Shown here: piece by piece, positions 1 to 41,315 of the stretch | Numbering within the stretch: position 1 is the stretch's first letter | How the letters are laid out: each line of letters begins with the position of its first letter | From: Haliangiales bacterium | GTDB taxonomy: Bacteria; Verrucomicrobiota; Verrucomicrobiia; Limisphaerales; AV2 | Direction of reading: 5' to 3' | Length of the DNA stretch: 41,315 nt | NCBI GenBank assembly: GCA_035637175.1 | Contig: DASPXS010000201.1 | Location: 1-41,315, forward strand | The notes under the pieces: model-generated | The model's database searches: none | Seen by the model: only the letters and a program-made list of their open reading frames with translations | What the model was told of the DNA's origin: nothing | Made by a program: the position numbers and the translations under genes

Positions 1-690
1 GCGAAGCCTGAGGTTCCCGGCGTTTCTCACAGCGAGCGCCCCGGTGGAAATCGGGAGAGAGACACGACCGGCTTCATTGGTTTTGAGGTTGAGACTCGCG
101 TTGCGGAAAAGGAGCACGCGCGGTTGGCCCCAAAGCGCCCAGTCGTAACTCGCGCCACGAATGGCGTCGGTGACCAGACTCAATTCCACGCTGCGCCCGG
201 CGAATGACGTCAAATCCACCGCGTGCGACTGCCAGCGCGCATCGTTCACTTCGTGTGAGAAGACCGTCCGACCGTCGATTTGAACGACAAACCGCACGCC
301 GTCTTTGTCAGCGCCAGGCTTAATGCCGTCGGAAAGAGCGATGTCAACGGCCAACAGCAGAAGCTGGCTGCTCGAGAGAGACGGCAAATTGAGTCGGTAA
401 TCAACTCGCGCCGGACGCGCCGCCGTTTGGGGATGTTCGAAGAGCGCATCTTGTTTGATCCCGCCCGCGCTGGCGAGTCGTCGCACTTCACAGGACAAGG
501 CATCGCGCGCGAGCTCCGGTTTGAATGATTGCAGCAGGTCGGCAACGACTTCAAGTGTCGGGCGACCTTGAGCGGCAACAGTCATTGCCGGGGGCGGGGC
601 GACGCCATCTTGATGTTGCGGCCCGGTCTGCGCCAACGATGTGACGGTGGAAACGATCGCTGTCACCAAGGCTGCGAACAACGGTTTCAT
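1..690 (-). CDS. secreted hypothetical protein, N-terminal 230 codons only (gene continues past the left window edge)
   Basis: Absent from the ORF track because there is no stop inside the window. My minus-strand translation from the ATG at 688-690 gives MKPLFAALVTAIVSTVTSLAQTGPQHQDG... (signal-peptide-like). It stays open for all 230 codons down to position 1. No competing credible gene lies in this region. Confidence 0.55.
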   Translation of the reverse strand, partial: MKPLFAALVTAIVSTVTSLAQTGPQHQDGVAPPPAMTVAAQGRPTLEVVADLLQSFKPELARDALSCEVRRLASAGGIKQDALFEHPQTAARPARVDYRLNLPSLSSSQLLLLAVDIALSDGIKPGADKDGVRFVVQIDGRTVFSHEVNDARWQSHAVDLTSFAGRSVELSLVTDAIRGASYDWALWGQPRVLLFRNASLNLKTNEAGRVSLPISTGALAVRNAGNLRLR

Positions 691-826
691 GTTCGGCCTA
701 ATGCGAACATTCGCGTCCATTCATTCAATCCAAATCCACGGAGATCAACCGGAGAGAACATCCTTGTAACCCGAGCGTCTTGCCCTTGGTCACTATTTCC
801 ATTGGCCGATATTCCCGGAAACTGCG

Positions 827-973
827 CTAAAATTCTTGTTTCCAAATGCCGAGCAGTCCGTACTGCTGGGAGGTGAGGCCGCTGTTGGCGCGAAGTTGGT
901 CGGCGGCGGCCCACAGGCGTTTTTCCAGTGCGTCCGTGGCGGCGTCTCTTTCCGATGGGGCGATCCAGTGCAT
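827..973 (-). pseudogene. relic of the N-terminus of an N6-adenine DNA methyltransferase (HsdM/type I or IIG-like), truncated after ~48 codons
   Basis: Minus-strand translation reads MHWIAPSERDAATDALEKRLWAAADQLRANSGLTSQQYGLLGIWKQEF*. The LEK.LW.AAD.LR...S.L...EY pattern is the hallmark HsdM_N motif. The frame stops where the conserved LGLIFL segment should continue. It is below the ORF-track size cutoff. Confidence 0.4.
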
Positions 974-1312
974 ACGGCCGGAAGCATAGTATTTCAAATC
1001 GTTTCAGCCGCAAATGAAAATGACGACTGCCGGAATGGAAACGCCGGGGAACCATGCCCACGGACAGTTCGCCACAATTGCGGAGGATTTGAAGTAATGA
1101 AGAAGCGCCTGCAAGCCGAGAGCAGGCGCAATGGGGCGCGGGATTTATCCCACAGGAACGTGAGCAGGGCACAGACGCGCCCGCAAGATTCCAAAGTCTC
1201 CTTCGTCAACCTACACCCCTGCGGACTGAAGTCCGCGCTCCGCTCCGCAGCCAGCACCCAACTTTGGATGCATGGATCGAGAAGGAAGGGAGGATCGACA
1301 CCTCACCTTTTA

Positions 1313-1339
1313 TCCTCTCCCCGATCGAGGCGGAGAGGA
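1313..1339. repeat. GC-rich REP-like hairpin (TCCTCTCC-n11-GGAGAGGA)
   Basis: Inverted repeat read directly. It lies in a non-coding stretch next to a second palindrome, GCGGACT-ga-AGTCCGC, at 1221-1236. Confidence 0.5.
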
Positions 1340-1501
1340 AATCCGCCCTCCTCAATCGCCGCAACGCTCACTCTTATTTGCTGGATTATCGGAGCATAAT
1401 AACGAGAATGGATTAGAGAGCGGGTCGGCAATTGCCGGTTACAGTTGGAATACTCCGCTCGTTCTGTGCATTAACGCATAACAACCCGCCTAAATGTTCC
1501 T

Positions 1502-2839
1502 ATGACAAAAGATATCACTCGCAGTCGAGCCCTGTTCTCCGGGACTCGCGTCGTCCTCTCCGCACTCGCGCTGGCCGGCCTCGCGTTCATTCCTGACGCG
1601 CGCGCCGACGAAACCTGCTCTTCGCCCTACCTTGCCCGCATCGAAGGGCAGGAGGAGTTCGTGTATGTCTGGACGCTGGGCGTCGAGGGGCTCGGCGACG
1701 GCTCGGACAAGCTCGTCGTCGTGGACGTGAAGCCCGACTCGACGAGCTACGGCAAGGTGATTTACAGCCATTCCGTTGGTGGGCGCCACGAAGCGCATCA
1801 CGGCGGGTTTACCGATGACCGTCGCCAGCTCTGGCTCGCCGGTCTGGAGAGCAGCCGGGTCTTCATCTTCGACGTTCACTCGCAACCCGCGCGGCCGCGT
1901 TACGTGAAAACGATTGACAACTTCGAGAAAACGACCGGCGGCGCGGTCGGCCCGCATGGCGTCTATGCGCTGCCGGGGCGGGTGCTCATTCCCTGCCTGT
2001 CCAATTCGCGCGACAAAAGCGGGCGCACCGCGCTGGTCGAATACAGCAATGACGGTGATTACATCGCCACGCACTGGCTGCCGACGAAGGACGAGCCGCG
2101 CGGCGCGGCGGGGGCGGAGTTCGCCGACGGCTATGGCTACGACGCGCGCGTGCTGCCACGCAAGAACGTGCTGCTCACCACGTCCTTCACCGGCTGGAAG
2201 AACTACACGCGCGAATTTGGCGAGATGGTGAAGGATCCCGAGGCGATGAAGCAGTTCGGTTCGACGATGGTGGTATGGAACTTCCATACGCGGCAGCCAA
2301 ATAAAGTCTTCCAGGTGCCGGGTGCTCCGCTGGAAATCCGCTGGGCCTGGGGCGAAAAACATACCTACGCCTTCACCGCCACGGCCCTGACATCGAAGCT
2401 GTGGCTCTGCTATGAAGACGACAAGGGCGAATGGCAGGCGAAGGAGGTCGCGCCCATTGGCGACCCCAAAGGCGGCGGCGTGCTGCCGGTGGACATCAGC
2501 ATCAGCGCCGACGACAAGAGGCTGTTTGTAGGCTGTTTCGGCGACGGCAAGTGCCGCGTGTTCGACGTGTCGGATCCGCATCAGCCCCGGCAGCTTTACG
2601 AGAAGCAGGTTGGCAAGCAGGTTAACATGGTGTCTCAGAGCTGGGACGGGAAACGCCTCTACTTTACCAGTTCCTTGCTCGCCCGATGGGACAAGAAAGG
2701 CGAAGACAATGAGCAATTCCTCCGCGCTTACTCCTGGGAGGGCAATGAAATGAAGCCGAAGTTTGAACTGGATTTTACCGCCCTGAAGCTGGGTCGCCCG
2801 CACCACATGCTCTTCGGCGCCACAAAGATTGGCGGTTGA
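1502..2839 (+). CDS. selenium-binding protein SBP56 family (methanethiol oxidase MtoX-like), exported
   Basis: 445-aa ORF with a signal-like N-terminus (VVLSALALAGLAFIPDARA). It shows collinear SBP56/SELENBP1 hallmarks: VVVDVKPDSTSYGKVI, EAHHGGF, SRVFIFDV..PARP, GYGYD, PLEIRW, DISISADDKRLFV, FDVSDPHQP, SQSWDGKRLYFTSSLLARWDKK. Confidence 0.85.
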   Translation: MTKDITRSRALFSGTRVVLSALALAGLAFIPDARADETCSSPYLARIEGQEEFVYVWTLGVEGLGDGSDKLVVVDVKPDSTSYGKVIYSHSVGGRHEAHHGGFTDDRRQLWLAGLESSRVFIFDVHSQPARPRYVKTIDNFEKTTGGAVGPHGVYALPGRVLIPCLSNSRDKSGRTALVEYSNDGDYIATHWLPTKDEPRGAAGAEFADGYGYDARVLPRKNVLLTTSFTGWKNYTREFGEMVKDPEAMKQFGSTMVVWNFHTRQPNKVFQVPGAPLEIRWAWGEKHTYAFTATALTSKLWLCYEDDKGEWQAKEVAPIGDPKGGGVLPVDISISADDKRLFVGCFGDGKCRVFDVSDPHQPRQLYEKQVGKQVNMVSQSWDGKRLYFTSSLLARWDKKGEDNEQFLRAYSWEGNEMKPKFELDFTALKLGRPHHMLFGATKIGG

Positions 2840-2878
2840 TTACCCATTCGATCCAACGATACAGAACAAACGCCCGCG

Positions 2879-3556
2879 ATGAACTTCACACTGTCCCTTC
2901 CCGCAGTCGCATTAGCTATCGTTACGTTCAGCCGGCCGGCACTCGCTGCGGACCTTGCTCGCACTGATGATCACGACTATGACGCGCCCGCGCCTGGCAG
3001 CTACACATTGCCGGTCGTGAAACCGGCGGCAGACGGCGAGGTGCTCGATTCACGCGGTCGGCCGATGCGCTTGCGCGAACTCACCCGCGGCCGCGTTACG
3101 GTGATGAGTTTCATCTACACCCGCTGCGCGGCGGCCAAGGCGTGTCCCTACGCGACAGGCGTGTTGACGCAACTGCATCGGCTCAGCGCCGAGGATCGGG
3201 AGCTCGCGAAAAACCTGCGCCTCGTCAGCATGTCCTTCGATCCCGGCAACGATACGCCGGCGCGCATGGCCGCGTATTCGGCGCTCGCGGATGGCAGGAA
3301 TCCGGCCTCTGAATGGCGTTTCGTTACGGCGCGTTCGCAGGCGGAGTTGGAGCCGATCCTTGAGGCCTACGGCCAGGCTGTGGACAAGCGCCGCAATCCC
3401 AATGACCCGCAAGGTCCGCTTTACCACACCTTGCGCGTTTATCTCATCGACCGCGAAGGCCGCATCCGAAACATCTACAGCTCCGGCACGCTGGATCCAC
3501 GGCTCATCCTCGCCGACGTGAAGACGCTCATGTTGGAGCAGCAAACCAAAAACTGA
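2879..3556 (+). CDS. SCO1/SenC family thioredoxin-fold copper chaperone
   Basis: 225-aa ORF with a signal peptide (LPAVALAIVTFSRPALA). Sco-type pattern: VMSFIYTRC-x5-CP, then VSMSFDPGNDTP, then a conserved His in LYHTLRVYLIDREGRIRN. It starts 39 nt downstream of the SBP56 gene. Confidence 0.75.
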   Translation: MNFTLSLPAVALAIVTFSRPALAADLARTDDHDYDAPAPGSYTLPVVKPAADGEVLDSRGRPMRLRELTRGRVTVMSFIYTRCAAAKACPYATGVLTQLHRLSAEDRELAKNLRLVSMSFDPGNDTPARMAAYSALADGRNPASEWRFVTARSQAELEPILEAYGQAVDKRRNPNDPQGPLYHTLRVYLIDREGRIRNIYSSGTLDPRLILADVKTLMLEQQTKN

Positions 3557-3675
3557 ACCGACTTAACGGCGGCAAACACAGACACGCCGGATCTTGGGTA
3601 AGACCGACGTAAAAGCGGTCGGGATGTGTTTCGTTTTTCAGGATGTAAACGTAGCGGAACTTCATTCCTTGCCCC

Positions 3676-3709
3676 GTCTTCGCTCCTTCGCTGCGCTCCG
3701 AGCGAAGAC
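3676..3709 (-). terminator. stem-loop immediately 3' of ssrA
   Basis: GTCTTCGCT...AGCGAAGAC forms a 9-bp perfect stem abutting the tmRNA 3' end at 3710. No clear U-tract follows. Confidence 0.4.
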
Positions 3710-4060
3710 TGGAGGCGGCGGGAATTGAACCCGCGTCCCTGATAGATCAACCAGCCGCGACTACATGCTTAGTCAAGCGAGAGTTGTCAGCAGTGCGATA
3801 ATGGCCTGACGCAACTCGCACCGCTTAGTCCGCATGACATTTTCTCGGCTGCCGGCGCGCGGTCTCCGCCGTCAACCATGCCTGCTATGGCGTTCGTCCG
3901 GCGTAGCAGGTGTCCACCGGCGAACGTCGCAGCGCATTAGGCCGCGAGTGCTAGCTCTTCGTTAGCAGTTATTGTTTGGTCCGATGATTAACGAGGCCAA
4001 CGAACCATCCTCGGCATGCCGCCTCTGGCGTATCCCCCAGGTCGAAACCAGTACGCCCCC
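3710..4060 (-). ncRNA. ssrA: tmRNA (transfer-messenger RNA)
   Basis: The reverse complement starts GGGGGCGTACTGGTTTCGACCTGGGG and ends GGGTTCAATTCCCGCCGCCTCCA. The acceptor stem GGGGGCG/CGCCTCC contains the G3:U Ala-identity pair, and the terminal CCA is not encoded. The internal tag reading frame GCT AAC GAA GAG CTA GCA CTC GCG GCC TAA gives ANEELALAA* (plus-strand 3937-3966). Confidence 0.9.
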
Positions 4061-4142
4061 ATCCGGCGCGCATAGTATCATGCCACACGGCTCAATGTTC
4101 AAGGCGCAATGTTTCGGCGTTGCGGAGGGAAGACGGAGAGAT

Positions 4143-4196
4143 GGAGTGGTGGAGTATTGGAGCTGCACTCCAACACTCCAATACTCCAACACTCCG
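4143..4196. repeat. CTCCAAYACTCC / GGAGTRTTGGAG inverted-repeat element, copy 1
   Basis: GGAGTGGTGGAGTATTGGAG, then ctgca, then CTCCAACACTCCAATACTCCAACACTCC. The same 12-mer family recurs at 17588-17685. Confidence 0.7.
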
Positions 4197-4206
4197 CACA
4201 GAAAGC

Positions 4207-4229
4207 GGGGCCGGCGACGTGCCGACCCC
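4207..4229 (-). terminator. probable intrinsic terminator of groEL
   Basis: On the minus strand, GGGGTCGGC-acgtc-GCCGGCCCC (9-bp stem with one G.U) is followed by GCTTTCTG. It lies 34 nt after the groEL stop. Confidence 0.5.
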
Positions 4230-4262
4230 GCTCGGACGACTCGGTTCCTCTCCCAACGCCGC

Positions 4263-5903
4263 TTAGTAGTCCATGTCGCCCATGCCGTGACCGCCGCCGT
4301 GGCCGGCCGGAGCTTTTTCCTTCTTCTCCGGAATCTCGGTGATGAGGCATTCGGTGGTGAGCAACAGGCCGGCGATCGAGGACGCATTTTGCAGCGCGGT
4401 GCGGGTGACCTTCTTCGGGTCCACGACGCCGGCTTTGACGAGGTCCTCATATTCTCCCGTCGCCACGTTGTATCCCTCGTTGCCCTTGCGCCGCTTGACT
4501 TCTTCAACGACGACTGAACCTTCGACGCCCGCATTGTCCGCCAAAGCGCGGGTCGGGAATTCAATCGCGCGCTTGACGATATCAACGCCGATCCTCTCAT
4601 CATCATTGGCGCCTTTCACTCCATCAATCGCCTGCAGACAGCGGACCAGCGCAACGCCGCCACCGGGGACGATTCCCTCCTCGACCGCCGCGCGGGTCGC
4701 GTGCAGCGCGTCTTCGACCCGGGCTTTCTTTTCCTTCATTTCGGTCTCGGTCGCAGCGCCGACGTTGATGACGGCCACGCCACCGGCCAACTTGGCCAGG
4801 CGCTCCTGCAGTTTCTCGCGGTCGTAGTCGGAGGTGGTCTCTTCGATCTGGCGACGGATCTGATTGACCCGTCCCTGGATTTCGGAGGATTTGCCGTAGC
4901 CTTCGACAATCGTGGTGTTCTCTTTGTCCACCACAATGTTTTTGGCGCGGCCGAGGTCATTCAGCTCGAGCGATTCAAGCTTGATGCCGAGGTCTTCGCT
5001 GATGAATTTGCCGCCCGTGAGGGTGGCGATGTCTTCGCACATGGCTTTGCGGCGGTCCCCGAATCCAGGGGCCTTGACGGCGCAGACATTGAGGGTGCCG
5101 CGGAGCTTGTTCACGACGAGCGTCGCCAGCGCTTCGCCTTCCACTTCCTCGGCGATGATCAACAGCGGCTTGCCGACCTTGGCGATCTTCTCGAGGAGCG
5201 GGAGGAGGTCTTTCAAGCTGCTGATTTTCTTCTCATAAATCAGGACGTAGCCGTCCTCCAGCTTGGTTTCCATCGTCTCAGCGTTGGTAACGAAGTAAGG
5301 CGAGAGATAGCCCTTGTCAAACTGCATGCCTTCGACCACGTCGAGGGTCGTGTCAATCGACTTCGCCTCTTCCACCGTGATGGTGCCGTCTTTGCCGACT
5401 TTGTCCATCGCGTCGGCGATGATTTCGCCGATCTGTGTGTCCCAGTTGGCCGAGACCGTGGCGACCTGCTTGATTTCCTCTTTGTCTTTGACCTTCTTGG
5501 CGATCTTGTCGAGGTGCGCCACTGCAGCATCGACGGCCTTTTGAATGCCGCGTTGGATGCCGATGGGGTTGGCGCCCGAGGTGACGAACTTCAAGCCTTC
5601 GCGGTAGATCGCTTCGGCCAGCACGGTGGCGGTGGTGGTGCCATCGCCGGCGGCGTCGCTGGTTTTGCTGGCGACTTCACGCACCATTTGCGCGCCCATG
5701 TTTTCATACGGATCTTCCAGCTCGATTTCCTTCGCGACGGTGACACCGTCTTTGGTGACCGTCGGTGAACCAAACTTTTTGTCGATAACGACGTTGCGAC
5801 CCTTGGGACCGAGGGTGGCCGTGACGGCCTTGGAGAGTTTGGCGACGCCCCGCAAGACCGCTTGACGCGCGGCCTCATCAAACACTAATTGTTTTGCTGC
5901 CAT
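4263..5903 (-). CDS. groEL: chaperonin GroEL (60 kDa)
   Basis: 546 aa. Begins [20 protein letters not shown]...[11 protein letters not shown], contains [12 protein letters not shown], and ends in a C-terminal [13 protein letters not shown] tail. Confidence 0.98.
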
Positions 5904-5932
5904 AGTTTCTGCTTCCTTCCTGTTGGTTACGA

Positions 5933-6226
5933 TTACTCCACTACCGCCAGAATGTCGTCGGAGTTCAGAATTTTGTACTCCTTGCCATCCAGCTTGATTT
6001 CAGTACCGCCGTATTTGCTGATCAGCACGCGGTCGCCTTTCTTGACTTCAAACGGCACCTTCTTGCCGTTGTCGTCCGTTTTACCGGTGCCCAGCGCCAC
6101 GACGAGTCCTTCGGTTGGTTTTTCCTTGGCGGTATCGGGAATGATGATGCCGCCTTTCTTGACTTCCTTCTCTTCGACCGGTTCAACCAGCACCCGGTCG
6201 CCGAGCGGTTTCAGATTAACTGCCAT
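5933..6226 (-). CDS. groES: co-chaperonin GroES
   Basis: The track ORF (to 6283) carries a 19-codon extension. I place the start at the ATG at 6224-6226, preceded by AAAGGAAG. The product [19 protein letters not shown]...[13 protein letters not shown] is canonical Cpn10 of ~97 aa. Confidence 0.93.
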
Positions 6227-6343
6227 ACGTTCGTCTTCCTTTTGTTGGTTTGATTGTTTCTTACGAATCAAATCCCGCAGCACTCACCGCGGGAAAATCA
6301 CTTGCCCCAGGGGCAGGCCGGAACTCAAAGATTGCCGGGCTCG

Positions 6344-8281
6344 TTAATTCTTCTTTTCATCGACGACTTCCGCGTCGATGACCGGCCCTTCGTCCTTGCG
6401 ATCCGACTTGGGCTCGCTGTCGGCCGGGCCCTTGGCGTCATCCTGGGACTTGCTGGCGCGCGCCTTCTCAGACGCCGCCCGGTAAAGCTCGGCCGAAACA
6501 GCCTGCCACGCTTCATTGAGTTTTTCGCTCGCCGATCTGATGGCCGAAACGTCGCCGCCCTTGAGCGCTTCTTTGACTTCGCCGACCGCCTTCTCAATCT
6601 TGCCTTTGTCGTCACCGGAAATCTTGTCCGCGTTTTCCTTCAGCATTTTTTCGGAGCGATAGACGGCGTTGTCCGCTTCGTTGCGGACTTCAATGGATTC
6701 GCGCTGCTGGCGGTCTTCTTCCGCGTGCGACTCGGCGTCTTTCTGCATTTTCTCGACCTCTTCTTTCGAGAGGCCGCTGCTGGCGGTGATGGTAATCTTC
6801 TGCTCTTTGCCGGTGCCCAGGTCTTTGGCGCTGACGTGCAGGATGCCGTTGGCGTCGATGTCGAAGGTCACTTCAACTTGGGGCACGCCGCGCGGGGCGG
6901 GCGGAATGTCTGTCAGGTGAAACTTGCCGATCGTTTTGTTGTCCCTGGCCAGCGGACGTTCGCCCTGGAGCACGTGAATTTCGACGCCGGGCTGATTGTC
7001 CGAGGCGGTGGAGAAAATCTCCGATTTGCGGGTCGGAATGGTGGTGTTGCGTTCAATGAGTTTGGTGAACACGCCGCCGAGCGTTTCGATGCCCAGCGAC
7101 AGCGGCGTCACGTCGAGCAGCAACACGTCTTTCACTTCGCCTTTGAGCACGCCGGCCTGGATGCCGGCCCCCACGGCCACGACTTCGTCGGGATTGACGC
7201 CCTGATGCGGCTGCTTGTTGACCAGCGAACGGGATGTTTCCACCACCCGGGGCATGCGGGTCATGCCGCCCACCAGCACCAGCTCGTCTATCTTGTCGGC
7301 ACTGATGCCGGCGTCCTTCAAACAGTTTTTCACCGGCGAAACGGTGCGTTCAAACAGGTCGTCGCAAAGCTGCTCCATCTTGGCGCGGGTCAGCTTCGTG
7401 CTGATGTGTTTCGGCCCGCTGGCATCGGCCGTGATGAACGGCAGGTTGATTTCGTAAACCTGGGAGCTGGACAAAGCGATCTTGGCCTTCTCCGCCTCCT
7501 CCTTGATGCGTTGCAACGCGTCCGGCTGTTTGCGCAAATCCATTCCGTGCTCCTTCTTGAACTCATCCAGAATCCAATCCATGATGCGATTGTCCCAGTC
7601 GTCGCCGCCCAGGTGCGTGTCCCCGTTGGTAGCTTTGACTTCAAAGACGCCGTCACCGATCTCGAGCACGGAGATGTCGAACGTGCCGCCGCCCAGGTCA
7701 TAGACGGCGATCTTTTCATCCTTCTTCTTGTCCAGGCCGTAAGCCAGTGACGCCGCGGTCGGCTCGTTGATGATGCGCAACACTTCCAAACCGGCTATCC
7801 GACCGGCGTCTTTGGTGGCTTGCCGTTGCGAATCGTTGAAGTAGGCCGGGACGGTGATGACCGCTTGAGTGATTTTCTCGCCCAGACGCATTTCGGCGTC
7901 GGTCTTGAGCTTGCCCAGGATCATCGCTGATATTTCCGGCGGGCTGAATTGTTTCGACCGTCCGTCCACTTCCACTTCCACTGCGGCGTCGCCATTGGCG
8001 GCGCGAACGACTTTGTAGGGAACGCGTTTGATTTCTTCCTGCACCTCATCGTATTTGCGGCCCATGAAACGTTTGATGGAATAGATCGTGTTGCGCGGGT
8101 TCGTCACCGCCTGGCGTTTGGCGGCTTCGCCCACCAGGCGCTCCCCATTCTTGGTGAAAGCCACGACCGACGGTGTGGTCCGTTTGCCTTCGGAGTTTTC
8201 AAGCACGACGGGCTCTCCGCCCTCCATGATCGCCATGCAGGAGTTCGTCGTTCCCAAGTCAATACCTAACACTTTTGCCAT
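6344..8281 (-). CDS. dnaK: molecular chaperone DnaK (Hsp70)
   Basis: The true start is the ATG at 8279-8281 ([17 protein letters not shown]). The 750-aa track ORF has a 105-codon non-homologous Arg-rich extension. Contains DLGGGTFD and [10 protein letters not shown], plus an acidic C-terminus. Confidence 0.97.
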
Positions 8282-8518
8282 AAAAACCTCGTTCTGATTG
8301 CGCTGACGTCTTCCTAAGCACCGGCGATGCCAGCGGCGTGAGTTTTGTCTTAACGGGTTGGGCAGGTGTAAATTGCAAACAAAATGCCCTCCAATGGCGG
8401 GCCGCAAAACCTGCGTCAAACGGGCCATCCTGTCGCAGCGTTTCCCGTATTGGCACGGCCTGTCATGGCACACTCCAGGCGTTGCCTGGCGCAGCCCATC
8501 GCTCCGTTGCCCCACCCC

Positions 8519-8548
8519 GGAGGGTGAGTTAAAGGAGGGTGAGTTAAA
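8519..8548. repeat. perfect 15-bp tandem duplication GGAGGGTGAGTTAAA x2
   Basis: Read directly. A near-identical inverted copy of the core (CTTGAACTCACC, the reverse complement of GGTGAGTTCAAG) lies at 8639-8650. All copies are in the dnaK / dehydrogenase divergent intergenic region. Confidence 0.8.
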
Positions 8549-8554
8549 GAATGG

Positions 8555-8621
8555 TAGCCGCCGACGTAAGGAGGCGGATTTTGGCACGAAAAACACTTCC
8601 GCCTCGTAACCTCGGCGGCTA
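8555..8621. repeat. long imperfect inverted repeat (REP-like)
   Basis: TAGCCGCCGACGTAAGGAGGCGG, then 21 nt, then CCGCCTCGTAACCTCGGCGGCTA. The outer stem is 10 bp and the inner stem is 7 bp. Confidence 0.65.
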
Positions 8622-8793
8622 CGGCTTTTGCGACGATTCTTGAACTCACCATGCCCCAGCCGCCGGTAGATGAAAAAAGCGTGCCCGGCTCAATTCGTTT
8701 GTTTAGCATCGGGCGAAATTGATTCCCGGAAATCGAACGCTGGCGCAACACGCGTTCGGCAGCGGCGAACAAAACAACTAACGAAGAATAATT

Positions 8794-9702
8794 ATGGTAG
8801 AAAAAATTGGATTCGTCGGGGTGGGCCGGATGGGCGCGAACATGGCGCGTCGGCTGGAAGAGGTCGGCTACCCCGTAGTCGCAGTTTACGACGTGCGCGC
8901 AGACGTTGCGCGGTCGCTGGCGCACGAGTTGGGGTGCGAAGTCTGCCCGACACTCGCGCGCGTGACGGCGTTGTCGGATGTGGTCATCACCGTGGTGACG
9001 GATGACGGCGCGATGCGGAAAATCTACGCGGACAAAAAGGACAATCTGTTGAAAGGCGCCACGGGCAGGGTCTTCATCAACTGCGCGACCCTCACGCCCA
9101 AAGTGCACGTCGAGGTGGAGAAACTGGCAAAGAAAGCCGGCGCCGAATCGCTCGAAGCGTGCATGGCTTCGAGTATCACGCAGGCGCGGCAGGGCACGCT
9201 CTACCTGATGTGCGGCGGCGCGGAGGAAACCTTTAACAGGATGAAACCGATTCTGACGAAGCTGAGCAATGAAGGACAGCTCTTGCGCCACATCGGCAAG
9301 GCCGGCCAGGCTGCGAGTGTGAAGGCGCTCGTCAACATGGTCATGAACATAAACACCGCGGGCCTGGCGGAAGGTTTGGGACTGGGCGCGGCGTTGGGCC
9401 TCGACCTCAAGGTGCTGATGGAAGTCTTCTCCCAGACCGGCGCGAATTCCCGCGTGCTGCAGACCGACGGCGAGGATATGCAGAACCGGGAGCATTCGTG
9501 TTTCTTTTCCGCCGCCCATGCCGCCAAAGACTCCGGCATTGCCCTGAACCTGGCGAAGCAAAAGAAGCTCGACCTGCCACTGGCCGCGGCCACGTTCAAG
9601 CAATATTCGAAGATGGTGAAACTTGGACTCGGTGAACTCGACAAATCCGGCATCGCCGAGCTGACCTTCAAGGGTCGCAGCGGCAAAGGGCTGAAGAAGT
9701 AG
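8794..9702 (+). CDS. NAD(P)-dependent beta-hydroxyacid dehydrogenase (3-hydroxyisobutyrate / 6-phosphogluconate DH NAD-binding family)
   Basis: 302 aa. N-terminal Rossmann motif KIGFVGVGRMGANMARRL. The length and central/C-terminal helical domain are typical of the HIBADH family. Confidence 0.8.
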   Translation: MVEKIGFVGVGRMGANMARRLEEVGYPVVAVYDVRADVARSLAHELGCEVCPTLARVTALSDVVITVVTDDGAMRKIYADKKDNLLKGATGRVFINCATLTPKVHVEVEKLAKKAGAESLEACMASSITQARQGTLYLMCGGAEETFNRMKPILTKLSNEGQLLRHIGKAGQAASVKALVNMVMNINTAGLAEGLGLGAALGLDLKVLMEVFSQTGANSRVLQTDGEDMQNREHSCFFSAAHAAKDSGIALNLAKQKKLDLPLAAATFKQYSKMVKLGLGELDKSGIAELTFKGRSGKGLKK

Positions 9703-9872
9703 CGAGCTTCCTGCTCAGTGTGAGCGACTGGTGTCGCCGATGACAGCCACGGCGGTTTCCACATCTGGCCGCGCTGCCTGAGCCAGGACGAAAAAACCGC
9801 CGAATCGGCCGGCCAGGCCGAACCGGCCGATGGTATCGGCCGCGATGTGCCGCTGCCGCGGGTCGGCCAGGC

Positions 9873-12170
9873 ATGAACCCGATGTCATCTCACAAAATCC
9901 AGAAAGACCGGGGAGAGCGATGGAAAGCGGTTGTGCCGCTCGGCCTGGGCCGGGTCAAACCGAAACATTTCCGCGACATGGCCAAAGTGGCGTGGAAAAA
10001 CCGCGACAACCTCGGCTACGCCTGGAAAGTGTTGAGCCGCGGGGTTTGCGACGGATGCGCCCTGGGCGTCGCCGGTTTTCATGATTGGACCATCAAGGGC
10101 GTTCACCTTTGCATGACGCGATTGAATCTGCTTCGGCTGAACACCATGCCTGCATTGGAGGTGCGTTTGCTGGAGAACGTTTCCGAATTGGAATCGCTCG
10201 ACAACGCGCGCCTGCGCGAACTGGGCCGGCTGCCTTGTCCGCTGCGTCGCGAAAAGGGAGCCAAAGGCTTCGGTCGCATTTCCTGGGAGGAGGCGTATCA
10301 GCGGATCGCCGGGAAACTCCGCCAGACGGATCCAAAGCGTTGGGCCCTGTTCCTTACCTCGCGGGGACTCACCAACGAAGTCTATTACCTTGCGCAAAAA
10401 GCCGCCCGTTTTCTCGGGACGAACAACGTGGATAACGCTGCCCGCCTTTGCCACGCGCCCAGCACTGCGGCGATGAAACACGCCATTGGCGTCGCCGCGA
10501 CGACGTGCAGTTACCGCGACTGGTATGGAACCGACCTGGTCATTTTTTTTGGCGCGAATCCGGCCAACGACCAGCCGGTGACAACGAAGTATCTGCACGA
10601 AGCGAAAAAACTTGGCACCAAAGTGGTGCTCGTCAATCCGTATCTCGAACCGGGCATGAAACGTTATTGGGTCCCGTCCACGTTGAGCAGCGCGCTGTTC
10701 GGCACCGAGATCGCCGATTACTGGTTTCCCGTTTCGCAAGGCGGCGACATCGCCTTTCTGGCCGGCGTCCTGAAAATCCTGATTGCCAACGGCTGGGCGG
10801 ATGAACACTTCATCCGCGATCACACCGTCGGCTTCAACGAGCTGAAATCGCACCTCTCAAAAATCAATTTCGCGGAACTCGAAGCGCGGTCCGGCCTCGA
10901 CCGCGCGGCGATGCAGGAATTCGCCGAACTGATTCGCGACGCCCAAAATGCCGTGCTGGTCTGGAGCATGGGCATTACCCAACACGCCTTCGGCGGCGAC
11001 ACCGTTTCGATGATACTGAACCTGGGCCTGCTGCGCGGCTGGGTGGGACGCGACCGGTGCGGGCTGATGCCGATTCGCGGCCATTCGTCGGTGCAAGGCG
11101 GCGCCGAGATGGGCGCGTACGCGACCGCGTTTCCAGGCGGCAAACCCGTCAATCGGGAGAACGCGCAGAGGCTTTCCGATCAATACGGCTTTGCCGTGCC
11201 GGATTGGGTCGGTCTCACGGCGCCGGAAATGGTCGAAGCCTGCGCCCGCGGCCAACTCGACCTGTTCTACTGCCTGGGTGGAAACTTTGTGCGCACCCTG
11301 CCGGAGCCGGGATATGTCCGCCGCGCGCTGGCCAACGTGCCGATGCGCGTTCACCAGGACATCATCCTCACCGATCAGATGTTCATTGAAGCGAAGGAGG
11401 AAGTGATTCTGTTGCCGGCTAAAACACGTTACGAGCAGGACGACGGCGGCACCGAGACGAGCACGGAACGCCGCGTCATGTTCAGTCCGGAAATTCCACG
11501 CCAGGTGGGCGAAGCGCGCGCGGAATGGAGAATTCTGCGTGATCTGGCCGCCGCGGCCTGTCCCGACCGCGCGCACCTGCTCGACTGCGAATCCGGCTGG
11601 ACGTTGCGCGAGGAGATCGCCCGCATCATCCCTTTCTATGACGGCATCCAAAACCTAAAAAAAACGGGCGACGCCTTCCAATATGGCGGCCGGCATCTCT
11701 GCGGTGACGGGAACTTTCCGACGGCCGATGGCAAGGCCCATTTCCGCGCCGTGCCGCTGCCGGATTCGGGAGGGCCAGGGCCGACCCGCGCGTCGGCCCC
11801 GAATTTCGGGACATTGGGCACCGGCGACGCAATGCCTCCGGTCTTTTGGGTCTCCACCCGCCGCGGCAAACAGTTCAACTCGCTCGTCTATGCCGAGGTG
11901 GACCCGATCAACGGCGCAGCGCGTGACGCTGTTTTGATGAACGCCGACGACGCGGCGATGCTCCACCTGGTTCAGAACGACCGCGTGATTTTGAAAAACG
12001 ACGTGGGAATATTCGAAGGTCGCGTTTTTCTCGCGCCTATCGCGCGCGGGAATCTGCAAATTCACTGGCCGGAAGGCAACGTCATCATCCGCCGCGGTGT
12101 GGTGGATGCGGGCGGCGGCGCGCCGGACTACAACGCGCGCGTGAACCTGGAGAAACCGGAGAAAACTTGA
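9873..12170 (+). CDS. FdhF/YdeP-family molybdopterin oxidoreductase (formate-dehydrogenase-alpha-like)
   Basis: 765 aa. The YdeP-type N-terminus reads GLGRVKPKHFRDMAKVAWKNRDNLGYAWKVLSRGVCDGCALG. The active-site region NAARLCHAPS has Cys, not a TGA/Sec codon. A C-terminal molybdopterin dinucleotide-binding-like beta-barrel is present. Confidence 0.85.
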   Translation: MNPMSSHKIQKDRGERWKAVVPLGLGRVKPKHFRDMAKVAWKNRDNLGYAWKVLSRGVCDGCALGVAGFHDWTIKGVHLCMTRLNLLRLNTMPALEVRLLENVSELESLDNARLRELGRLPCPLRREKGAKGFGRISWEEAYQRIAGKLRQTDPKRWALFLTSRGLTNEVYYLAQKAARFLGTNNVDNAARLCHAPSTAAMKHAIGVAATTCSYRDWYGTDLVIFFGANPANDQPVTTKYLHEAKKLGTKVVLVNPYLEPGMKRYWVPSTLSSALFGTEIADYWFPVSQGGDIAFLAGVLKILIANGWADEHFIRDHTVGFNELKSHLSKINFAELEARSGLDRAAMQEFAELIRDAQNAVLVWSMGITQHAFGGDTVSMILNLGLLRGWVGRDRCGLMPIRGHSSVQGGAEMGAYATAFPGGKPVNRENAQRLSDQYGFAVPDWVGLTAPEMVEACARGQLDLFYCLGGNFVRTLPEPGYVRRALANVPMRVHQDIILTDQMFIEAKEEVILLPAKTRYEQDDGGTETSTERRVMFSPEIPRQVGEARAEWRILRDLAAAACPDRAHLLDCESGWTLREEIARIIPFYDGIQNLKKTGDAFQYGGRHLCGDGNFPTADGKAHFRAVPLPDSGGPGPTRASAPNFGTLGTGDAMPPVFWVSTRRGKQFNSLVYAEVDPINGAARDAVLMNADDAAMLHLVQNDRVILKNDVGIFEGRVFLAPIARGNLQIHWPEGNVIIRRGVVDAGGGAPDYNARVNLEKPEKT

Positions 12171-13009
12171 AAACACTTATGCCCGGCGGAACGGAACGCC
12201 AACAAGTCCTGCGCTGGAAAGGCGGGTCGCATCCGTTGCGCCAAAGCGATGACCTGGCCACGGAAGAGCCGTTGGAAATCCGGGTGGACACGCGTCCGGT
12301 GAGCGTCACGATGCGGACGCCAGGTCACGACGAGGAACTCGCGGCCGGCTTTCTGTTCACCGAAGGTCTGGTCCGTCGTCGGGAACAGATCCTGGCAATC
12401 AAACGTCACCCGCGGAACGGGCAAAACAACGTGCTGGACGTTTTCCTTTCGCCGGAGGTTAAGGTGGATTTCGCCCGGCTCACGCGACACGTCTTTGCTT
12501 CGTCCAGTTGTGGGCTGTGCGGCAAGGCAACCATCGAAGCGGTCCATCAGCGCTTCAAACCGGTGCGCGCCAAACTGGCGGTGGAGCCTGAGACGCTGCT
12601 TCGGCTGCCGGAACGGATGCGCCAACAACAGGAGGCGTTCGAGCGCACCGGCGGACTTCACGCCGCGGCGGTGTTTGACTGCCGGGGCAACCTGCTCGTC
12701 TTACGCGAAGACGTGGGCCGCCACAATGCGGTGGACAAGGCCATCGGCTGCGGTTTGCTCCGGAACAAACTGCCGTTCGATCAGCACCTGCTTATGGTCA
12801 GCGGGCGGGCGTCGTTTGAAATCGTGCAGAAGGCGTTGGCGGCCCGTATTCCGATCGTCTGCGCGGTCTCGGCGCCATCGAGCCTGGCCGTGGCATTCGC
12901 CCGCGACAGCGGACAGACGCTGATTGGCTTCCTGCGCGGCGACTCGTTCAATGTTTATTCGCACCCGAAACAAATTGGTAAGTCGCCGGGTCGAAAACCC
13001 GCAAACTGA
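12167..13009 (+). CDS. fdhD: formate dehydrogenase accessory sulfurtransferase FdhD
   Basis: 280 aa. Contains EEPLEIRV, the catalytic-loop SSCGLCGK and GRHNAVDK. Its TTG start overlaps the stop of the upstream oxidoreductase gene. An internal ATG four codons downstream is an alternative start. Confidence 0.88.
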   Translation: MKTLMPGGTERQQVLRWKGGSHPLRQSDDLATEEPLEIRVDTRPVSVTMRTPGHDEELAAGFLFTEGLVRRREQILAIKRHPRNGQNNVLDVFLSPEVKVDFARLTRHVFASSSCGLCGKATIEAVHQRFKPVRAKLAVEPETLLRLPERMRQQQEAFERTGGLHAAAVFDCRGNLLVLREDVGRHNAVDKAIGCGLLRNKLPFDQHLLMVSGRASFEIVQKALAARIPIVCAVSAPSSLAVAFARDSGQTLIGFLRGDSFNVYSHPKQIGKSPGRKPAN

Positions 13010-13092
13010 GCGGCTACATCGTCGCCGTGGCTGTCTCGGACTGCTCTCTCTGGAATCTTCGCGGGCCGCGCCAACTTCTCCTCGTCCTCCTC

Positions 13093-13142
13093 CTCGTCCT
13101 CGTCCTCGAAGAAACAGTTCAAACGACGAGAACGAGGACGAG
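13093..13142. terminator. hairpin between convergent fdhD and thioesterase genes
   Basis: CTCGTCCTCGTCCTCG, then 15 nt, then CGACGAGAACGAGGACGAG. The stem is ~16 bp with one mismatch, built from GAC/GAG-type triplets. Confidence 0.45.
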
Positions 13143-13169
13143 AACGATCGCATTCCCCCTTGCCTGCGG

Positions 13170-13589
13170 CTACGCCGCGCTGCGCCGGTAGAGGGCCAGC
13201 CGATCGGTCAATTCCTCCGGAAGACGTTTTAGTTTTTCAGTCAGCGTCGTGCAGACGTGGACGGTGGCGCCTTGGAGAACCAATTTGCCGGCCGGATTGA
13301 TGATGCGACAGCCGAAGTGAAGTCGCACACGATCGAAGCCGGTCAGCCAAAGGTCGATGCGCAAGACATCGTCGTAACGGGCGGGTGATTTGTATTTGAG
13401 GTGAGACTCCACCACGGGAAACGCCGTGTCTTCCTCCTGCAACTTCAGCAGCGGAACGCCCAGGGAGCGAAAGAATTCGCCCCTCGCCTCTTCCAGGATG
13501 TCGAGGTAGCGGGCGTAGTAAACGTGGTTGCCCATGGTGCATTCGGCGTAGGTCACACGGTGGGAGTGGCGAAAAATGTTGCCGGACAT
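13170..13589 (-). CDS. acyl-CoA thioesterase, 4HBT/YbgC-like hotdog fold
   Basis: 139 aa. HRVTYAECTMGNHVYYARYLDILEEARGEFFRSLG matches the YbgC/4HBT N-terminal pattern (V.Y.DTD..G.V....Y). The size is right for a single hotdog domain. Confidence 0.75.
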   Translation of the reverse strand: MSGNIFRHSHRVTYAECTMGNHVYYARYLDILEEARGEFFRSLGVPLLKLQEEDTAFPVVESHLKYKSPARYDDVLRIDLWLTGFDRVRLHFGCRIINPAGKLVLQGATVHVCTTLTEKLKRLPEELTDRLALYRRSAA

Positions 13590-13689
13590 GCCGCCAGCTT
13601 AACCGGGCCGCGGACGCGGGGCGAGCCCGAATCCCCCGGCGCTACATAATCTTTGTTGCTAACCTTCTCGATTGGACTATCTTGCCGGG

Positions 13690-13896
13690 ATGGATTGGCA
13701 GCAGATTGTCTCGCTTTGCGTTGTCGGTACGACCGTCGGGATTTTCCTTTGGGCGCGGTGGCGCCGGCGCAAGTTCAGGTTTGAACGAGACACGCATTGC
13801 GGTTGCTCTTCACCCGGCCAGTCCGCCCCGCACAGCTCGATTGTTTTTCACGCGCGCAAAGGCGAGCCCCGGCAGATCATCGTCAAATCAGGGTGA
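13690..13896 (+). CDS. small single-pass membrane protein with a Cys motif (resembles FeoB-associated Cys-rich membrane proteins)
   Basis: MDWQQIVSLCVVGTTVGIFLWARWRRRKFRF...HCGC. A TM helix is followed by a basic stretch and then a CGC motif. I prefer the ATG at 13690 over the TTG at 13672. Function is not established. Confidence 0.4.
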   Translation: MDWQQIVSLCVVGTTVGIFLWARWRRRKFRFERDTHCGCSSPGQSAPHSSIVFHARKGEPRQIIVKSG

Positions 13897-13943
13897 TCTC
13901 CGCCTTGCGTTACTGCCATTGTTGATATATTTTCGTTTTGATC

Positions 13944-14363
13944 ATGGCCCTGAACAAAGTATCTACTTCCCTCCATTTTGTTAAACGACCACAGAGCAGC
14001 GGTCTGGATTCCTCCGAAAGCTATTGGGTCCCCAACACGGATGTCTATGTGAGGGACGGCGGTCTGGTGATCAAAGTCGAACTGGCCGGCATGCGCAAAG
14101 AGGACCTGGAATTGAGCTGGGAGGGCAATCGGCTGAAGATCAGCGGGCATCGGCCCGATGGTTGTCGGGCTCCCAAGTGCACTTTTCTGGTGATGGAAAT
14201 CAACTACGGCGGGTTTGAGAGCGTGATTGAACTGCCGCCCGGCTATGATTTGGGCCAGGCCAAAGCCGCCTATCAAAACGGATTTTTGCGCATCGACGTG
14301 CCCGAACAGACCAAGACTATCGAAAAAGCGATTTCAGTTTCCATTCCTTCCGGCGAGCGCTAA
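13944..14363 (+). CDS. Hsp20/alpha-crystallin small heat-shock protein
   Basis: WVPNTDVYVRDGGLVIKVELAGMRKEDLELSWEGNRLKISGHR...GGFESVIELPPGYD...AAYQNGFLRIDVP is a canonical ACD. I prefer the ATG at 13944; the track uses the TTG at 13938. Confidence 0.88.
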   Translation: MALNKVSTSLHFVKRPQSSGLDSSESYWVPNTDVYVRDGGLVIKVELAGMRKEDLELSWEGNRLKISGHRPDGCRAPKCTFLVMEINYGGFESVIELPPGYDLGQAKAAYQNGFLRIDVPEQTKTIEKAISVSIPSGER

Positions 14364-14419
14364 TCTTTTGCTGAACTTTTTGGCCGTCTCCGGCATCTAA
14401 CAATGAGAGCGGCAGCAAA

Positions 14420-16819
14420 ATGACCTCACCGGAAACTGAATTCATCAGCATTCTTGGCGTTCCCAGCGGCTCGGACACCGTGATCACCCGCTCGGGCGGC
14501 AAGTCGCTGCCGGAGGTTTTGCCCATCCTCGGCCTGTCCGATATTGTGATCTTTCCCGGCATGGTGGCGCCGTTGCTGGTGGACTCGGCGGCGAGCATCC
14601 GGCTGATCGACGACGTGGTGGCGGGCGACCGTTTCATCGGTCTGGTGCTGCAGAAAAAGGCGGACGTGGAAAATCCCACTCCGGTTGACCTGTGGAACCA
14701 GGGCTGCGCGGTGCGCGTGTTGAAGATGTTGAAATTTCCGGACAACACCGTGCGGGTGCTGGTCGAAGGCTTGCGCCGATTCCGCATCGCGCATTATGAA
14801 TCACACGAGCCGTACCTGCGCGCAAAGATCGAAGTCATCCGCGACGTGGTCGAACCCTCGCTGGAACTGACGGCGATGACGCGCAACGCGCAGCGGCAAT
14901 TTCAGGAAATCATCGATCTGTCGCCCGCGATGTCCGACGAAGTGAAAGTCGCCGCCCTCAATACCGAGCACCCGGGCAAGCTGGCCGACCTCATCGCCGC
15001 CAACCTGAATCTGAGTCTGGAGGAGCGGCAGCAATTACTCGAAATGAACCTGGTCAGGGAACGGCTCTCCCGCTTGCTGCCGCTGCTGAGCCGCGAGTTG
15101 GAGGTCCTGACCCTCGGTTCGAAAATCCAGAAGGAAGTCGCTTCCTCGATGAGCAAGAGCCAGCGCGACTTCTTCCTGCGCGAACAAATCCGCGCGATCC
15201 AGCGCGAACTCGGGGAGTCGGATCCGGCGACCGGCGAGATCAATGCCCTCCGGGAACAGATCGAGAACGACCACCTTCCCGAAGAGACGAAAAGAATCGC
15301 CTTGAAGGAGCTGGAACGATTGCAACAAATACCGCCGACGACACCCGAATACACCGTCTCACGCAATTATCTCGATTGGATCGTCAACCTGCCCTGGTCG
15401 AAAGGGACGGAGGACAAAATTGACCTGGGCGCCGCCGCCCGCATTCTCGACGAGCAGCACTACGGCCTGAGCAAAGTGAAGGACCGTCTCCTGGAGTTTC
15501 TGGCCGTCATCAAGCTGAAGAACCGATTGAAAGGCCCGATCCTCTGTCTGGTCGGCCCGCCGGGCGTCGGCAAGACCTCCCTCGGCCGGAGCGTGGCCGA
15601 CGCGCTGGGGCGGAAGTTTGCGCGCATTTCGCTGGGCGGCATGCGTGACGAGGCGGAGATTCGCGGCCACCGACGCACTTATGTGGGCGCGTTGCCGGGA
15701 CGGATCATCCAGAGCCTGCGGCGGGTGGAGAGCAACAACCCGGTCATTTTGCTCGATGAAATTGACAAGGTCGGCTCGGATTTTCGCGGCGATCCGGCGG
15801 CCGCATTGCTTGAAGTCCTCGATCCGCAGCAGAACTATACTTTCACCGACAACTACCTCGACATGGCTTTTGACCTGTCGCATGTCCTGTTCATCACCAC
15901 CGCCAATTGGCTCGACCCGATTCATCCCGCGTTGCGCGACCGGCTGGAAGTGATCGAACTGCCCAGCTACACGGCCACCGAGAAATTGCAGATCGCCAAA
16001 CGGTATCTGGTGCCACGCCAGTTGGACGAGCACGGACTCAAAGGGAAACTGGTCAGATTGCCTGACGCGACCCTCAAACGCCTGATCCTGGACTACACCC
16101 GTGAAGCCGGGGTGAGACAGTTGGAACGCGAGATCGCCGCACTGACCCGCAAAGCGGCGCGCAAGATCGTCAGCCGCCACGGCTTGCTTCGTCCTTTGAC
16201 GATCAGCGCGGGCGAGTTGGCGGACTACCTCGGCCCGGCGAGATTTGAGACGGAGATGGCCGAGGTGATCACGGAATCCGGCGTCGCCACCGGGCTGGCC
16301 TGGACACCGGTGGGCGGCGATATCCTGTTTATCGAGGCCACCCGCATGCCAGGCAGCGGTAAATTGATGCTGACCGGTTCCCTCGGCGAAGTAATGAAGG
16401 AAAGCGCACACACGGCGCTGACCTATTTGCGCAGCCAGTCCACGGCGTTGAAACTGGATTTTACCGAGTTCGACAAGCAGGACATTCACATCCACGTGCC
16501 TGCCGGCGCCACGCCCAAGGACGGTCCCAGCGCCGGCGTCACGATCGTCGCGGCGCTGGCGTCATTGCTTTCGCAGCGACCGGTCCGTTCCGATGTGGCC
16601 ATGACGGGCGAAATCAGTTTGCGCGGCCGCGTGCTGCCCGTCGGCGGCGTCAAGGAAAAGGTGCTCGCCGCCAATCGCGCCGGCCTTAAGCACGTCATCC
16701 TGCCCGAACAGAACCGCAAGGACTGGGTCGATGTCCCGGCGGAAGTCCGCCAGAAGATCAAGGCGCATTTCGTTCGTCAGATTTCCCAGGTCTTGCCGCT
16801 GGCCTTGCGCCCCAAATGA
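14420..16819 (+). CDS. lon: ATP-dependent Lon protease (LonA)
   Basis: 799 aa. Has an N-terminal LON substrate-binding domain. Walker A is GPPGVGKTSLGRS, Walker B is ILLDEIDK, and the protease catalytic Ser lies in PKDGPSAGVT. Confidence 0.97.
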   Translation: MTSPETEFISILGVPSGSDTVITRSGGKSLPEVLPILGLSDIVIFPGMVAPLLVDSAASIRLIDDVVAGDRFIGLVLQKKADVENPTPVDLWNQGCAVRVLKMLKFPDNTVRVLVEGLRRFRIAHYESHEPYLRAKIEVIRDVVEPSLELTAMTRNAQRQFQEIIDLSPAMSDEVKVAALNTEHPGKLADLIAANLNLSLEERQQLLEMNLVRERLSRLLPLLSRELEVLTLGSKIQKEVASSMSKSQRDFFLREQIRAIQRELGESDPATGEINALREQIENDHLPEETKRIALKELERLQQIPPTTPEYTVSRNYLDWIVNLPWSKGTEDKIDLGAAARILDEQHYGLSKVKDRLLEFLAVIKLKNRLKGPILCLVGPPGVGKTSLGRSVADALGRKFARISLGGMRDEAEIRGHRRTYVGALPGRIIQSLRRVESNNPVILLDEIDKVGSDFRGDPAAALLEVLDPQQNYTFTDNYLDMAFDLSHVLFITTANWLDPIHPALRDRLEVIELPSYTATEKLQIAKRYLVPRQLDEHGLKGKLVRLPDATLKRLILDYTREAGVRQLEREIAALTRKAARKIVSRHGLLRPLTISAGELADYLGPARFETEMAEVITESGVATGLAWTPVGGDILFIEATRMPGSGKLMLTGSLGEVMKESAHTALTYLRSQSTALKLDFTEFDKQDIHIHVPAGATPKDGPSAGVTIVAALASLLSQRPVRSDVAMTGEISLRGRVLPVGGVKEKVLAANRAGLKHVILPEQNRKDWVDVPAEVRQKIKAHFVRQISQVLPLALRPK

Positions 16820-17586
16820 CCGTTCGGCCGATACTCTTTGTCTTCGCGTTTCTGGGAACTCACCTGCCGCAGGCCGCGGGCAACCCTCGTCCCGCGTCCA
16901 ACGCCCAAGGCCAGGCGCTGGCGGCGGAACTCCGACTGGCGCGACCCACGGAGAACCTGGAAGTCAAGGGCCTGTTGAAGATTCGCGATGCCGACGGCAA
17001 ACGCAGCAAGGTTCCTTTTCACTACCGTTTTATCAACGGCGAAAAGGGCTGGGAAAACATTTACGAAACCGAAGCCGGCGGCCAGGCCCCGTCGGAAAGA
17101 CTGGTCGTATTACATCAGGAAGATCGACCGAATCGTTACCTGCATTCCCGGCCGGGCAACACCCATAACCCGCCGGCGGATGCGGCCCCGCTCAGCGGCG
17201 ACAAAGCGATGATTCCCTTCGCCAAATCAGATTTTTGGCTGGCTGACCTTGGCCTGGAGTTTCTGCATTGGCCGGAACAACGCCTCGTCGAAGACGCCAG
17301 AATTAAAATGCGCAAGGGCCGCCCGTGCAAAGTGCTGGAAAGCATCAACCCGCGGCCCGACGCGGCCGGCTATACGCGCGTTCGTTCCTGGATTGACGCG
17401 GAGAAGAGGCAACCCATCCTCGCCGAGGCCTACGGTCCGGACAACAAGCTGATCAAAGAGTTCGAAATCGGGAGCGTGACGAAAGTGAACGGTCAGTGGG
17501 AACTGAAGAACATGGAAATGCGCAACACCAGAGCGGATTCGCAGACTGTTCTCGAGTTCAAGTACGACCAAAAAGCTGCGGAGTAG
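16816..17586 (+). CDS. outer-membrane lipoprotein-sorting (LolA-like) family protein
   Basis: 256 aa with a signal peptide (ILFVFAFLGTHLPQAAG). F.KSDFWLADLG and a C-terminal ...VNGQWELKNMEMRN... resemble the LolA_like family. Its ATG overlaps the lon stop (ATGA). Confidence 0.55.
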   Translation: MTVRPILFVFAFLGTHLPQAAGNPRPASNAQGQALAAELRLARPTENLEVKGLLKIRDADGKRSKVPFHYRFINGEKGWENIYETEAGGQAPSERLVVLHQEDRPNRYLHSRPGNTHNPPADAAPLSGDKAMIPFAKSDFWLADLGLEFLHWPEQRLVEDARIKMRKGRPCKVLESINPRPDAAGYTRVRSWIDAEKRQPILAEAYGPDNKLIKEFEIGSVTKVNGQWELKNMEMRNTRADSQTVLEFKYDQKAAE

Positions 17587-17587
17587 C

Positions 17588-17685
17588 GGAGAGTTGGAGT
17601 GTTGGGGAAAATCGCCTTGAAGACGAACTCGCCGCGCCAATACTCCATCGCTCCACCACTCCAACACTCCGTTACTCCCCACTCC
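17588..17685. repeat. CTCCAAYACTCC / GGAGTRTTGGAG inverted-repeat element, copy 2
   Basis: GGAGAGTTGGAGTGTTGGGG, then ~30 nt, then CCAATACTCCATCGCTCCACCACTCCAACACTCCGTTACTCCCCACTCC. It starts 2 nt after the stop of the upstream gene. Confidence 0.7.
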
Positions 17686-17741
17686 CCTCCCCTTCCCTCT
17701 TCCCGGCGTGACTTTTGCGCCAAAGTCTTGTCCAATCGGCG

Positions 17742-18389
17742 ATGGCAACTTTTGTGTCAATGGCCGAGCCTGCACAAACCGGATCCTCATCTGTTTCTGA
17801 GGAGGCGAACCGCGCCAAGGCGGACGCCGCGGCAACGACCGCCCCGGGCGGGCCTTTTTCCATCGGCGATCGACCGAAGTGGGCCGTGCCCGAATTCGGC
17901 GCGATTTACGAGGAGCACTCCCGCCCGGTTTATTACCTCGCGCTGCGTTTTCTCGGCGATCCCGCACAAGCCGAGGACGCGACTCACGACGTCTTCTTGA
18001 AGGCCTATCGCAAACTCGGTGAATTTCGCGGTGACTCGGCAATGCGCACCTGGCTTTACCGCATCACGATCAATCACTGCAAAAATCTTTTGCAGACCTG
18101 GCACCATCGGCACATGGTCAACAACGCCGACGAGAGCCTCTGGGAAAGCGCCCCGGCCAGCGCGGAGAATCCCTTGCGGGTGCTGGAAATCAAGGAACTC
18201 GGCCAACGCATCCAGAAAACTCTCGATGTTCTGCCGGAAGAATACCGGCTTTTACTGCTGCTGGTCGCGGATCAACAGATGAGCTACAACGAAATCGCCG
18301 CGTTGACCGGGCAGAGCCCGGACGCCGTTCGCGGCAAATTGCACCGCGCCCGCAAGGCTTTCATCGCCCAGTTCCAGAAATCTGCCTGA
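17742..18389 (+). CDS. ECF-type RNA polymerase sigma-70 factor
   Basis: Region 2 reads YYLALRFLGDPAQAEDATHDVFLKAYRKLGEFRGDSAMRTWLYRITINHCKN. Region 4 reads LPEEYRLLLLLVADQQMSYNEIAALTGQSPDAVRGKLHRARKAF. The start is uncertain: TTG 17715, ATG 17742 or ATG 17760. Confidence 0.88.
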   Translation: MATFVSMAEPAQTGSSSVSEEANRAKADAAATTAPGGPFSIGDRPKWAVPEFGAIYEEHSRPVYYLALRFLGDPAQAEDATHDVFLKAYRKLGEFRGDSAMRTWLYRITINHCKNLLQTWHHRHMVNNADESLWESAPASAENPLRVLEIKELGQRIQKTLDVLPEEYRLLLLLVADQQMSYNEIAALTGQSPDAVRGKLHRARKAFIAQFQKSA

Positions 18390-18393
18390 ACCT

Positions 18394-18627
18394 ATGAACC
18401 CGAACACCTCGAAACTGCGACAGAAACAGGAAACCACGGAGCAAATCGCCTCGCAGCAGACCGCCCGTGAATTTGCCTCCCCGGAAGAGATGCTTCGCCA
18501 CGACGCCGGACAAATCAGCCCCCCGCCCGGCCTGGCCCATCGCGTGGCGGAGTCGATCGCGAAAGAACCGAGACCCGCGCGCTCGTGGTGGCAGCGATGG
18601 TTCTCGCGCCGTTCCACCAATCCATGA
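18394..18627 (+). CDS. small hypothetical protein downstream of the ECF sigma (possible anti-sigma or partner, no TM helix)
   Basis: 77 aa. It starts 4 nt after the sigma stop, and its stop overlaps the next ATG (ATGA), which argues that it is translated. I recognise no motif in it. Confidence 0.45.
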   Translation: MNPNTSKLRQKQETTEQIASQQTAREFASPEEMLRHDAGQISPPPGLAHRVAESIAKEPRPARSWWQRWFSRRSTNP

Positions 18628-19493
18628 CTTGCGTCGAACACGCCGTATCGCGGCCGCGACTGCCAAACCGGTCGGAGCGGGCCCGCTCGCGCATCGAGAC
18701 CGCGCGCCTCGCGCTGGCGGAATGCCGTTTATGCGCGCATCACTGCGGCGTGAATCGGCTCGCAGGCGAACGCGGGCTTTGCCGTGCCGGCGCCGGAACC
18801 CGCCTTTTCCAGGCGCAAGCCGAGGTGTCGGATGAACTCGAACTTGTTCCCACGTTCGCCATCGCGTTGAGCGGATGCGATCTGCGCTGCGCTTTCTGCA
18901 TTACCGGCGCGGAGAGTTGGAATCCCCGCGCCGGCGAACCCGTCGATCCTTTTGCCCTCGCGATGAAGGCGCAGGCGGCGCTGGACGACGGCGCGCGCAC
19001 GGTAATGATTCTGGGCGGTGAACCGACCATTCACCTTCCGACCGTGTTGGAAATCGTCGCCGGGTTGCCGGACAACGCGAAACTGGTCTGGAAAACCAAT
19101 GCGCACGGTTCGGTTCAGGCGCGCGAACTGCTGGACGGACTGTTCGATGTCTGGCTGGCGGACTATAAATTCGGCAACGACAGTTGTGCCGAACGGTTGG
19201 CGCGAGTTTCGGACTACACGCGCGTTGTTCAGGAGAATCTGCTTTGGGCCAACGAACACAGCGAACTCATCGTCCGGCATCTGGTCATGCCGGGCCATGT
19301 GGATTGTTGTTGGGCGCCGGTCGCGCGTTGGTTGGCGGAGAACCTGCCCGGTGTGAAAGTCAACTTGCGCACCGGCTTTTGGCCGGCATGGCAAGTGGCG
19401 CGTCATACTGAATTGCGTGGCACCGTTTCGACGACCGAAGCCAATCGCGCGTGGCGGATCGCCTGCGAACGAGACCTGCACTTGATAGAATGA
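18624..19493 (+). CDS. radical SAM protein, PflX-like (pyruvate formate-lyase activase-related)
   Basis: Start moved to the ATG at 18624 (MTCVEH). The N-terminal C.LC..HCGVNR..GE.G.C motif is typical of COG1313/PflX. The radical SAM cluster is CDLRCAFC (CxxxCxxC). Confidence 0.75.
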   Translation: MTCVEHAVSRPRLPNRSERARSRIETARLALAECRLCAHHCGVNRLAGERGLCRAGAGTRLFQAQAEVSDELELVPTFAIALSGCDLRCAFCITGAESWNPRAGEPVDPFALAMKAQAALDDGARTVMILGGEPTIHLPTVLEIVAGLPDNAKLVWKTNAHGSVQARELLDGLFDVWLADYKFGNDSCAERLARVSDYTRVVQENLLWANEHSELIVRHLVMPGHVDCCWAPVARWLAENLPGVKVNLRTGFWPAWQVARHTELRGTVSTTEANRAWRIACERDLHLIE

Positions 19494-19652
19494 GCGGAAT
19501 TCGAAAATTCGCAGCAACCAGCTTGGGCATTGTCCGTCCACGGGCTCGGATAAAGTTTGCGGCGGATTACAGTTGCCGGACCAGGTATTGTCATACCTGT
19601 GGAATTCATTTGGATGAGCAGGGAATTTGATGCGGTACACGACTGATCGACG

Positions 19653-19874
19653 ATGCCTATGGCCGAAGAATGCAATTCACTCTCTGCCGATTCAGCAGGA
19701 CCTGGTTCGACAAGTGAATTATTGATTCTGCCCGATGGGAGAATTCTTGTCCACAATTTAACTCCTTTGTTCGCCGCGCTGTTAAGCGACCTGAATCCTG
19801 CCGACGAACAGATTCGGTCCCGGGCAAATCGCGATCCGGAGCGCAACGACCGGCAACGAACCACCGAACACTGA
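19653..19874 (+). CDS. small hypothetical protein preceding the AAA+ gene
   Basis: 73 aa. It ends 7 nt before the AAA+ ATG. It has a plausible folded core ([28 protein letters not shown]) and a charged tail. Local GC is lower. No recognised motif. Confidence 0.35.
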
Positions 19875-19881
19875 CCCGGCC

Positions 19882-21435
19882 ATGAACTTTGCGCTTGAAC
19901 TGGAAACATTGATTCGCGCCCGTTATCCGATCCTCTATGTCGTCTCGGCGGAAGAGGCGCGGGTGCAGCAGTTGGTCGTCGGCATCGCGCAACGGCGGCA
20001 GAAAAAAGTGTTCGAGTGGAGCTTCAGCACGGGCATCGTTCCCGCCGGCACGTCGATTCAATCCCAGAAGCACCGCAATGCGCCCACCAAAGATCCGCTG
20101 ATCGCGTTGGACCAGGTGATCGATCAGGTGGACCCCGCCATTTTCATCTTCAAAGATTTCCATCCCTTTCTGACCAGGAACAATTTTGCCGTCATTCGCA
20201 AGCTCAAGGAGATCGCGCTGCACCTCAAGAACAGCATTAAGACGATCGTTCTGGTCTCGCCGGTGCTGGAAATCCCCCCCGAACTGGACAAGGAAATCAC
20301 GATGCTGAACTTCCCGCTTCCGATCCGCGAGGACCTGGCGGCGTTGCTCGACAGGATTGTTGAAGACGTGAAGCAATTCAAACAGGTGAAAATCGATCTG
20401 GACGAAGCGGGACGTGAACGGCTGTTGCAGGCCGCGCTCGGGCTGACGCTGGGAGAGGCGGAAAACGTCTTCGCCAAGATCATCGTCAAAGACGAACGGC
20501 TGACCGGCGAAGACGTGAACGAGGTTTTTGCGGAGAAACAGCAGATCATTCGCAAGAGCGGGCTGCTCGAGTACTACGCGACCGATGAAACATTCTCGAA
20601 CGTTGGCGGGTTGGCCGTTCTGAAGGAGTGGCTGCAGAAACGGGCGGTGGCGTTCACCGACGAAGCGCGCGCGTTCGGTCTGCCCCCGCCGAAGGGCATC
20701 CTGATGCTGGGCGTCCAGGGTTGCGGAAAGAGTTTGTGCGCCAAGGCCGTCTCCTCTCTCTGGCAACTCCCCCTGCTGCGCTTCGACATGGGCCGGATGT
20801 TCGGCAGCCTGGTCGGCTCATCGGAGGAAAATGTTCGCCGCGCCATCGCGGTGGCGGAATCGGTCGCGCCCGCGATCCTCTGGGTGGACGAAATCGACAA
20901 GGCGTTTGCCGGATCGCAGGGTTCGGGCGCGACGGACGGGGGGACGACCGCGCGCGTGTTCGGAACTTTTCTGACCTGGCTTTCCGAGAAGATCGCGCCG
21001 GTGTTCGTAGTCGCCACCGCCAACGACATTTCCCAGCTTCCGCCCGAGCTGATGCGCAAGGGGCGGCTGGACGAGATATTCTTCGTGGACCTGCCCTCGG
21101 AGGGCGAGCGCCAGGAAATCTTCCGCATTCACCTGGCGCGACGGGGTCGCGACCCGCAGCTCTTCGACATCGAAACTTTGGCGGCGTGCGGCGAAAACTT
21201 CAGCGGCGCGGAGATCGAGCAGGCCGTGATCAGCGCGCTTTACGACGCGTTTTACGCCAAGGTGGAACTGAACACCCAGCACATCCTCGAAGCGTTGCGC
21301 CAGACGGTGCCCCTGGCCAAGACCATGGATGAACAGATCAATCGGCTGCGCAATTGGGCTGAAGGACGGGCGCGCAATGCCAGCACGACCCGGGTGCCCG
21401 GCGCGGACGACCAGGTTCGGCGAATGGAGTTTTGA
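19882..21435 (+). CDS. Ycf46-like AAA+ ATPase
   Basis: 517 aa. The N-terminus [28 protein letters not shown] resembles Ycf46 proteins. The single classic AAA module has Walker A GVQGCGKS, Walker [10 protein letters not shown], and SRH/Arg finger [25 protein letters not shown]. Confidence 0.8.
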
Positions 21436-21603
21436 GACGTGCCAACGTCGGGCGTGACCGTTTTGGCTTCGCCTCCCTGGCCGGCCTCCCTTTCAATCCC
21501 TGGCCTGCCGAACGATTTTTCAAATTCCGCGTGAGGGGACGCCGGGTGCCCGGTCCAACCATTTGAATCGGTCATCCCAATCGCACGACGATCAAATGAT
21601 ATT

Positions 21604-22077
21604 ATGAGCTGCGTATGCATCCTTACACCGGTGGTGATCGCTGCCTGGCCGGCATTCAGCGCCGCGGTCGTGTCGGCGGCGGCTTCGCTGGGCTACGCAG
21701 TGGTTGAAGAGGCGAAAAAGGCAGCCGAATCCGCGGGCAAATCCCCACTGGTCAATCGAGTGGATCTGCAGGTGCCGCACAGCCAACTGGTCATGGACAC
21801 GCTCAATCGCGACCAGCGCATCTCGGTCACCCGCGACGGCGTGACCGTGACCTTCGCCCGCGACCCGCGCGGCAAAGCGTCCCTCTGCGTGACCGGCGAA
21901 GGCCACACGGAGGCCGAACTGAGGGCACTCGGTGAAGAGCTGAGTCAACGTCTGGTGCAGAAATACGTTTACCAGCGGTTGAAGGAGGAGATGCGCTTGC
22001 GCCAGTTCGTGGTCGTGGAAGAGGAAACCGACCAGAACCAGGCGATCCGCCTCAAAGTGCGTCACTGGGAGAACTGA
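21604..22077 (+). CDS. hypothetical protein with a hydrophobic N-terminus; the C-terminal part is possibly DUF1257/Ycf35-like
   Basis: 157 aa. The N-terminus is MSCVCILTPVVIAAWPAFSAAVVSAAASLGYAV. The C-terminal LVQKYVYQRLKEEMRLRQFVVVEEETDQNQAIRLKVRHWE recalls the Ycf35 C-terminal pattern; this is from memory and not verified. Confidence 0.5.
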   Translation: MSCVCILTPVVIAAWPAFSAAVVSAAASLGYAVVEEAKKAAESAGKSPLVNRVDLQVPHSQLVMDTLNRDQRISVTRDGVTVTFARDPRGKASLCVTGEGHTEAELRALGEELSQRLVQKYVYQRLKEEMRLRQFVVVEEETDQNQAIRLKVRHWEN

Positions 22078-22080
22078 GCC

Positions 22081-22281
22081 ATGCGACAACGCGAATTTGA
22101 AATCACCATCGGGCCGGACGGTTCGGTTGAAGTGCACGTGAAAGGCTACAAAGGCAAACGCTGTCTCGAAGCGGTGAAGTTCTTCGAACAAATCGTCGGA
22201 GAGACCCGGTCACAGCAGTTGACCAGCGAATACTATGATCCGGAAGAGGAAGTGCAGTATCACATCGAACAGCGGAGTTGA
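22081..22281 (+). CDS. DUF2997-like small protein
   Basis: 66 aa. EFEITIGPDGSVEVHVKGYKGKRCLEAVKFFEQIVGE....QLTSEYY fits the DUF2997 pattern (E..I..DG.V...V.G..G..C...T..LE..LG.......T.EYY). It starts 3 nt after the upstream stop. Confidence 0.6.
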   Translation: MRQREFEITIGPDGSVEVHVKGYKGKRCLEAVKFFEQIVGETRSQQLTSEYYDPEEEVQYHIEQRS

Positions 22282-22317
22282 AGTTCTGTCCGGGCGAATC
22301 AACCTTCCAGGTGAGTG

Positions 22318-23199
22318 ATGGCGGGGACGAATAACATGCCCAAGGCATTTTATCCACCGCGCGCCCGATGGTACAGTCCAATCTTTTATTTTTGGTACTG
22401 GCTTCGGCGGCGTCTTCTTTTGGATCGGATCAAACTGCCCTCGGCGGTCAACCTCGTGCGAGTTTTGTTGGGCTTGATGTTGCCGGGATACGCGTTTGCG
22501 GCTTGCGGACGGCCAACCATAGCCCGCGTTGTTTATGGCGGTTATGCGCTGGCCGCGTGCACATTCATCGTCTGGCTGGGGTATGTCATTTCGAGCCTGG
22601 CGCTGGCCGCGATGGTCTCGCTTCATGTCGTCGGCGTGCTCTATCTGGTCGGACGCCATTCGCCCGAGTTGAACGGCCGCTGGCGGATGGTTTTGTCAGT
22701 GACGACTTTTTTGCTGGTCTATTTTTGCTTTTACAGCCCGCTCCGGAGACAATTTGAGGAGCGGCTGGCAATGCCGTTAAGAGTGGGCGACAAGGTCGTC
22801 ATGGTCAGTAGCCGAAAGGACGCCGGGACAGTCAGGCGAGGAGATTGGGTGGCCTACCGAATCGTCCCAATCCGGGAGGGAAATGCCTTCCTGGCCGGGG
22901 GATTAGGATTTGGCCGGGTGCAGGCTGTTGCGGGCGACGAGGTTGTTTTTACGCCGAAGAGTCTTCAGATCAACGGGGCGCTGTTCCCGCGGCGGAGGTA
23001 TATGCCGGTCAATCAAACATGGGTAGTGCCGGAAAAGCACTGGTTTATTTGGCCGGATTCGACTATATCTATCTCAGGAAACCAAGAACAGGGCGATGCC
23101 GTGGCCCGACTGATGTGCGGGCTTTCCCTGGTCGCGGAACCACAGTACGTGGGCCAACCGCTGCGCCGGTGGTTTTGGCGACGCCAGACAATGCCATGA
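22318..23199 (+). CDS. polytopic membrane protein with a C-terminal S26 signal-peptidase-like domain lacking the Ser/Lys dyad
   Basis: About 4-5 TM helices are followed by an S26-like layout: LAMPLRVGDKVVMV / RRGDWVAY / GRVQAVAGDEVVF..LQINGA / VVPEKHWFIWPD / VGQPLRRWFW. The start is ATG 22318 or GTG 22315. Confidence 0.6.
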   Translation: MAGTNNMPKAFYPPRARWYSPIFYFWYWLRRRLLLDRIKLPSAVNLVRVLLGLMLPGYAFAACGRPTIARVVYGGYALAACTFIVWLGYVISSLALAAMVSLHVVGVLYLVGRHSPELNGRWRMVLSVTTFLLVYFCFYSPLRRQFEERLAMPLRVGDKVVMVSSRKDAGTVRRGDWVAYRIVPIREGNAFLAGGLGFGRVQAVAGDEVVFTPKSLQINGALFPRRRYMPVNQTWVVPEKHWFIWPDSTISISGNQEQGDAVARLMCGLSLVAEPQYVGQPLRRWFWRRQTMP

Positions 23200-23987
23200 G
23201 TCGTTTCAACAATCTGGAGTTCAGCGAGGAGTTTGACGGAGAATTGCAACACCGGCAAACCGACCAATCCACGCCGGCGGTCAAAGATGAGGCGTACTAT
23301 CTTGAACAGGCGCAGGCGGCGTTCGAGTGCGGCCAGTTCGAAGAAGCCCTGCGGCACTACGCCAAGGTCCTCGAGTTCAATCCGACCAATACCGCCGCCT
23401 GGACCGGCCAGGTGCGAATGCTGATCGAGTTGAATGAATTTCAGGAGGCCAAACAATGGTCGGACAAGGCGCTCCAACGTTTCCCCAATGATCCGGAACT
23501 GCTGGCGGCCAAAGCCGTCGCCCTGGCGCGTCTCGGCGATTTGAAAGCGGCGCTCGCCTACTCGGATGCTTCGCTGGAGGAACGGGGCGAAACACCCTAC
23601 ATCTGGCTGGCGCGGGGCGACGTGCAACTGGCGCGGGAGGAGAAGCGGGCGGATTACTGCTTTGAAAGGGCCTTGACCCTGGCGCCGCGCGATTGGTTCG
23701 TTCGTTGGTTGGCCGCGCGGGTCCACTATTACTACAAGAAATTCGCATTCGCGGTGAAACTGCTGCAAGAGGCACTCGAGTTGAAATCCGGCCAGGGCGT
23801 GCTGTGGTTGCAACTCGGTTTCTGTCAACAGGCCCTGGGGTTGGTGAAACCGGCCAGGGTCTCGTTCCAAAATGCGCGCGAATTCAGCCCGCACAGCCGG
23901 GAAGCCGACACGGCCTTGAGGAAGCTTTACCAGGTCGGGTTCTGGGAAAAGGTCCGCGGCCGCTGGCGCCAATTCTTTAACCAATGA
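23196..23987 (+). CDS. TPR repeat protein
   Basis: Start placed at the ATG at 23196 (MSRFNNLEF), overlapping the upstream stop (ATGA). The track ORF from 22845 overlaps the previous gene. It has several 34-aa TPR units, for example AYYLEQAQAAFECGQFEEALRHYAKVLEFNPTN. Confidence 0.8.
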   Translation: MSRFNNLEFSEEFDGELQHRQTDQSTPAVKDEAYYLEQAQAAFECGQFEEALRHYAKVLEFNPTNTAAWTGQVRMLIELNEFQEAKQWSDKALQRFPNDPELLAAKAVALARLGDLKAALAYSDASLEERGETPYIWLARGDVQLAREEKRADYCFERALTLAPRDWFVRWLAARVHYYYKKFAFAVKLLQEALELKSGQGVLWLQLGFCQQALGLVKPARVSFQNAREFSPHSREADTALRKLYQVGFWEKVRGRWRQFFNQ

Positions 23988-25051
23988 ACGCGTCGTGGTT
24001 GGACCGGTTGCTTGAGGCGGCGAACGAGTTTGGCGCTTCCGACCTCCATTTGATTGCCGGCGTGCCGCCGGCCTACCGGGTCAACGGCGAAATCATCCTT
24101 GCGGACGAAGATGCCTTGAAGCCGGAAATCATCACGGCCATGGCGGACGGGCTGCTCAACGGGATTCAGCGCGAAAAATTTGATCGCGAATGGGAACTCT
24201 GTATTTCACTCCTCCACCCGACGGCCGGCCGGGTGCGCGTGACTTTTTATCGACGGAACGGCCACCCGGAAATGAGCTTCCGCCTTTGCGGCGACCGCAT
24301 CCCCGGCCGCGAAGAACTGGGGCTCCCGGCGAAGATCGACGAACTGGCGCGCCGACCAAACGGTTTGATTCTCATTACCGGACCGACCGGGGCCGGCAAA
24401 ACGACGACGCTCAACTACATGGTGGAAGTCATCAATTCAGAGCGCCGGTGCAAGATCATCACGATCGAGGACCCGATCGAATTTGTGCATGAGAACAAGC
24501 GCGCCATCGTCGTTCAGCAGGAAGTTCTGACGGACACACAATCGTTCAACCGGGCATTGGTGCACGTATTGCGACAGGACCCGGACGTGATTGTGGTGGG
24601 TGAAGTGCGCGATCACGAGGCCATGGCCACCGCGCTGAAGGCGGCCGAAACGGGGCATTTGGTGATTGCGACGCTGCATTCGCCCAACGTCGCGCTGGCG
24701 CTGGAGAGGATTATCGGAGTGTTCGAGGGGAGCGCGCAGCGGCAGATTGTGCTGCAACTGGCCAATGCGTTGCAGGGGATCATCGCCCAGGAACTGCTCC
24801 CGGCGGTGGATCGTTCGCGGCGCGTGCTCGCTTACGAGCTGCTCATCGCCAACAGCGCTGTGCGCAACCTGATTCGCGAAAACAACCTGCATCAATTGGA
24901 AAACTGCATCCAGACCGGCGCCAGAGACGGCATGGTGCTGATGGACAACTGTCTTTACGAACTCTACTGTCGCTGCCAAATCAGCTACGACACCGCCCTG
25001 AGCCGCGCGCGTAACCCGGACCGGATCGCCAAAAGGGCCAACCAAACCTGA
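23984..25051 (+). CDS. pilT: PilT-family (type IV pilus retraction-type) hexameric ATPase
   Basis: 355 aa. Contains ASDLHL, Walker A GPTGAGKTTT, IITIEDPIEFVH, the Asp box DPDVIVVGEVRD, the His box TGHLVIATLHS, and AVRNLIRE. Its ATG overlaps the TPR gene stop (ATGA). Confidence 0.88.
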   Translation: MNASWLDRLLEAANEFGASDLHLIAGVPPAYRVNGEIILADEDALKPEIITAMADGLLNGIQREKFDREWELCISLLHPTAGRVRVTFYRRNGHPEMSFRLCGDRIPGREELGLPAKIDELARRPNGLILITGPTGAGKTTTLNYMVEVINSERRCKIITIEDPIEFVHENKRAIVVQQEVLTDTQSFNRALVHVLRQDPDVIVVGEVRDHEAMATALKAAETGHLVIATLHSPNVALALERIIGVFEGSAQRQIVLQLANALQGIIAQELLPAVDRSRRVLAYELLIANSAVRNLIRENNLHQLENCIQTGARDGMVLMDNCLYELYCRCQISYDTALSRARNPDRIAKRANQT

Positions 25052-25100
25052 TGCCGGGTCGCCCGGCGGGGCGGCCGCCAAAACCCCGGCGACGCAATTC

Positions 25101-26327
25101 ATGAACTGGCTTTCGCCAAAACTGTCCGGCGTGCTCGAAGCGGTTTTGTGCGCCGGCATCATCGGTTGGATTTTGTACCGGTGGTTGAAGAAGAGCGATG
25201 ATCCGGCGCGGCTGATTTCGAAGTGGGCCATCACCGCGGTGATGGGCGGCATCACCGGCTGGGTCGCCATTTCGAATTATCAGGAGGGAGGCAGCTATGG
25301 CGCCGCATTCATCATTGGGATTACCTGCGCCATCTGCGGAATCGTCCTGGGCATTACCTGGGGCGGCAATATCGCGGACTTCCTTGGCAGACCATTGACC
25401 AGCTTGTTCGACGGCGGCGATCAGGAGATGCCTCCGACGCCGTTCTACTCCATCGCTGAAGCCAGGCGGAAACGGGGGAACTACCCCGAGGCAGTCGCCG
25501 AAATACGCAAACAATTGGAGCGTTTCCCGGGTGATTTCACCGGGATGCTGATGCTCGCGGAGGTCCAAGCAGAGGACCTGAACGATTTTGCCGGCGCACA
25601 GGAGGCGATCGAGCGTCTGCTGATCGAGTCCGAGCGAAATCCTGCGAACATGGCGCTGGCGTTGAACCGCCTGGCGGATTGGCACCTGAAATTCGGGCGG
25701 GACCCGGATTCTGCGCGAGCGACGCTGGAACGCGTTCTGGAGATGTTTCCAGAAACGGAACAGGCCTACCTGGCGAGCCAGCGCATCGCCCATCTTGCCA
25801 CGGGAGAAATGCTGGCGGAAAAGCACGAACCGCATCGCATCAAGCTGGGACAGTACCAGGAGAACATCGGGTTGCTGCGAGAACCGGCGAAGGTGCGGGC
25901 ACCGGAAGAAGACCCGGCGACCGTCGCCGGAGACCTGGTCAGGCACCTGGCGCAACATCCGCAGGACGGTGAGGCCAGAGAGAGGCTGGCGTTGATTTAC
26001 GCGGAGCACTATCAACGATTGGATCTGGCGGCGGACCAACTGGAGCAGTTGCTCGCGCAACCGAACCTGCCGGTCAAACCGGCCGTTCGCTGGCTCAATA
26101 TGCTCGCCGACCTCCACCTCAAACATGGCGGCGACCTGGCGGCGGCCAGGCTCGCGTTACAACGCGTGATTGATAACTTTCCAAATCTGGCGGCGGCGGA
26201 AAATGCGAAAAACCGGATGGCCCATCTGCAACTCGAACTGCGTTCGAAGAAAAAGAGCCAGGTGTTGAGCCTGGGCTCTTACGAAAAGAATATCGGGCCG
26301 GGCGGCGGACCGGGCGTCACTGACTGA
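25101..26327 (+). CDS. membrane-anchored TPR-like protein
   Basis: 408 aa. Three N-terminal TM helices (LEAVLCAGIIGWILY, WAITAVMGGITGWVAI, AAFIIGITCAICGIVLGITWG) are followed by a helical-repeat region (YSIAEARRKRGNYPEAVAEIRKQLERFPGD...). Confidence 0.7.
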   Translation: MNWLSPKLSGVLEAVLCAGIIGWILYRWLKKSDDPARLISKWAITAVMGGITGWVAISNYQEGGSYGAAFIIGITCAICGIVLGITWGGNIADFLGRPLTSLFDGGDQEMPPTPFYSIAEARRKRGNYPEAVAEIRKQLERFPGDFTGMLMLAEVQAEDLNDFAGAQEAIERLLIESERNPANMALALNRLADWHLKFGRDPDSARATLERVLEMFPETEQAYLASQRIAHLATGEMLAEKHEPHRIKLGQYQENIGLLREPAKVRAPEEDPATVAGDLVRHLAQHPQDGEARERLALIYAEHYQRLDLAADQLEQLLAQPNLPVKPAVRWLNMLADLHLKHGGDLAAARLALQRVIDNFPNLAAAENAKNRMAHLQLELRSKKKSQVLSLGSYEKNIGPGGGPGVTD

Positions 26328-26712
26328 CGAGCAATTGACCGTAGATTTGTTTGTCGATCTCGCTGGCGAGGTCGATGTCCGCGACTCCGCCTCGGCGCAC
26401 CTGCACCGTCACTTTGGTGATCTTCGGTTCGCTGTCATCCAGGGCGACGTACACTTTGGCGGTGTCGATCCTTGCCTCCAACACCTTCCTGACAAGATCG
26501 TCACCGACCAGGGTGCCGTTGCGTTTCAACACGGCGATGCTGGCTGTTTTCACCTGGTCGTAAGACTTTTCATAACGGCTGACGATCTTGTCCTTTCCGG
26601 GCAAGCCGAAGATCAGATCTTCCTTGGGCGTGGAAACGCAGCCGGCGCACACAAACCAGAGACAACCCAGCGCCAGCAATGTGAAAAATTTAAGTGTCAT
26701 GGGGTTATGCAA
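26317..26712 (-). CDS. small lipoprotein (DUF3568-like)
   Basis: The signal peptide has a lipobox (LWFVCAGC). The ~110-aa mature domain has a pattern resembling DUF3568 lipoproteins. It overlaps the convergent upstream gene end by 11 nt. Confidence 0.55.
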   Translation of the reverse strand: MHNPMTLKFFTLLALGCLWFVCAGCVSTPKEDLIFGLPGKDKIVSRYEKSYDQVKTASIAVLKRNGTLVGDDLVRKVLEARIDTAKVYVALDDSEPKITKVTVQVRRGGVADIDLASEIDKQIYGQLLVSQ

Positions 26713-27259
26713 ACAGATTCCGATTCCTCGTCAAGCCTTAACCGCCAAGTCCACTGCTTCGGGGCGCATCTTCCAAGTAACACGCGAAGTTACTTCCTTC
26801 TTCCGTCGCCCCAGTGACTGAGTTGCTTGACACGGCCACCGGACCGCGGCTGTGTCCGAAGGACCAGCCGCAGCACGCCTGAATGCCCAAAGGCGGTGAA
26901 ATGACCCCAACACGCACATCCCCGGCGGAGCCGCTGCGGCTGGCGCTCCGCGCCCAGCCGCGGTCCGTTTCCTCGCGTTTTTCGGTGGCAGTGATCAGAT
27001 GCGCCCCTGCTTCGCTTCGCGAGCAAGCGATTTGCGAACGGGAACAAACCGGCGGCGTGGTCCGGATCGGTTGGCCGGAATGGTGTCATTGATCCCCCGG
27101 AACGGGGCTTTGGGAGGGCAAGATAACTTGTTGACAAAATTTTTGTGAGTTTTAACTTAACCGTGATTCGGGTAGCGGTACGTTTCTTCAGCGGGGTTCC
27201 CCACCCCCACCTCCTTGGCGTCTGCTGCCCGAATCGCTCTTTGCTTTTCGACTTCCTCA

Positions 27260-27288
27260 TTGACGTGAGAGTGAGGTTTTCCTAGTTT
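27260..27288 (+). promoter_or_regulatory. candidate sigma70-type promoter of tRNA-Asp
   Basis: TTGACG (27260-27265), a 17-nt spacer, then TAGTTT (27283-27288). This is ~17 nt upstream of the mature tRNA 5' end. Confidence 0.4.
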
Positions 27289-27304
27289 CCTGCTTCCCCG
27301 GCGC

Positions 27305-27381
27305 GGGGGTGTAGCTCAATTGGTTAGAGCGCTGCCCTGTCACGGCAGAGGTTACGGGTTCGAGCCCCGCCACTCCCGCCA
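27305..27381 (+). tRNA. tRNA-Asp (anticodon GTC)
   Basis: Cloverleaf read by hand. The acceptor is GGGGGTG/CACTCCC and the D arm is GCTC-AATTGGTTA-GAGC. The anticodon stem CTGCC/GGCAG carries the loop CTGTCAC. The T loop is TTCGAGC, the discriminator is G, and the CCA is encoded. Confidence 0.9.
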
Positions 27382-27383
27382 CG
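27366..27383 (+). repeat. att-like direct repeat, copy 1 (3' end of tRNA-Asp)
   Basis: CCCGCCACTCCCGCCACG. An identical 18-mer lies at 28267-28284, and both copies are followed by a TTTT run. Confidence 0.8.
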
Positions 27384-27409
27384 CTTTTGTGGGCTTTTTG
27401 AGAGGCTTG

Positions 27410-27835
27410 ATGGCTTGCTTAAGCAGACGGGTTCTGGCAGATTTGGATCAGCTTATGGGCACGGCAGCCATTCCGTTCGAGTCAGAGGATTCCGCACAGA
27501 GCTTGTGGGAGCGATTTTTTGCTGACTTCCCCGCCTCCGTCGAGGAATGGAGCCGCTCCATCAATCGCTGGAACCGATGGGAGGAAGAACACCTGTTGGT
27601 TGAACGGCCCTCGCCCGAAGACCTCGCACGCCATCTGAAGTTCATCAAACGGCTGATGTTCTTCGGCCAGCTATGCGCTCTGGTCGCCACGCATCCCGAC
27701 TACGGGGATGTCCAAACTGCGGAGATGGTCACTGCCTCACAGGAAGTTCTGCGCAACAAACTTCGCATGTTCCATCAACCAATGGGCGACGAAGAAGCCG
27801 GAAAAATTTTAGCGGAGGTTTTCCCTGCATCCTGA
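27410..27835 (+). CDS. hypothetical protein inside the tRNA-flanked segment
   Basis: 141 aa from the first ATG after the tRNA (MACLSRRVLADLDQL...). The track ORF start at 27320 lies inside the tRNA. GC is lower than in the surroundings. No recognisable motif. Confidence 0.45.
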   Translation: MACLSRRVLADLDQLMGTAAIPFESEDSAQSLWERFFADFPASVEEWSRSINRWNRWEEEHLLVERPSPEDLARHLKFIKRLMFFGQLCALVATHPDYGDVQTAEMVTASQEVLRNKLRMFHQPMGDEEAGKILAEVFPAS

Positions 27836-28055
27836 ACTGGAACGCCTGATCGAGGCGCTCTACCAAAGTGAACAATGCGAGCCTCGACACCGGCACAAGT
27901 GGCTGGCCAGTTACCATCGGCTGTTTGAAGAAGCTGCCGCGCGCTTGCCTTCCGGCTACTCTCGCGAGCAACTCCACGACGCCATTCTCAACCGCGTCCG
28001 CCAGCGCAAGACTGCGCTGAAACCCAAACCTCCCACGCTGCCTCCCAAGGCGTAA
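27813..28055 (+). other. start-less protein-like open frame continuing from the previous ORF in the +1 frame (frameshifted gene or recoding candidate)
   Basis: The frame opens right after a TAG at 27810-27812. It reads RRFSLHPELERLIEALYQSEQCEPRHRHKWLASYHRLFEEAAARLPSGYSREQLHDAILNRVRQRKTALKPKPPTLPPKA*. There is no ATG/GTG/TTG near its 5' end, and it overlaps the last 7 codons of the 27410-27835 ORF. Confidence 0.35.
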
Positions 28056-28266
28056 TTCAACGACGCGAAATGAAGGCCACGCGGACGCCTCATCGGTTGT
28101 GGACAGAATTTTCCGGACTTGGCCGACAATCCTTAAACTTCGGGGACAGTGCGCGTGGTCAAGCGGGCGAGCCTGTCGTGACGTACGCTTCACGGAGTTG
28201 AACTTGCGCCGGCTTGAGCTTCGCCGGTTGTGGACAACAGACAACCGCGCAAGGGGCTCCGCATGG

Positions 28267-28284
28267 CCCGCCACTCCCGCCACG
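28267..28284 (+). repeat. att-like direct repeat, copy 2
   Basis: Exact 18-nt copy of the tRNA-Asp 3' end (CCCGCCACTCCCGCCACG), 901 nt downstream of copy 1. Confidence 0.8.
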
Positions 28285-28493
28285 TTTTCAGGCCAGTTTC
28301 GAGAGATTTCTGGGGTCTTCTCGCCGCTTTGGGTTTCACAGGATTTATTGGTCGCGTGGGACAACTTTTGGAACCGGTCAACAACCAAAGGCGGCGCGGC
28401 CACTGACGGCCACCACAACAGCTGCGCGATCGAACTGAAAGGCTGCACAAAGTTGTTTCAATCAGGCGGGAAATAGGGTATAGGGTTACGCGG

Positions 28494-30737
28494 GTGTGCA
28501 GCAAAGCGATGGCCGGACCGCGTCGGCGCACGCGGACCAATGTGGGGCTTGAAAGACAGCTTCGGAAATATTTCCTTCGAAGTAGCCTTATACTTTTCCG
28601 AATCCTCCTGATGGTGTTGGGCACCAGCGGCGTTCTTCAGGCTTCGTTTAGCTCAGTAACATTGCAATGGGACGCAAGTCCGGACACGAACGTTGTTGGC
28701 TACGCCGTGTACAACGGCGTGATCGACACCAGCTACCTCATTCGTACCGACGCGGGGCCTGAGACAAGCGCCACAGTCACGAATTTGCCGGTCGGCGTCA
28801 CGAACTATTTTTTTGTCACGGCCTATGACGAGAATGGAGTCGAAAGCGACCCTTCGAACCTGATTGACGCCAACTTCCCGGGAATCTTTCCTCCCCCGAC
28901 GCTCTCCGCCGTACCCGACCAGTCAGTTGGAAAAAATGGAACTGCAGGTCCGGTTTCTTTTACGATTGGCGACTCTCTGTTGACCGCCTCCAGCCTCGCG
29001 CTGCGGGGAACGTCTTCCAACCCGGCGCTGGTTCCGAACGGCAACATCTTGTTTGGCGGATCCGACTCCAACAGAACTGTGATTGTGGTCCCCGCCCTCA
29101 ACGCGGCGGGCAATGCCGTGATCACGCTTACCGTCTGGGACGGCGTCGCGAGCGCAAGCAGGAGCTTTCTCTTGACAGTTGATCCTTCCGTCAAGTCCGC
29201 GTTCGTCTATCTGCCGCTGGAAGCCGAGACGGCAACTGTTCTCTCTCCAATGGAAGTCTTTGGTGATCCAACCGCTTCCGGAGGACAATTCATTGCCACG
29301 ACCAACATGTGGTCAGGAAAGGCAACGTTCACCGTGGATATCCCCGTCTCCGGCGCTTACATGCTCTGGTGGAGAGCGCTTGCGCTTGAGAAATCAGATT
29401 GGTCGTTCACTGTTTTCGCGGATGACGGAGCGTCGGATATTTTCGATGCGTCTCAGGTAACCTGGACCGATCGCTGGCGGTGGGCAAGAGTGAACGGTTC
29501 CTTTCGATTCGCGGTTTGCGACTCCGCTGGCGCGCCTGCCAACCAGACCGTATTACCGTTCACGGCCGGCCGTCACACGATCACATTTTCGGGCCTGGAT
29601 CCACAGATGCTCCTTGATGGAATACTCCTCACCAACGATCGGGGCTACATTCCCATTCCGCCGGTTCTGACGGTTCCTCCCGACCAGACGATGGATGAAC
29701 TGACCACGCTGGTGGTCGTTAACACGGCCATCGACCCGAACATTCCTCCTCACAACCTGACCTTCGGTCTGGTGTCGGGCCCGCCTGGAGTGGTCCTCGA
29801 CGCCCATACCGGCGTGCTCACCTGGACGCCGACAGAGGACCAGGGCCCGAGTACCAACGTAATTGTCGTGCAGGTCACCAATGATGCCGTACCGCCCTTG
29901 AGCGAAATCAAAAGCTTTGCGGTGATTGTCAATGAAGTGAACCAGCCGCCGATCCTGACCGTGCCTCCGGACCTGACAATCAATGAACTGAGCACGCTGG
30001 TGGTCGCCACCACCGCCACCGATCCGGACCTGCCGGCCAACGCGCTGACATTCCGTCTGCTGTCAGGTCCCGAGGGAATGACTCTGGATCCTTATACCGG
30101 TGTGCTCGTTTGGACGCCGACGGAGGCTCAAGGTCCCAGCACCAACCTTGTCGTTCTCCAGGTCGCGGATGACGGCTCACCACGTTTAAGTAAAATCAAA
30201 CTATTCACGATCTACGTTGATGAACTAAACAGCGAACCCACGCTGGCTCCGGTGCCGGACCAAAGGATCCAGCCCGGATCGCTATTGACTGTAACCAACG
30301 TGGCGTCCGACCCGGACATCCCGACCAACACACTGACTTTCACTCTCGGCCAGGACGCTCCCGCCGGCGCCGCAATCAACCCTTCTGACGGCGTATTCAC
30401 CTGGAGCCCGACGGCCGCGCAGGCCGACACCACATATTTCGTAACCGTGTGGGTGTCCGACAACTGTTCGCCTTCCTTGAGCAACAGCGTCACGTTCGCG
30501 GTTGCTGTCGGAAAGCTGACGCCCGTGAAGCTGACCTCGGCGACGTTTGATGGGGGGGAAATTCACTTGCGAACCACAGGCGATCCCGGAATCACCTATT
30601 GGCTGCAGGCATCCACCGATCTTGAGTCCTGGGTTTCGCTGAACCGTGTTACCGCGCCAGGCAACGAATTTGAGTTCGTGGACGCCGAGGCAACCAGGTT
30701 CCCCTTCCGGTTTTATCGCGTGACAACCGCGCCCTGA
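28494..30737 (+). CDS. large secreted surface/adhesin-like protein: FN3 domain, Ig-like domain, CBM-like domain, three cadherin-like repeats, C-terminal beta-sandwich ending ..FYRV
   Basis: 747 aa. The signal peptide is around LILFRILLMVLGTSGVLQA; the exact start is uncertain. The FN3-like segment is VTLQWDASPDTNVVGYAVYNG...YFFVTAYDENGVES. Three ~95-aa tandem units share VPPD....EL..L.V...A.DPD.P.N.LTF.L.SGP.G...D..TGV..WTPTE.QGPSTN.V...V.D. Confidence 0.8.
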   Translation: MCSKAMAGPRRRTRTNVGLERQLRKYFLRSSLILFRILLMVLGTSGVLQASFSSVTLQWDASPDTNVVGYAVYNGVIDTSYLIRTDAGPETSATVTNLPVGVTNYFFVTAYDENGVESDPSNLIDANFPGIFPPPTLSAVPDQSVGKNGTAGPVSFTIGDSLLTASSLALRGTSSNPALVPNGNILFGGSDSNRTVIVVPALNAAGNAVITLTVWDGVASASRSFLLTVDPSVKSAFVYLPLEAETATVLSPMEVFGDPTASGGQFIATTNMWSGKATFTVDIPVSGAYMLWWRALALEKSDWSFTVFADDGASDIFDASQVTWTDRWRWARVNGSFRFAVCDSAGAPANQTVLPFTAGRHTITFSGLDPQMLLDGILLTNDRGYIPIPPVLTVPPDQTMDELTTLVVVNTAIDPNIPPHNLTFGLVSGPPGVVLDAHTGVLTWTPTEDQGPSTNVIVVQVTNDAVPPLSEIKSFAVIVNEVNQPPILTVPPDLTINELSTLVVATTATDPDLPANALTFRLLSGPEGMTLDPYTGVLVWTPTEAQGPSTNLVVLQVADDGSPRLSKIKLFTIYVDELNSEPTLAPVPDQRIQPGSLLTVTNVASDPDIPTNTLTFTLGQDAPAGAAINPSDGVFTWSPTAAQADTTYFVTVWVSDNCSPSLSNSVTFAVAVGKLTPVKLTSATFDGGEIHLRTTGDPGITYWLQASTDLESWVSLNRVTAPGNEFEFVDAEATRFPFRFYRVTTAP

Positions 30738-30813
30738 TGCCTTTCGGCTCTTTTCTCGTCAACCACGCCGGTGAGGCGCCACGATTTGCGCGCATGGCGC
30801 GGGCAGTTTTGCA

Positions 30814-31905
30814 TCAGGTTTTTTCCCGCCCCGACGGAGGAAAATCAATCCCGCCGGCATTACCCAACCGGGTGTCACGCGTGTCCGGCGCCAGTTTCGA
30901 GTCCCGAAGACGAACGGCGTGGCCGGACTTTCGTCGGCGGAGCGGATGGAACTGAAATTCGGCCGGCTGCGAAGCGGCTTCATCAACCCGCAGTTCGCAA
31001 TAGCCGCCGTCCTTTAACAATTCGATACCGGCGATGGCGGGGCAGAGTCGGGTCCTGAACTCGCGCCAGCAGCGGGCCTCGTTCAGCGCGCGGCTCATGC
31101 GCCGGATGGAGTTGCCCAGGAAGCGAATTGCGGGCATGCCGGCCAGCATCTGGCTGTTGCGAAAGTACCAATTGGAATGCAGATGTCCGATGATGGTTTG
31201 TTCCACCTGATTCAACTTGCTCCGCACGGTCTCGTCCTGCCGCAGAAACGGCAAGGCCGTGGGATCATGGCAAAACAACAGCACGCGCTGCTCCGGTCGC
31301 AGATTGGCAAAGGCGCGACGAATCTCCGTCAAATGCTCCCGGCGCAAAGCCGCCCACTCCTTCCGTTCCCCAGGCAAAGCTTCCGGTTCATAAACCGGAA
31401 ACGCCAGGAGCGAAGAGGTGACGCCCAATAAAACATAGTTGCCGACTGCGCTTCGCCAAAAGGGTTGCAAGGCCAGTTCGGTCGTGGCGCGGCGCCAGCT
31501 TGCAAGACGAAAGCCCCCTTTGCCGCCGAACAAACTCATCTTGCCCAGTTCATGGTCGCCGATGACGCTTCGCAATTTGGGACCGAAACGGTCGCGGAGT
31601 TTGGCCAAACACTGACGCGCGCTCTCGAAGGCCGCGTCGTCGCACACCCCGATGAACTCGGTGTCGCAGGAATAATCGCCATTGGTAACGACGACGTCGG
31701 GAGAATCGGCCCGGGCCAGAAACTCGTCGAGCAGATGGTTGTGGGCAAAGGGATCGCGCAGCCAGACGTAGTGGCGGTAGGCCTTGACCGCGCGTCTGAG
31801 CAGCGGATTGGCAATGATGCGCGTCTCATGTCCGCGCCGCTGCTTTTCCGCCTCGGACGCGTAATGAATGTCGCTGAGAATCAGGATGGTCTGTTGTCGC
31901 GCCAT
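30814..31905 (-). CDS. metallophosphoesterase (calcineurin-like)
   Basis: 363 aa. Metal-binding motifs appear in order: LSDIHYA, TNGDYS, GDHELG, and GHLH near the C-terminal third. Confidence 0.8.
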   Translation of the reverse strand: MARQQTILILSDIHYASEAEKQRRGHETRIIANPLLRRAVKAYRHYVWLRDPFAHNHLLDEFLARADSPDVVVTNGDYSCDTEFIGVCDDAAFESARQCLAKLRDRFGPKLRSVIGDHELGKMSLFGGKGGFRLASWRRATTELALQPFWRSAVGNYVLLGVTSSLLAFPVYEPEALPGERKEWAALRREHLTEIRRAFANLRPEQRVLLFCHDPTALPFLRQDETVRSKLNQVEQTIIGHLHSNWYFRNSQMLAGMPAIRFLGNSIRRMSRALNEARCWREFRTRLCPAIAGIELLKDGGYCELRVDEAASQPAEFQFHPLRRRKSGHAVRLRDSKLAPDTRDTRLGNAGGIDFPPSGREKT

Positions 31906-31982
31906 GCCGCGCGGATGCTAGGCGGCGAATGGCCCGAAGTAAAATGAGAAACCGCCGTTCGGCAACGGGCGGTCAGCGTAGT

Positions 31983-32119
31983 GGCGGGCGTCCCGCCTGC
32001 CGTAGAGCCGGGCATCCTGCCCGGCGGACGCAGCGCAGGCATTCGCACGGCGCGTCCGGCTTCGCAACTCGAATCCGGACGGTATTAGATGCCGCCCTCT
32101 ACGTCAGCCAGGATGGCTG
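31983..32119. repeat. array of four GC-rich REP-like hairpins
   Basis: The four hairpins are GGCGGG-cgt-CCCGCC (31983-31997), GCCGGGCA-tcc-TGCCCGGC (32007-32025), GTCCGG-n15-CCGGAC (32054-32080) and CAGCC-aggat-GGCTG (32105-32119). The GGGCGTCCCGCC core recurs at 41260-41271. Confidence 0.7.
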
Positions 32120-32194
32120 CCGCGACAACAGCAGGCAGGCGCTAAACAGGTACCTGGGAGAACGATGGCCGGAGAAGTTGTAACGTTGCCAACC

Positions 32195-33388
32195 CTATGA
32201 TGTCTTCGTCAGCGGCAACATGATTTTGAACGTCGTACCCTTGTTGACTTCGCTCTCCACTTTGATCCGGCCGCGGTGCTCTTGAATGATCCGGGCTGTA
32301 ATCGCCAGTCCCAGGCCGGTCCCTTCGGGTTTTGTGGTCACGAACGGGACGAAGAGGCGGGTGAACAGCTCCGGCACGATGCCGGAACCGGTGTCCTTGA
32401 TGCTGACCTGAATCTGCTCCCGTTTGCCCTTCGATTCCGCGCGCGAAATGTGGTCGGTGGCGACGACGACTTCCGTGGCCACGGTCAGCGTGCCCGTTTC
32501 CTCCATGGCTTCGATGGCGTTTAGCAGGAGATTGATCACGGCCTGTTCCAACTGTTTGGCATCTCCCTGCACGTTATCGAATCCGGCATCGAGAGCGCGA
32601 ACCAGATGGATTTTTCGCACCTTGATCTGGTGCTGCACCAGTCGAAGCGAGTTCTCGATCACTTCATGCAGGTTCACGCTGGAGAAAGTGGGTTTGGCCG
32701 GCCCCGCGAACTTCAGGAGTTGGCTGACCAGCGAATCAATCCGGTTGGCCTCGCGGCTGACGAGAGCGCTCATCTCGACATCCTGGTTCCGCTGCTCCAG
32801 AAGGTCGGCGAAGGATTTGAAGGCCACCAGCGCGTTCTTGATCTCGTGCGCCACGCCGGCAGAGAGGGTGCCGATGCTGGCCAAGCGTTCGAGCCGGCGG
32901 ATGCGGCGTTCCAGTTTCCTGGCCGAATCGAGATCGTGAAAAACCGCGATCACGACGAGCGGCCGGCTCGATGCGTCCACGCACAAAGAAGTATTGGCAT
33001 GAACAGTCATCTTTTCTTCCGCGTCGGGAAACAGAACGAAGGTTCGGTCGGTGACGGGTTTGCCGGAAACAAAGGTTTCCTCGATGGCCTGTTGCAGAGC
33101 CGCGGGCAGCCCCGACATCGGCCGGCCGAGCAGCGCCTGCGCCTCCAGGCCGGTCGCCCGCTCGGCGACGCGATTGAAAGCGGTCACGTTCCTTTGCGCA
33201 TCCACGGCCACCAAGGCTGGTTCCAACGAACGGAACAGAGCGCCCCAAAGGTTCAATCGCTCGGTTCGTCGCTTTTGAAAACTGGTTTCTTGAATCAGCA
33301 TACGGGCGTTTGGCAGGGCTGCTGCGAACCGGGCGTCGTTCAGTGGATGGAAATGACAACCGCCGAATTCAGTGCAAACCGCAGTCAA
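32195..33388 (-). CDS. PAS-domain sensor histidine kinase (soluble, NtrB/AtoS-like)
   Basis: 397 aa. It has a PAS-like region (LVAVDAQRNVTAFNRVAERATGL), the H-box GVAHEIKNAL, the N-box INLLLNAIEA, G1 DTGSGI and G2 GTGLGLAI. No cognate response regulator is adjacent. The start is TTG at the ORF top or an internal ATG (MLIQ). Confidence 0.85.
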   Translation of the reverse strand: MTAVCTEFGGCHFHPLNDARFAAALPNARMLIQETSFQKRRTERLNLWGALFRSLEPALVAVDAQRNVTAFNRVAERATGLEAQALLGRPMSGLPAALQQAIEETFVSGKPVTDRTFVLFPDAEEKMTVHANTSLCVDASSRPLVVIAVFHDLDSARKLERRIRRLERLASIGTLSAGVAHEIKNALVAFKSFADLLEQRNQDVEMSALVSREANRIDSLVSQLLKFAGPAKPTFSSVNLHEVIENSLRLVQHQIKVRKIHLVRALDAGFDNVQGDAKQLEQAVINLLLNAIEAMEETGTLTVATEVVVATDHISRAESKGKREQIQVSIKDTGSGIVPELFTRLFVPFVTTKPEGTGLGLAITARIIQEHRGRIKVESEVNKGTTFKIMLPLTKTS

Positions 33389-33608
33389 ACGCTGCCACGC
33401 CGGGGAAATAATTGAAATGATGCGCCGCAGTTCTGCCTCTGAAGACCTGCTTTGCCGTTGACATCCATGCCTTCCAGTTTAATGACTTTTGCAGCGATGA
33501 CAATGAAAATCCCTATCCTTCGGATTATTGGTGTGCCGCGTGATCGGGCGGATGAACGGTCGGTGGTGTTTGGGGAACGCGATTGGGTTTGGCCTGCTTT
33601 TTAAACTG

Positions 33609-34454
33609 ATGCGAGAGCTTTCGGGCAAGACGGCGATTCTGACGGGCGCTTCGGGCGGACTGGGGCGGTATATTGCTCTGGCCCTGGCTCAACGCGGAGT
33701 GAATCTGGTTCTGGCGGCCTATCCCGGGGAAGGGCTTGAAAGCCTCAATGAAGCGGTGAGTCAGCAGGGTGTCCGCGCGATTCCGCTCGTCGCCAATTTC
33801 CGCCACGCTTCCCAACTGCGATCTGTGGTCGAAGTAGCGAACAAGGAATTTGGCCGAATCGACCTGTTGATTAACAACGCGGGCGTGGAATTCACTTCCG
33901 CCTATCACGAACTGCCCGAAGAAAACATTGGCGATATCATCGGCATCAATCTGGAGGCGCCGATGCTGCTCACGCGTCTGGTGTTGCCGGACATGCTGGC
34001 GAGAGGTTGCGGGCATATTGTGAACATGGCATCGCTGGCCGGCAAATCCGGTCCGGCTTTTCAGGAGCCGTACGCGGCCACCAAGGCGGCGCTGATTGCG
34101 TTCACGGTCTCACTGCGCGCCTCGTATCGCGGAACCGGAGTCAGTGCTTCGGTGATCTGTCCCGGTTTCGTGGAGGCGGGAATCTACGCAAAGTTGAAGA
34201 AAGAAACAGGGTTCGTGGCTCCAGCGTTGCTGGGCACTTCGCCTCCGGAGCCTGTGGCCCGTGCTGTGGTTAAGGCAATCCATCGCGATTTACCCGAGGT
34301 TATTGTTAATCCCCTCCCGGTAAAACTGCTATTTGCGACCGCGATATTGTTCCCTCGGCTGGGAGAGTTTCTGGTAAGCAGAACTGGTGCGCACGAATTC
34401 TTTGCCAAGGCTGCCGAGGCGTTGAAACGAAAGCGACTCGATGCTCAAAAGTGA
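33609..34454 (+). CDS. SDR family oxidoreductase
   Basis: I prefer the ATG at 33609 (MRELSGKTAILTGASGGLGRYIA). It has TGxxxGxG cofactor-binding, NNAG and the catalytic YAATKAAL. The track ORF begins at an upstream TTG (33528). Confidence 0.85.
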   Translation: MRELSGKTAILTGASGGLGRYIALALAQRGVNLVLAAYPGEGLESLNEAVSQQGVRAIPLVANFRHASQLRSVVEVANKEFGRIDLLINNAGVEFTSAYHELPEENIGDIIGINLEAPMLLTRLVLPDMLARGCGHIVNMASLAGKSGPAFQEPYAATKAALIAFTVSLRASYRGTGVSASVICPGFVEAGIYAKLKKETGFVAPALLGTSPPEPVARAVVKAIHRDLPEVIVNPLPVKLLFATAILFPRLGEFLVSRTGAHEFFAKAAEALKRKRLDAQK

Positions 34455-35662
34455 TAGCCCATTGAAAAGTTAACGGCCTGATTGAAAAATTGGTAGCTCC
34501 CGTCGGCGGAATTGCCGTTGCTGATTTGTCGAGCGGGACCGGCGATAATTTGCCCGGAAATCGCCCAGTCCCAGTGTTCTCCTTTGTGACCGAACCCCAG
34601 ACTGGCGACATGCAGATCCGTGTCCGGCAGGATCGGATTGAAGTCGGCATCAGTGGTGGAGTTCTGGCTGAAAAAGTATCCCGCACTAATCCGGTATCCA
34701 TTTGGCAGATAACGCGAGACGCCTAAGTGGGCGAGATAACTGGATTTCCAGTTCAGCGCAAACGGCACATCACCAAGGGCTGTCCCTTTGAACGTGACCG
34801 TATCAACCGTGTCCCAATCCGTCCAATCCACCCCCACTTCGATATTCCAGTTCGTCGTCGGCCGAAATGAAATGCCACCCATGATGAACTGGGGAAAATC
34901 CAATTCCGCCGAAGTTCCGTTTTTCTGAGGCAAGAATGGTTTGGCCGTGGAATTGCCCCGGTATTTGACCGTGGTTGGGCTGACGTAGCTGACGCCGAAG
35001 GACCATTGGGGGTGTGGTTGCCACAGCAAGCCAACCTTGGCGCCATACGCGAAACCATTGCCGCGAAACCTGAACTCGTCGCCCGAGACCAGACCGATGC
35101 CATTTCGCAGCATTGCGGTCGAAAAATTTACCGTCGGCCCTGCCGCGATGGAAAGCGTCGAGTTGACCCGCCACGCAGCGATCGGACTGATCGTGACGTA
35201 CTGAAGCCGTCCCTCTTGTGCGAGATTACGGAAGACAACGTTTCCCGGCCACTCCAACCCGAGCCCAAATGGGGCATAAATCCCGAGTCCAAACGCGAGC
35301 GGGTAGTCCTTCGGCGAGTACACGTAATAAAACTGAGGAACCGGCAGAATCTCGGATTCGGTGTCGGCTTCGACACCGCCGGTGGCAGCTTTGAAGTGAG
35401 AATTTACGGAAAGCAAGTGCGCTCCGATTTGAGCATTGTGTCCCTCGAGTTGCGTAATGCCTGCCGGATTGTAGTACAGGGCAGACGGATTGTCCGCGGT
35501 GGCAACGAACGCATTTCCACGGGCGGTTGCCTCGGCATCCTGGTTTGGAATACGCAACCCCAGTCCAAAGACCGGACCCGAATGGAAAGAAAAACCAACC
35601 AAGGCAAGGGCGGTTGGGAGCCCGCGACAGAATCTGGTGTTCAGGTGCATGGCCTTCAACAT
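34445..35662 (-). CDS. outer-membrane transport protein, OMPP1/FadL/TodX family
   Basis: 405 aa. It has a signal peptide, the N-terminal hatch motif ARGNAFVATADNPSALYYNPAGI, alternating beta-strand pattern throughout, and a C-terminal aromatic residue (...SMGYHF). Confidence 0.85.
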   Translation of the reverse strand: MLKAMHLNTRFCRGLPTALALVGFSFHSGPVFGLGLRIPNQDAEATARGNAFVATADNPSALYYNPAGITQLEGHNAQIGAHLLSVNSHFKAATGGVEADTESEILPVPQFYYVYSPKDYPLAFGLGIYAPFGLGLEWPGNVVFRNLAQEGRLQYVTISPIAAWRVNSTLSIAAGPTVNFSTAMLRNGIGLVSGDEFRFRGNGFAYGAKVGLLWQPHPQWSFGVSYVSPTTVKYRGNSTAKPFLPQKNGTSAELDFPQFIMGGISFRPTTNWNIEVGVDWTDWDTVDTVTFKGTALGDVPFALNWKSSYLAHLGVSRYLPNGYRISAGYFFSQNSTTDADFNPILPDTDLHVASLGFGHKGEHWDWAISGQIIAGPARQISNGNSADGSYQFFNQAVNFSMGYHF

Positions 35663-35824
35663 CTGGCGGAAATGCCCGTTTGATGCAAAGAAAAAATCAG
35701 GGTTGTGTTGACCGCAGATTTTGTCGGGTTGCTCGTCTTCGCCGACCGAACGTGAAAAACGATTGTGCTATTCATGCCATGAAATTTCTGTTATCCAGCC
35801 GTCGAGAGAGACGGTGAGTGCGCA

Positions 35825-37264
35825 ATGCCTGCAATGACAGACATCAATTCGGACGGAAGCCTGGTGACGGGCGAAATCGGCCAGGGAATAGAATTTCGCG
35901 GCAACACCGTGCGACTCATGCGCCATTTAGCCGTCTTCGAAATCTACAATCTCGCATTGGTGCTCCGGCTCTCTGAAGTGCTGACGAATTTCAAGATCGT
36001 GGCCAATGATGTTCCCCTCTATGTGGGCCGTGCCGTGGTCAACAATCTGCTGTACACGGCTACGCTGGTTATTTGCGAAGCCACCTTGGACGAGTCGGGC
36101 TGGATCGACGTGGATTTCAACTGCGTGAGGAACGGCGGCGTCGGGCTGGCGAAGGAGTATGAGAACTTCGTTCGCCGATGGCAGAAAAACTACAAAGTCA
36201 CTCAGCCATTCAAGTTGATTATAGCCGACATGCGGACTTTTTTCATGGACATGCAACTCTGGCTGGATCAAGTGGAATTGGGCATTCGTGCTTCACCGTC
36301 CGGCGACCGTTCGAAGCTGGAACAAGCGGTGACGGATGAATTAGCCTCGGCCATCATTCCGTCCATCAACACGCTTTTTGAGAAGTTCGAGAACGCGGCG
36401 CAGAATCTCGAGCCGCACCTGCTGCCCATTCACAGCAGCTATATGCGGCGGCAACTCCACCCTTTCGTTCTCTGCGCGCCTTTTCCGCACCGCACTTTCT
36501 GCAAACCCTTGGGTTACGCCGGAGACTACGAGATGGTCAACATGATCGCGCGCGACGTGCATGAAGGAGGGTCCCTGTATGCGAAAATTGTCAACTGTTG
36601 GTTCCTGAAACAACCGCCGGCGCAGGCGCACCGCAATCGGCTTCGTTATTTGCAGGACAAATTGATTGAAGAGACGTTGCGCGTCATGAGAGCGGGCAGG
36701 CAGGCGCGAATCTGCAATCTGGCGTGCGGTCCCGCGGTCGAAGTCCAGAGATTTCTGGACGAACAGGAGATCAGTAACCAGGCGCATTTCTCTCTCATCG
36801 ATTTCAACGACGAGACACTCGAACACGCGCAGATGAAGCTGGATAGCGTCAAAGCCCGACACTACCGGCGCTCTTCAGTGCAATACGTCAAGAAGTCCGT
36901 CCAACGTATTCTCAGGGACAGCGTGCGGACGTTTGAACGCCCGCCGCAGGATCAGTATGATTTCGTCTATTGCGCCGGGTTGTATGATTATCTGCCCGAC
37001 CAGGTATGTCGGTTGTTGACGGACCTCTTGTATGAGTGGGTGGCTCCGGGAGGACTGCTGCTGTTAACGAACGTGGAGCCATCGAATCCGCTTCGCAACG
37101 GGATGGAGCACCTGCTGGATTGGCATCTGGTGTATCGGACCGGACGGCAATTTGAAGCGCTTCAACCCAAGCGCGCTTCCGCGGATTCTGTCGCGGTGCG
37201 TGCGGATCTGACGGGGGTGAATTTGTTCCTTGAAGTTCGCAAGCCGGACCATGCCAAGCGATAG
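35825..37264 (+). CDS. PhcB-like protein: N-terminal uncharacterised domain plus a C-terminal class I SAM-dependent methyltransferase
   Basis: 479 aa. The methyltransferase motif I is ARICNLACGPAVE. This is followed by FSLIDFNDETL, YDFVYCAGLYDYLPD and APGGLLLLTNV. The size and two-domain layout match what I recall for Ralstonia PhcB-type 'extracellular factor' synthases. The family assignment is not verified by search. Confidence 0.6.
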   Translation: MPAMTDINSDGSLVTGEIGQGIEFRGNTVRLMRHLAVFEIYNLALVLRLSEVLTNFKIVANDVPLYVGRAVVNNLLYTATLVICEATLDESGWIDVDFNCVRNGGVGLAKEYENFVRRWQKNYKVTQPFKLIIADMRTFFMDMQLWLDQVELGIRASPSGDRSKLEQAVTDELASAIIPSINTLFEKFENAAQNLEPHLLPIHSSYMRRQLHPFVLCAPFPHRTFCKPLGYAGDYEMVNMIARDVHEGGSLYAKIVNCWFLKQPPAQAHRNRLRYLQDKLIEETLRVMRAGRQARICNLACGPAVEVQRFLDEQEISNQAHFSLIDFNDETLEHAQMKLDSVKARHYRRSSVQYVKKSVQRILRDSVRTFERPPQDQYDFVYCAGLYDYLPDQVCRLLTDLLYEWVAPGGLLLLTNVEPSNPLRNGMEHLLDWHLVYRTGRQFEALQPKRASADSVAVRADLTGVNLFLEVRKPDHAKR

Positions 37265-39911
37265 GATTACGAGCCAACCGGGGTTTGCAGAGGCGTTTCG
37301 GGCCAACGAGCGCCAGGAGCGGATTAATACCGGCAAGGTGGCTTCGGCGCTTGTGGTCTTCCTGATGCCGCTCGGAGTAACTCTGGATTTCTTCGTTTAC
37401 CACGAGTGGTTGCAGTTCTTTCTCCTGCTCCGCCTCGCGTGCTCGGCTTTGGCCGGTTTCATCTGGTACTGGCACACCACCCGCCTGGGGCAGGAACATT
37501 ACAAGCTCCTGGGACTTCCAATTGCCCTGTTGCCCGCCTTTTTTATCGCCTGGATGATTTATGAGACCGAGGGTCCCGTTTCACCGTATTACGCCGGCCT
37601 GAACCTGATTCTTTTGGCCGTAAGTGTCGTCGTGCATTGGAGCGTCCGCGAATCGGTGATCGCAGTCGGCGGCGTGCTGCTCATGTACTCGGCCGCCTGC
37701 CTGCTGAAAGGAACCAAAGAGCAACTTCCCATTATTTTCAACAACTTCTACTTCCTGTTCTTAACCGGCATCATTGTCATCACGGGAAACCATTTCTTCA
37801 ATCGCCTTCGCCAGCGCGAATTCGCCTTGCGCTACGAACTGGATCAAAACCGCCAGAAACTCGAGGAAACCAATCGCAAACTCACGGAACTCGACCAGAT
37901 CAAAAGCCGCTTTTTCGCGAATATCAGCCACGAACTGCGCACCCCGCTCACGCTGCTCCTCGCGCCGCTCGAAGCCCTGCTGCACCAGCGCGGCCGGGTC
38001 ACGGACCCCGAGACACGCGGTCTTCTGACGACAATGCACTCGAATGGCATGCGCCTGCTCAAGTTGATCAACGACCTGCTCGACCTGGTGCGCCTGGAGT
38101 CCGGTCGCATGGAGGTCAAACGCGAGCCGCTGGAATTGACCGAGTTCATCAAGGGCCTGGCCAGCGCCGCACGACAGGTCGCCGACGACAAACGGATCAA
38201 GCTCGAAACCTGGGTGACTCCGGAACTGGAAACGGTTCTCGCCGATCGCGACAAGCTTGAAAAAATCGTGCTCAATCTATTGTTCAATGCCCTGAAGTTC
38301 ACGCCGGCCGGCGGGCGGGTGGATTTGCGGGCGGAAAAACAAGGCGATGAACTCGTCCTCCTGGTCAAAGACACGGGCATGGGCATTTCGCGGAAGAATC
38401 TGCCGTTCATCTTCGACCGGTTCTGGCAGGCGGACGGCTCCGCCCGCCGGAAATATCAGGGCGTCGGCATCGGCCTGGCGTTGGTGAAGGAACTGACGGA
38501 GATTCAGGAGGGACAGGTCAGTGTGGAAAGCGAAGAAGGCAAAGGAACCACGTTCGCCGTCCGGTTCCCCTGCCGGCAGGCCGAGTCGAAACGGGAAACG
38601 CAGGCAGTCCCGGAACCCGCCAGGCCGGACGAAGAAGGGCCGCCGACAGGGACCGTGACCTCGGAGGAGTGGCTCGCCAATTTGTATCGCCGCGCCGAGT
38701 TGTTCCCGGCATTGACGCCGGTTCAGGAAGCGGTACGGCCCGTGGAGACGTTGCCTGGCGGAAAGCGCCCGACGGTCCTGGTGGCGGACGATGAGCCGGA
38801 CATGTTGCGCTTCCTGAAATCCCAATTAAGCCGGCATTACAATGTGTTGGAAGCGGTGGACGGGCAGCAGGCCATCGAAAAGGCAAACCAGTTCCTGCCG
38901 GACATCGTCCTGCTCGACATGATGATGCCGGAGAAAGACGGATTGCAGGCCTGCAAGGAACTCAAGGAACGGACCACCACCCAAAACATTCCCGTGGTTC
39001 TCCTCACGGCCCGCGCGGACGAGGAAACCAAACTCGCGTCGCTTTCGGCCGGCGCCAGCGACTTCCTGTCGAAGCCGTTTTCGACGACCGAACTGCACGT
39101 GCGGGTCAAGAACCTGATCGAGTCCTATCAACTGCAACGCAAGCTCGCCCGGCAGAACCAGCTCCTCGAATCCACCATCGAACAACTCAAGGAAACCGAA
39201 GTGCAGCTCGTTCAGGCCGAGAAGCTCGCGTCGCTCGGCCGCATGAGCGCGGGCATCATCCATGAGATCAACAATCCGCTCAACTTCGCCACGACCGGAC
39301 TTTTCACGCTGCGCAAAAAGACAACCCACGTCGCCCCGGAACATCAACCGGAGTTTGCCGAAATCCTCGGGGACGTCGAGGAGGGCGTCAAACGGGTGAA
39401 AAACATCGTGTCCGATCTGCGGTCGTTCACGCACCACAACACCGGCCTGATCGAGAAGGTCAAAGTGGCCGAGGTGGTGGCCACGGCGCTTCGTTTCACG
39501 AGCAACGAGTGGAAGGACCAGGTTGCGATTCATCGGCAGATTCCCGACGACCTGGTCATCGAAGCCAACAAAAACAAAATGACCCAGGTGTTTGTCAATC
39601 TCCTGCAAAACGCGCTGGACGCGCTGACGCAAAAGGTCTTTGAAAATGAAACGCCGGCGATTTCGATCGAGGGACGCATCGAAGACGGCCGAACGGTCCT
39701 GTCGGTCCGGGACAACGGCACGGGCATCGACCCGGCCATTGTGAACAAGATTTTCGATCCGTTCTTCACCACCAAGGATGTCGGGCAAGGCATGGGGCTG
39801 GGCTTGAGCATCTCTTACCGCATCCTGGAGGAATGCGGCGGGCGGATCAACGTGCGGACGGAGCCGGGCAAGTTCGCGGAATTTCTGTTGGTGTTTCCGC
39901 GGAAAGCGTAG
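37251..39911 (+). CDS. membrane hybrid sensor kinase with two kinase cores: 6-TM sensor, HisKA/HATPase, REC, second HisKA/HATPase
   Basis: The ATG at 37251 overlaps the upstream gene end by 14 nt. About six TM helices span aa ~36-190. H-box 1 is SHELRTPL, with N/G1/G2 boxes (LLFNALKF, DTGMGI, GVGIGLAL). The REC domain has VLVADDE...VLLDMMMP...KPF. H-box 2 is IHEINNPL, with intact N/G1/G2 (LLQNALDA, DNGTGI, GQGMGLGL). Confidence 0.88.
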   Translation: MPSDRITSQPGFAEAFRANERQERINTGKVASALVVFLMPLGVTLDFFVYHEWLQFFLLLRLACSALAGFIWYWHTTRLGQEHYKLLGLPIALLPAFFIAWMIYETEGPVSPYYAGLNLILLAVSVVVHWSVRESVIAVGGVLLMYSAACLLKGTKEQLPIIFNNFYFLFLTGIIVITGNHFFNRLRQREFALRYELDQNRQKLEETNRKLTELDQIKSRFFANISHELRTPLTLLLAPLEALLHQRGRVTDPETRGLLTTMHSNGMRLLKLINDLLDLVRLESGRMEVKREPLELTEFIKGLASAARQVADDKRIKLETWVTPELETVLADRDKLEKIVLNLLFNALKFTPAGGRVDLRAEKQGDELVLLVKDTGMGISRKNLPFIFDRFWQADGSARRKYQGVGIGLALVKELTEIQEGQVSVESEEGKGTTFAVRFPCRQAESKRETQAVPEPARPDEEGPPTGTVTSEEWLANLYRRAELFPALTPVQEAVRPVETLPGGKRPTVLVADDEPDMLRFLKSQLSRHYNVLEAVDGQQAIEKANQFLPDIVLLDMMMPEKDGLQACKELKERTTTQNIPVVLLTARADEETKLASLSAGASDFLSKPFSTTELHVRVKNLIESYQLQRKLARQNQLLESTIEQLKETEVQLVQAEKLASLGRMSAGIIHEINNPLNFATTGLFTLRKKTTHVAPEHQPEFAEILGDVEEGVKRVKNIVSDLRSFTHHNTGLIEKVKVAEVVATALRFTSNEWKDQVAIHRQIPDDLVIEANKNKMTQVFVNLLQNALDALTQKVFENETPAISIEGRIEDGRTVLSVRDNGTGIDPAIVNKIFDPFFTTKDVGQGMGLGLSISYRILEECGGRINVRTEPGKFAEFLLVFPRKA

Positions 39912-39970
39912 CAGTGTATCGGAAGATTGAAACGGGGCCGGCGCGGCGGCGGAGGGAGGAATTGCGATTT

Positions 39971-41233
39971 ATGAACAACTATTATGATTACAAAAAATTC
40001 GCCATCCTTTACGTGGATGACGAAGAGAAGTCGCTGAAGTATTTCACGCGGGCCTTCGAAGACCAGTTTCGGATCCTGACCGCCGCCCGGGCGGATGACG
40101 GATTGAAGCTGGTGGAAGAACACCAGGGCGATCTGGGGGTGCTGATGACGGACCAGCGCATGCCCGGCAACAAGGGCGTTTGGCTGCTGGAAAAAGCGCG
40201 GCAAATTCAGCCGCGCATCATTCGAATCCTGGCGACGGCCTATGCCGATATGGATGCGGCGATCGCCGCCATCAACAGCGGCGCCATTTACAAATACGTC
40301 ACCAAACCGTGGGACCCGCCCACCCTCGAAAACACGCTGAAACGCGCCCTGGAATTCTTCATCGTGCAACGCGAGCGCGACCAGCTTCTCCGCGAGAAAC
40401 TCGCCGTCCTGCACAACATGATGATCGCCGACCGCATGGTCAGCCTGGGGCTGCTGGCGGCGGGTTTGAGCCATCACATTCGCAACTCGCTCGTCGCGGT
40501 GAAGACGTTTCTCGACCTGGCGCCGTCGAAGCTCAAGGAGGAAGAGGTGCAGATGGACAATCTTCGCAATCCGGACTTCTGGAAGGATTACTATCGCAAT
40601 GTCCAGACCCAGATCGAGAAGATCAACAACATGTTGAAAGATCTCTGGGCCGCCTCGGAAAAACCCTCCTTTGAGTTCAAGGACGTCGTGCATCTGAACC
40701 AGGTCATTGCCGGGGTGCTGGAAAAGCTCAAGGACAAGCTGGCGGCCAAAAAAATCGGCGTGACCGTCAGCATTCCGGACTCTCTTCCGGCGCTTACGGT
40801 GGACGAACCCAAGTTCGTCCGGCTGTTTGAGCTGCTGATCGAGGATGAAGTCGTGAGTCTGCCTCCGGGCAGTCAGGTCAGCATCAGCGCGCAGAGTGAC
40901 TACCGCATGGTCAAACAGGGCGAAATTCGCATCGAAGTGCGGGACAACGGGCCGGGCCTGCCGGAAGACGCGCTGCGGTTGATCTTCGATCCGTTCCTGG
41001 TGCGTTCCGACAGCCCCATGGAGTACGGCATCAAGTTGATGGCGTGTTTTTTCATTGTGCATCACCACGGCGGCACGATCATCGCCCAGAGCCAGGAGCA
41101 GAAGGGCACGAATTTCATGGTCCGGCTGCCGATCAATCCGAACCAACGACCGTTGGTGGACGAGAACCAGCAATTCTTCGAGAAGATCCTGATGAATGAC
41201 GTCATGTGGGAGAAGCTCATCACGTCCGACTGA
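39971..41233 (+). CDS. response-regulator receiver fused to a histidine-kinase-like domain with a degenerate ATP-binding site (PhcR-like layout)
   Basis: The ATG at 39971 is preceded by GGAGGGAGGAA. The REC domain has ILYVDDEE...VLMTDQRMPG...TKPW. The DHp-like H-box is LSHHIRNSL. In the HATPase-like region the N-box Asn is absent (LFELLIEDEVV), G1 is present (DNGPGL) and G2 is degenerate (EYGIKLMACF). Confidence 0.8.
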   Translation: MNNYYDYKKFAILYVDDEEKSLKYFTRAFEDQFRILTAARADDGLKLVEEHQGDLGVLMTDQRMPGNKGVWLLEKARQIQPRIIRILATAYADMDAAIAAINSGAIYKYVTKPWDPPTLENTLKRALEFFIVQRERDQLLREKLAVLHNMMIADRMVSLGLLAAGLSHHIRNSLVAVKTFLDLAPSKLKEEEVQMDNLRNPDFWKDYYRNVQTQIEKINNMLKDLWAASEKPSFEFKDVVHLNQVIAGVLEKLKDKLAAKKIGVTVSIPDSLPALTVDEPKFVRLFELLIEDEVVSLPPGSQVSISAQSDYRMVKQGEIRIEVRDNGPGLPEDALRLIFDPFLVRSDSPMEYGIKLMACFFIVHHHGGTIIAQSQEQKGTNFMVRLPINPNQRPLVDENQQFFEKILMNDVMWEKLITSD

Positions 41234-41247
41234 TAGTTAATTCGCCT

Positions 41248-41315
41248 TGGCAGTGGCACGGGCGTCCCGCCCGTTCGAACATGGCGACGGACACACGGGC
41301 GAGACGCCCCTGCCA
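41248..41315. repeat. long GC-rich inverted repeat downstream of the last gene (reaches the window end)
   Basis: TGGCAGTGGCACGGGCGTC, then ~30 nt, then GACGCCCCTGCCA. It contains the GGGCGTCCCGCC core shared with 31983-31997. Confidence 0.6.

Follow-up and report, generated by a model that had tools for sequence, protein, structure and literature searches.

A conserved two-operon unit of Verrucomicrobiota in which a PilT motor and a Ycf46-like AAA+ ATPase appear to share a dedicated sigma factor

Within the 41,315-nt stretch of DNA analysed here (the window), eight + strand open reading frames at 19653-26327 encode, among others, a AAA+ ATPase and a PilT-family ATPase, raising the question of whether they form one system and what such a system might do. 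A sequence-only reading had described them as an AAA/DUF1257/DUF2997 half joined to an S26/TPR/PilT/TPR half, bounded by a strand switch at 26317, and had proposed an uncharacterised envelope-associated machine. Every coordinate was re-verified, including intergenic gaps of 7, 168, 3, 33 (36 from the second Met) and 49 nt, checked against the sequence, and the stop/start ATGA overlaps at 23196-23199 and 23984-23987, read directly from it. The strand switch was confirmed, the last gene (25101-26327) being overlapped by a convergent - strand ORF (26317-26712). The left limit did not hold: the genes upstream of 19653 are also on the + strand, making a boundary there arbitrary, and the unit begins about 2 kb further left, so that it also takes in the genes of an ECF sigma factor, of a 77-aa protein and of a radical SAM enzyme resembling PflA (rSAM). 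Together the eight ORFs account for most of a conserved, putative two-operon regulon of Limisphaerales-type Verrucomicrobiota, and the cluster is part of a larger, strongly conserved two-operon unit of soil and freshwater Verrucomicrobiota, of which no published description was found in the literature searched. The features are as follows.

17707..17735, + strand: ECF-type promoter motif P(sigma), CGTGAC-N17-GTCCAA
17742..18389, + strand: ECF sigma-70 family sigma factor (likely start ATG 17742; ORF opens TTG 17715)
18394..18627, + strand: sm1, conserved 77-aa soluble protein with conserved motifs, following sigma
18624..19493, + strand: radical SAM enzyme, distantly PflA/NrdG-activase-like (likely start ATG 18624; ORF opens GTG 18585)
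19653..19874, + strand: sm2, 73 aa, core [23 protein letters not shown]
19882..21435, + strand: classic-clade AAA+ ATPase, 517 aa, with a ~230-aa N-terminal domain and Ycf46-like architecture
21530..21558, + strand: ECF-type promoter motif P(DUF1257), CGTGAG-N17-GTCCAA, in the 168-nt gap, non-coding in the window
21604..22077, + strand: membrane-anchored DUF1257 (Ycf35-type) protein, 157 aa, PF06868 in the family
22081..22281, + strand: DUF2997 protein, 66 aa, with one invariant Cys and the acidic tail TSEFYEPEE
22315..23199, + strand: polytopic membrane protein (pseudo-S26), 294 aa, 3-4 TM helices and a C-terminal S26 (signal peptidase) fold, catalytically dead
23196..23987, + strand: soluble TPR protein, 263 aa, TPR families with E down to 5e-17, no signal peptide
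23984..25051, + strand: PilT-family hexameric ATPase, 355 aa, TIGR01420
25101..26327, + strand: membrane-anchored TPR protein (TPR2), 408 aa, with three TM segments at the N terminus, then TPR repeats
26317..26712, - strand: small lipoprotein, convergent with the cluster; a frequent neighbour of uncertain membership, weakly DUF3568-like in relatives

Operon 1 comprises sigma, sm1, rSAM, sm2 and the AAA+ gene, and operon 2 comprises TM-DUF1257, DUF2997, pseudo-S26, TPR and PilT, with the membrane TPR in the window. Gene order is kept in 78 species-level genomes (one genome counted per species), almost all Verrucomicrobiota, so that the cluster proposed earlier is real and conserved. Operon 2 is the invariant part of the unit (DUF1257 in 67/68, DUF2997 in 72/73, TPR in 73/73 and PilT in 67/67 loci); the genes of operon 1 were found at 47/53 (sigma), 44/57 (sm1), 49/58 (rSAM), 51/61 (sm2) and 53/61 (AAA) loci. 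The AAA+ and PilT modules occur together in 53/61 loci, so the earlier proposal survives its first neighbourhood test; in the other 8/61 operon 1 is not within 10 kb of operon 2 and unrelated genes lie upstream. DUF1257 and DUF2997 always accompany pseudo-S26, TPR and PilT, even at loci with no AAA module within 10 kb. Four-nucleotide overlaps link pseudo-S26 to TPR in 73/79 loci, TPR to PilT in 64/76 and rSAM to sm2 in 32/53; sm2 overlaps AAA in 49/54, and X103, where present, has a stop overlapping the DUF1257 start in 15/31. Inheritance of the cluster is vertical throughout the order, and its housekeeping neighbourhood is stable. Lon and LolA-like genes stand directly upstream of the unit in the window, as they do in some relatives. 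The small lipoprotein gene occurs at 40/78 loci, mostly directly downstream on the opposite strand; the window copy has a lipobox-like GC after its signal sequence, with no Pfam match and no promoter motif.

The sigma factor is well supported (Sigma70_r2, E 1.2e-16; r4_2, E 3.6e-12; TIGR02937 score 96.4 vs a cut-off of 42.9). A bipartite motif with the consensus GCGTGAS-N17-GTCNAA lies upstream of its gene and of the DUF1257 gene, and these two exact matches (17707-17735 and 21530-21558) are the only ones in the window, where 0.49 would be expected by chance. Scanning 1.29 Mb on both strands with the pattern CGTGAS-N16-18-GTCNAH gave 127 matches. Those directly before DUF1257 number 57, with ~52 before sigma, 9 before relocated TPR2 and ~8 at other sites; 114/114 assigned copies have a spacer of exactly 17 nt. 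The motif precedes the sigma gene in 47/51 loci, always with the 17-nt spacer, and the DUF1257 gene in 56/72. At five loci (L051, L064, L065, L072 and L078) P(DUF1257) is kept with no AAA module nearby, and in 25/25 loci having X103 it lies within the X103 3' end, so it persists in coding and non-coding DNA alike. The division is not the one proposed in the sequence-only reading: this conserved promoter separates AAA from DUF1257, and the DUF1257/DUF2997 pair goes with the PilT set. Judging from the position and form of the motif, the encoded sigma factor would recognise both promoters, and one dedicated sigma factor thus appears to switch on both the PilT motor and the Ycf46-like ATPase. The start codon of the sigma gene falls 5-6 nt after the -10 element in 44/48 loci, suggesting a leaderless sigma mRNA.

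In operon 1, sm1 might be a partner of sigma or an anti-sigma. The sm1 and rSAM genes overlap, stop on start, in an ATGA at 18624-18627, and a rhomboid protease gene is inserted between the two in 15 loci. The radical SAM enzyme matches PF04055 (score 40.5 vs 29.5) and Fer4_12, scores far under the cut-offs of all NCBIfam equivalogs, and carries an extra N-terminal Cys cluster along with conserved CDLRCxFC and CRxCAHxC...C motifs. Profile searches returned no family match for sm1 or sm2. That sm2 is a real gene is indicated by its presence in 51/61 loci and by the third-codon-position bias of its substitutions (11/8/22 by codon position against locus L005); it is 60% conserved over a structured-looking core, and in relatives it overlaps the rSAM and AAA genes by 4 nt or more each. 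The AAA+ ATPase (PF00004, E 6.9e-26) has a best-HSP identity of ~81% across loci, and its best PDB relatives are Cdc48/p97 D2 domains (E 2.7e-53).

Domain searches bore out or strengthened the earlier assignments in operon 2 as they did for the AAA+ protein. DUF2997 is clear (PF11211, 63.9 vs a cut-off of 24.1 bits). The window DUF1257 protein falls below threshold (17 vs 22.2 bits), with PF06868 matched by 24/24 aligned members of its family (best E 6.9e-9). The DUF1257 protein begins with 30 hydrophobic, nearly invariant residues (MSxVCILTPVVIAAWPAFSAAVVAAAxSLGY, conserved at >=90%), and its AlphaFold2 model, of moderate confidence (pLDDT 65), gave no significant PDB fold match. A conserved Cys occurs in each of the two proteins. 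Their association with AAA+ proteins, noted earlier as recurrent, was seen again on three IMG/VR contigs, each with a full-length AAA homologue adjoining DUF2997, and with DUF1257 recognised by Pfam on one.

The window pseudo-S26 protein, whose family has 1040 representatives at 50% clustering, is sub-threshold for S26 by sequence (E 0.028). Its AlphaFold2 model (pLDDT 87.9) confirms the fold, matching the signal peptidases SpsB, SipA and EF3073 in Foldseek (E 5e-5 to 8.5e-3; best SpsB, E 5e-5; SipA 4n31, TM 0.55). Among 66 family members, no Ser or Lys reaches 90% conservation at any position, and the catalytic dyad positions align to L151 and G200. The domain, called a dead signal peptidase from the outset, is on these alignments catalytically dead, the Ser/Lys pair being missing. 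The positive-inside rule favours a 3-TM model with a periplasmic domain over a 4-TM model with a cytoplasmic one, and a conserved N-terminal motif, YYPPRARWY, is predicted to be cytoplasmic.

PilT is canonical: it exceeds the TIGR01420 cut-off (382.7 vs 319.1 bits), aligns with Aquifex PilT 2gsz (E 6.7e-82) across Walker A, Walker B and the AIRNLIRE-type motif, and shows ~77% best-HSP identity across species. The membrane TPR protein (TPR_16, TPR_6 and TPR_14, E ~1e-12 to 1e-14) is a mobile member of the unit, detected in 27/78 loci. It follows PilT or precedes sigma, and where it precedes sigma it has its own promoter motif copy in 9 loci. The view of PilT as an orphan stands for the 41-kb window, which holds no pilin, PilC/GspF, PilB/GspE or secretin gene and no prepilin motif. 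It does not stand in full among relatives, where 16/54 genomes have a gspF-H-I-J-K pseudopilin operon ~2-3 kb downstream of PilT (neighbouring GspK, score 163 vs a cut-off of 130). This neighbourhood is largely limited to one clade, and an opposite-strand lipoprotein gene and larE stand between PilT and gspF-K, so the link may be inherited synteny rather than function.

Our leading explanation, tentative and somewhat short of an even chance, is a stress-inducible, membrane-anchored PilT/AAA+ assembly with type IV filament-type or other membrane proteins as its clients. The sigma factor would become active on an envelope or stress cue and would then induce itself and both operons. In operon 2, the translationally coupled trio of pseudo-S26, TPR and PilT would form a membrane complex in which TPR links the PilT hexamer to the invariant cytoplasmic N-terminal motif of pseudo-S26. 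The dead S26 domain, which is probably periplasmic, might hold a signal-peptide-like or pilin-like segment without cleaving it, and PilT could retract type IV filament-type subunits into the membrane, candidates being pseudopilins of the gspF-K kind near the cluster in relatives. The membrane-tethered DUF1257/DUF2997 pair would pass clients to the AAA+ unfoldase for extraction. This model assigns no role to rSAM, sm1, sm2 or X103 and gives no reason for motor and unfoldase to share clients; we know of no example of a PilT motor and a AAA+ unfoldase doing so. The earlier idea of an envelope machine is partly supported.

Alternatively, a Ycf46-type stress operon and the lineage's ordinary pilT locus, with lineage-specific accessory genes, may simply be unrelated neighbours held by inherited synteny with no functional coupling. 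An internal promoter does divide them, operon 2 stands without operon 1 within 10 kb in 8/61 loci, PilT is canonical in sequence, and pilT genes are commonly unlinked to other pilus genes. We nevertheless consider this unlikely: the sigma operon, the DUF1257 operon and relocated TPR2 all have the same 17-nt-spaced motif in front of them, and it is almost absent elsewhere in 1.29 Mb, the AAA+ partners DUF1257 and DUF2997 are encoded in the PilT operon, X103 overlaps the DUF1257 start in 15/31 loci, and the modules are adjacent in 53/61 species.

A somewhat unlikely variant dispenses with pili: a membrane-protein extraction and quality-control machine analogous to ERAD, in which the dead peptidase would be the receptor, the Cdc48-like AAA+ and a co-opted PilT would supply force, and the sigma factor would give envelope-stress control. 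It draws on the Cdc48/p97 D2 kinship, on a pseudo-protease as candidate receptor (Derlin pseudoproteases are substrate receptors in ERAD), on the rhomboid gene at 15 loci, on the upstream Lon and LolA-like genes, and on a regulon containing no pilins. That the cyanobacterial ycf46 operon is a general stress operon (PMC7496141) also fits. The analogy is one of domain identities, however, and a PilT above its curated cut-off at ~77% identity is typical of genuine retraction ATPases. To our knowledge, no true PilT has a non-filament role. A maturation system, in which rSAM would modify sm2, or DUF2997 with its invariant Cys, and the ATPases would unfold or export the product, seems distinctly improbable. 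The overlaps of sm2 with rSAM (4 nt, 32/53) and AAA (49/54), the very distant resemblance to protein-activating PflA/NrdG enzymes and the conserved Cys in DUF2997 and DUF1257 fit it, but neither a SPASM or RiPP-recognition domain nor an equivalog match was found, the sm2 core does not resemble a leader/core organisation, hhalign found sm2 and DUF2997 unrelated (probability 9%), and the AAA/DUF1257/DUF2997 triad occurs on viral contigs with no radical SAM gene within 6 kb. Least probable by far is an anti-phage system built on an IetA/IteA-like ATPase, as weak matches (PADLOC E 3.8e-21; NCBIfam 67.8 bits) and the viral AAA/DUF2997 pairs might hint; the IteA score is far under its cut-off of 510 and the match covers no more than the generic AAA core, PADLOC matches none of its other components here, and order-wide vertical inheritance, a housekeeping neighbourhood and dedicated sigma control all argue against it.

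The proposed stress-inducible PilT/AAA+ assembly can be set beside known systems at three points. Stress induction is known for the cyanobacterial ycf46 operon (10.1101/2025.07.21.665879; PMC7496141). In other lineages DUF1257 and DUF2997 partner the AAA+ ATPase, whereas here their genes belong to the PilT operon and not the AAA operon; these long-unexplained (Ycf35-type) proteins would thereby be placed at the membrane. Finally, the closest solved structure to the S26-like domain after SpsB is SipA, an S26 homologue that is itself inactive and that pilus polymerisation requires.

Examination of the cluster confirmed the layout proposed in the sequence-only reading, namely eight ORFs on the plus strand with gaps of 7, 168, 3, 33-36 and 49 nt, two ATGA overlaps, and a convergent minus-strand ORF at 26317. 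Its domain assignments were upheld by domain searches (AAA+, DUF2997, two TPR proteins and PilT) and by a predicted structure (a catalytically dead S26 signal-peptidase fold, here pseudo-S26). The start at 19653 has to be moved, as an ECF sigma factor, a 77-aa protein (sm1) and a radical SAM enzyme adjoin on the left and are conserved in relatives. The cluster now comprises:

17707-17735, plus strand, promoter motif upstream of the sigma gene
17742-19493, plus strand, ECF sigma factor, sm1 and radical SAM enzyme
19653-19874, plus strand, sm2 (73 aa), followed by the AAA+ ATPase
21530-21558, plus strand, promoter motif upstream of DUF1257
21604-22077, plus strand, 157-aa protein assigned to DUF1257, followed by DUF2997 (66 aa)
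22315-23199, plus strand, pseudo-S26 membrane protein, followed by TPR, PilT and membrane TPR

Using the pseudo-S26 protein as marker, we collected 78 loci from as many species-level genomes; locus statistics are conditional on the presence of pseudo-S26, because the loci were chosen through that one gene. Nearly all are labelled Verrucomicrobiota or Limisphaerales, and the few odd taxon labels are probably binning or labelling errors.

Genes found in the same order as in the window (only loci with enough flank are counted, so denominators differ by gene)
TPR: 73/73 loci
PilT: 67/67 loci
DUF2997: 72/73 loci
DUF1257: 67/68 loci
ECF sigma factor: 47/53 loci
AAA+: 53/61 loci
Radical SAM enzyme: 49/58 loci
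sm2 (73-aa ORF): 51/61 loci

The expected association of the AAA+ gene with DUF1257 and DUF2997 is present in the window and kept in 53 of 61 related loci. Four-nucleotide overlaps join pseudo-S26 to TPR (73/79 loci) and TPR to PilT (64/76), and the tight coupling of three genes suggests a stoichiometric complex. In the upstream operon, the radical SAM gene overlaps sm2 by 4 nt in 32/53 loci, and sm2 overlaps the AAA+ gene by some length in 49/54. The membrane TPR gene, detected in 27/78 loci, is mobile, lying either after PilT, as in the window, or upstream of sigma. The proposed division into an AAA+/DUF1257/DUF2997 half and an S26/TPR/PilT/TPR half does not hold: the DUF1257-DUF2997-pseudo-S26-TPR-PilT block stands alone in eight species, with unrelated genes upstream, and DUF1257 and DUF2997 are therefore to be grouped with PilT, not with the AAA+ gene. 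Divergence within the operon is uneven, with pseudo-S26 at ~36% identity between species and best-HSP identities for the same species of ~77% for PilT, ~81% for AAA+, ~72% for DUF2997 and ~64% for DUF1257. No names for the window's proteins were found in public sources, and the sm2 ORF as read here is absent from the collection searched.

A bipartite motif, GCGTGA(C/G)-N17-GTC(N)AA, lies upstream of DUF1257 and again upstream of the sigma gene. Scanning all loci and the window (1.29 Mb, both strands) with CGTGAS-N16-18-GTCNAH gave 127 matches: 57 immediately upstream of DUF1257 (56/72 loci), ~52 upstream of sigma (47/51 loci and five missed by labelling, including the window's), 9 ahead of membrane TPR genes relocated upstream of sigma, and ~8 elsewhere. 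All 114 assigned copies have a spacer of exactly 17 nt, though 16-18 nt were allowed. The window contains only two matches, 17707-17735 and 21530-21558 (0.49 expected), the latter within the 168-nt gap before DUF1257; a relaxed search of the window with two mismatches gave no further credible sites (4 matches vs. 6.1 expected). The motif is retained at five loci where the sigma-to-AAA+ operon is not nearby (L051, L064, L065, L072 and L078). Consensus sigma-70 promoters and intrinsic terminators inside the cluster are both at chance level.

The sigma factor scores 96.4 bits against TIGR02937 (cut-off 42.9), with Sigma70_r2 and r4_2 both matching, and contains regions 2 and 4 only. Its start codon (ATG or GTG) lies 5-6 nt past the -10 element in 44/48 loci (17735-17745 in the window), which implies a leaderless mRNA and indicates that the TTG-initiated ORF at 17715 overcalls the N-terminus. 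An own fixed-spacer promoter with a GTCnAA-type -10 element is a hallmark of autoregulated ECF sigma factors, and this points to one ECF regulon comprising the two operons and the membrane TPR gene. We infer that the encoded sigma pairs with the GCGTGAS-N17-GTCNAA motif.

In ~42 loci, a 103-108-aa protein with two TM segments (X103) is encoded between AAA+ and DUF1257; the window is without it. A search for an X103 remnant in the window's 168-nt gap by tblastn found none, the gap instead holding the promoter. The sole strongly conserved peptide motif of X103 is LSRDE..ARSKL (e.g. L064, L066, L043 and L041), and the DNA encoding it is exactly the DUF1257 promoter (TCGCGTGACGAA...CCCGGTCAAAGCT). 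The promoter motif is embedded in the 3′ end of X103 in 25/25 cases and lies in non-coding DNA in the window. This embedding accounts for the conserved X103 tail, on which conservation probably acts at the DNA level. In the window, the X103 gene is lost and the promoter kept.

The AAA+ ATPase is of the classic clade (PF00004, E 6.9e-26, with a weak AAA_lid_3 match); its closest solved relatives are Cdc48/p97 D2 domains, the best PDB matches, and its N-terminus presumably resembles those of Ycf46 proteins. The 66-aa protein matches DUF2997 (PF11211) at 63.9 bits against the Pfam cut-off of 24.1. The 157-aa protein itself scores 17 bits against PF06868 (DUF1257), below the 22.2 cut-off; all 24 of its 24 aligned relatives match PF06868 (best E 6.9e-9), and close homologues carry the NCBI name "DUF1257 domain-containing protein". 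On these sequence matches, it is a DUF1257 protein. Its AlphaFold2 model (pLDDT 65) gave a best Foldseek match in the PDB of only E 0.13, and no fold was assigned. Its N-terminus, MS(C/A)VCILTPVVIAAWPAF..., is a 30-residue hydrophobic segment.

Among the best 120-150 matches listed in searches for relatives, all were of the same lineage. A scan of IMG/VR found three large contigs, putatively from large phages, on which a full-length AAA+ homologue (32-42% identity over residues 1-507) has a DUF2997 gene at most ~2 kb away:

L083, 4079-6361, IMG/VR contig of 126 kb, AAA+ homologue and DUF2997
L084, 2356-6189, IMG/VR contig of 192 kb, AAA+ and DUF2997 with DUF1257 (E 8.4e-14) between them
L085, 5616-8130, IMG/VR contig of 40 kb, AAA+ homologue and DUF2997

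Searching with the viral DUF1257-like protein as query gave only 2 proteins. In L083, another small ORF has an LPDGTVE motif that resembles sm2. As for sm2 itself, its candidacy as a DUF2997 paralogue was rejected, hhalign giving 14 aligned columns and 9% probability.

The AlphaFold2 model of pseudo-S26, built from 66 homologues (pLDDT 87.9), begins with a helical membrane part and ends in a beta domain. Foldseek matched the beta domain to SpsB (E 5.4e-5), SipA (E 1e-3) and the Enterococcus signal peptidase EF3073 (E 8.5e-3), confirming an S26 fold for the modelled protein, which scores 14.8 bits against PF10502, below the Pfam cut-off of 22.9. Across 66 family members, no position anywhere keeps a Ser or Lys in at least 90% of the sequences; a weak profile alignment places L151 (Trp or Leu in the family) and G200 at the sites of the catalytic Ser/Lys dyad. 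Charge counts favor an N-in topology with three TM helices and a periplasmic S26-like domain, and less so the alternative of four TM helices and a cytoplasmic domain. The family is large, with 1040 representatives at 50% clustering, at least 293 of them at E 1e-30 or better.

PilT scores 382.7 bits against TIGR01420 (PilT/PilU; cut-off 319.1) over profile positions 2-342 of 343 and aligns end to end with Aquifex aeolicus PilT 2GSZ (E 6.7e-82), including the motifs GPTGAGKTT, VIVVGEVRD, TLHS and SAVRNLIRE. That it lies apart from pilus genes is correct for the 41-kb window, which contains no pilB, pilC, pilQ or pilin gene and no prepilin motif, but does not extend to all relatives. All flanking ORFs of the related loci were clustered. 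Of the 54 genomes that extend far enough downstream, 16 have after PilT a lipoprotein gene on the opposite strand, then larE (305 bits vs. cut-off 150; sacrificial sulfur transferase) and gspF-H-I-J-K-like genes. The GspF-like platform protein scores 360.7 bits, its top match but below the cut-off of 424, and GspK scores 163 against an NCBIfam cut-off of 130; the GspH-, GspI- and GspJ-like pseudopilin genes lie between them. The larE and gspF-K genes span ~+3 to +8.5 kb from the pseudo-S26 start (L009, L017, L020, L025, L028, L029 and others); the loci concerned are mainly from one clade of a PilT tree, with two smaller groups besides. No GspE, GspD or GspG gene was found near the gspF-K loci, and a second PilB/GspE-type ATPase occurs within 10 kb in one locus only.

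The radical SAM enzyme exceeds the threshold for the Radical_SAM superfamily (40.5 vs. 29.5) and stays below equivalog level (PFLA, 31.3 vs. 231.75; NrdG2, 23.1 vs. 131); its PDB matches cover the core motif only (SuiB, E 0.008; PflA-AE, E 0.058). In 15 species, a rhomboid intramembrane protease gene (PF01694) separates sigma and sm1 from the radical SAM gene (L017 5495-6184, L020 5274-5963, L031 5539-6330 and 12 other loci). The window has no rhomboid gene, and its sm1 and radical SAM genes overlap by ATGA. Against the IteA equivalog, the AAA+ protein scores 67.8 bits (cut-off 510) with no match to an IetS-like partner, and defence-system libraries returned generic AAA matches only for the cluster.

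Outside the cluster, an Rfam scan of the window returned only the tmRNA and tRNA genes listed here with other flanking features:

1502-3556, plus strand, SBP56 selenium-binding-protein homologue (E 3.2e-45) directly followed by an SCO1/SenC copper chaperone
3707-4060, minus strand, tmRNA gene (RF00023, 170.8 bits)
4263-8596, minus strand, and 14420-17586, plus strand, proteostasis-rich neighborhood, with GroEL and DnaK on the minus strand
9873-13009, plus strand, formate-dehydrogenase-like molybdopterin oxidoreductase overlapping an FdhD/NarQ family gene
27305-27378, plus strand, tRNA gene (RF00005, 65.1 bits)

We take the SBP56 and SCO1/SenC pairing to resemble methanethiol-oxidase loci. Lon protease and a LolA-like protein are encoded by translationally coupled genes directly before the sigma promoter; in the related loci, Lon is upstream in 6/78 and a LolA-like protein is matched in 14/78, and several of the LolA-like matches are not upstream but ~10 kb downstream, on the opposite strand. 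The start of the mechanically called ORF 27320-27835 is doubtful because it overlaps the tRNA gene.

Our confidence that the cluster encodes a real, co-regulated and undescribed multi-protein unit is high; in the specific mechanism it is low. A location in the cytoplasm or at the cytoplasmic face is predicted for AAA+, DUF2997, TPR and PilT, and likewise for the DUF1257 domain and the membrane TPR protein's TPR domain; the pseudo-S26 domain and the lipoprotein probably face the periplasm. Because short linear peptides are what TPR domains bind, the invariant, cytoplasmic YYPPRARWY of pseudo-S26 and the acidic DUF2997 tail TSEFYEPEE are candidate ligands. To our knowledge, the sole activity established for a true PilT is to draw the subunits of type IV filaments back into the membrane, and the only filament genes near the cluster in relatives are gspF-K; a filament-retraction model is therefore the most economical. 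Sigma would induce a PilT module docked at the membrane, which would retract or dismantle a type IV filament. The dead S26 domain would hold an extended, signal-peptide-like segment uncut, as proposed for SipA in Gram-positive pilus assembly. Membrane-tethered DUF1257 and DUF2997 would couple the PilT module to an AAA+ unfoldase clearing the subunits or other membrane clients. The model gives no role to the radical SAM enzyme, sm1, sm2 or X103, and we put it forward tentatively, as the best explanation overall but with somewhat less than even chances.

A machine for extracting membrane proteins independently of any pilus would fit the Cdc48-like ATPase, the pseudo-protease and the rhomboid of some relatives, yet it requires a non-canonical role for a canonical PilT, and we think it doubtful. 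Two unrelated operons that happen to be neighbors are a little less probable still, as this view is weakened by the shared promoter and by the presence of DUF1257 and DUF2997 in the PilT operon. A maturation system built around the radical SAM enzyme seems improbable to us, and an anti-phage role very improbable, being contradicted by vertical inheritance and by the sub-threshold IetAS/IteA results. Beyond the filament-retraction model, we offer as speculation that the cluster may encode an unrecognized inner-membrane machine, in which PilT and the Cdc48-like AAA+ protein, joined by DUF1257/DUF2997 and a pseudo-signal-peptidase receptor, dislocate membrane or envelope proteins on an ECF-sigma signal. 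If so, DUF1257 (Ycf35) and its partner DUF2997 would be general adaptors of hexameric ATPases, and such a role would give the cyanobacterial and plastid ycf46/ycf35 genes their first mechanistic role.

Conservation of Ycf46, Ycf35 (DUF1257) and DUF2997 reaches from cyanobacteria to algal plastids, and the mechanism of their strongly stress-induced operon is an old question. In this cluster, DUF1257 and DUF2997 are placed at the membrane, and a single operon with a simple, well-defined promoter encodes them together with a PilT motor and a dead signal peptidase, which yields concrete, testable hypotheses on protein-protein contacts and regulation. It also adds a large pseudo-signal-peptidase membrane family and a possible new way of docking or regulating PilT. 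Since the lineage is abundant in soils, peat and lakes, the system is widespread in nature, though absent from model organisms.

All domains of the cluster are known; the literature searched describes neither their combination nor their regulation, nor the DUF1257 variant with a membrane anchor. We found no paper linking Ycf46/DUF1257/DUF2997 to PilT, a pseudo-signal-peptidase or an ECF sigma factor, and nothing on this cluster in work on PilT and type IV pili in Verrucomicrobia; the publications consulted on DUF2997 or DUF1257 give no function and mention no PilT link.

SipA is a catalytically inactive signal-peptidase homologue required for pilus polymerization. Like SipA/LepA of Streptococcus pyogenes (4n31), its best profile-to-sequence PDB match (E 0.0045; Foldseek 24% identity, TM 0.55 on target), pseudo-S26 has an S26 fold without the Ser/Lys dyad and a putative tie to a filament system. 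SipA, with its single anchor, works for sortase-assembled Gram-positive pili. Pseudo-S26 differs in its 3-4 TM helices, in the conserved motif of its cytoplasmic N-terminus and in its coupling to a PilT motor; no orthology is implied. PilT shares the Walker A/B motifs, Asp/His boxes and AIRNLIRE-type motif of type IVa pilus PilT proteins (2GSZ; Geobacter 6OJX), and differs in its translational coupling to TPR and the pseudo-signal-peptidase and in sharing an operon with DUF1257/DUF2997 under an ECF promoter. The T2SS platform and minor pseudopilin genes (GspF, H, I, J and K), 2-3 kb downstream of PilT in 16/54 relatives and absent from the window, are separated from PilT by larE and the opposite-strand gene, and we know of no T2SS that uses a PilT.

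As in autoregulated ECF regulons, the sigma gene is preceded by its own bipartite fixed-spacer promoter, a second copy precedes the target operon, and a small gene follows sigma. The GTCnAA-like -10 element resembles RpoE-type promoters, but the -35 element is GCGTGAC rather than GGAAC, the sigma mRNA is apparently leaderless, and sm1 has neither a recognizable anti-sigma domain nor a TM segment. The inner-membrane machine considered above would be a bacterial counterpart of pseudoprotease-plus-AAA extraction systems.

The cyanobacterial/plastid operon used for comparison was slr0373-slr0374-slr0376 (Synpcc7942_0416-0418), of which we take slr0373 and slr0376 to be the DUF1257 and DUF2997 members. 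The pairing of DUF2997 with ycf35 is known from cyanobacteria (PMC4284462). The three-gene ycf46 operon is stress-inducible, ranking among the most strongly induced units in Synechocystis and Synechococcus, with function unknown (PMC7496141; 10.1101/2025.07.21.665879), and Ycf35/DUF1257 and DUF2997 were still uncharacterized in 2026 (PMC13060386; 10.1101/2025.10.13.678797). Ycf35 is reported with an N-terminal MSH motif (PMC13060386), whereas DUF1257 here lacks this soluble-type N-terminus and has a nearly invariant membrane helix instead. Like the ycf46 operon, the cluster encodes a classic AAA+ protein with a long N-terminal domain near DUF1257 and DUF2997 genes; it differs in placing these two in a separate operon with pseudo-S26, TPR and PilT, in coupling the radical SAM gene and sm2 to the AAA+ gene, and probably in its control by a dedicated ECF sigma factor. 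The cluster draws together two known kinds, a Ycf46/DUF1257/DUF2997 module and a PilT module.

Follow-up and report, generated by a model that had tools for sequence, protein, structure and literature searches.

Gene content of the locus

The window analyzed here, a stretch of 41,315 nt, contains three consecutive plus-strand genes whose products are homologous to proteins of the Phc cell-cell signalling system of Ralstonia (Table 1). An initial annotation of this DNA had described a SAM methyltransferase of about 480 aa whose gene overlaps by 14 nt that of a six-helix kinase, a description supported by the ORFs, the Pfam matches and helix prediction. It had also likened the locus to the Ralstonia phc operon, and this likeness was borne out by the homology of all three proteins and by their gene order. 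The host, considered there PVC-like, is a verrucomicrobium, the closest named relatives of its GroEL showing 91-97% identity. The end of the locus at position 41233 had to be revised, however, because the locus extends further in sister contigs, where two more receiver-kinases, a REC-GAF-PAS-HK of 679 aa and a second REC-HK of 429 aa, are encoded beyond the window end.

Table 1. Features of the Phc-like locus and its flanks, with coordinates in the window.
Feature	Coordinates (nt)	Strand	Residues	Evidence
Conserved neighbour, 363 aa, weak calcineurin-like phosphoesterase match	30814..31905	-		PF00149 E 1e-4
Cytoplasmic PAS histidine kinase, conserved neighbour	32195..33388	-		PAS + HisKA + HATPase_c
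Short-chain dehydrogenase/reductase (SDR)	33609..34454 (alternative start 33528)	+		PF00106 E 1.8e-48
FadL/TodX-family outer-membrane channel, divergent from methyltransferase	34445..35662	-		PF03349 E 3.5e-37
Divergent fadL/methyltransferase intergenic region, 162 nt, presumed promoter region	35663..35824	.		gene coordinates
PhcB-family SAM-dependent methyltransferase, putative signal synthase, 479 aa	35825..37264	+		41% identity to Ralstonia PhcB
Methyltransferase: PilZ-like beta-barrel (predicted)	35858-36088		aa 12-88
Methyltransferase: helical bundle (predicted)	36146-36694		aa 108-290
Methyltransferase: Rossmann methyltransferase domain (predicted)	36704-37240		aa 294-472
Hybrid sensor kinase, 886 aa from ATG: PhcS-type membrane domain, canonical core, receiver, PhcS-type core	37251..39911	+		Pfam, piecewise PhcS comparison
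Kinase: membrane sensor domain, six predicted helices	37251..37850	+	aa 1-200	PhcS membrane-domain homology
Kinase: inserted core 1; H-box His227, N, G1 and G2 boxes intact	37851..38630	+	aa 201-460	HisKA, HATPase_c matches
Kinase: internal receiver; D513, D556, T586, K608	38763..39125	+	aa 505-625	PF00072 E 3.4e-28
Kinase: PhcS-type core 2; H671, N787, G1 and G2 boxes intact	39141..39908	+	aa 631-886	PhcS core homology
PhcQ/PhcR-like receiver-kinase protein, 420 aa	39971..41233 (mechanical ORF from 39833)	+		receiver + HisKA + HATPase_c (Pfam)

The PhcB-family methyltransferase

PhcB is known as a signal synthase (PMC11960443, PMC8578825), the enzyme that makes 3-OH MAME/PAME (PMC11960443, PMC7154725). 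A Pfam search of the 479-aa methyltransferase gave weak class-I SAM-methyltransferase matches at aa 274-430 and zero matches in aa 1-270. In direct comparison, the protein is 41% identical to PhcB of Ralstonia sp. R-29 over 454 aa (E 1e-109), with aa 19-470 aligned to aa 16-460. The initial annotation had named membership of an unrelated methyltransferase family, with no resemblance to the PhcB N-terminal domain and together with a lack of conserved linkage to the kinases, as the result that would speak against it; instead, the N-terminal domain is covered by the alignment and similar. Identity was 38% with the Cupriavidus necator protein and 35% with a Paraburkholderia homologue. The SAM-binding and family-invariant motifs are intact (KPLGYAGDY at aa 227-235, motif I NLACGPA at 298-304, D326 and YCAGL(F/Y)DY at 382-389), and KPLGYAGDY, xxCGPA, the acidic residue after strand 2 and YCAGLFDY are invariant in the Burkholderiales and verrucomicrobial members. 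The AlphaFold2 model (pLDDT 89) has small-molecule O-, C- and N-methyltransferases as its top structural matches. Members of the family carry a fused canonical PilZ domain in some lineages, and that of Verrucomicrobium spinosum carries a fused receiver domain. No curated model or solved structure of the PhcB family was found for checking the substrate residues. Since identity to the characterised PhcB is only 35-41%, the substrate could differ from that of PhcB in chain length, hydroxylation or even compound class.

The expanded sensor kinase

The ATG of the kinase gene produces the 14-nt overlap with the methyltransferase stop; an alternative TTG lies upstream at 37230, and independent gene callers gave the same start as ours on sister contigs. 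Six hydrophobic helices were located at about aa 30-177. The membrane domain is 29% identical to that of Ralstonia PhcS over 199 aa (E 5e-14), matches a Paraburkholderia PhcS-like protein with E 6e-19 and shows 60-64% identity with other verrucomicrobial loci. MASE8 is among the precomputed Pfam matches for the equivalent gene on sister contigs and was not recovered by hmmscan in aa 1-216 of the window kinase.

PhcS has a simple layout of about 445 aa, in which the membrane domain is followed directly by one core, and this is not matched by the 886-aa window kinase. The earlier claim of an extra REC and a second kinase core fused in this protein was confirmed by Pfam and by piecewise comparison with PhcS. 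The core corresponding to that of Ralstonia PhcS is core 2 (38.5% identity, E 1e-54; 61% with the single core of L089's simple kinase), and its H671, within IHEINNP, aligns with H230 of PhcS, within LHEINNP, which is the autophosphorylated residue (PMC11960443). Core 1 shares only about 25% identity with PhcS and with core 2. Among the loci compared the internal receiver is confined to expanded kinases, and the simple kinases of L089, L092 and L093 (464-470 aa) have neither core 1 nor the REC; these three loci with the simple PhcS architecture show that core 1 and the REC are an insertion.

The receiver-kinase protein

The third protein had been described as a receiver with a kinase-like output and likened to PhcR. 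The REC, HisKA and HATPase_c matches (E 3.8e-14 for the last) uphold the first description, and the receiver looks functional from its intact residues D16, D61, T89 and K112. The protein also keeps the H-box His168 of the DHp domain and the G1 box, but it has no N-box Asn, the N-box reading LFELLIEDEVVSL, and its G2 box is degenerate (YGIKLMAC), whereas Ralstonia PhcR has LTSNALHAL and GNGMGM. Because the ATP-binding Asn is missing, the 420-aa protein is probably a pseudokinase. An equivalent N-box loss (KDE/EDE) was observed in four more verrucomicrobial loci, those of L088, L089, L090 and V. spinosum.

As for the likeness to PhcR, a prototype cited for the Rec-controlled kinase paradigm (PMC13269768), the two proteins align end to end (27% identity, 388 aa, E 1e-30) and the window protein has no DNA-binding domain. 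Yet judging from sequence it is closer to PhcQ, with which its receiver and linker share 42% identity over 200 aa (E 1e-43) and the SDQRMPG and KPWD motifs, and the L092 orthologue bears the IMG name 'probable response regulator PhcQ'. PhcQ has no recognisable C-terminal kinase motifs, its vestige being at most DNQTQL vs DNGPGL, and in this respect the window protein does not match it. With its H-box present and its N-box Asn absent, the 420-aa protein looks intermediate between PhcR, an intact kinase, and PhcQ, in which the C-terminus has decayed beyond recognition.

Flanking genes

The initial annotation had grouped the FadL channel and the SDR as flanks of the system, and only the former recurs. 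FadL is a neighbour in six of the eight loci scored, with orthologues of 38-83% identity upstream of the methyltransferase in L090, L091, L092, L093 and the P0028 locus; an OprB porin takes its place in L088 and L089. This recurrent neighbour is a candidate route for a hydrophobic signal over the outer membrane, a role proposed from adjacency. Comparison of the loci showed that fadL does not adjoin phcB in Ralstonia. No sigma-70-type consensus match was found within the 162-nt region between the divergent genes. The SDR lies beside the cluster in two of the eight loci, that of the window lineage and that of its closest relative L091 (86% identity), and is probably not part of the conserved system because only these two closest relatives have it adjacent.

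Farther upstream, orthologues of the PAS kinase (46-81% identity) occur near the cluster in L089, L091 and L092, and the protein is a possible additional input kinase. In L089 and L092, the PAS kinase gene adjoins an orthologue of the 363-aa neighbour (59-60% identity). The locus has no gene for a DNA-binding regulator, and a PhcA-like LysR regulator was found neither in the 41 kb of the window nor in the sister-contig flanks. In Ralstonia, however, phcA is itself not adjacent to phcBSRQ.

Conservation and distribution

Each of the nine distinct verrucomicrobial loci that were examined has the order methyltransferase, MASE8 kinase and REC-HK, and one of these loci belongs to the cultured V. 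spinosum DSM 4136 (public assembly GCA_000172155.1). The linkage anticipated in related genomes thus exists, and its presence in nine of nine loci implies that the arrangement is not due to chance. In these nine and in the Ralstonia and Paraburkholderia loci the methyltransferase gene is directly followed by the PhcS-type kinase gene. The sister loci L089, L092 and L093 keep the simple layout known from Ralstonia, with a methyltransferase of about 476-541 aa, a kinase of about 470 aa and a REC-HK of about 420 aa. The PhcB family comprises 1,330 clusters at 50% identity and is present in at least 596 species genomes, and its named members come from at least three phyla: Verrucomicrobiota, Planctomycetota and Pseudomonadota (Alpha- and Betaproteobacteria). 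The Paraburkholderia locus shows full-length homology to all three window proteins, and its methyltransferase shares 63-69% identity with the Ralstonia and C. necator enzymes. A functional Phc system in C. necator is credited to Garg et al. 2000, as cited in PMC3639386.

That such a system in this kind of host would be new proved an overstatement. The IMG/KEGG pipelines have automatically assigned PhcB, PhcS and PhcQ orthology groups to verrucomicrobial genes and the V. spinosum cluster is public, although no paper describing Phc outside Burkholderiaceae was found in the literature search. Nor did any cell-cell signalling system of Verrucomicrobiota come up in the literature searched.

Proposed mechanism and alternative explanations

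From homology, domain anatomy, residue conservation and synteny, we consider the locus to encode a form of the Phc cell-cell signalling system that is native to verrucomicrobia, with a probability of about 0.6; the chemistry of the signal and any dependence on cell density are proposed by analogy. The gene overlap suggests translational coupling of the methyltransferase and the kinase. The PhcB-family enzyme would use SAM to make the methyl ester of a fatty-acid-derived carboxylate, by analogy with PhcB a 3-hydroxy fatty acid, which would give a small, hydrophobic and diffusible ester. This signal would probably cross the outer membrane via the divergently encoded FadL-type channel; the hybrid kinase would sense it within the inner membrane, through its six-helix PhcS-type domain. 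Unlike in Ralstonia PhcS, the sensor would first drive the canonical core (His227), which would phosphorylate the internal receiver (Asp556), and the receiver would in turn switch the PhcS-type core (His671), much as Leptospira LvrB is activated by receiver phosphorylation; this order of phosphotransfer in the two-core kinase is a guess. Phosphate would then pass to Asp61 of the 420-aa protein which, having lost the ATP-binding Asn of its catalytic domain, is probably a phospho-controlled adaptor, a phosphotransfer protein or a phosphatase and not a kinase, and the relay would go on to the two proteins encoded shortly beyond the end of the window, the REC-GAF-PAS-HK and the REC-HK. In Ralstonia itself, phosphotransfer from PhcS to PhcR and PhcQ lacks an in vitro demonstration (PMC8578825). 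As the window has no PhcA-type LysR regulator, the output may well not mirror that of Ralstonia.

The same genes could be Phc homologues that serve no quorum sensing, the methyltransferase modifying an envelope or membrane lipid or detoxifying free fatty acid and the kinase monitoring the result cell-autonomously. The sensor domain, nearly all membrane-embedded with short loops, could read membrane composition, several nearby genes have links to the envelope (those for FadL or OprB channels and, in L088 and L089, for a hydrolase and an LPG_synthase_C protein), and no density-dependent data for any verrucomicrobium were found in the literature searched. We hold this explanation to be unlikely, though deserving of some weight, as the orthologous Ralstonia enzyme makes a secreted product that acts from cell to cell (PMC11960443, PMC8578825), a fatty-acid methyl ester is inherently uncharged and diffusible, and the strict coupling of synthase and sensor, with overlapping genes in nine of nine loci, is typical of autoinducer synthase-receptor pairs.

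The tight coupling to the kinase would also suit a CheR-like adaptation enzyme that methylates the kinase or the receiver proteins and makes no small molecule, and one homologue on a plasmid bears the annotation 'chemotaxis protein CheR'. However, the faint CheR SAM-binding domain matches of some family members are below threshold and cover the generic Rossmann part only, the CheR N-terminal domain is absent, the model is structurally closest to small-molecule methyltransferases and PhcB is described as a 3-OH MAME/PAME synthase (PMC11960443, PMC7154725), which makes this role very improbable. Slighter still are the chances that the cluster was recently acquired from Burkholderiales and is uninformative on verrucomicrobial biology. 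One Paraburkholderia copy does lie on a conjugative plasmid, hence the system can move, but identity to any Burkholderiales PhcB is only 35-41%, and the genes are carried by dozens of verrucomicrobial lineages at 52-75% mutual identity (32-40% for V. spinosum). Moreover, the N-box loss, the inserted module and the FadL neighbour are lineage-specific features common across verrucomicrobia, and the locus is surrounded by housekeeping genes, with no mobile-element genes in its context, and has a G+C content (0.55-0.61) that matches the rest of the window (0.55-0.64).

Implications

In the literature, Phc is seen as something peculiar to the wilt-causing Ralstonia and related Burkholderiaceae, whereas the distribution of these genes suggests that Phc lipid-ester signalling may be far more widespread. 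A bolder extension of the native Phc reading, which we put forward tentatively and with more doubt than conviction, is that Phc-type signalling is an ancient autoinducer system widespread in Verrucomicrobiota and Planctomycetota, with a channel, a cascade and a control of the synthase unknown in Ralstonia. If so, the FadL channel would be dedicated to passage of the signal through the outer membrane, the receiver-gated two-core kinase would feed a receiver-kinase cascade and a pseudokinase adaptor, and the PilZ-fold N-terminal domain would control the synthase, so that a second messenger or phosphorylation would gate the production of signal. Because the PhcB family is large and spans at least three phyla, methyl-ester lipid signals could be a widespread chemical language in soils; Verrucomicrobiota are abundant in soil, water and gut. 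This is relevant to attempts at quenching the signals of Ralstonia in the rhizosphere, and also where metagenomic 'phcB' counts are taken as a measure of Ralstonia. The locus and its relatives form a testable candidate autoinducer system, with V. spinosum DSM 4136 as a cultured carrier.

The verrucomicrobial variants may also inform open questions in Ralstonia. That they have one PhcQ/PhcR-like protein points to PhcQ being a receiver-kinase that has decayed, and the predicted PilZ-like fold offers a candidate function for the N-terminal domain of PhcB, where an adaptive R22C mutation maps.

Comparison with known systems

In the alpha-hydroxyketone systems CqsA/CqsS of Vibrio and LqsA/LqsS of Legionella, a fatty-acid-derived hydrophobic autoinducer is made by a synthase encoded beside its kinase, and the kinase sensor, like that of the window, is a membrane domain of several helices that has hardly any periplasmic portion. 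The CqsA/LqsA synthase is a PLP-dependent acyl-transferase and not a methyltransferase; the likeness is functional and we claim no homology.

Among NCBIfam models, the one that the hybrid kinase matched best was LvrA of the Leptospira LvrA-LvrB-LvrC virulence phosphorelay (322 bits, model positions 176-817 of 819), a likeness that covers the kinase-receiver-kinase part. Orthology was rejected for both LvrA (322 bits vs a cut-off of 1200) and LvrB (65 vs 500). The Lvr system gives the structural paradigm for receiver-controlled kinases (PMC13269768): LvrB has a Rec-DHp-CA arrangement like that of the third gene product, and neither member of the pair has a DNA-binding output. LvrB is an active kinase, whereas the 420-aa protein lacks the N-box Asn, and no signal synthase came up for Lvr in PMC5863495 or PMC13269768.

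The closest counterpart is PhcBSRQ in the species complex of Ralstonia solanacearum, also found in Cupriavidus and Paraburkholderia. Both systems have synthases homologous over their full length (41%), homologous six-helix sensors with a kinase core carrying the H230-equivalent His, homologous receiver proteins without a DNA-binding domain, and a gene order in which the synthase comes first and is coupled to the kinase gene. They differ in that the window sensor kinase contains an inserted complete core and a receiver, and in that a single PhcQ/PhcR-like protein stands in place of the Ralstonia PhcR and PhcQ pair. The verrucomicrobial locus, without a nearby PhcA and in a host of the phylum Verrucomicrobiota, adds two downstream receiver-kinases and a conserved FadL neighbour.

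Organization and genomic setting of the locus

The genes for the PhcB-like methyltransferase (ORF 1), the hybrid sensor kinase (ORF 2) and the receiver-kinase protein (ORF 3) were found where the initial annotation had placed them. The start codon of ORF 2 lies 14 nt within ORF 1, and the same start was picked by the gene callers in five sister contigs. A gene for a FadL/TodX channel diverges from ORF 1, and the gene of a short-chain dehydrogenase/reductase (SDR) converges on it. The locus had been proposed to end with ORF 3. However, the sister contigs indicated that the cluster runs on, as two downstream receiver-kinases, a REC-GAF-PAS-HK protein and a second REC-HK, are encoded directly past the window end in this lineage. 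The remaining window genes are of the housekeeping type: GroEL, DnaK, Lon, a molybdopterin oxidoreductase with FdhD, an ECF sigma factor and a PilT-like ATPase. No LysR regulator was identified within the window, and the locus encodes no DNA-binding protein. A promoter scan gave nothing in the divergent intergenic region between fadL and ORF 1 and terminator counts equalled the shuffle level, both scans being uninformative for a verrucomicrobium.

The closest named relatives of the window GroEL (91-97% identity) belong to Verrucomicrobiae or Verrucomicrobiota MAGs, which makes the host an uncultured verrucomicrobium, in agreement with the PVC-like bacterium first suggested. One GroEL with 98% identity, on a 2-kb contig, is labelled 'Candidatus Binatia bacterium'; amid the verrucomicrobial matches, this label is probably a binning error of that MAG.

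Coordinates of the features analyzed (positions in the window unless a locus or protein is named)
Feature	Position	Strand	Remarks
ORF 1, methyltransferase	35825-37264	+	479 aa
ORF 2, hybrid kinase	37251-39911	+	886 aa; ATG start at 37251
ORF 3, receiver-kinase	39971-41233	+	420 aa; receiver, HisKA and HATPase_c (Pfam)
ORF 1 six-stranded barrel	aa 12-88 (35858-36088)		predicted, AlphaFold2
ORF 1 helical bundle	aa 108-290		predicted, AlphaFold2
ORF 1 Rossmann methyltransferase	aa 294-472		predicted, AlphaFold2
FadL/TodX channel gene	34445-35662	-	PF03349, E 3.5e-37; divergent from ORF 1
SDR gene	to 34454	+	10-nt overlap with the FadL gene
Cytoplasmic PAS histidine kinase	32195-33388	-
Metallophos-like protein	30814-31905	-	363 aa, weak match; adjoins PAS kinase gene
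GroEL gene	4263-5903	-
REC-GAF-PAS-HK and second REC-HK	L003 (sister contig) 15611-19304		679 aa and 429 aa (normal N-box); past window end 41315
Simple kinases	L089 10424-11836; L092 9424-10833; L093 9619-11013		PhcS-like, 464-470 aa
Genes preceding the methyltransferase, no FadL	L088 5288-8825; L089 5152-8700
Verrucomicrobium spinosum DSM 4136 cluster	L094 8001-16523; ABIZ01000001.1 3656491-3674497		cultured type strain
Ralstonia sp. R-29 PhcQ	L078 10928-11947		aligned with 39971-41233
Pseudanabaena methyltransferase, kinase and receiver genes	L002 5947-8566		plasmid pPSE7367.01

Reference Phc loci

Since a PhcB family model is absent from both Pfam and NCBIfam, real Phc loci were needed as references. 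One genome per species was scanned with the pair of motifs best conserved in the family (KPLGYAGDY and YCAGLFDY), and at least 596 genomes showed a match. The best 80 of these, ranked against the Paraburkholderia protein, were all Burkholderiales or other Betaproteobacteria, with several Ralstonia species and Cupriavidus necator among them. These 80 loci did not include R. solanacearum itself, and Ralstonia sp. R-29 and C. necator served as references. The R-29 locus has the canonical layout of phcB (464 aa), phcS (447 aa), phcR (384 aa) and phcQ (339 aa). A tBLASTn search of plasmids revealed one full-length homologue, in Paraburkholderia graminis pPHS1_P, where the next genes encode a kinase of 445 aa and two receiver proteins. 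About 140 partial matches in Rhizobium and others, covering residues 116-479 or 206-479 alone with 25-32% identity, were set aside as a wider, different methyltransferase subfamily.

The methyltransferase

Residues 19-470 of ORF 1 align with residues 16-460 of R-29 PhcB (41% identity over 454 aa, E 1e-109). The alignment spans the N-terminal half, so the lack of resemblance to PhcB in this region that the initial annotation had named as part of a refutation was not observed. Motif I (CGP), D326 and the YCAGL(F/Y)DY segment are family-invariant, common to ORF 1 and the Burkholderiales enzymes. In Pfam, ORF 1 gave sub-threshold matches to class-I SAM-methyltransferases at residues 274-430 and none at residues 1-270. 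It had no match in NCBIfam, and neither did Ralstonia PhcB, so the missing curated match is uninformative. For want of a family model, every member is a 'class I SAM-dependent methyltransferase' at NCBI; the IMG/KEGG name is PhcB.

The AlphaFold2 model of ORF 1 (pLDDT 89, pTM 0.84) comprises three parts (Table). The barrel modelled alone (pLDDT 88) matched almost exclusively PilZ domains in Foldseek (PP4397, MrkH, VCA0042, BcsA, YcgR and Alg44), with TM-scores of 0.6-0.7 at 2.5-3.5 Å and weak E-values (at least 6e-3). No canonical c-di-GMP-binding motifs (RxxxR and DxSxxG) were seen in the barrel, which is accordingly predicted not to bind c-di-GMP, and Pfam PilZ was undetected in ORF 1. We thus predict a PilZ-fold beta-barrel as the N-terminal domain in the PhcB family. 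In a metagenomic protein of 796 aa (P0421), a canonical PilZ domain (PF07238, E 3e-23) is fused ahead of the PhcB-like part. An adaptive R22C mutation of PhcB has been reported in Ralstonia (PMC6989110); R22 equates to R25 of ORF 1, inside the barrel.

The hybrid sensor kinase

ORF 2 had been described as a kinase with six transmembrane segments fused to an extra receiver and a second kinase core. Six hydrophobic helices (about residues 30-177) and the Pfam domains that follow, HisKA/HATPase_c, a receiver and a second HisKA/HATPase_c, agree with this description. Our hmmscan did not recover the membrane sensor domain MASE8 in the N-terminus, although precomputed hits do list it, and this region was therefore judged by direct alignment with R-29 PhcS (29% identity, E 5e-14). 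The PhcS core showed 38.5% identity with core 2 (residues 631-886, E 1e-54) and about 25% with core 1 (E 2e-11). The core 2 H-box IHEINNP (H671) corresponds to that of PhcS, in which H230 is the autophosphorylated residue required for signalling (PMC11960443). All three modules retain their key residues: H227 and the N, G1 and G2 boxes in core 1, D513, D556, T586 and K608 in the receiver, and H671 and N787 in core 2. The NCBIfam LvrA model matches the kinase-receiver-kinase part far under its cut-off, and the likeness to Leptospira LvrA is an architectural analogy, not orthology.

Among nine verrucomicrobial loci, the kinase is expanded in six (886-956 aa) and simple in three (Table), with the architecture of PhcS; core 2 of the window shares 61% identity with the core of the simple kinase in L089. 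The simplest reading of these alignments is that core 1 and the receiver were inserted between a PhcS sensor and a PhcS core. As three lineages have the simple kinase, this module seems to be an insertion gained, or lost, inside the phylum.

The receiver-kinase protein

The third protein had been taken for a PhcR-like receiver with a kinase output. It does align along its full length with R-29 PhcR (27% identity, 388 aa, E 1e-30), but its receiver and linker align with R-29 PhcQ (42% identity, 200 aa, E 1e-43) and the kinase part appears to be degenerate. The protein retains D16, D61, T89, K112 and H168; its N-box has another residue in place of the Asn (LFELLIEDEVVSL) and the G2 box is degenerate (YGIKLMAC). 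The identical Asn loss occurs in L088, L089, L090 and V. spinosum, whereas Ralstonia PhcR has a normal N-box. The aligned C-terminus of PhcQ carries an apparent vestigial G1 box (DNQTQL vs. DNGPGL). Given these features, ORF 3 looks intermediate between PhcR and PhcQ, and is PhcQ-like and probably a pseudokinase. The literature account of the PhcQ C-terminal domain is limited to its lack of a DNA-binding site; by alignment, it resembles a catalytic domain of a histidine kinase that has decayed. PhcQ and PhcR may accordingly be diverged duplicates of one receiver-kinase of the verrucomicrobial kind.

Conserved linkage and alternative explanations

We compared the window lineage (contigs L003-L007) with L088, L089, L090, L091, the contig P0028, L092, L093 and V. 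spinosum (L094). The order methyltransferase, MASE8-type kinase and receiver-kinase of about 420 aa, the triplet for which the initial annotation had proposed a synteny search, was found in all nine loci, with the genes mostly overlapping or nearly abutting, and chance adjacency is rated low. Recent transfer is also given a low rating: G+C is uniform along the window, which contains no mobile-element genes. That ORF 1 might be a CheR-like protein methyltransferase was considered as well and likewise rated low. Sequence comparison with solved structures gave a single marginal match, to a lysine methyltransferase and in the Rossmann part only. Foldseek with the whole model retrieved small-molecule methyltransferases of a generic kind, 3ocj ranking first (E 3e-10), which does not inform on the substrate.

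Eight loci, all but that of V. spinosum, were scored for neighbouring genes. Both the FadL channel and the SDR had been proposed as partners, and only the first held as a conserved neighbour: FadL orthologues (38-83% identity) lie within about 2.5 kb upstream in six loci. The remaining two have an OprB porin, so that the synthase constantly has an outer-membrane channel upstream, of variable family. The SDR is adjacent in just the window lineage and its closest relative (2/8), and was ruled out as a pathway member. Downstream, a REC-GAF-PAS-HK of about 680 aa is present in six loci and a second, catalytically intact REC-HK in four. In L088 and L089, three conserved genes, for an FrsA-like alpha/beta-hydrolase, an LPG_synthase_C protein and the OprB porin, precede the methyltransferase. 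Orthologues of the cytoplasmic PAS kinase (46-81% identity) occur upstream in L089, L091 and L092; in L089 and L092 they adjoin a Metallophos-like protein (325-363 aa, weak match; orthologues 59-60% identical).

Distribution of the family

When 1.84 billion representative proteins were searched with a profile, 1,330 clusters (50% identity) passed E <= 1e-30 and 4,193 passed E <= 1e-10. Identity to the window protein is continuous over 28-57% in the best 150 clusters, of which 38 are nearer to Burkholderiales PhcB. Among the named members are MAGs from Tepidisphaeraceae and other Planctomycetota, Hyphomicrobium sp. CS1GBMeth3, V. spinosum and a second paralogue in Paraburkholderia. The V. spinosum synthase (WP_009961516.1, 668 aa), annotated merely as 'response regulator', has a fused N-terminal receiver domain, and phosphorylation may control signal production in this organism. 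The genes after that of the synthase encode a MASE8 kinase-receiver-kinase of 956 aa, a REC-HK of 414 aa and a PAS-kinase-receiver; synthase, kinase and REC-HK show 32%, 40% and 36% identity to the window proteins.

Full-length PhcB relatives (L017-L087), 59-71% identical to the Paraburkholderia enzyme, extend well beyond Burkholderiaceae within Betaproteobacteria, with carriers in Janthinobacterium, Telluria, Pseudoduganella, Rugamonas, Noviherbaspirillum, Methylotenera, Gallionellaceae and Parvibium. Hosts named in the Phc literature consulted are Ralstonia, Cupriavidus and Paraburkholderia only. A plasmid of Pseudanabaena sp. PCC 7367 carries a 281-aa methyltransferase (annotated coordinates) adjoining a HAMP kinase and a receiver protein; it is homologous to residues 206-474 of ORF 1 only (32% identity) and has a Tn3 transposase alongside. 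Another partial relative (residues 116-479, about 25% identity) is found on about 125 Rhizobium plasmids. There may be a wider methyltransferase superfamily, linked in part to two-component genes.

Proposed signalling and comparison with known Phc systems

That ORFs 1 to 3 are Phc homologues, as first proposed, is close to certain. The best explanation of the cluster, drawn wholly from homology and synteny, is a diffusible lipid-ester quorum-sensing system, to which we assign a probability of roughly 0.6. Ralstonia PhcB makes methyl 3-hydroxymyristate or methyl 3-hydroxypalmitate (PMC11960443, PMC8578825, PMC7154725), and its full-length homology to ORF 1 (41%) suggests that the latter would use SAM to methyl-esterify a fatty-acid-type carboxylate. 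The ester would pass the outer membrane, possibly via the FadL channel, as conserved adjacency hints, and the PhcS-type domain would perceive it within the inner membrane. Because of the extra module, ORF 2 could act as a two-stage sensor in which core 1 phosphorylates D556 and the phospho-receiver then switches core 2. Such a Rec-controlled kinase mechanism has been solved for Leptospira LvrB, with PhcR named as class prototype (PMC13269768). The phosphate would then move on to D61 of ORF 3, which lacks the ATP-binding Asn, is predicted not to bind ATP and is thus less likely to be a kinase than an adaptor, a phosphatase or a phosphotransfer protein.

The initial annotation regarded such a system in a PVC-like bacterium as new. 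The gene family and its automatic labels are in databases already: IMG calls the verrucomicrobial homologues 'extracellular factor (EF) 3-hydroxypalmitic acid methyl ester biosynthesis protein' and their partners 'sensor histidine kinase PhcS' and 'probable response regulator PhcQ', and NCBI lists generic methyltransferases, hypothetical proteins and hybrid kinases. The verrucomicrobial system with its rewired architecture appears undescribed, as literature searches on phcB or Phc outside Burkholderiaceae, including Verrucomicrobia, K19620 and 3-OH PAME in metagenomes, returned incidental co-mentions only. A supposedly narrow signalling system is now extended to a major, poorly understood phylum, and V. 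spinosum is a cultured organism, ready for experiments, in which a Phc-like system is testable. The locus is no new principle. In Ralstonia, FadL does not adjoin phcB. Ralstonia PhcQ works by binding and stabilising PhcA (PMC13320629), and by analogy a protein-protein output is plausible for the verrucomicrobial locus too.
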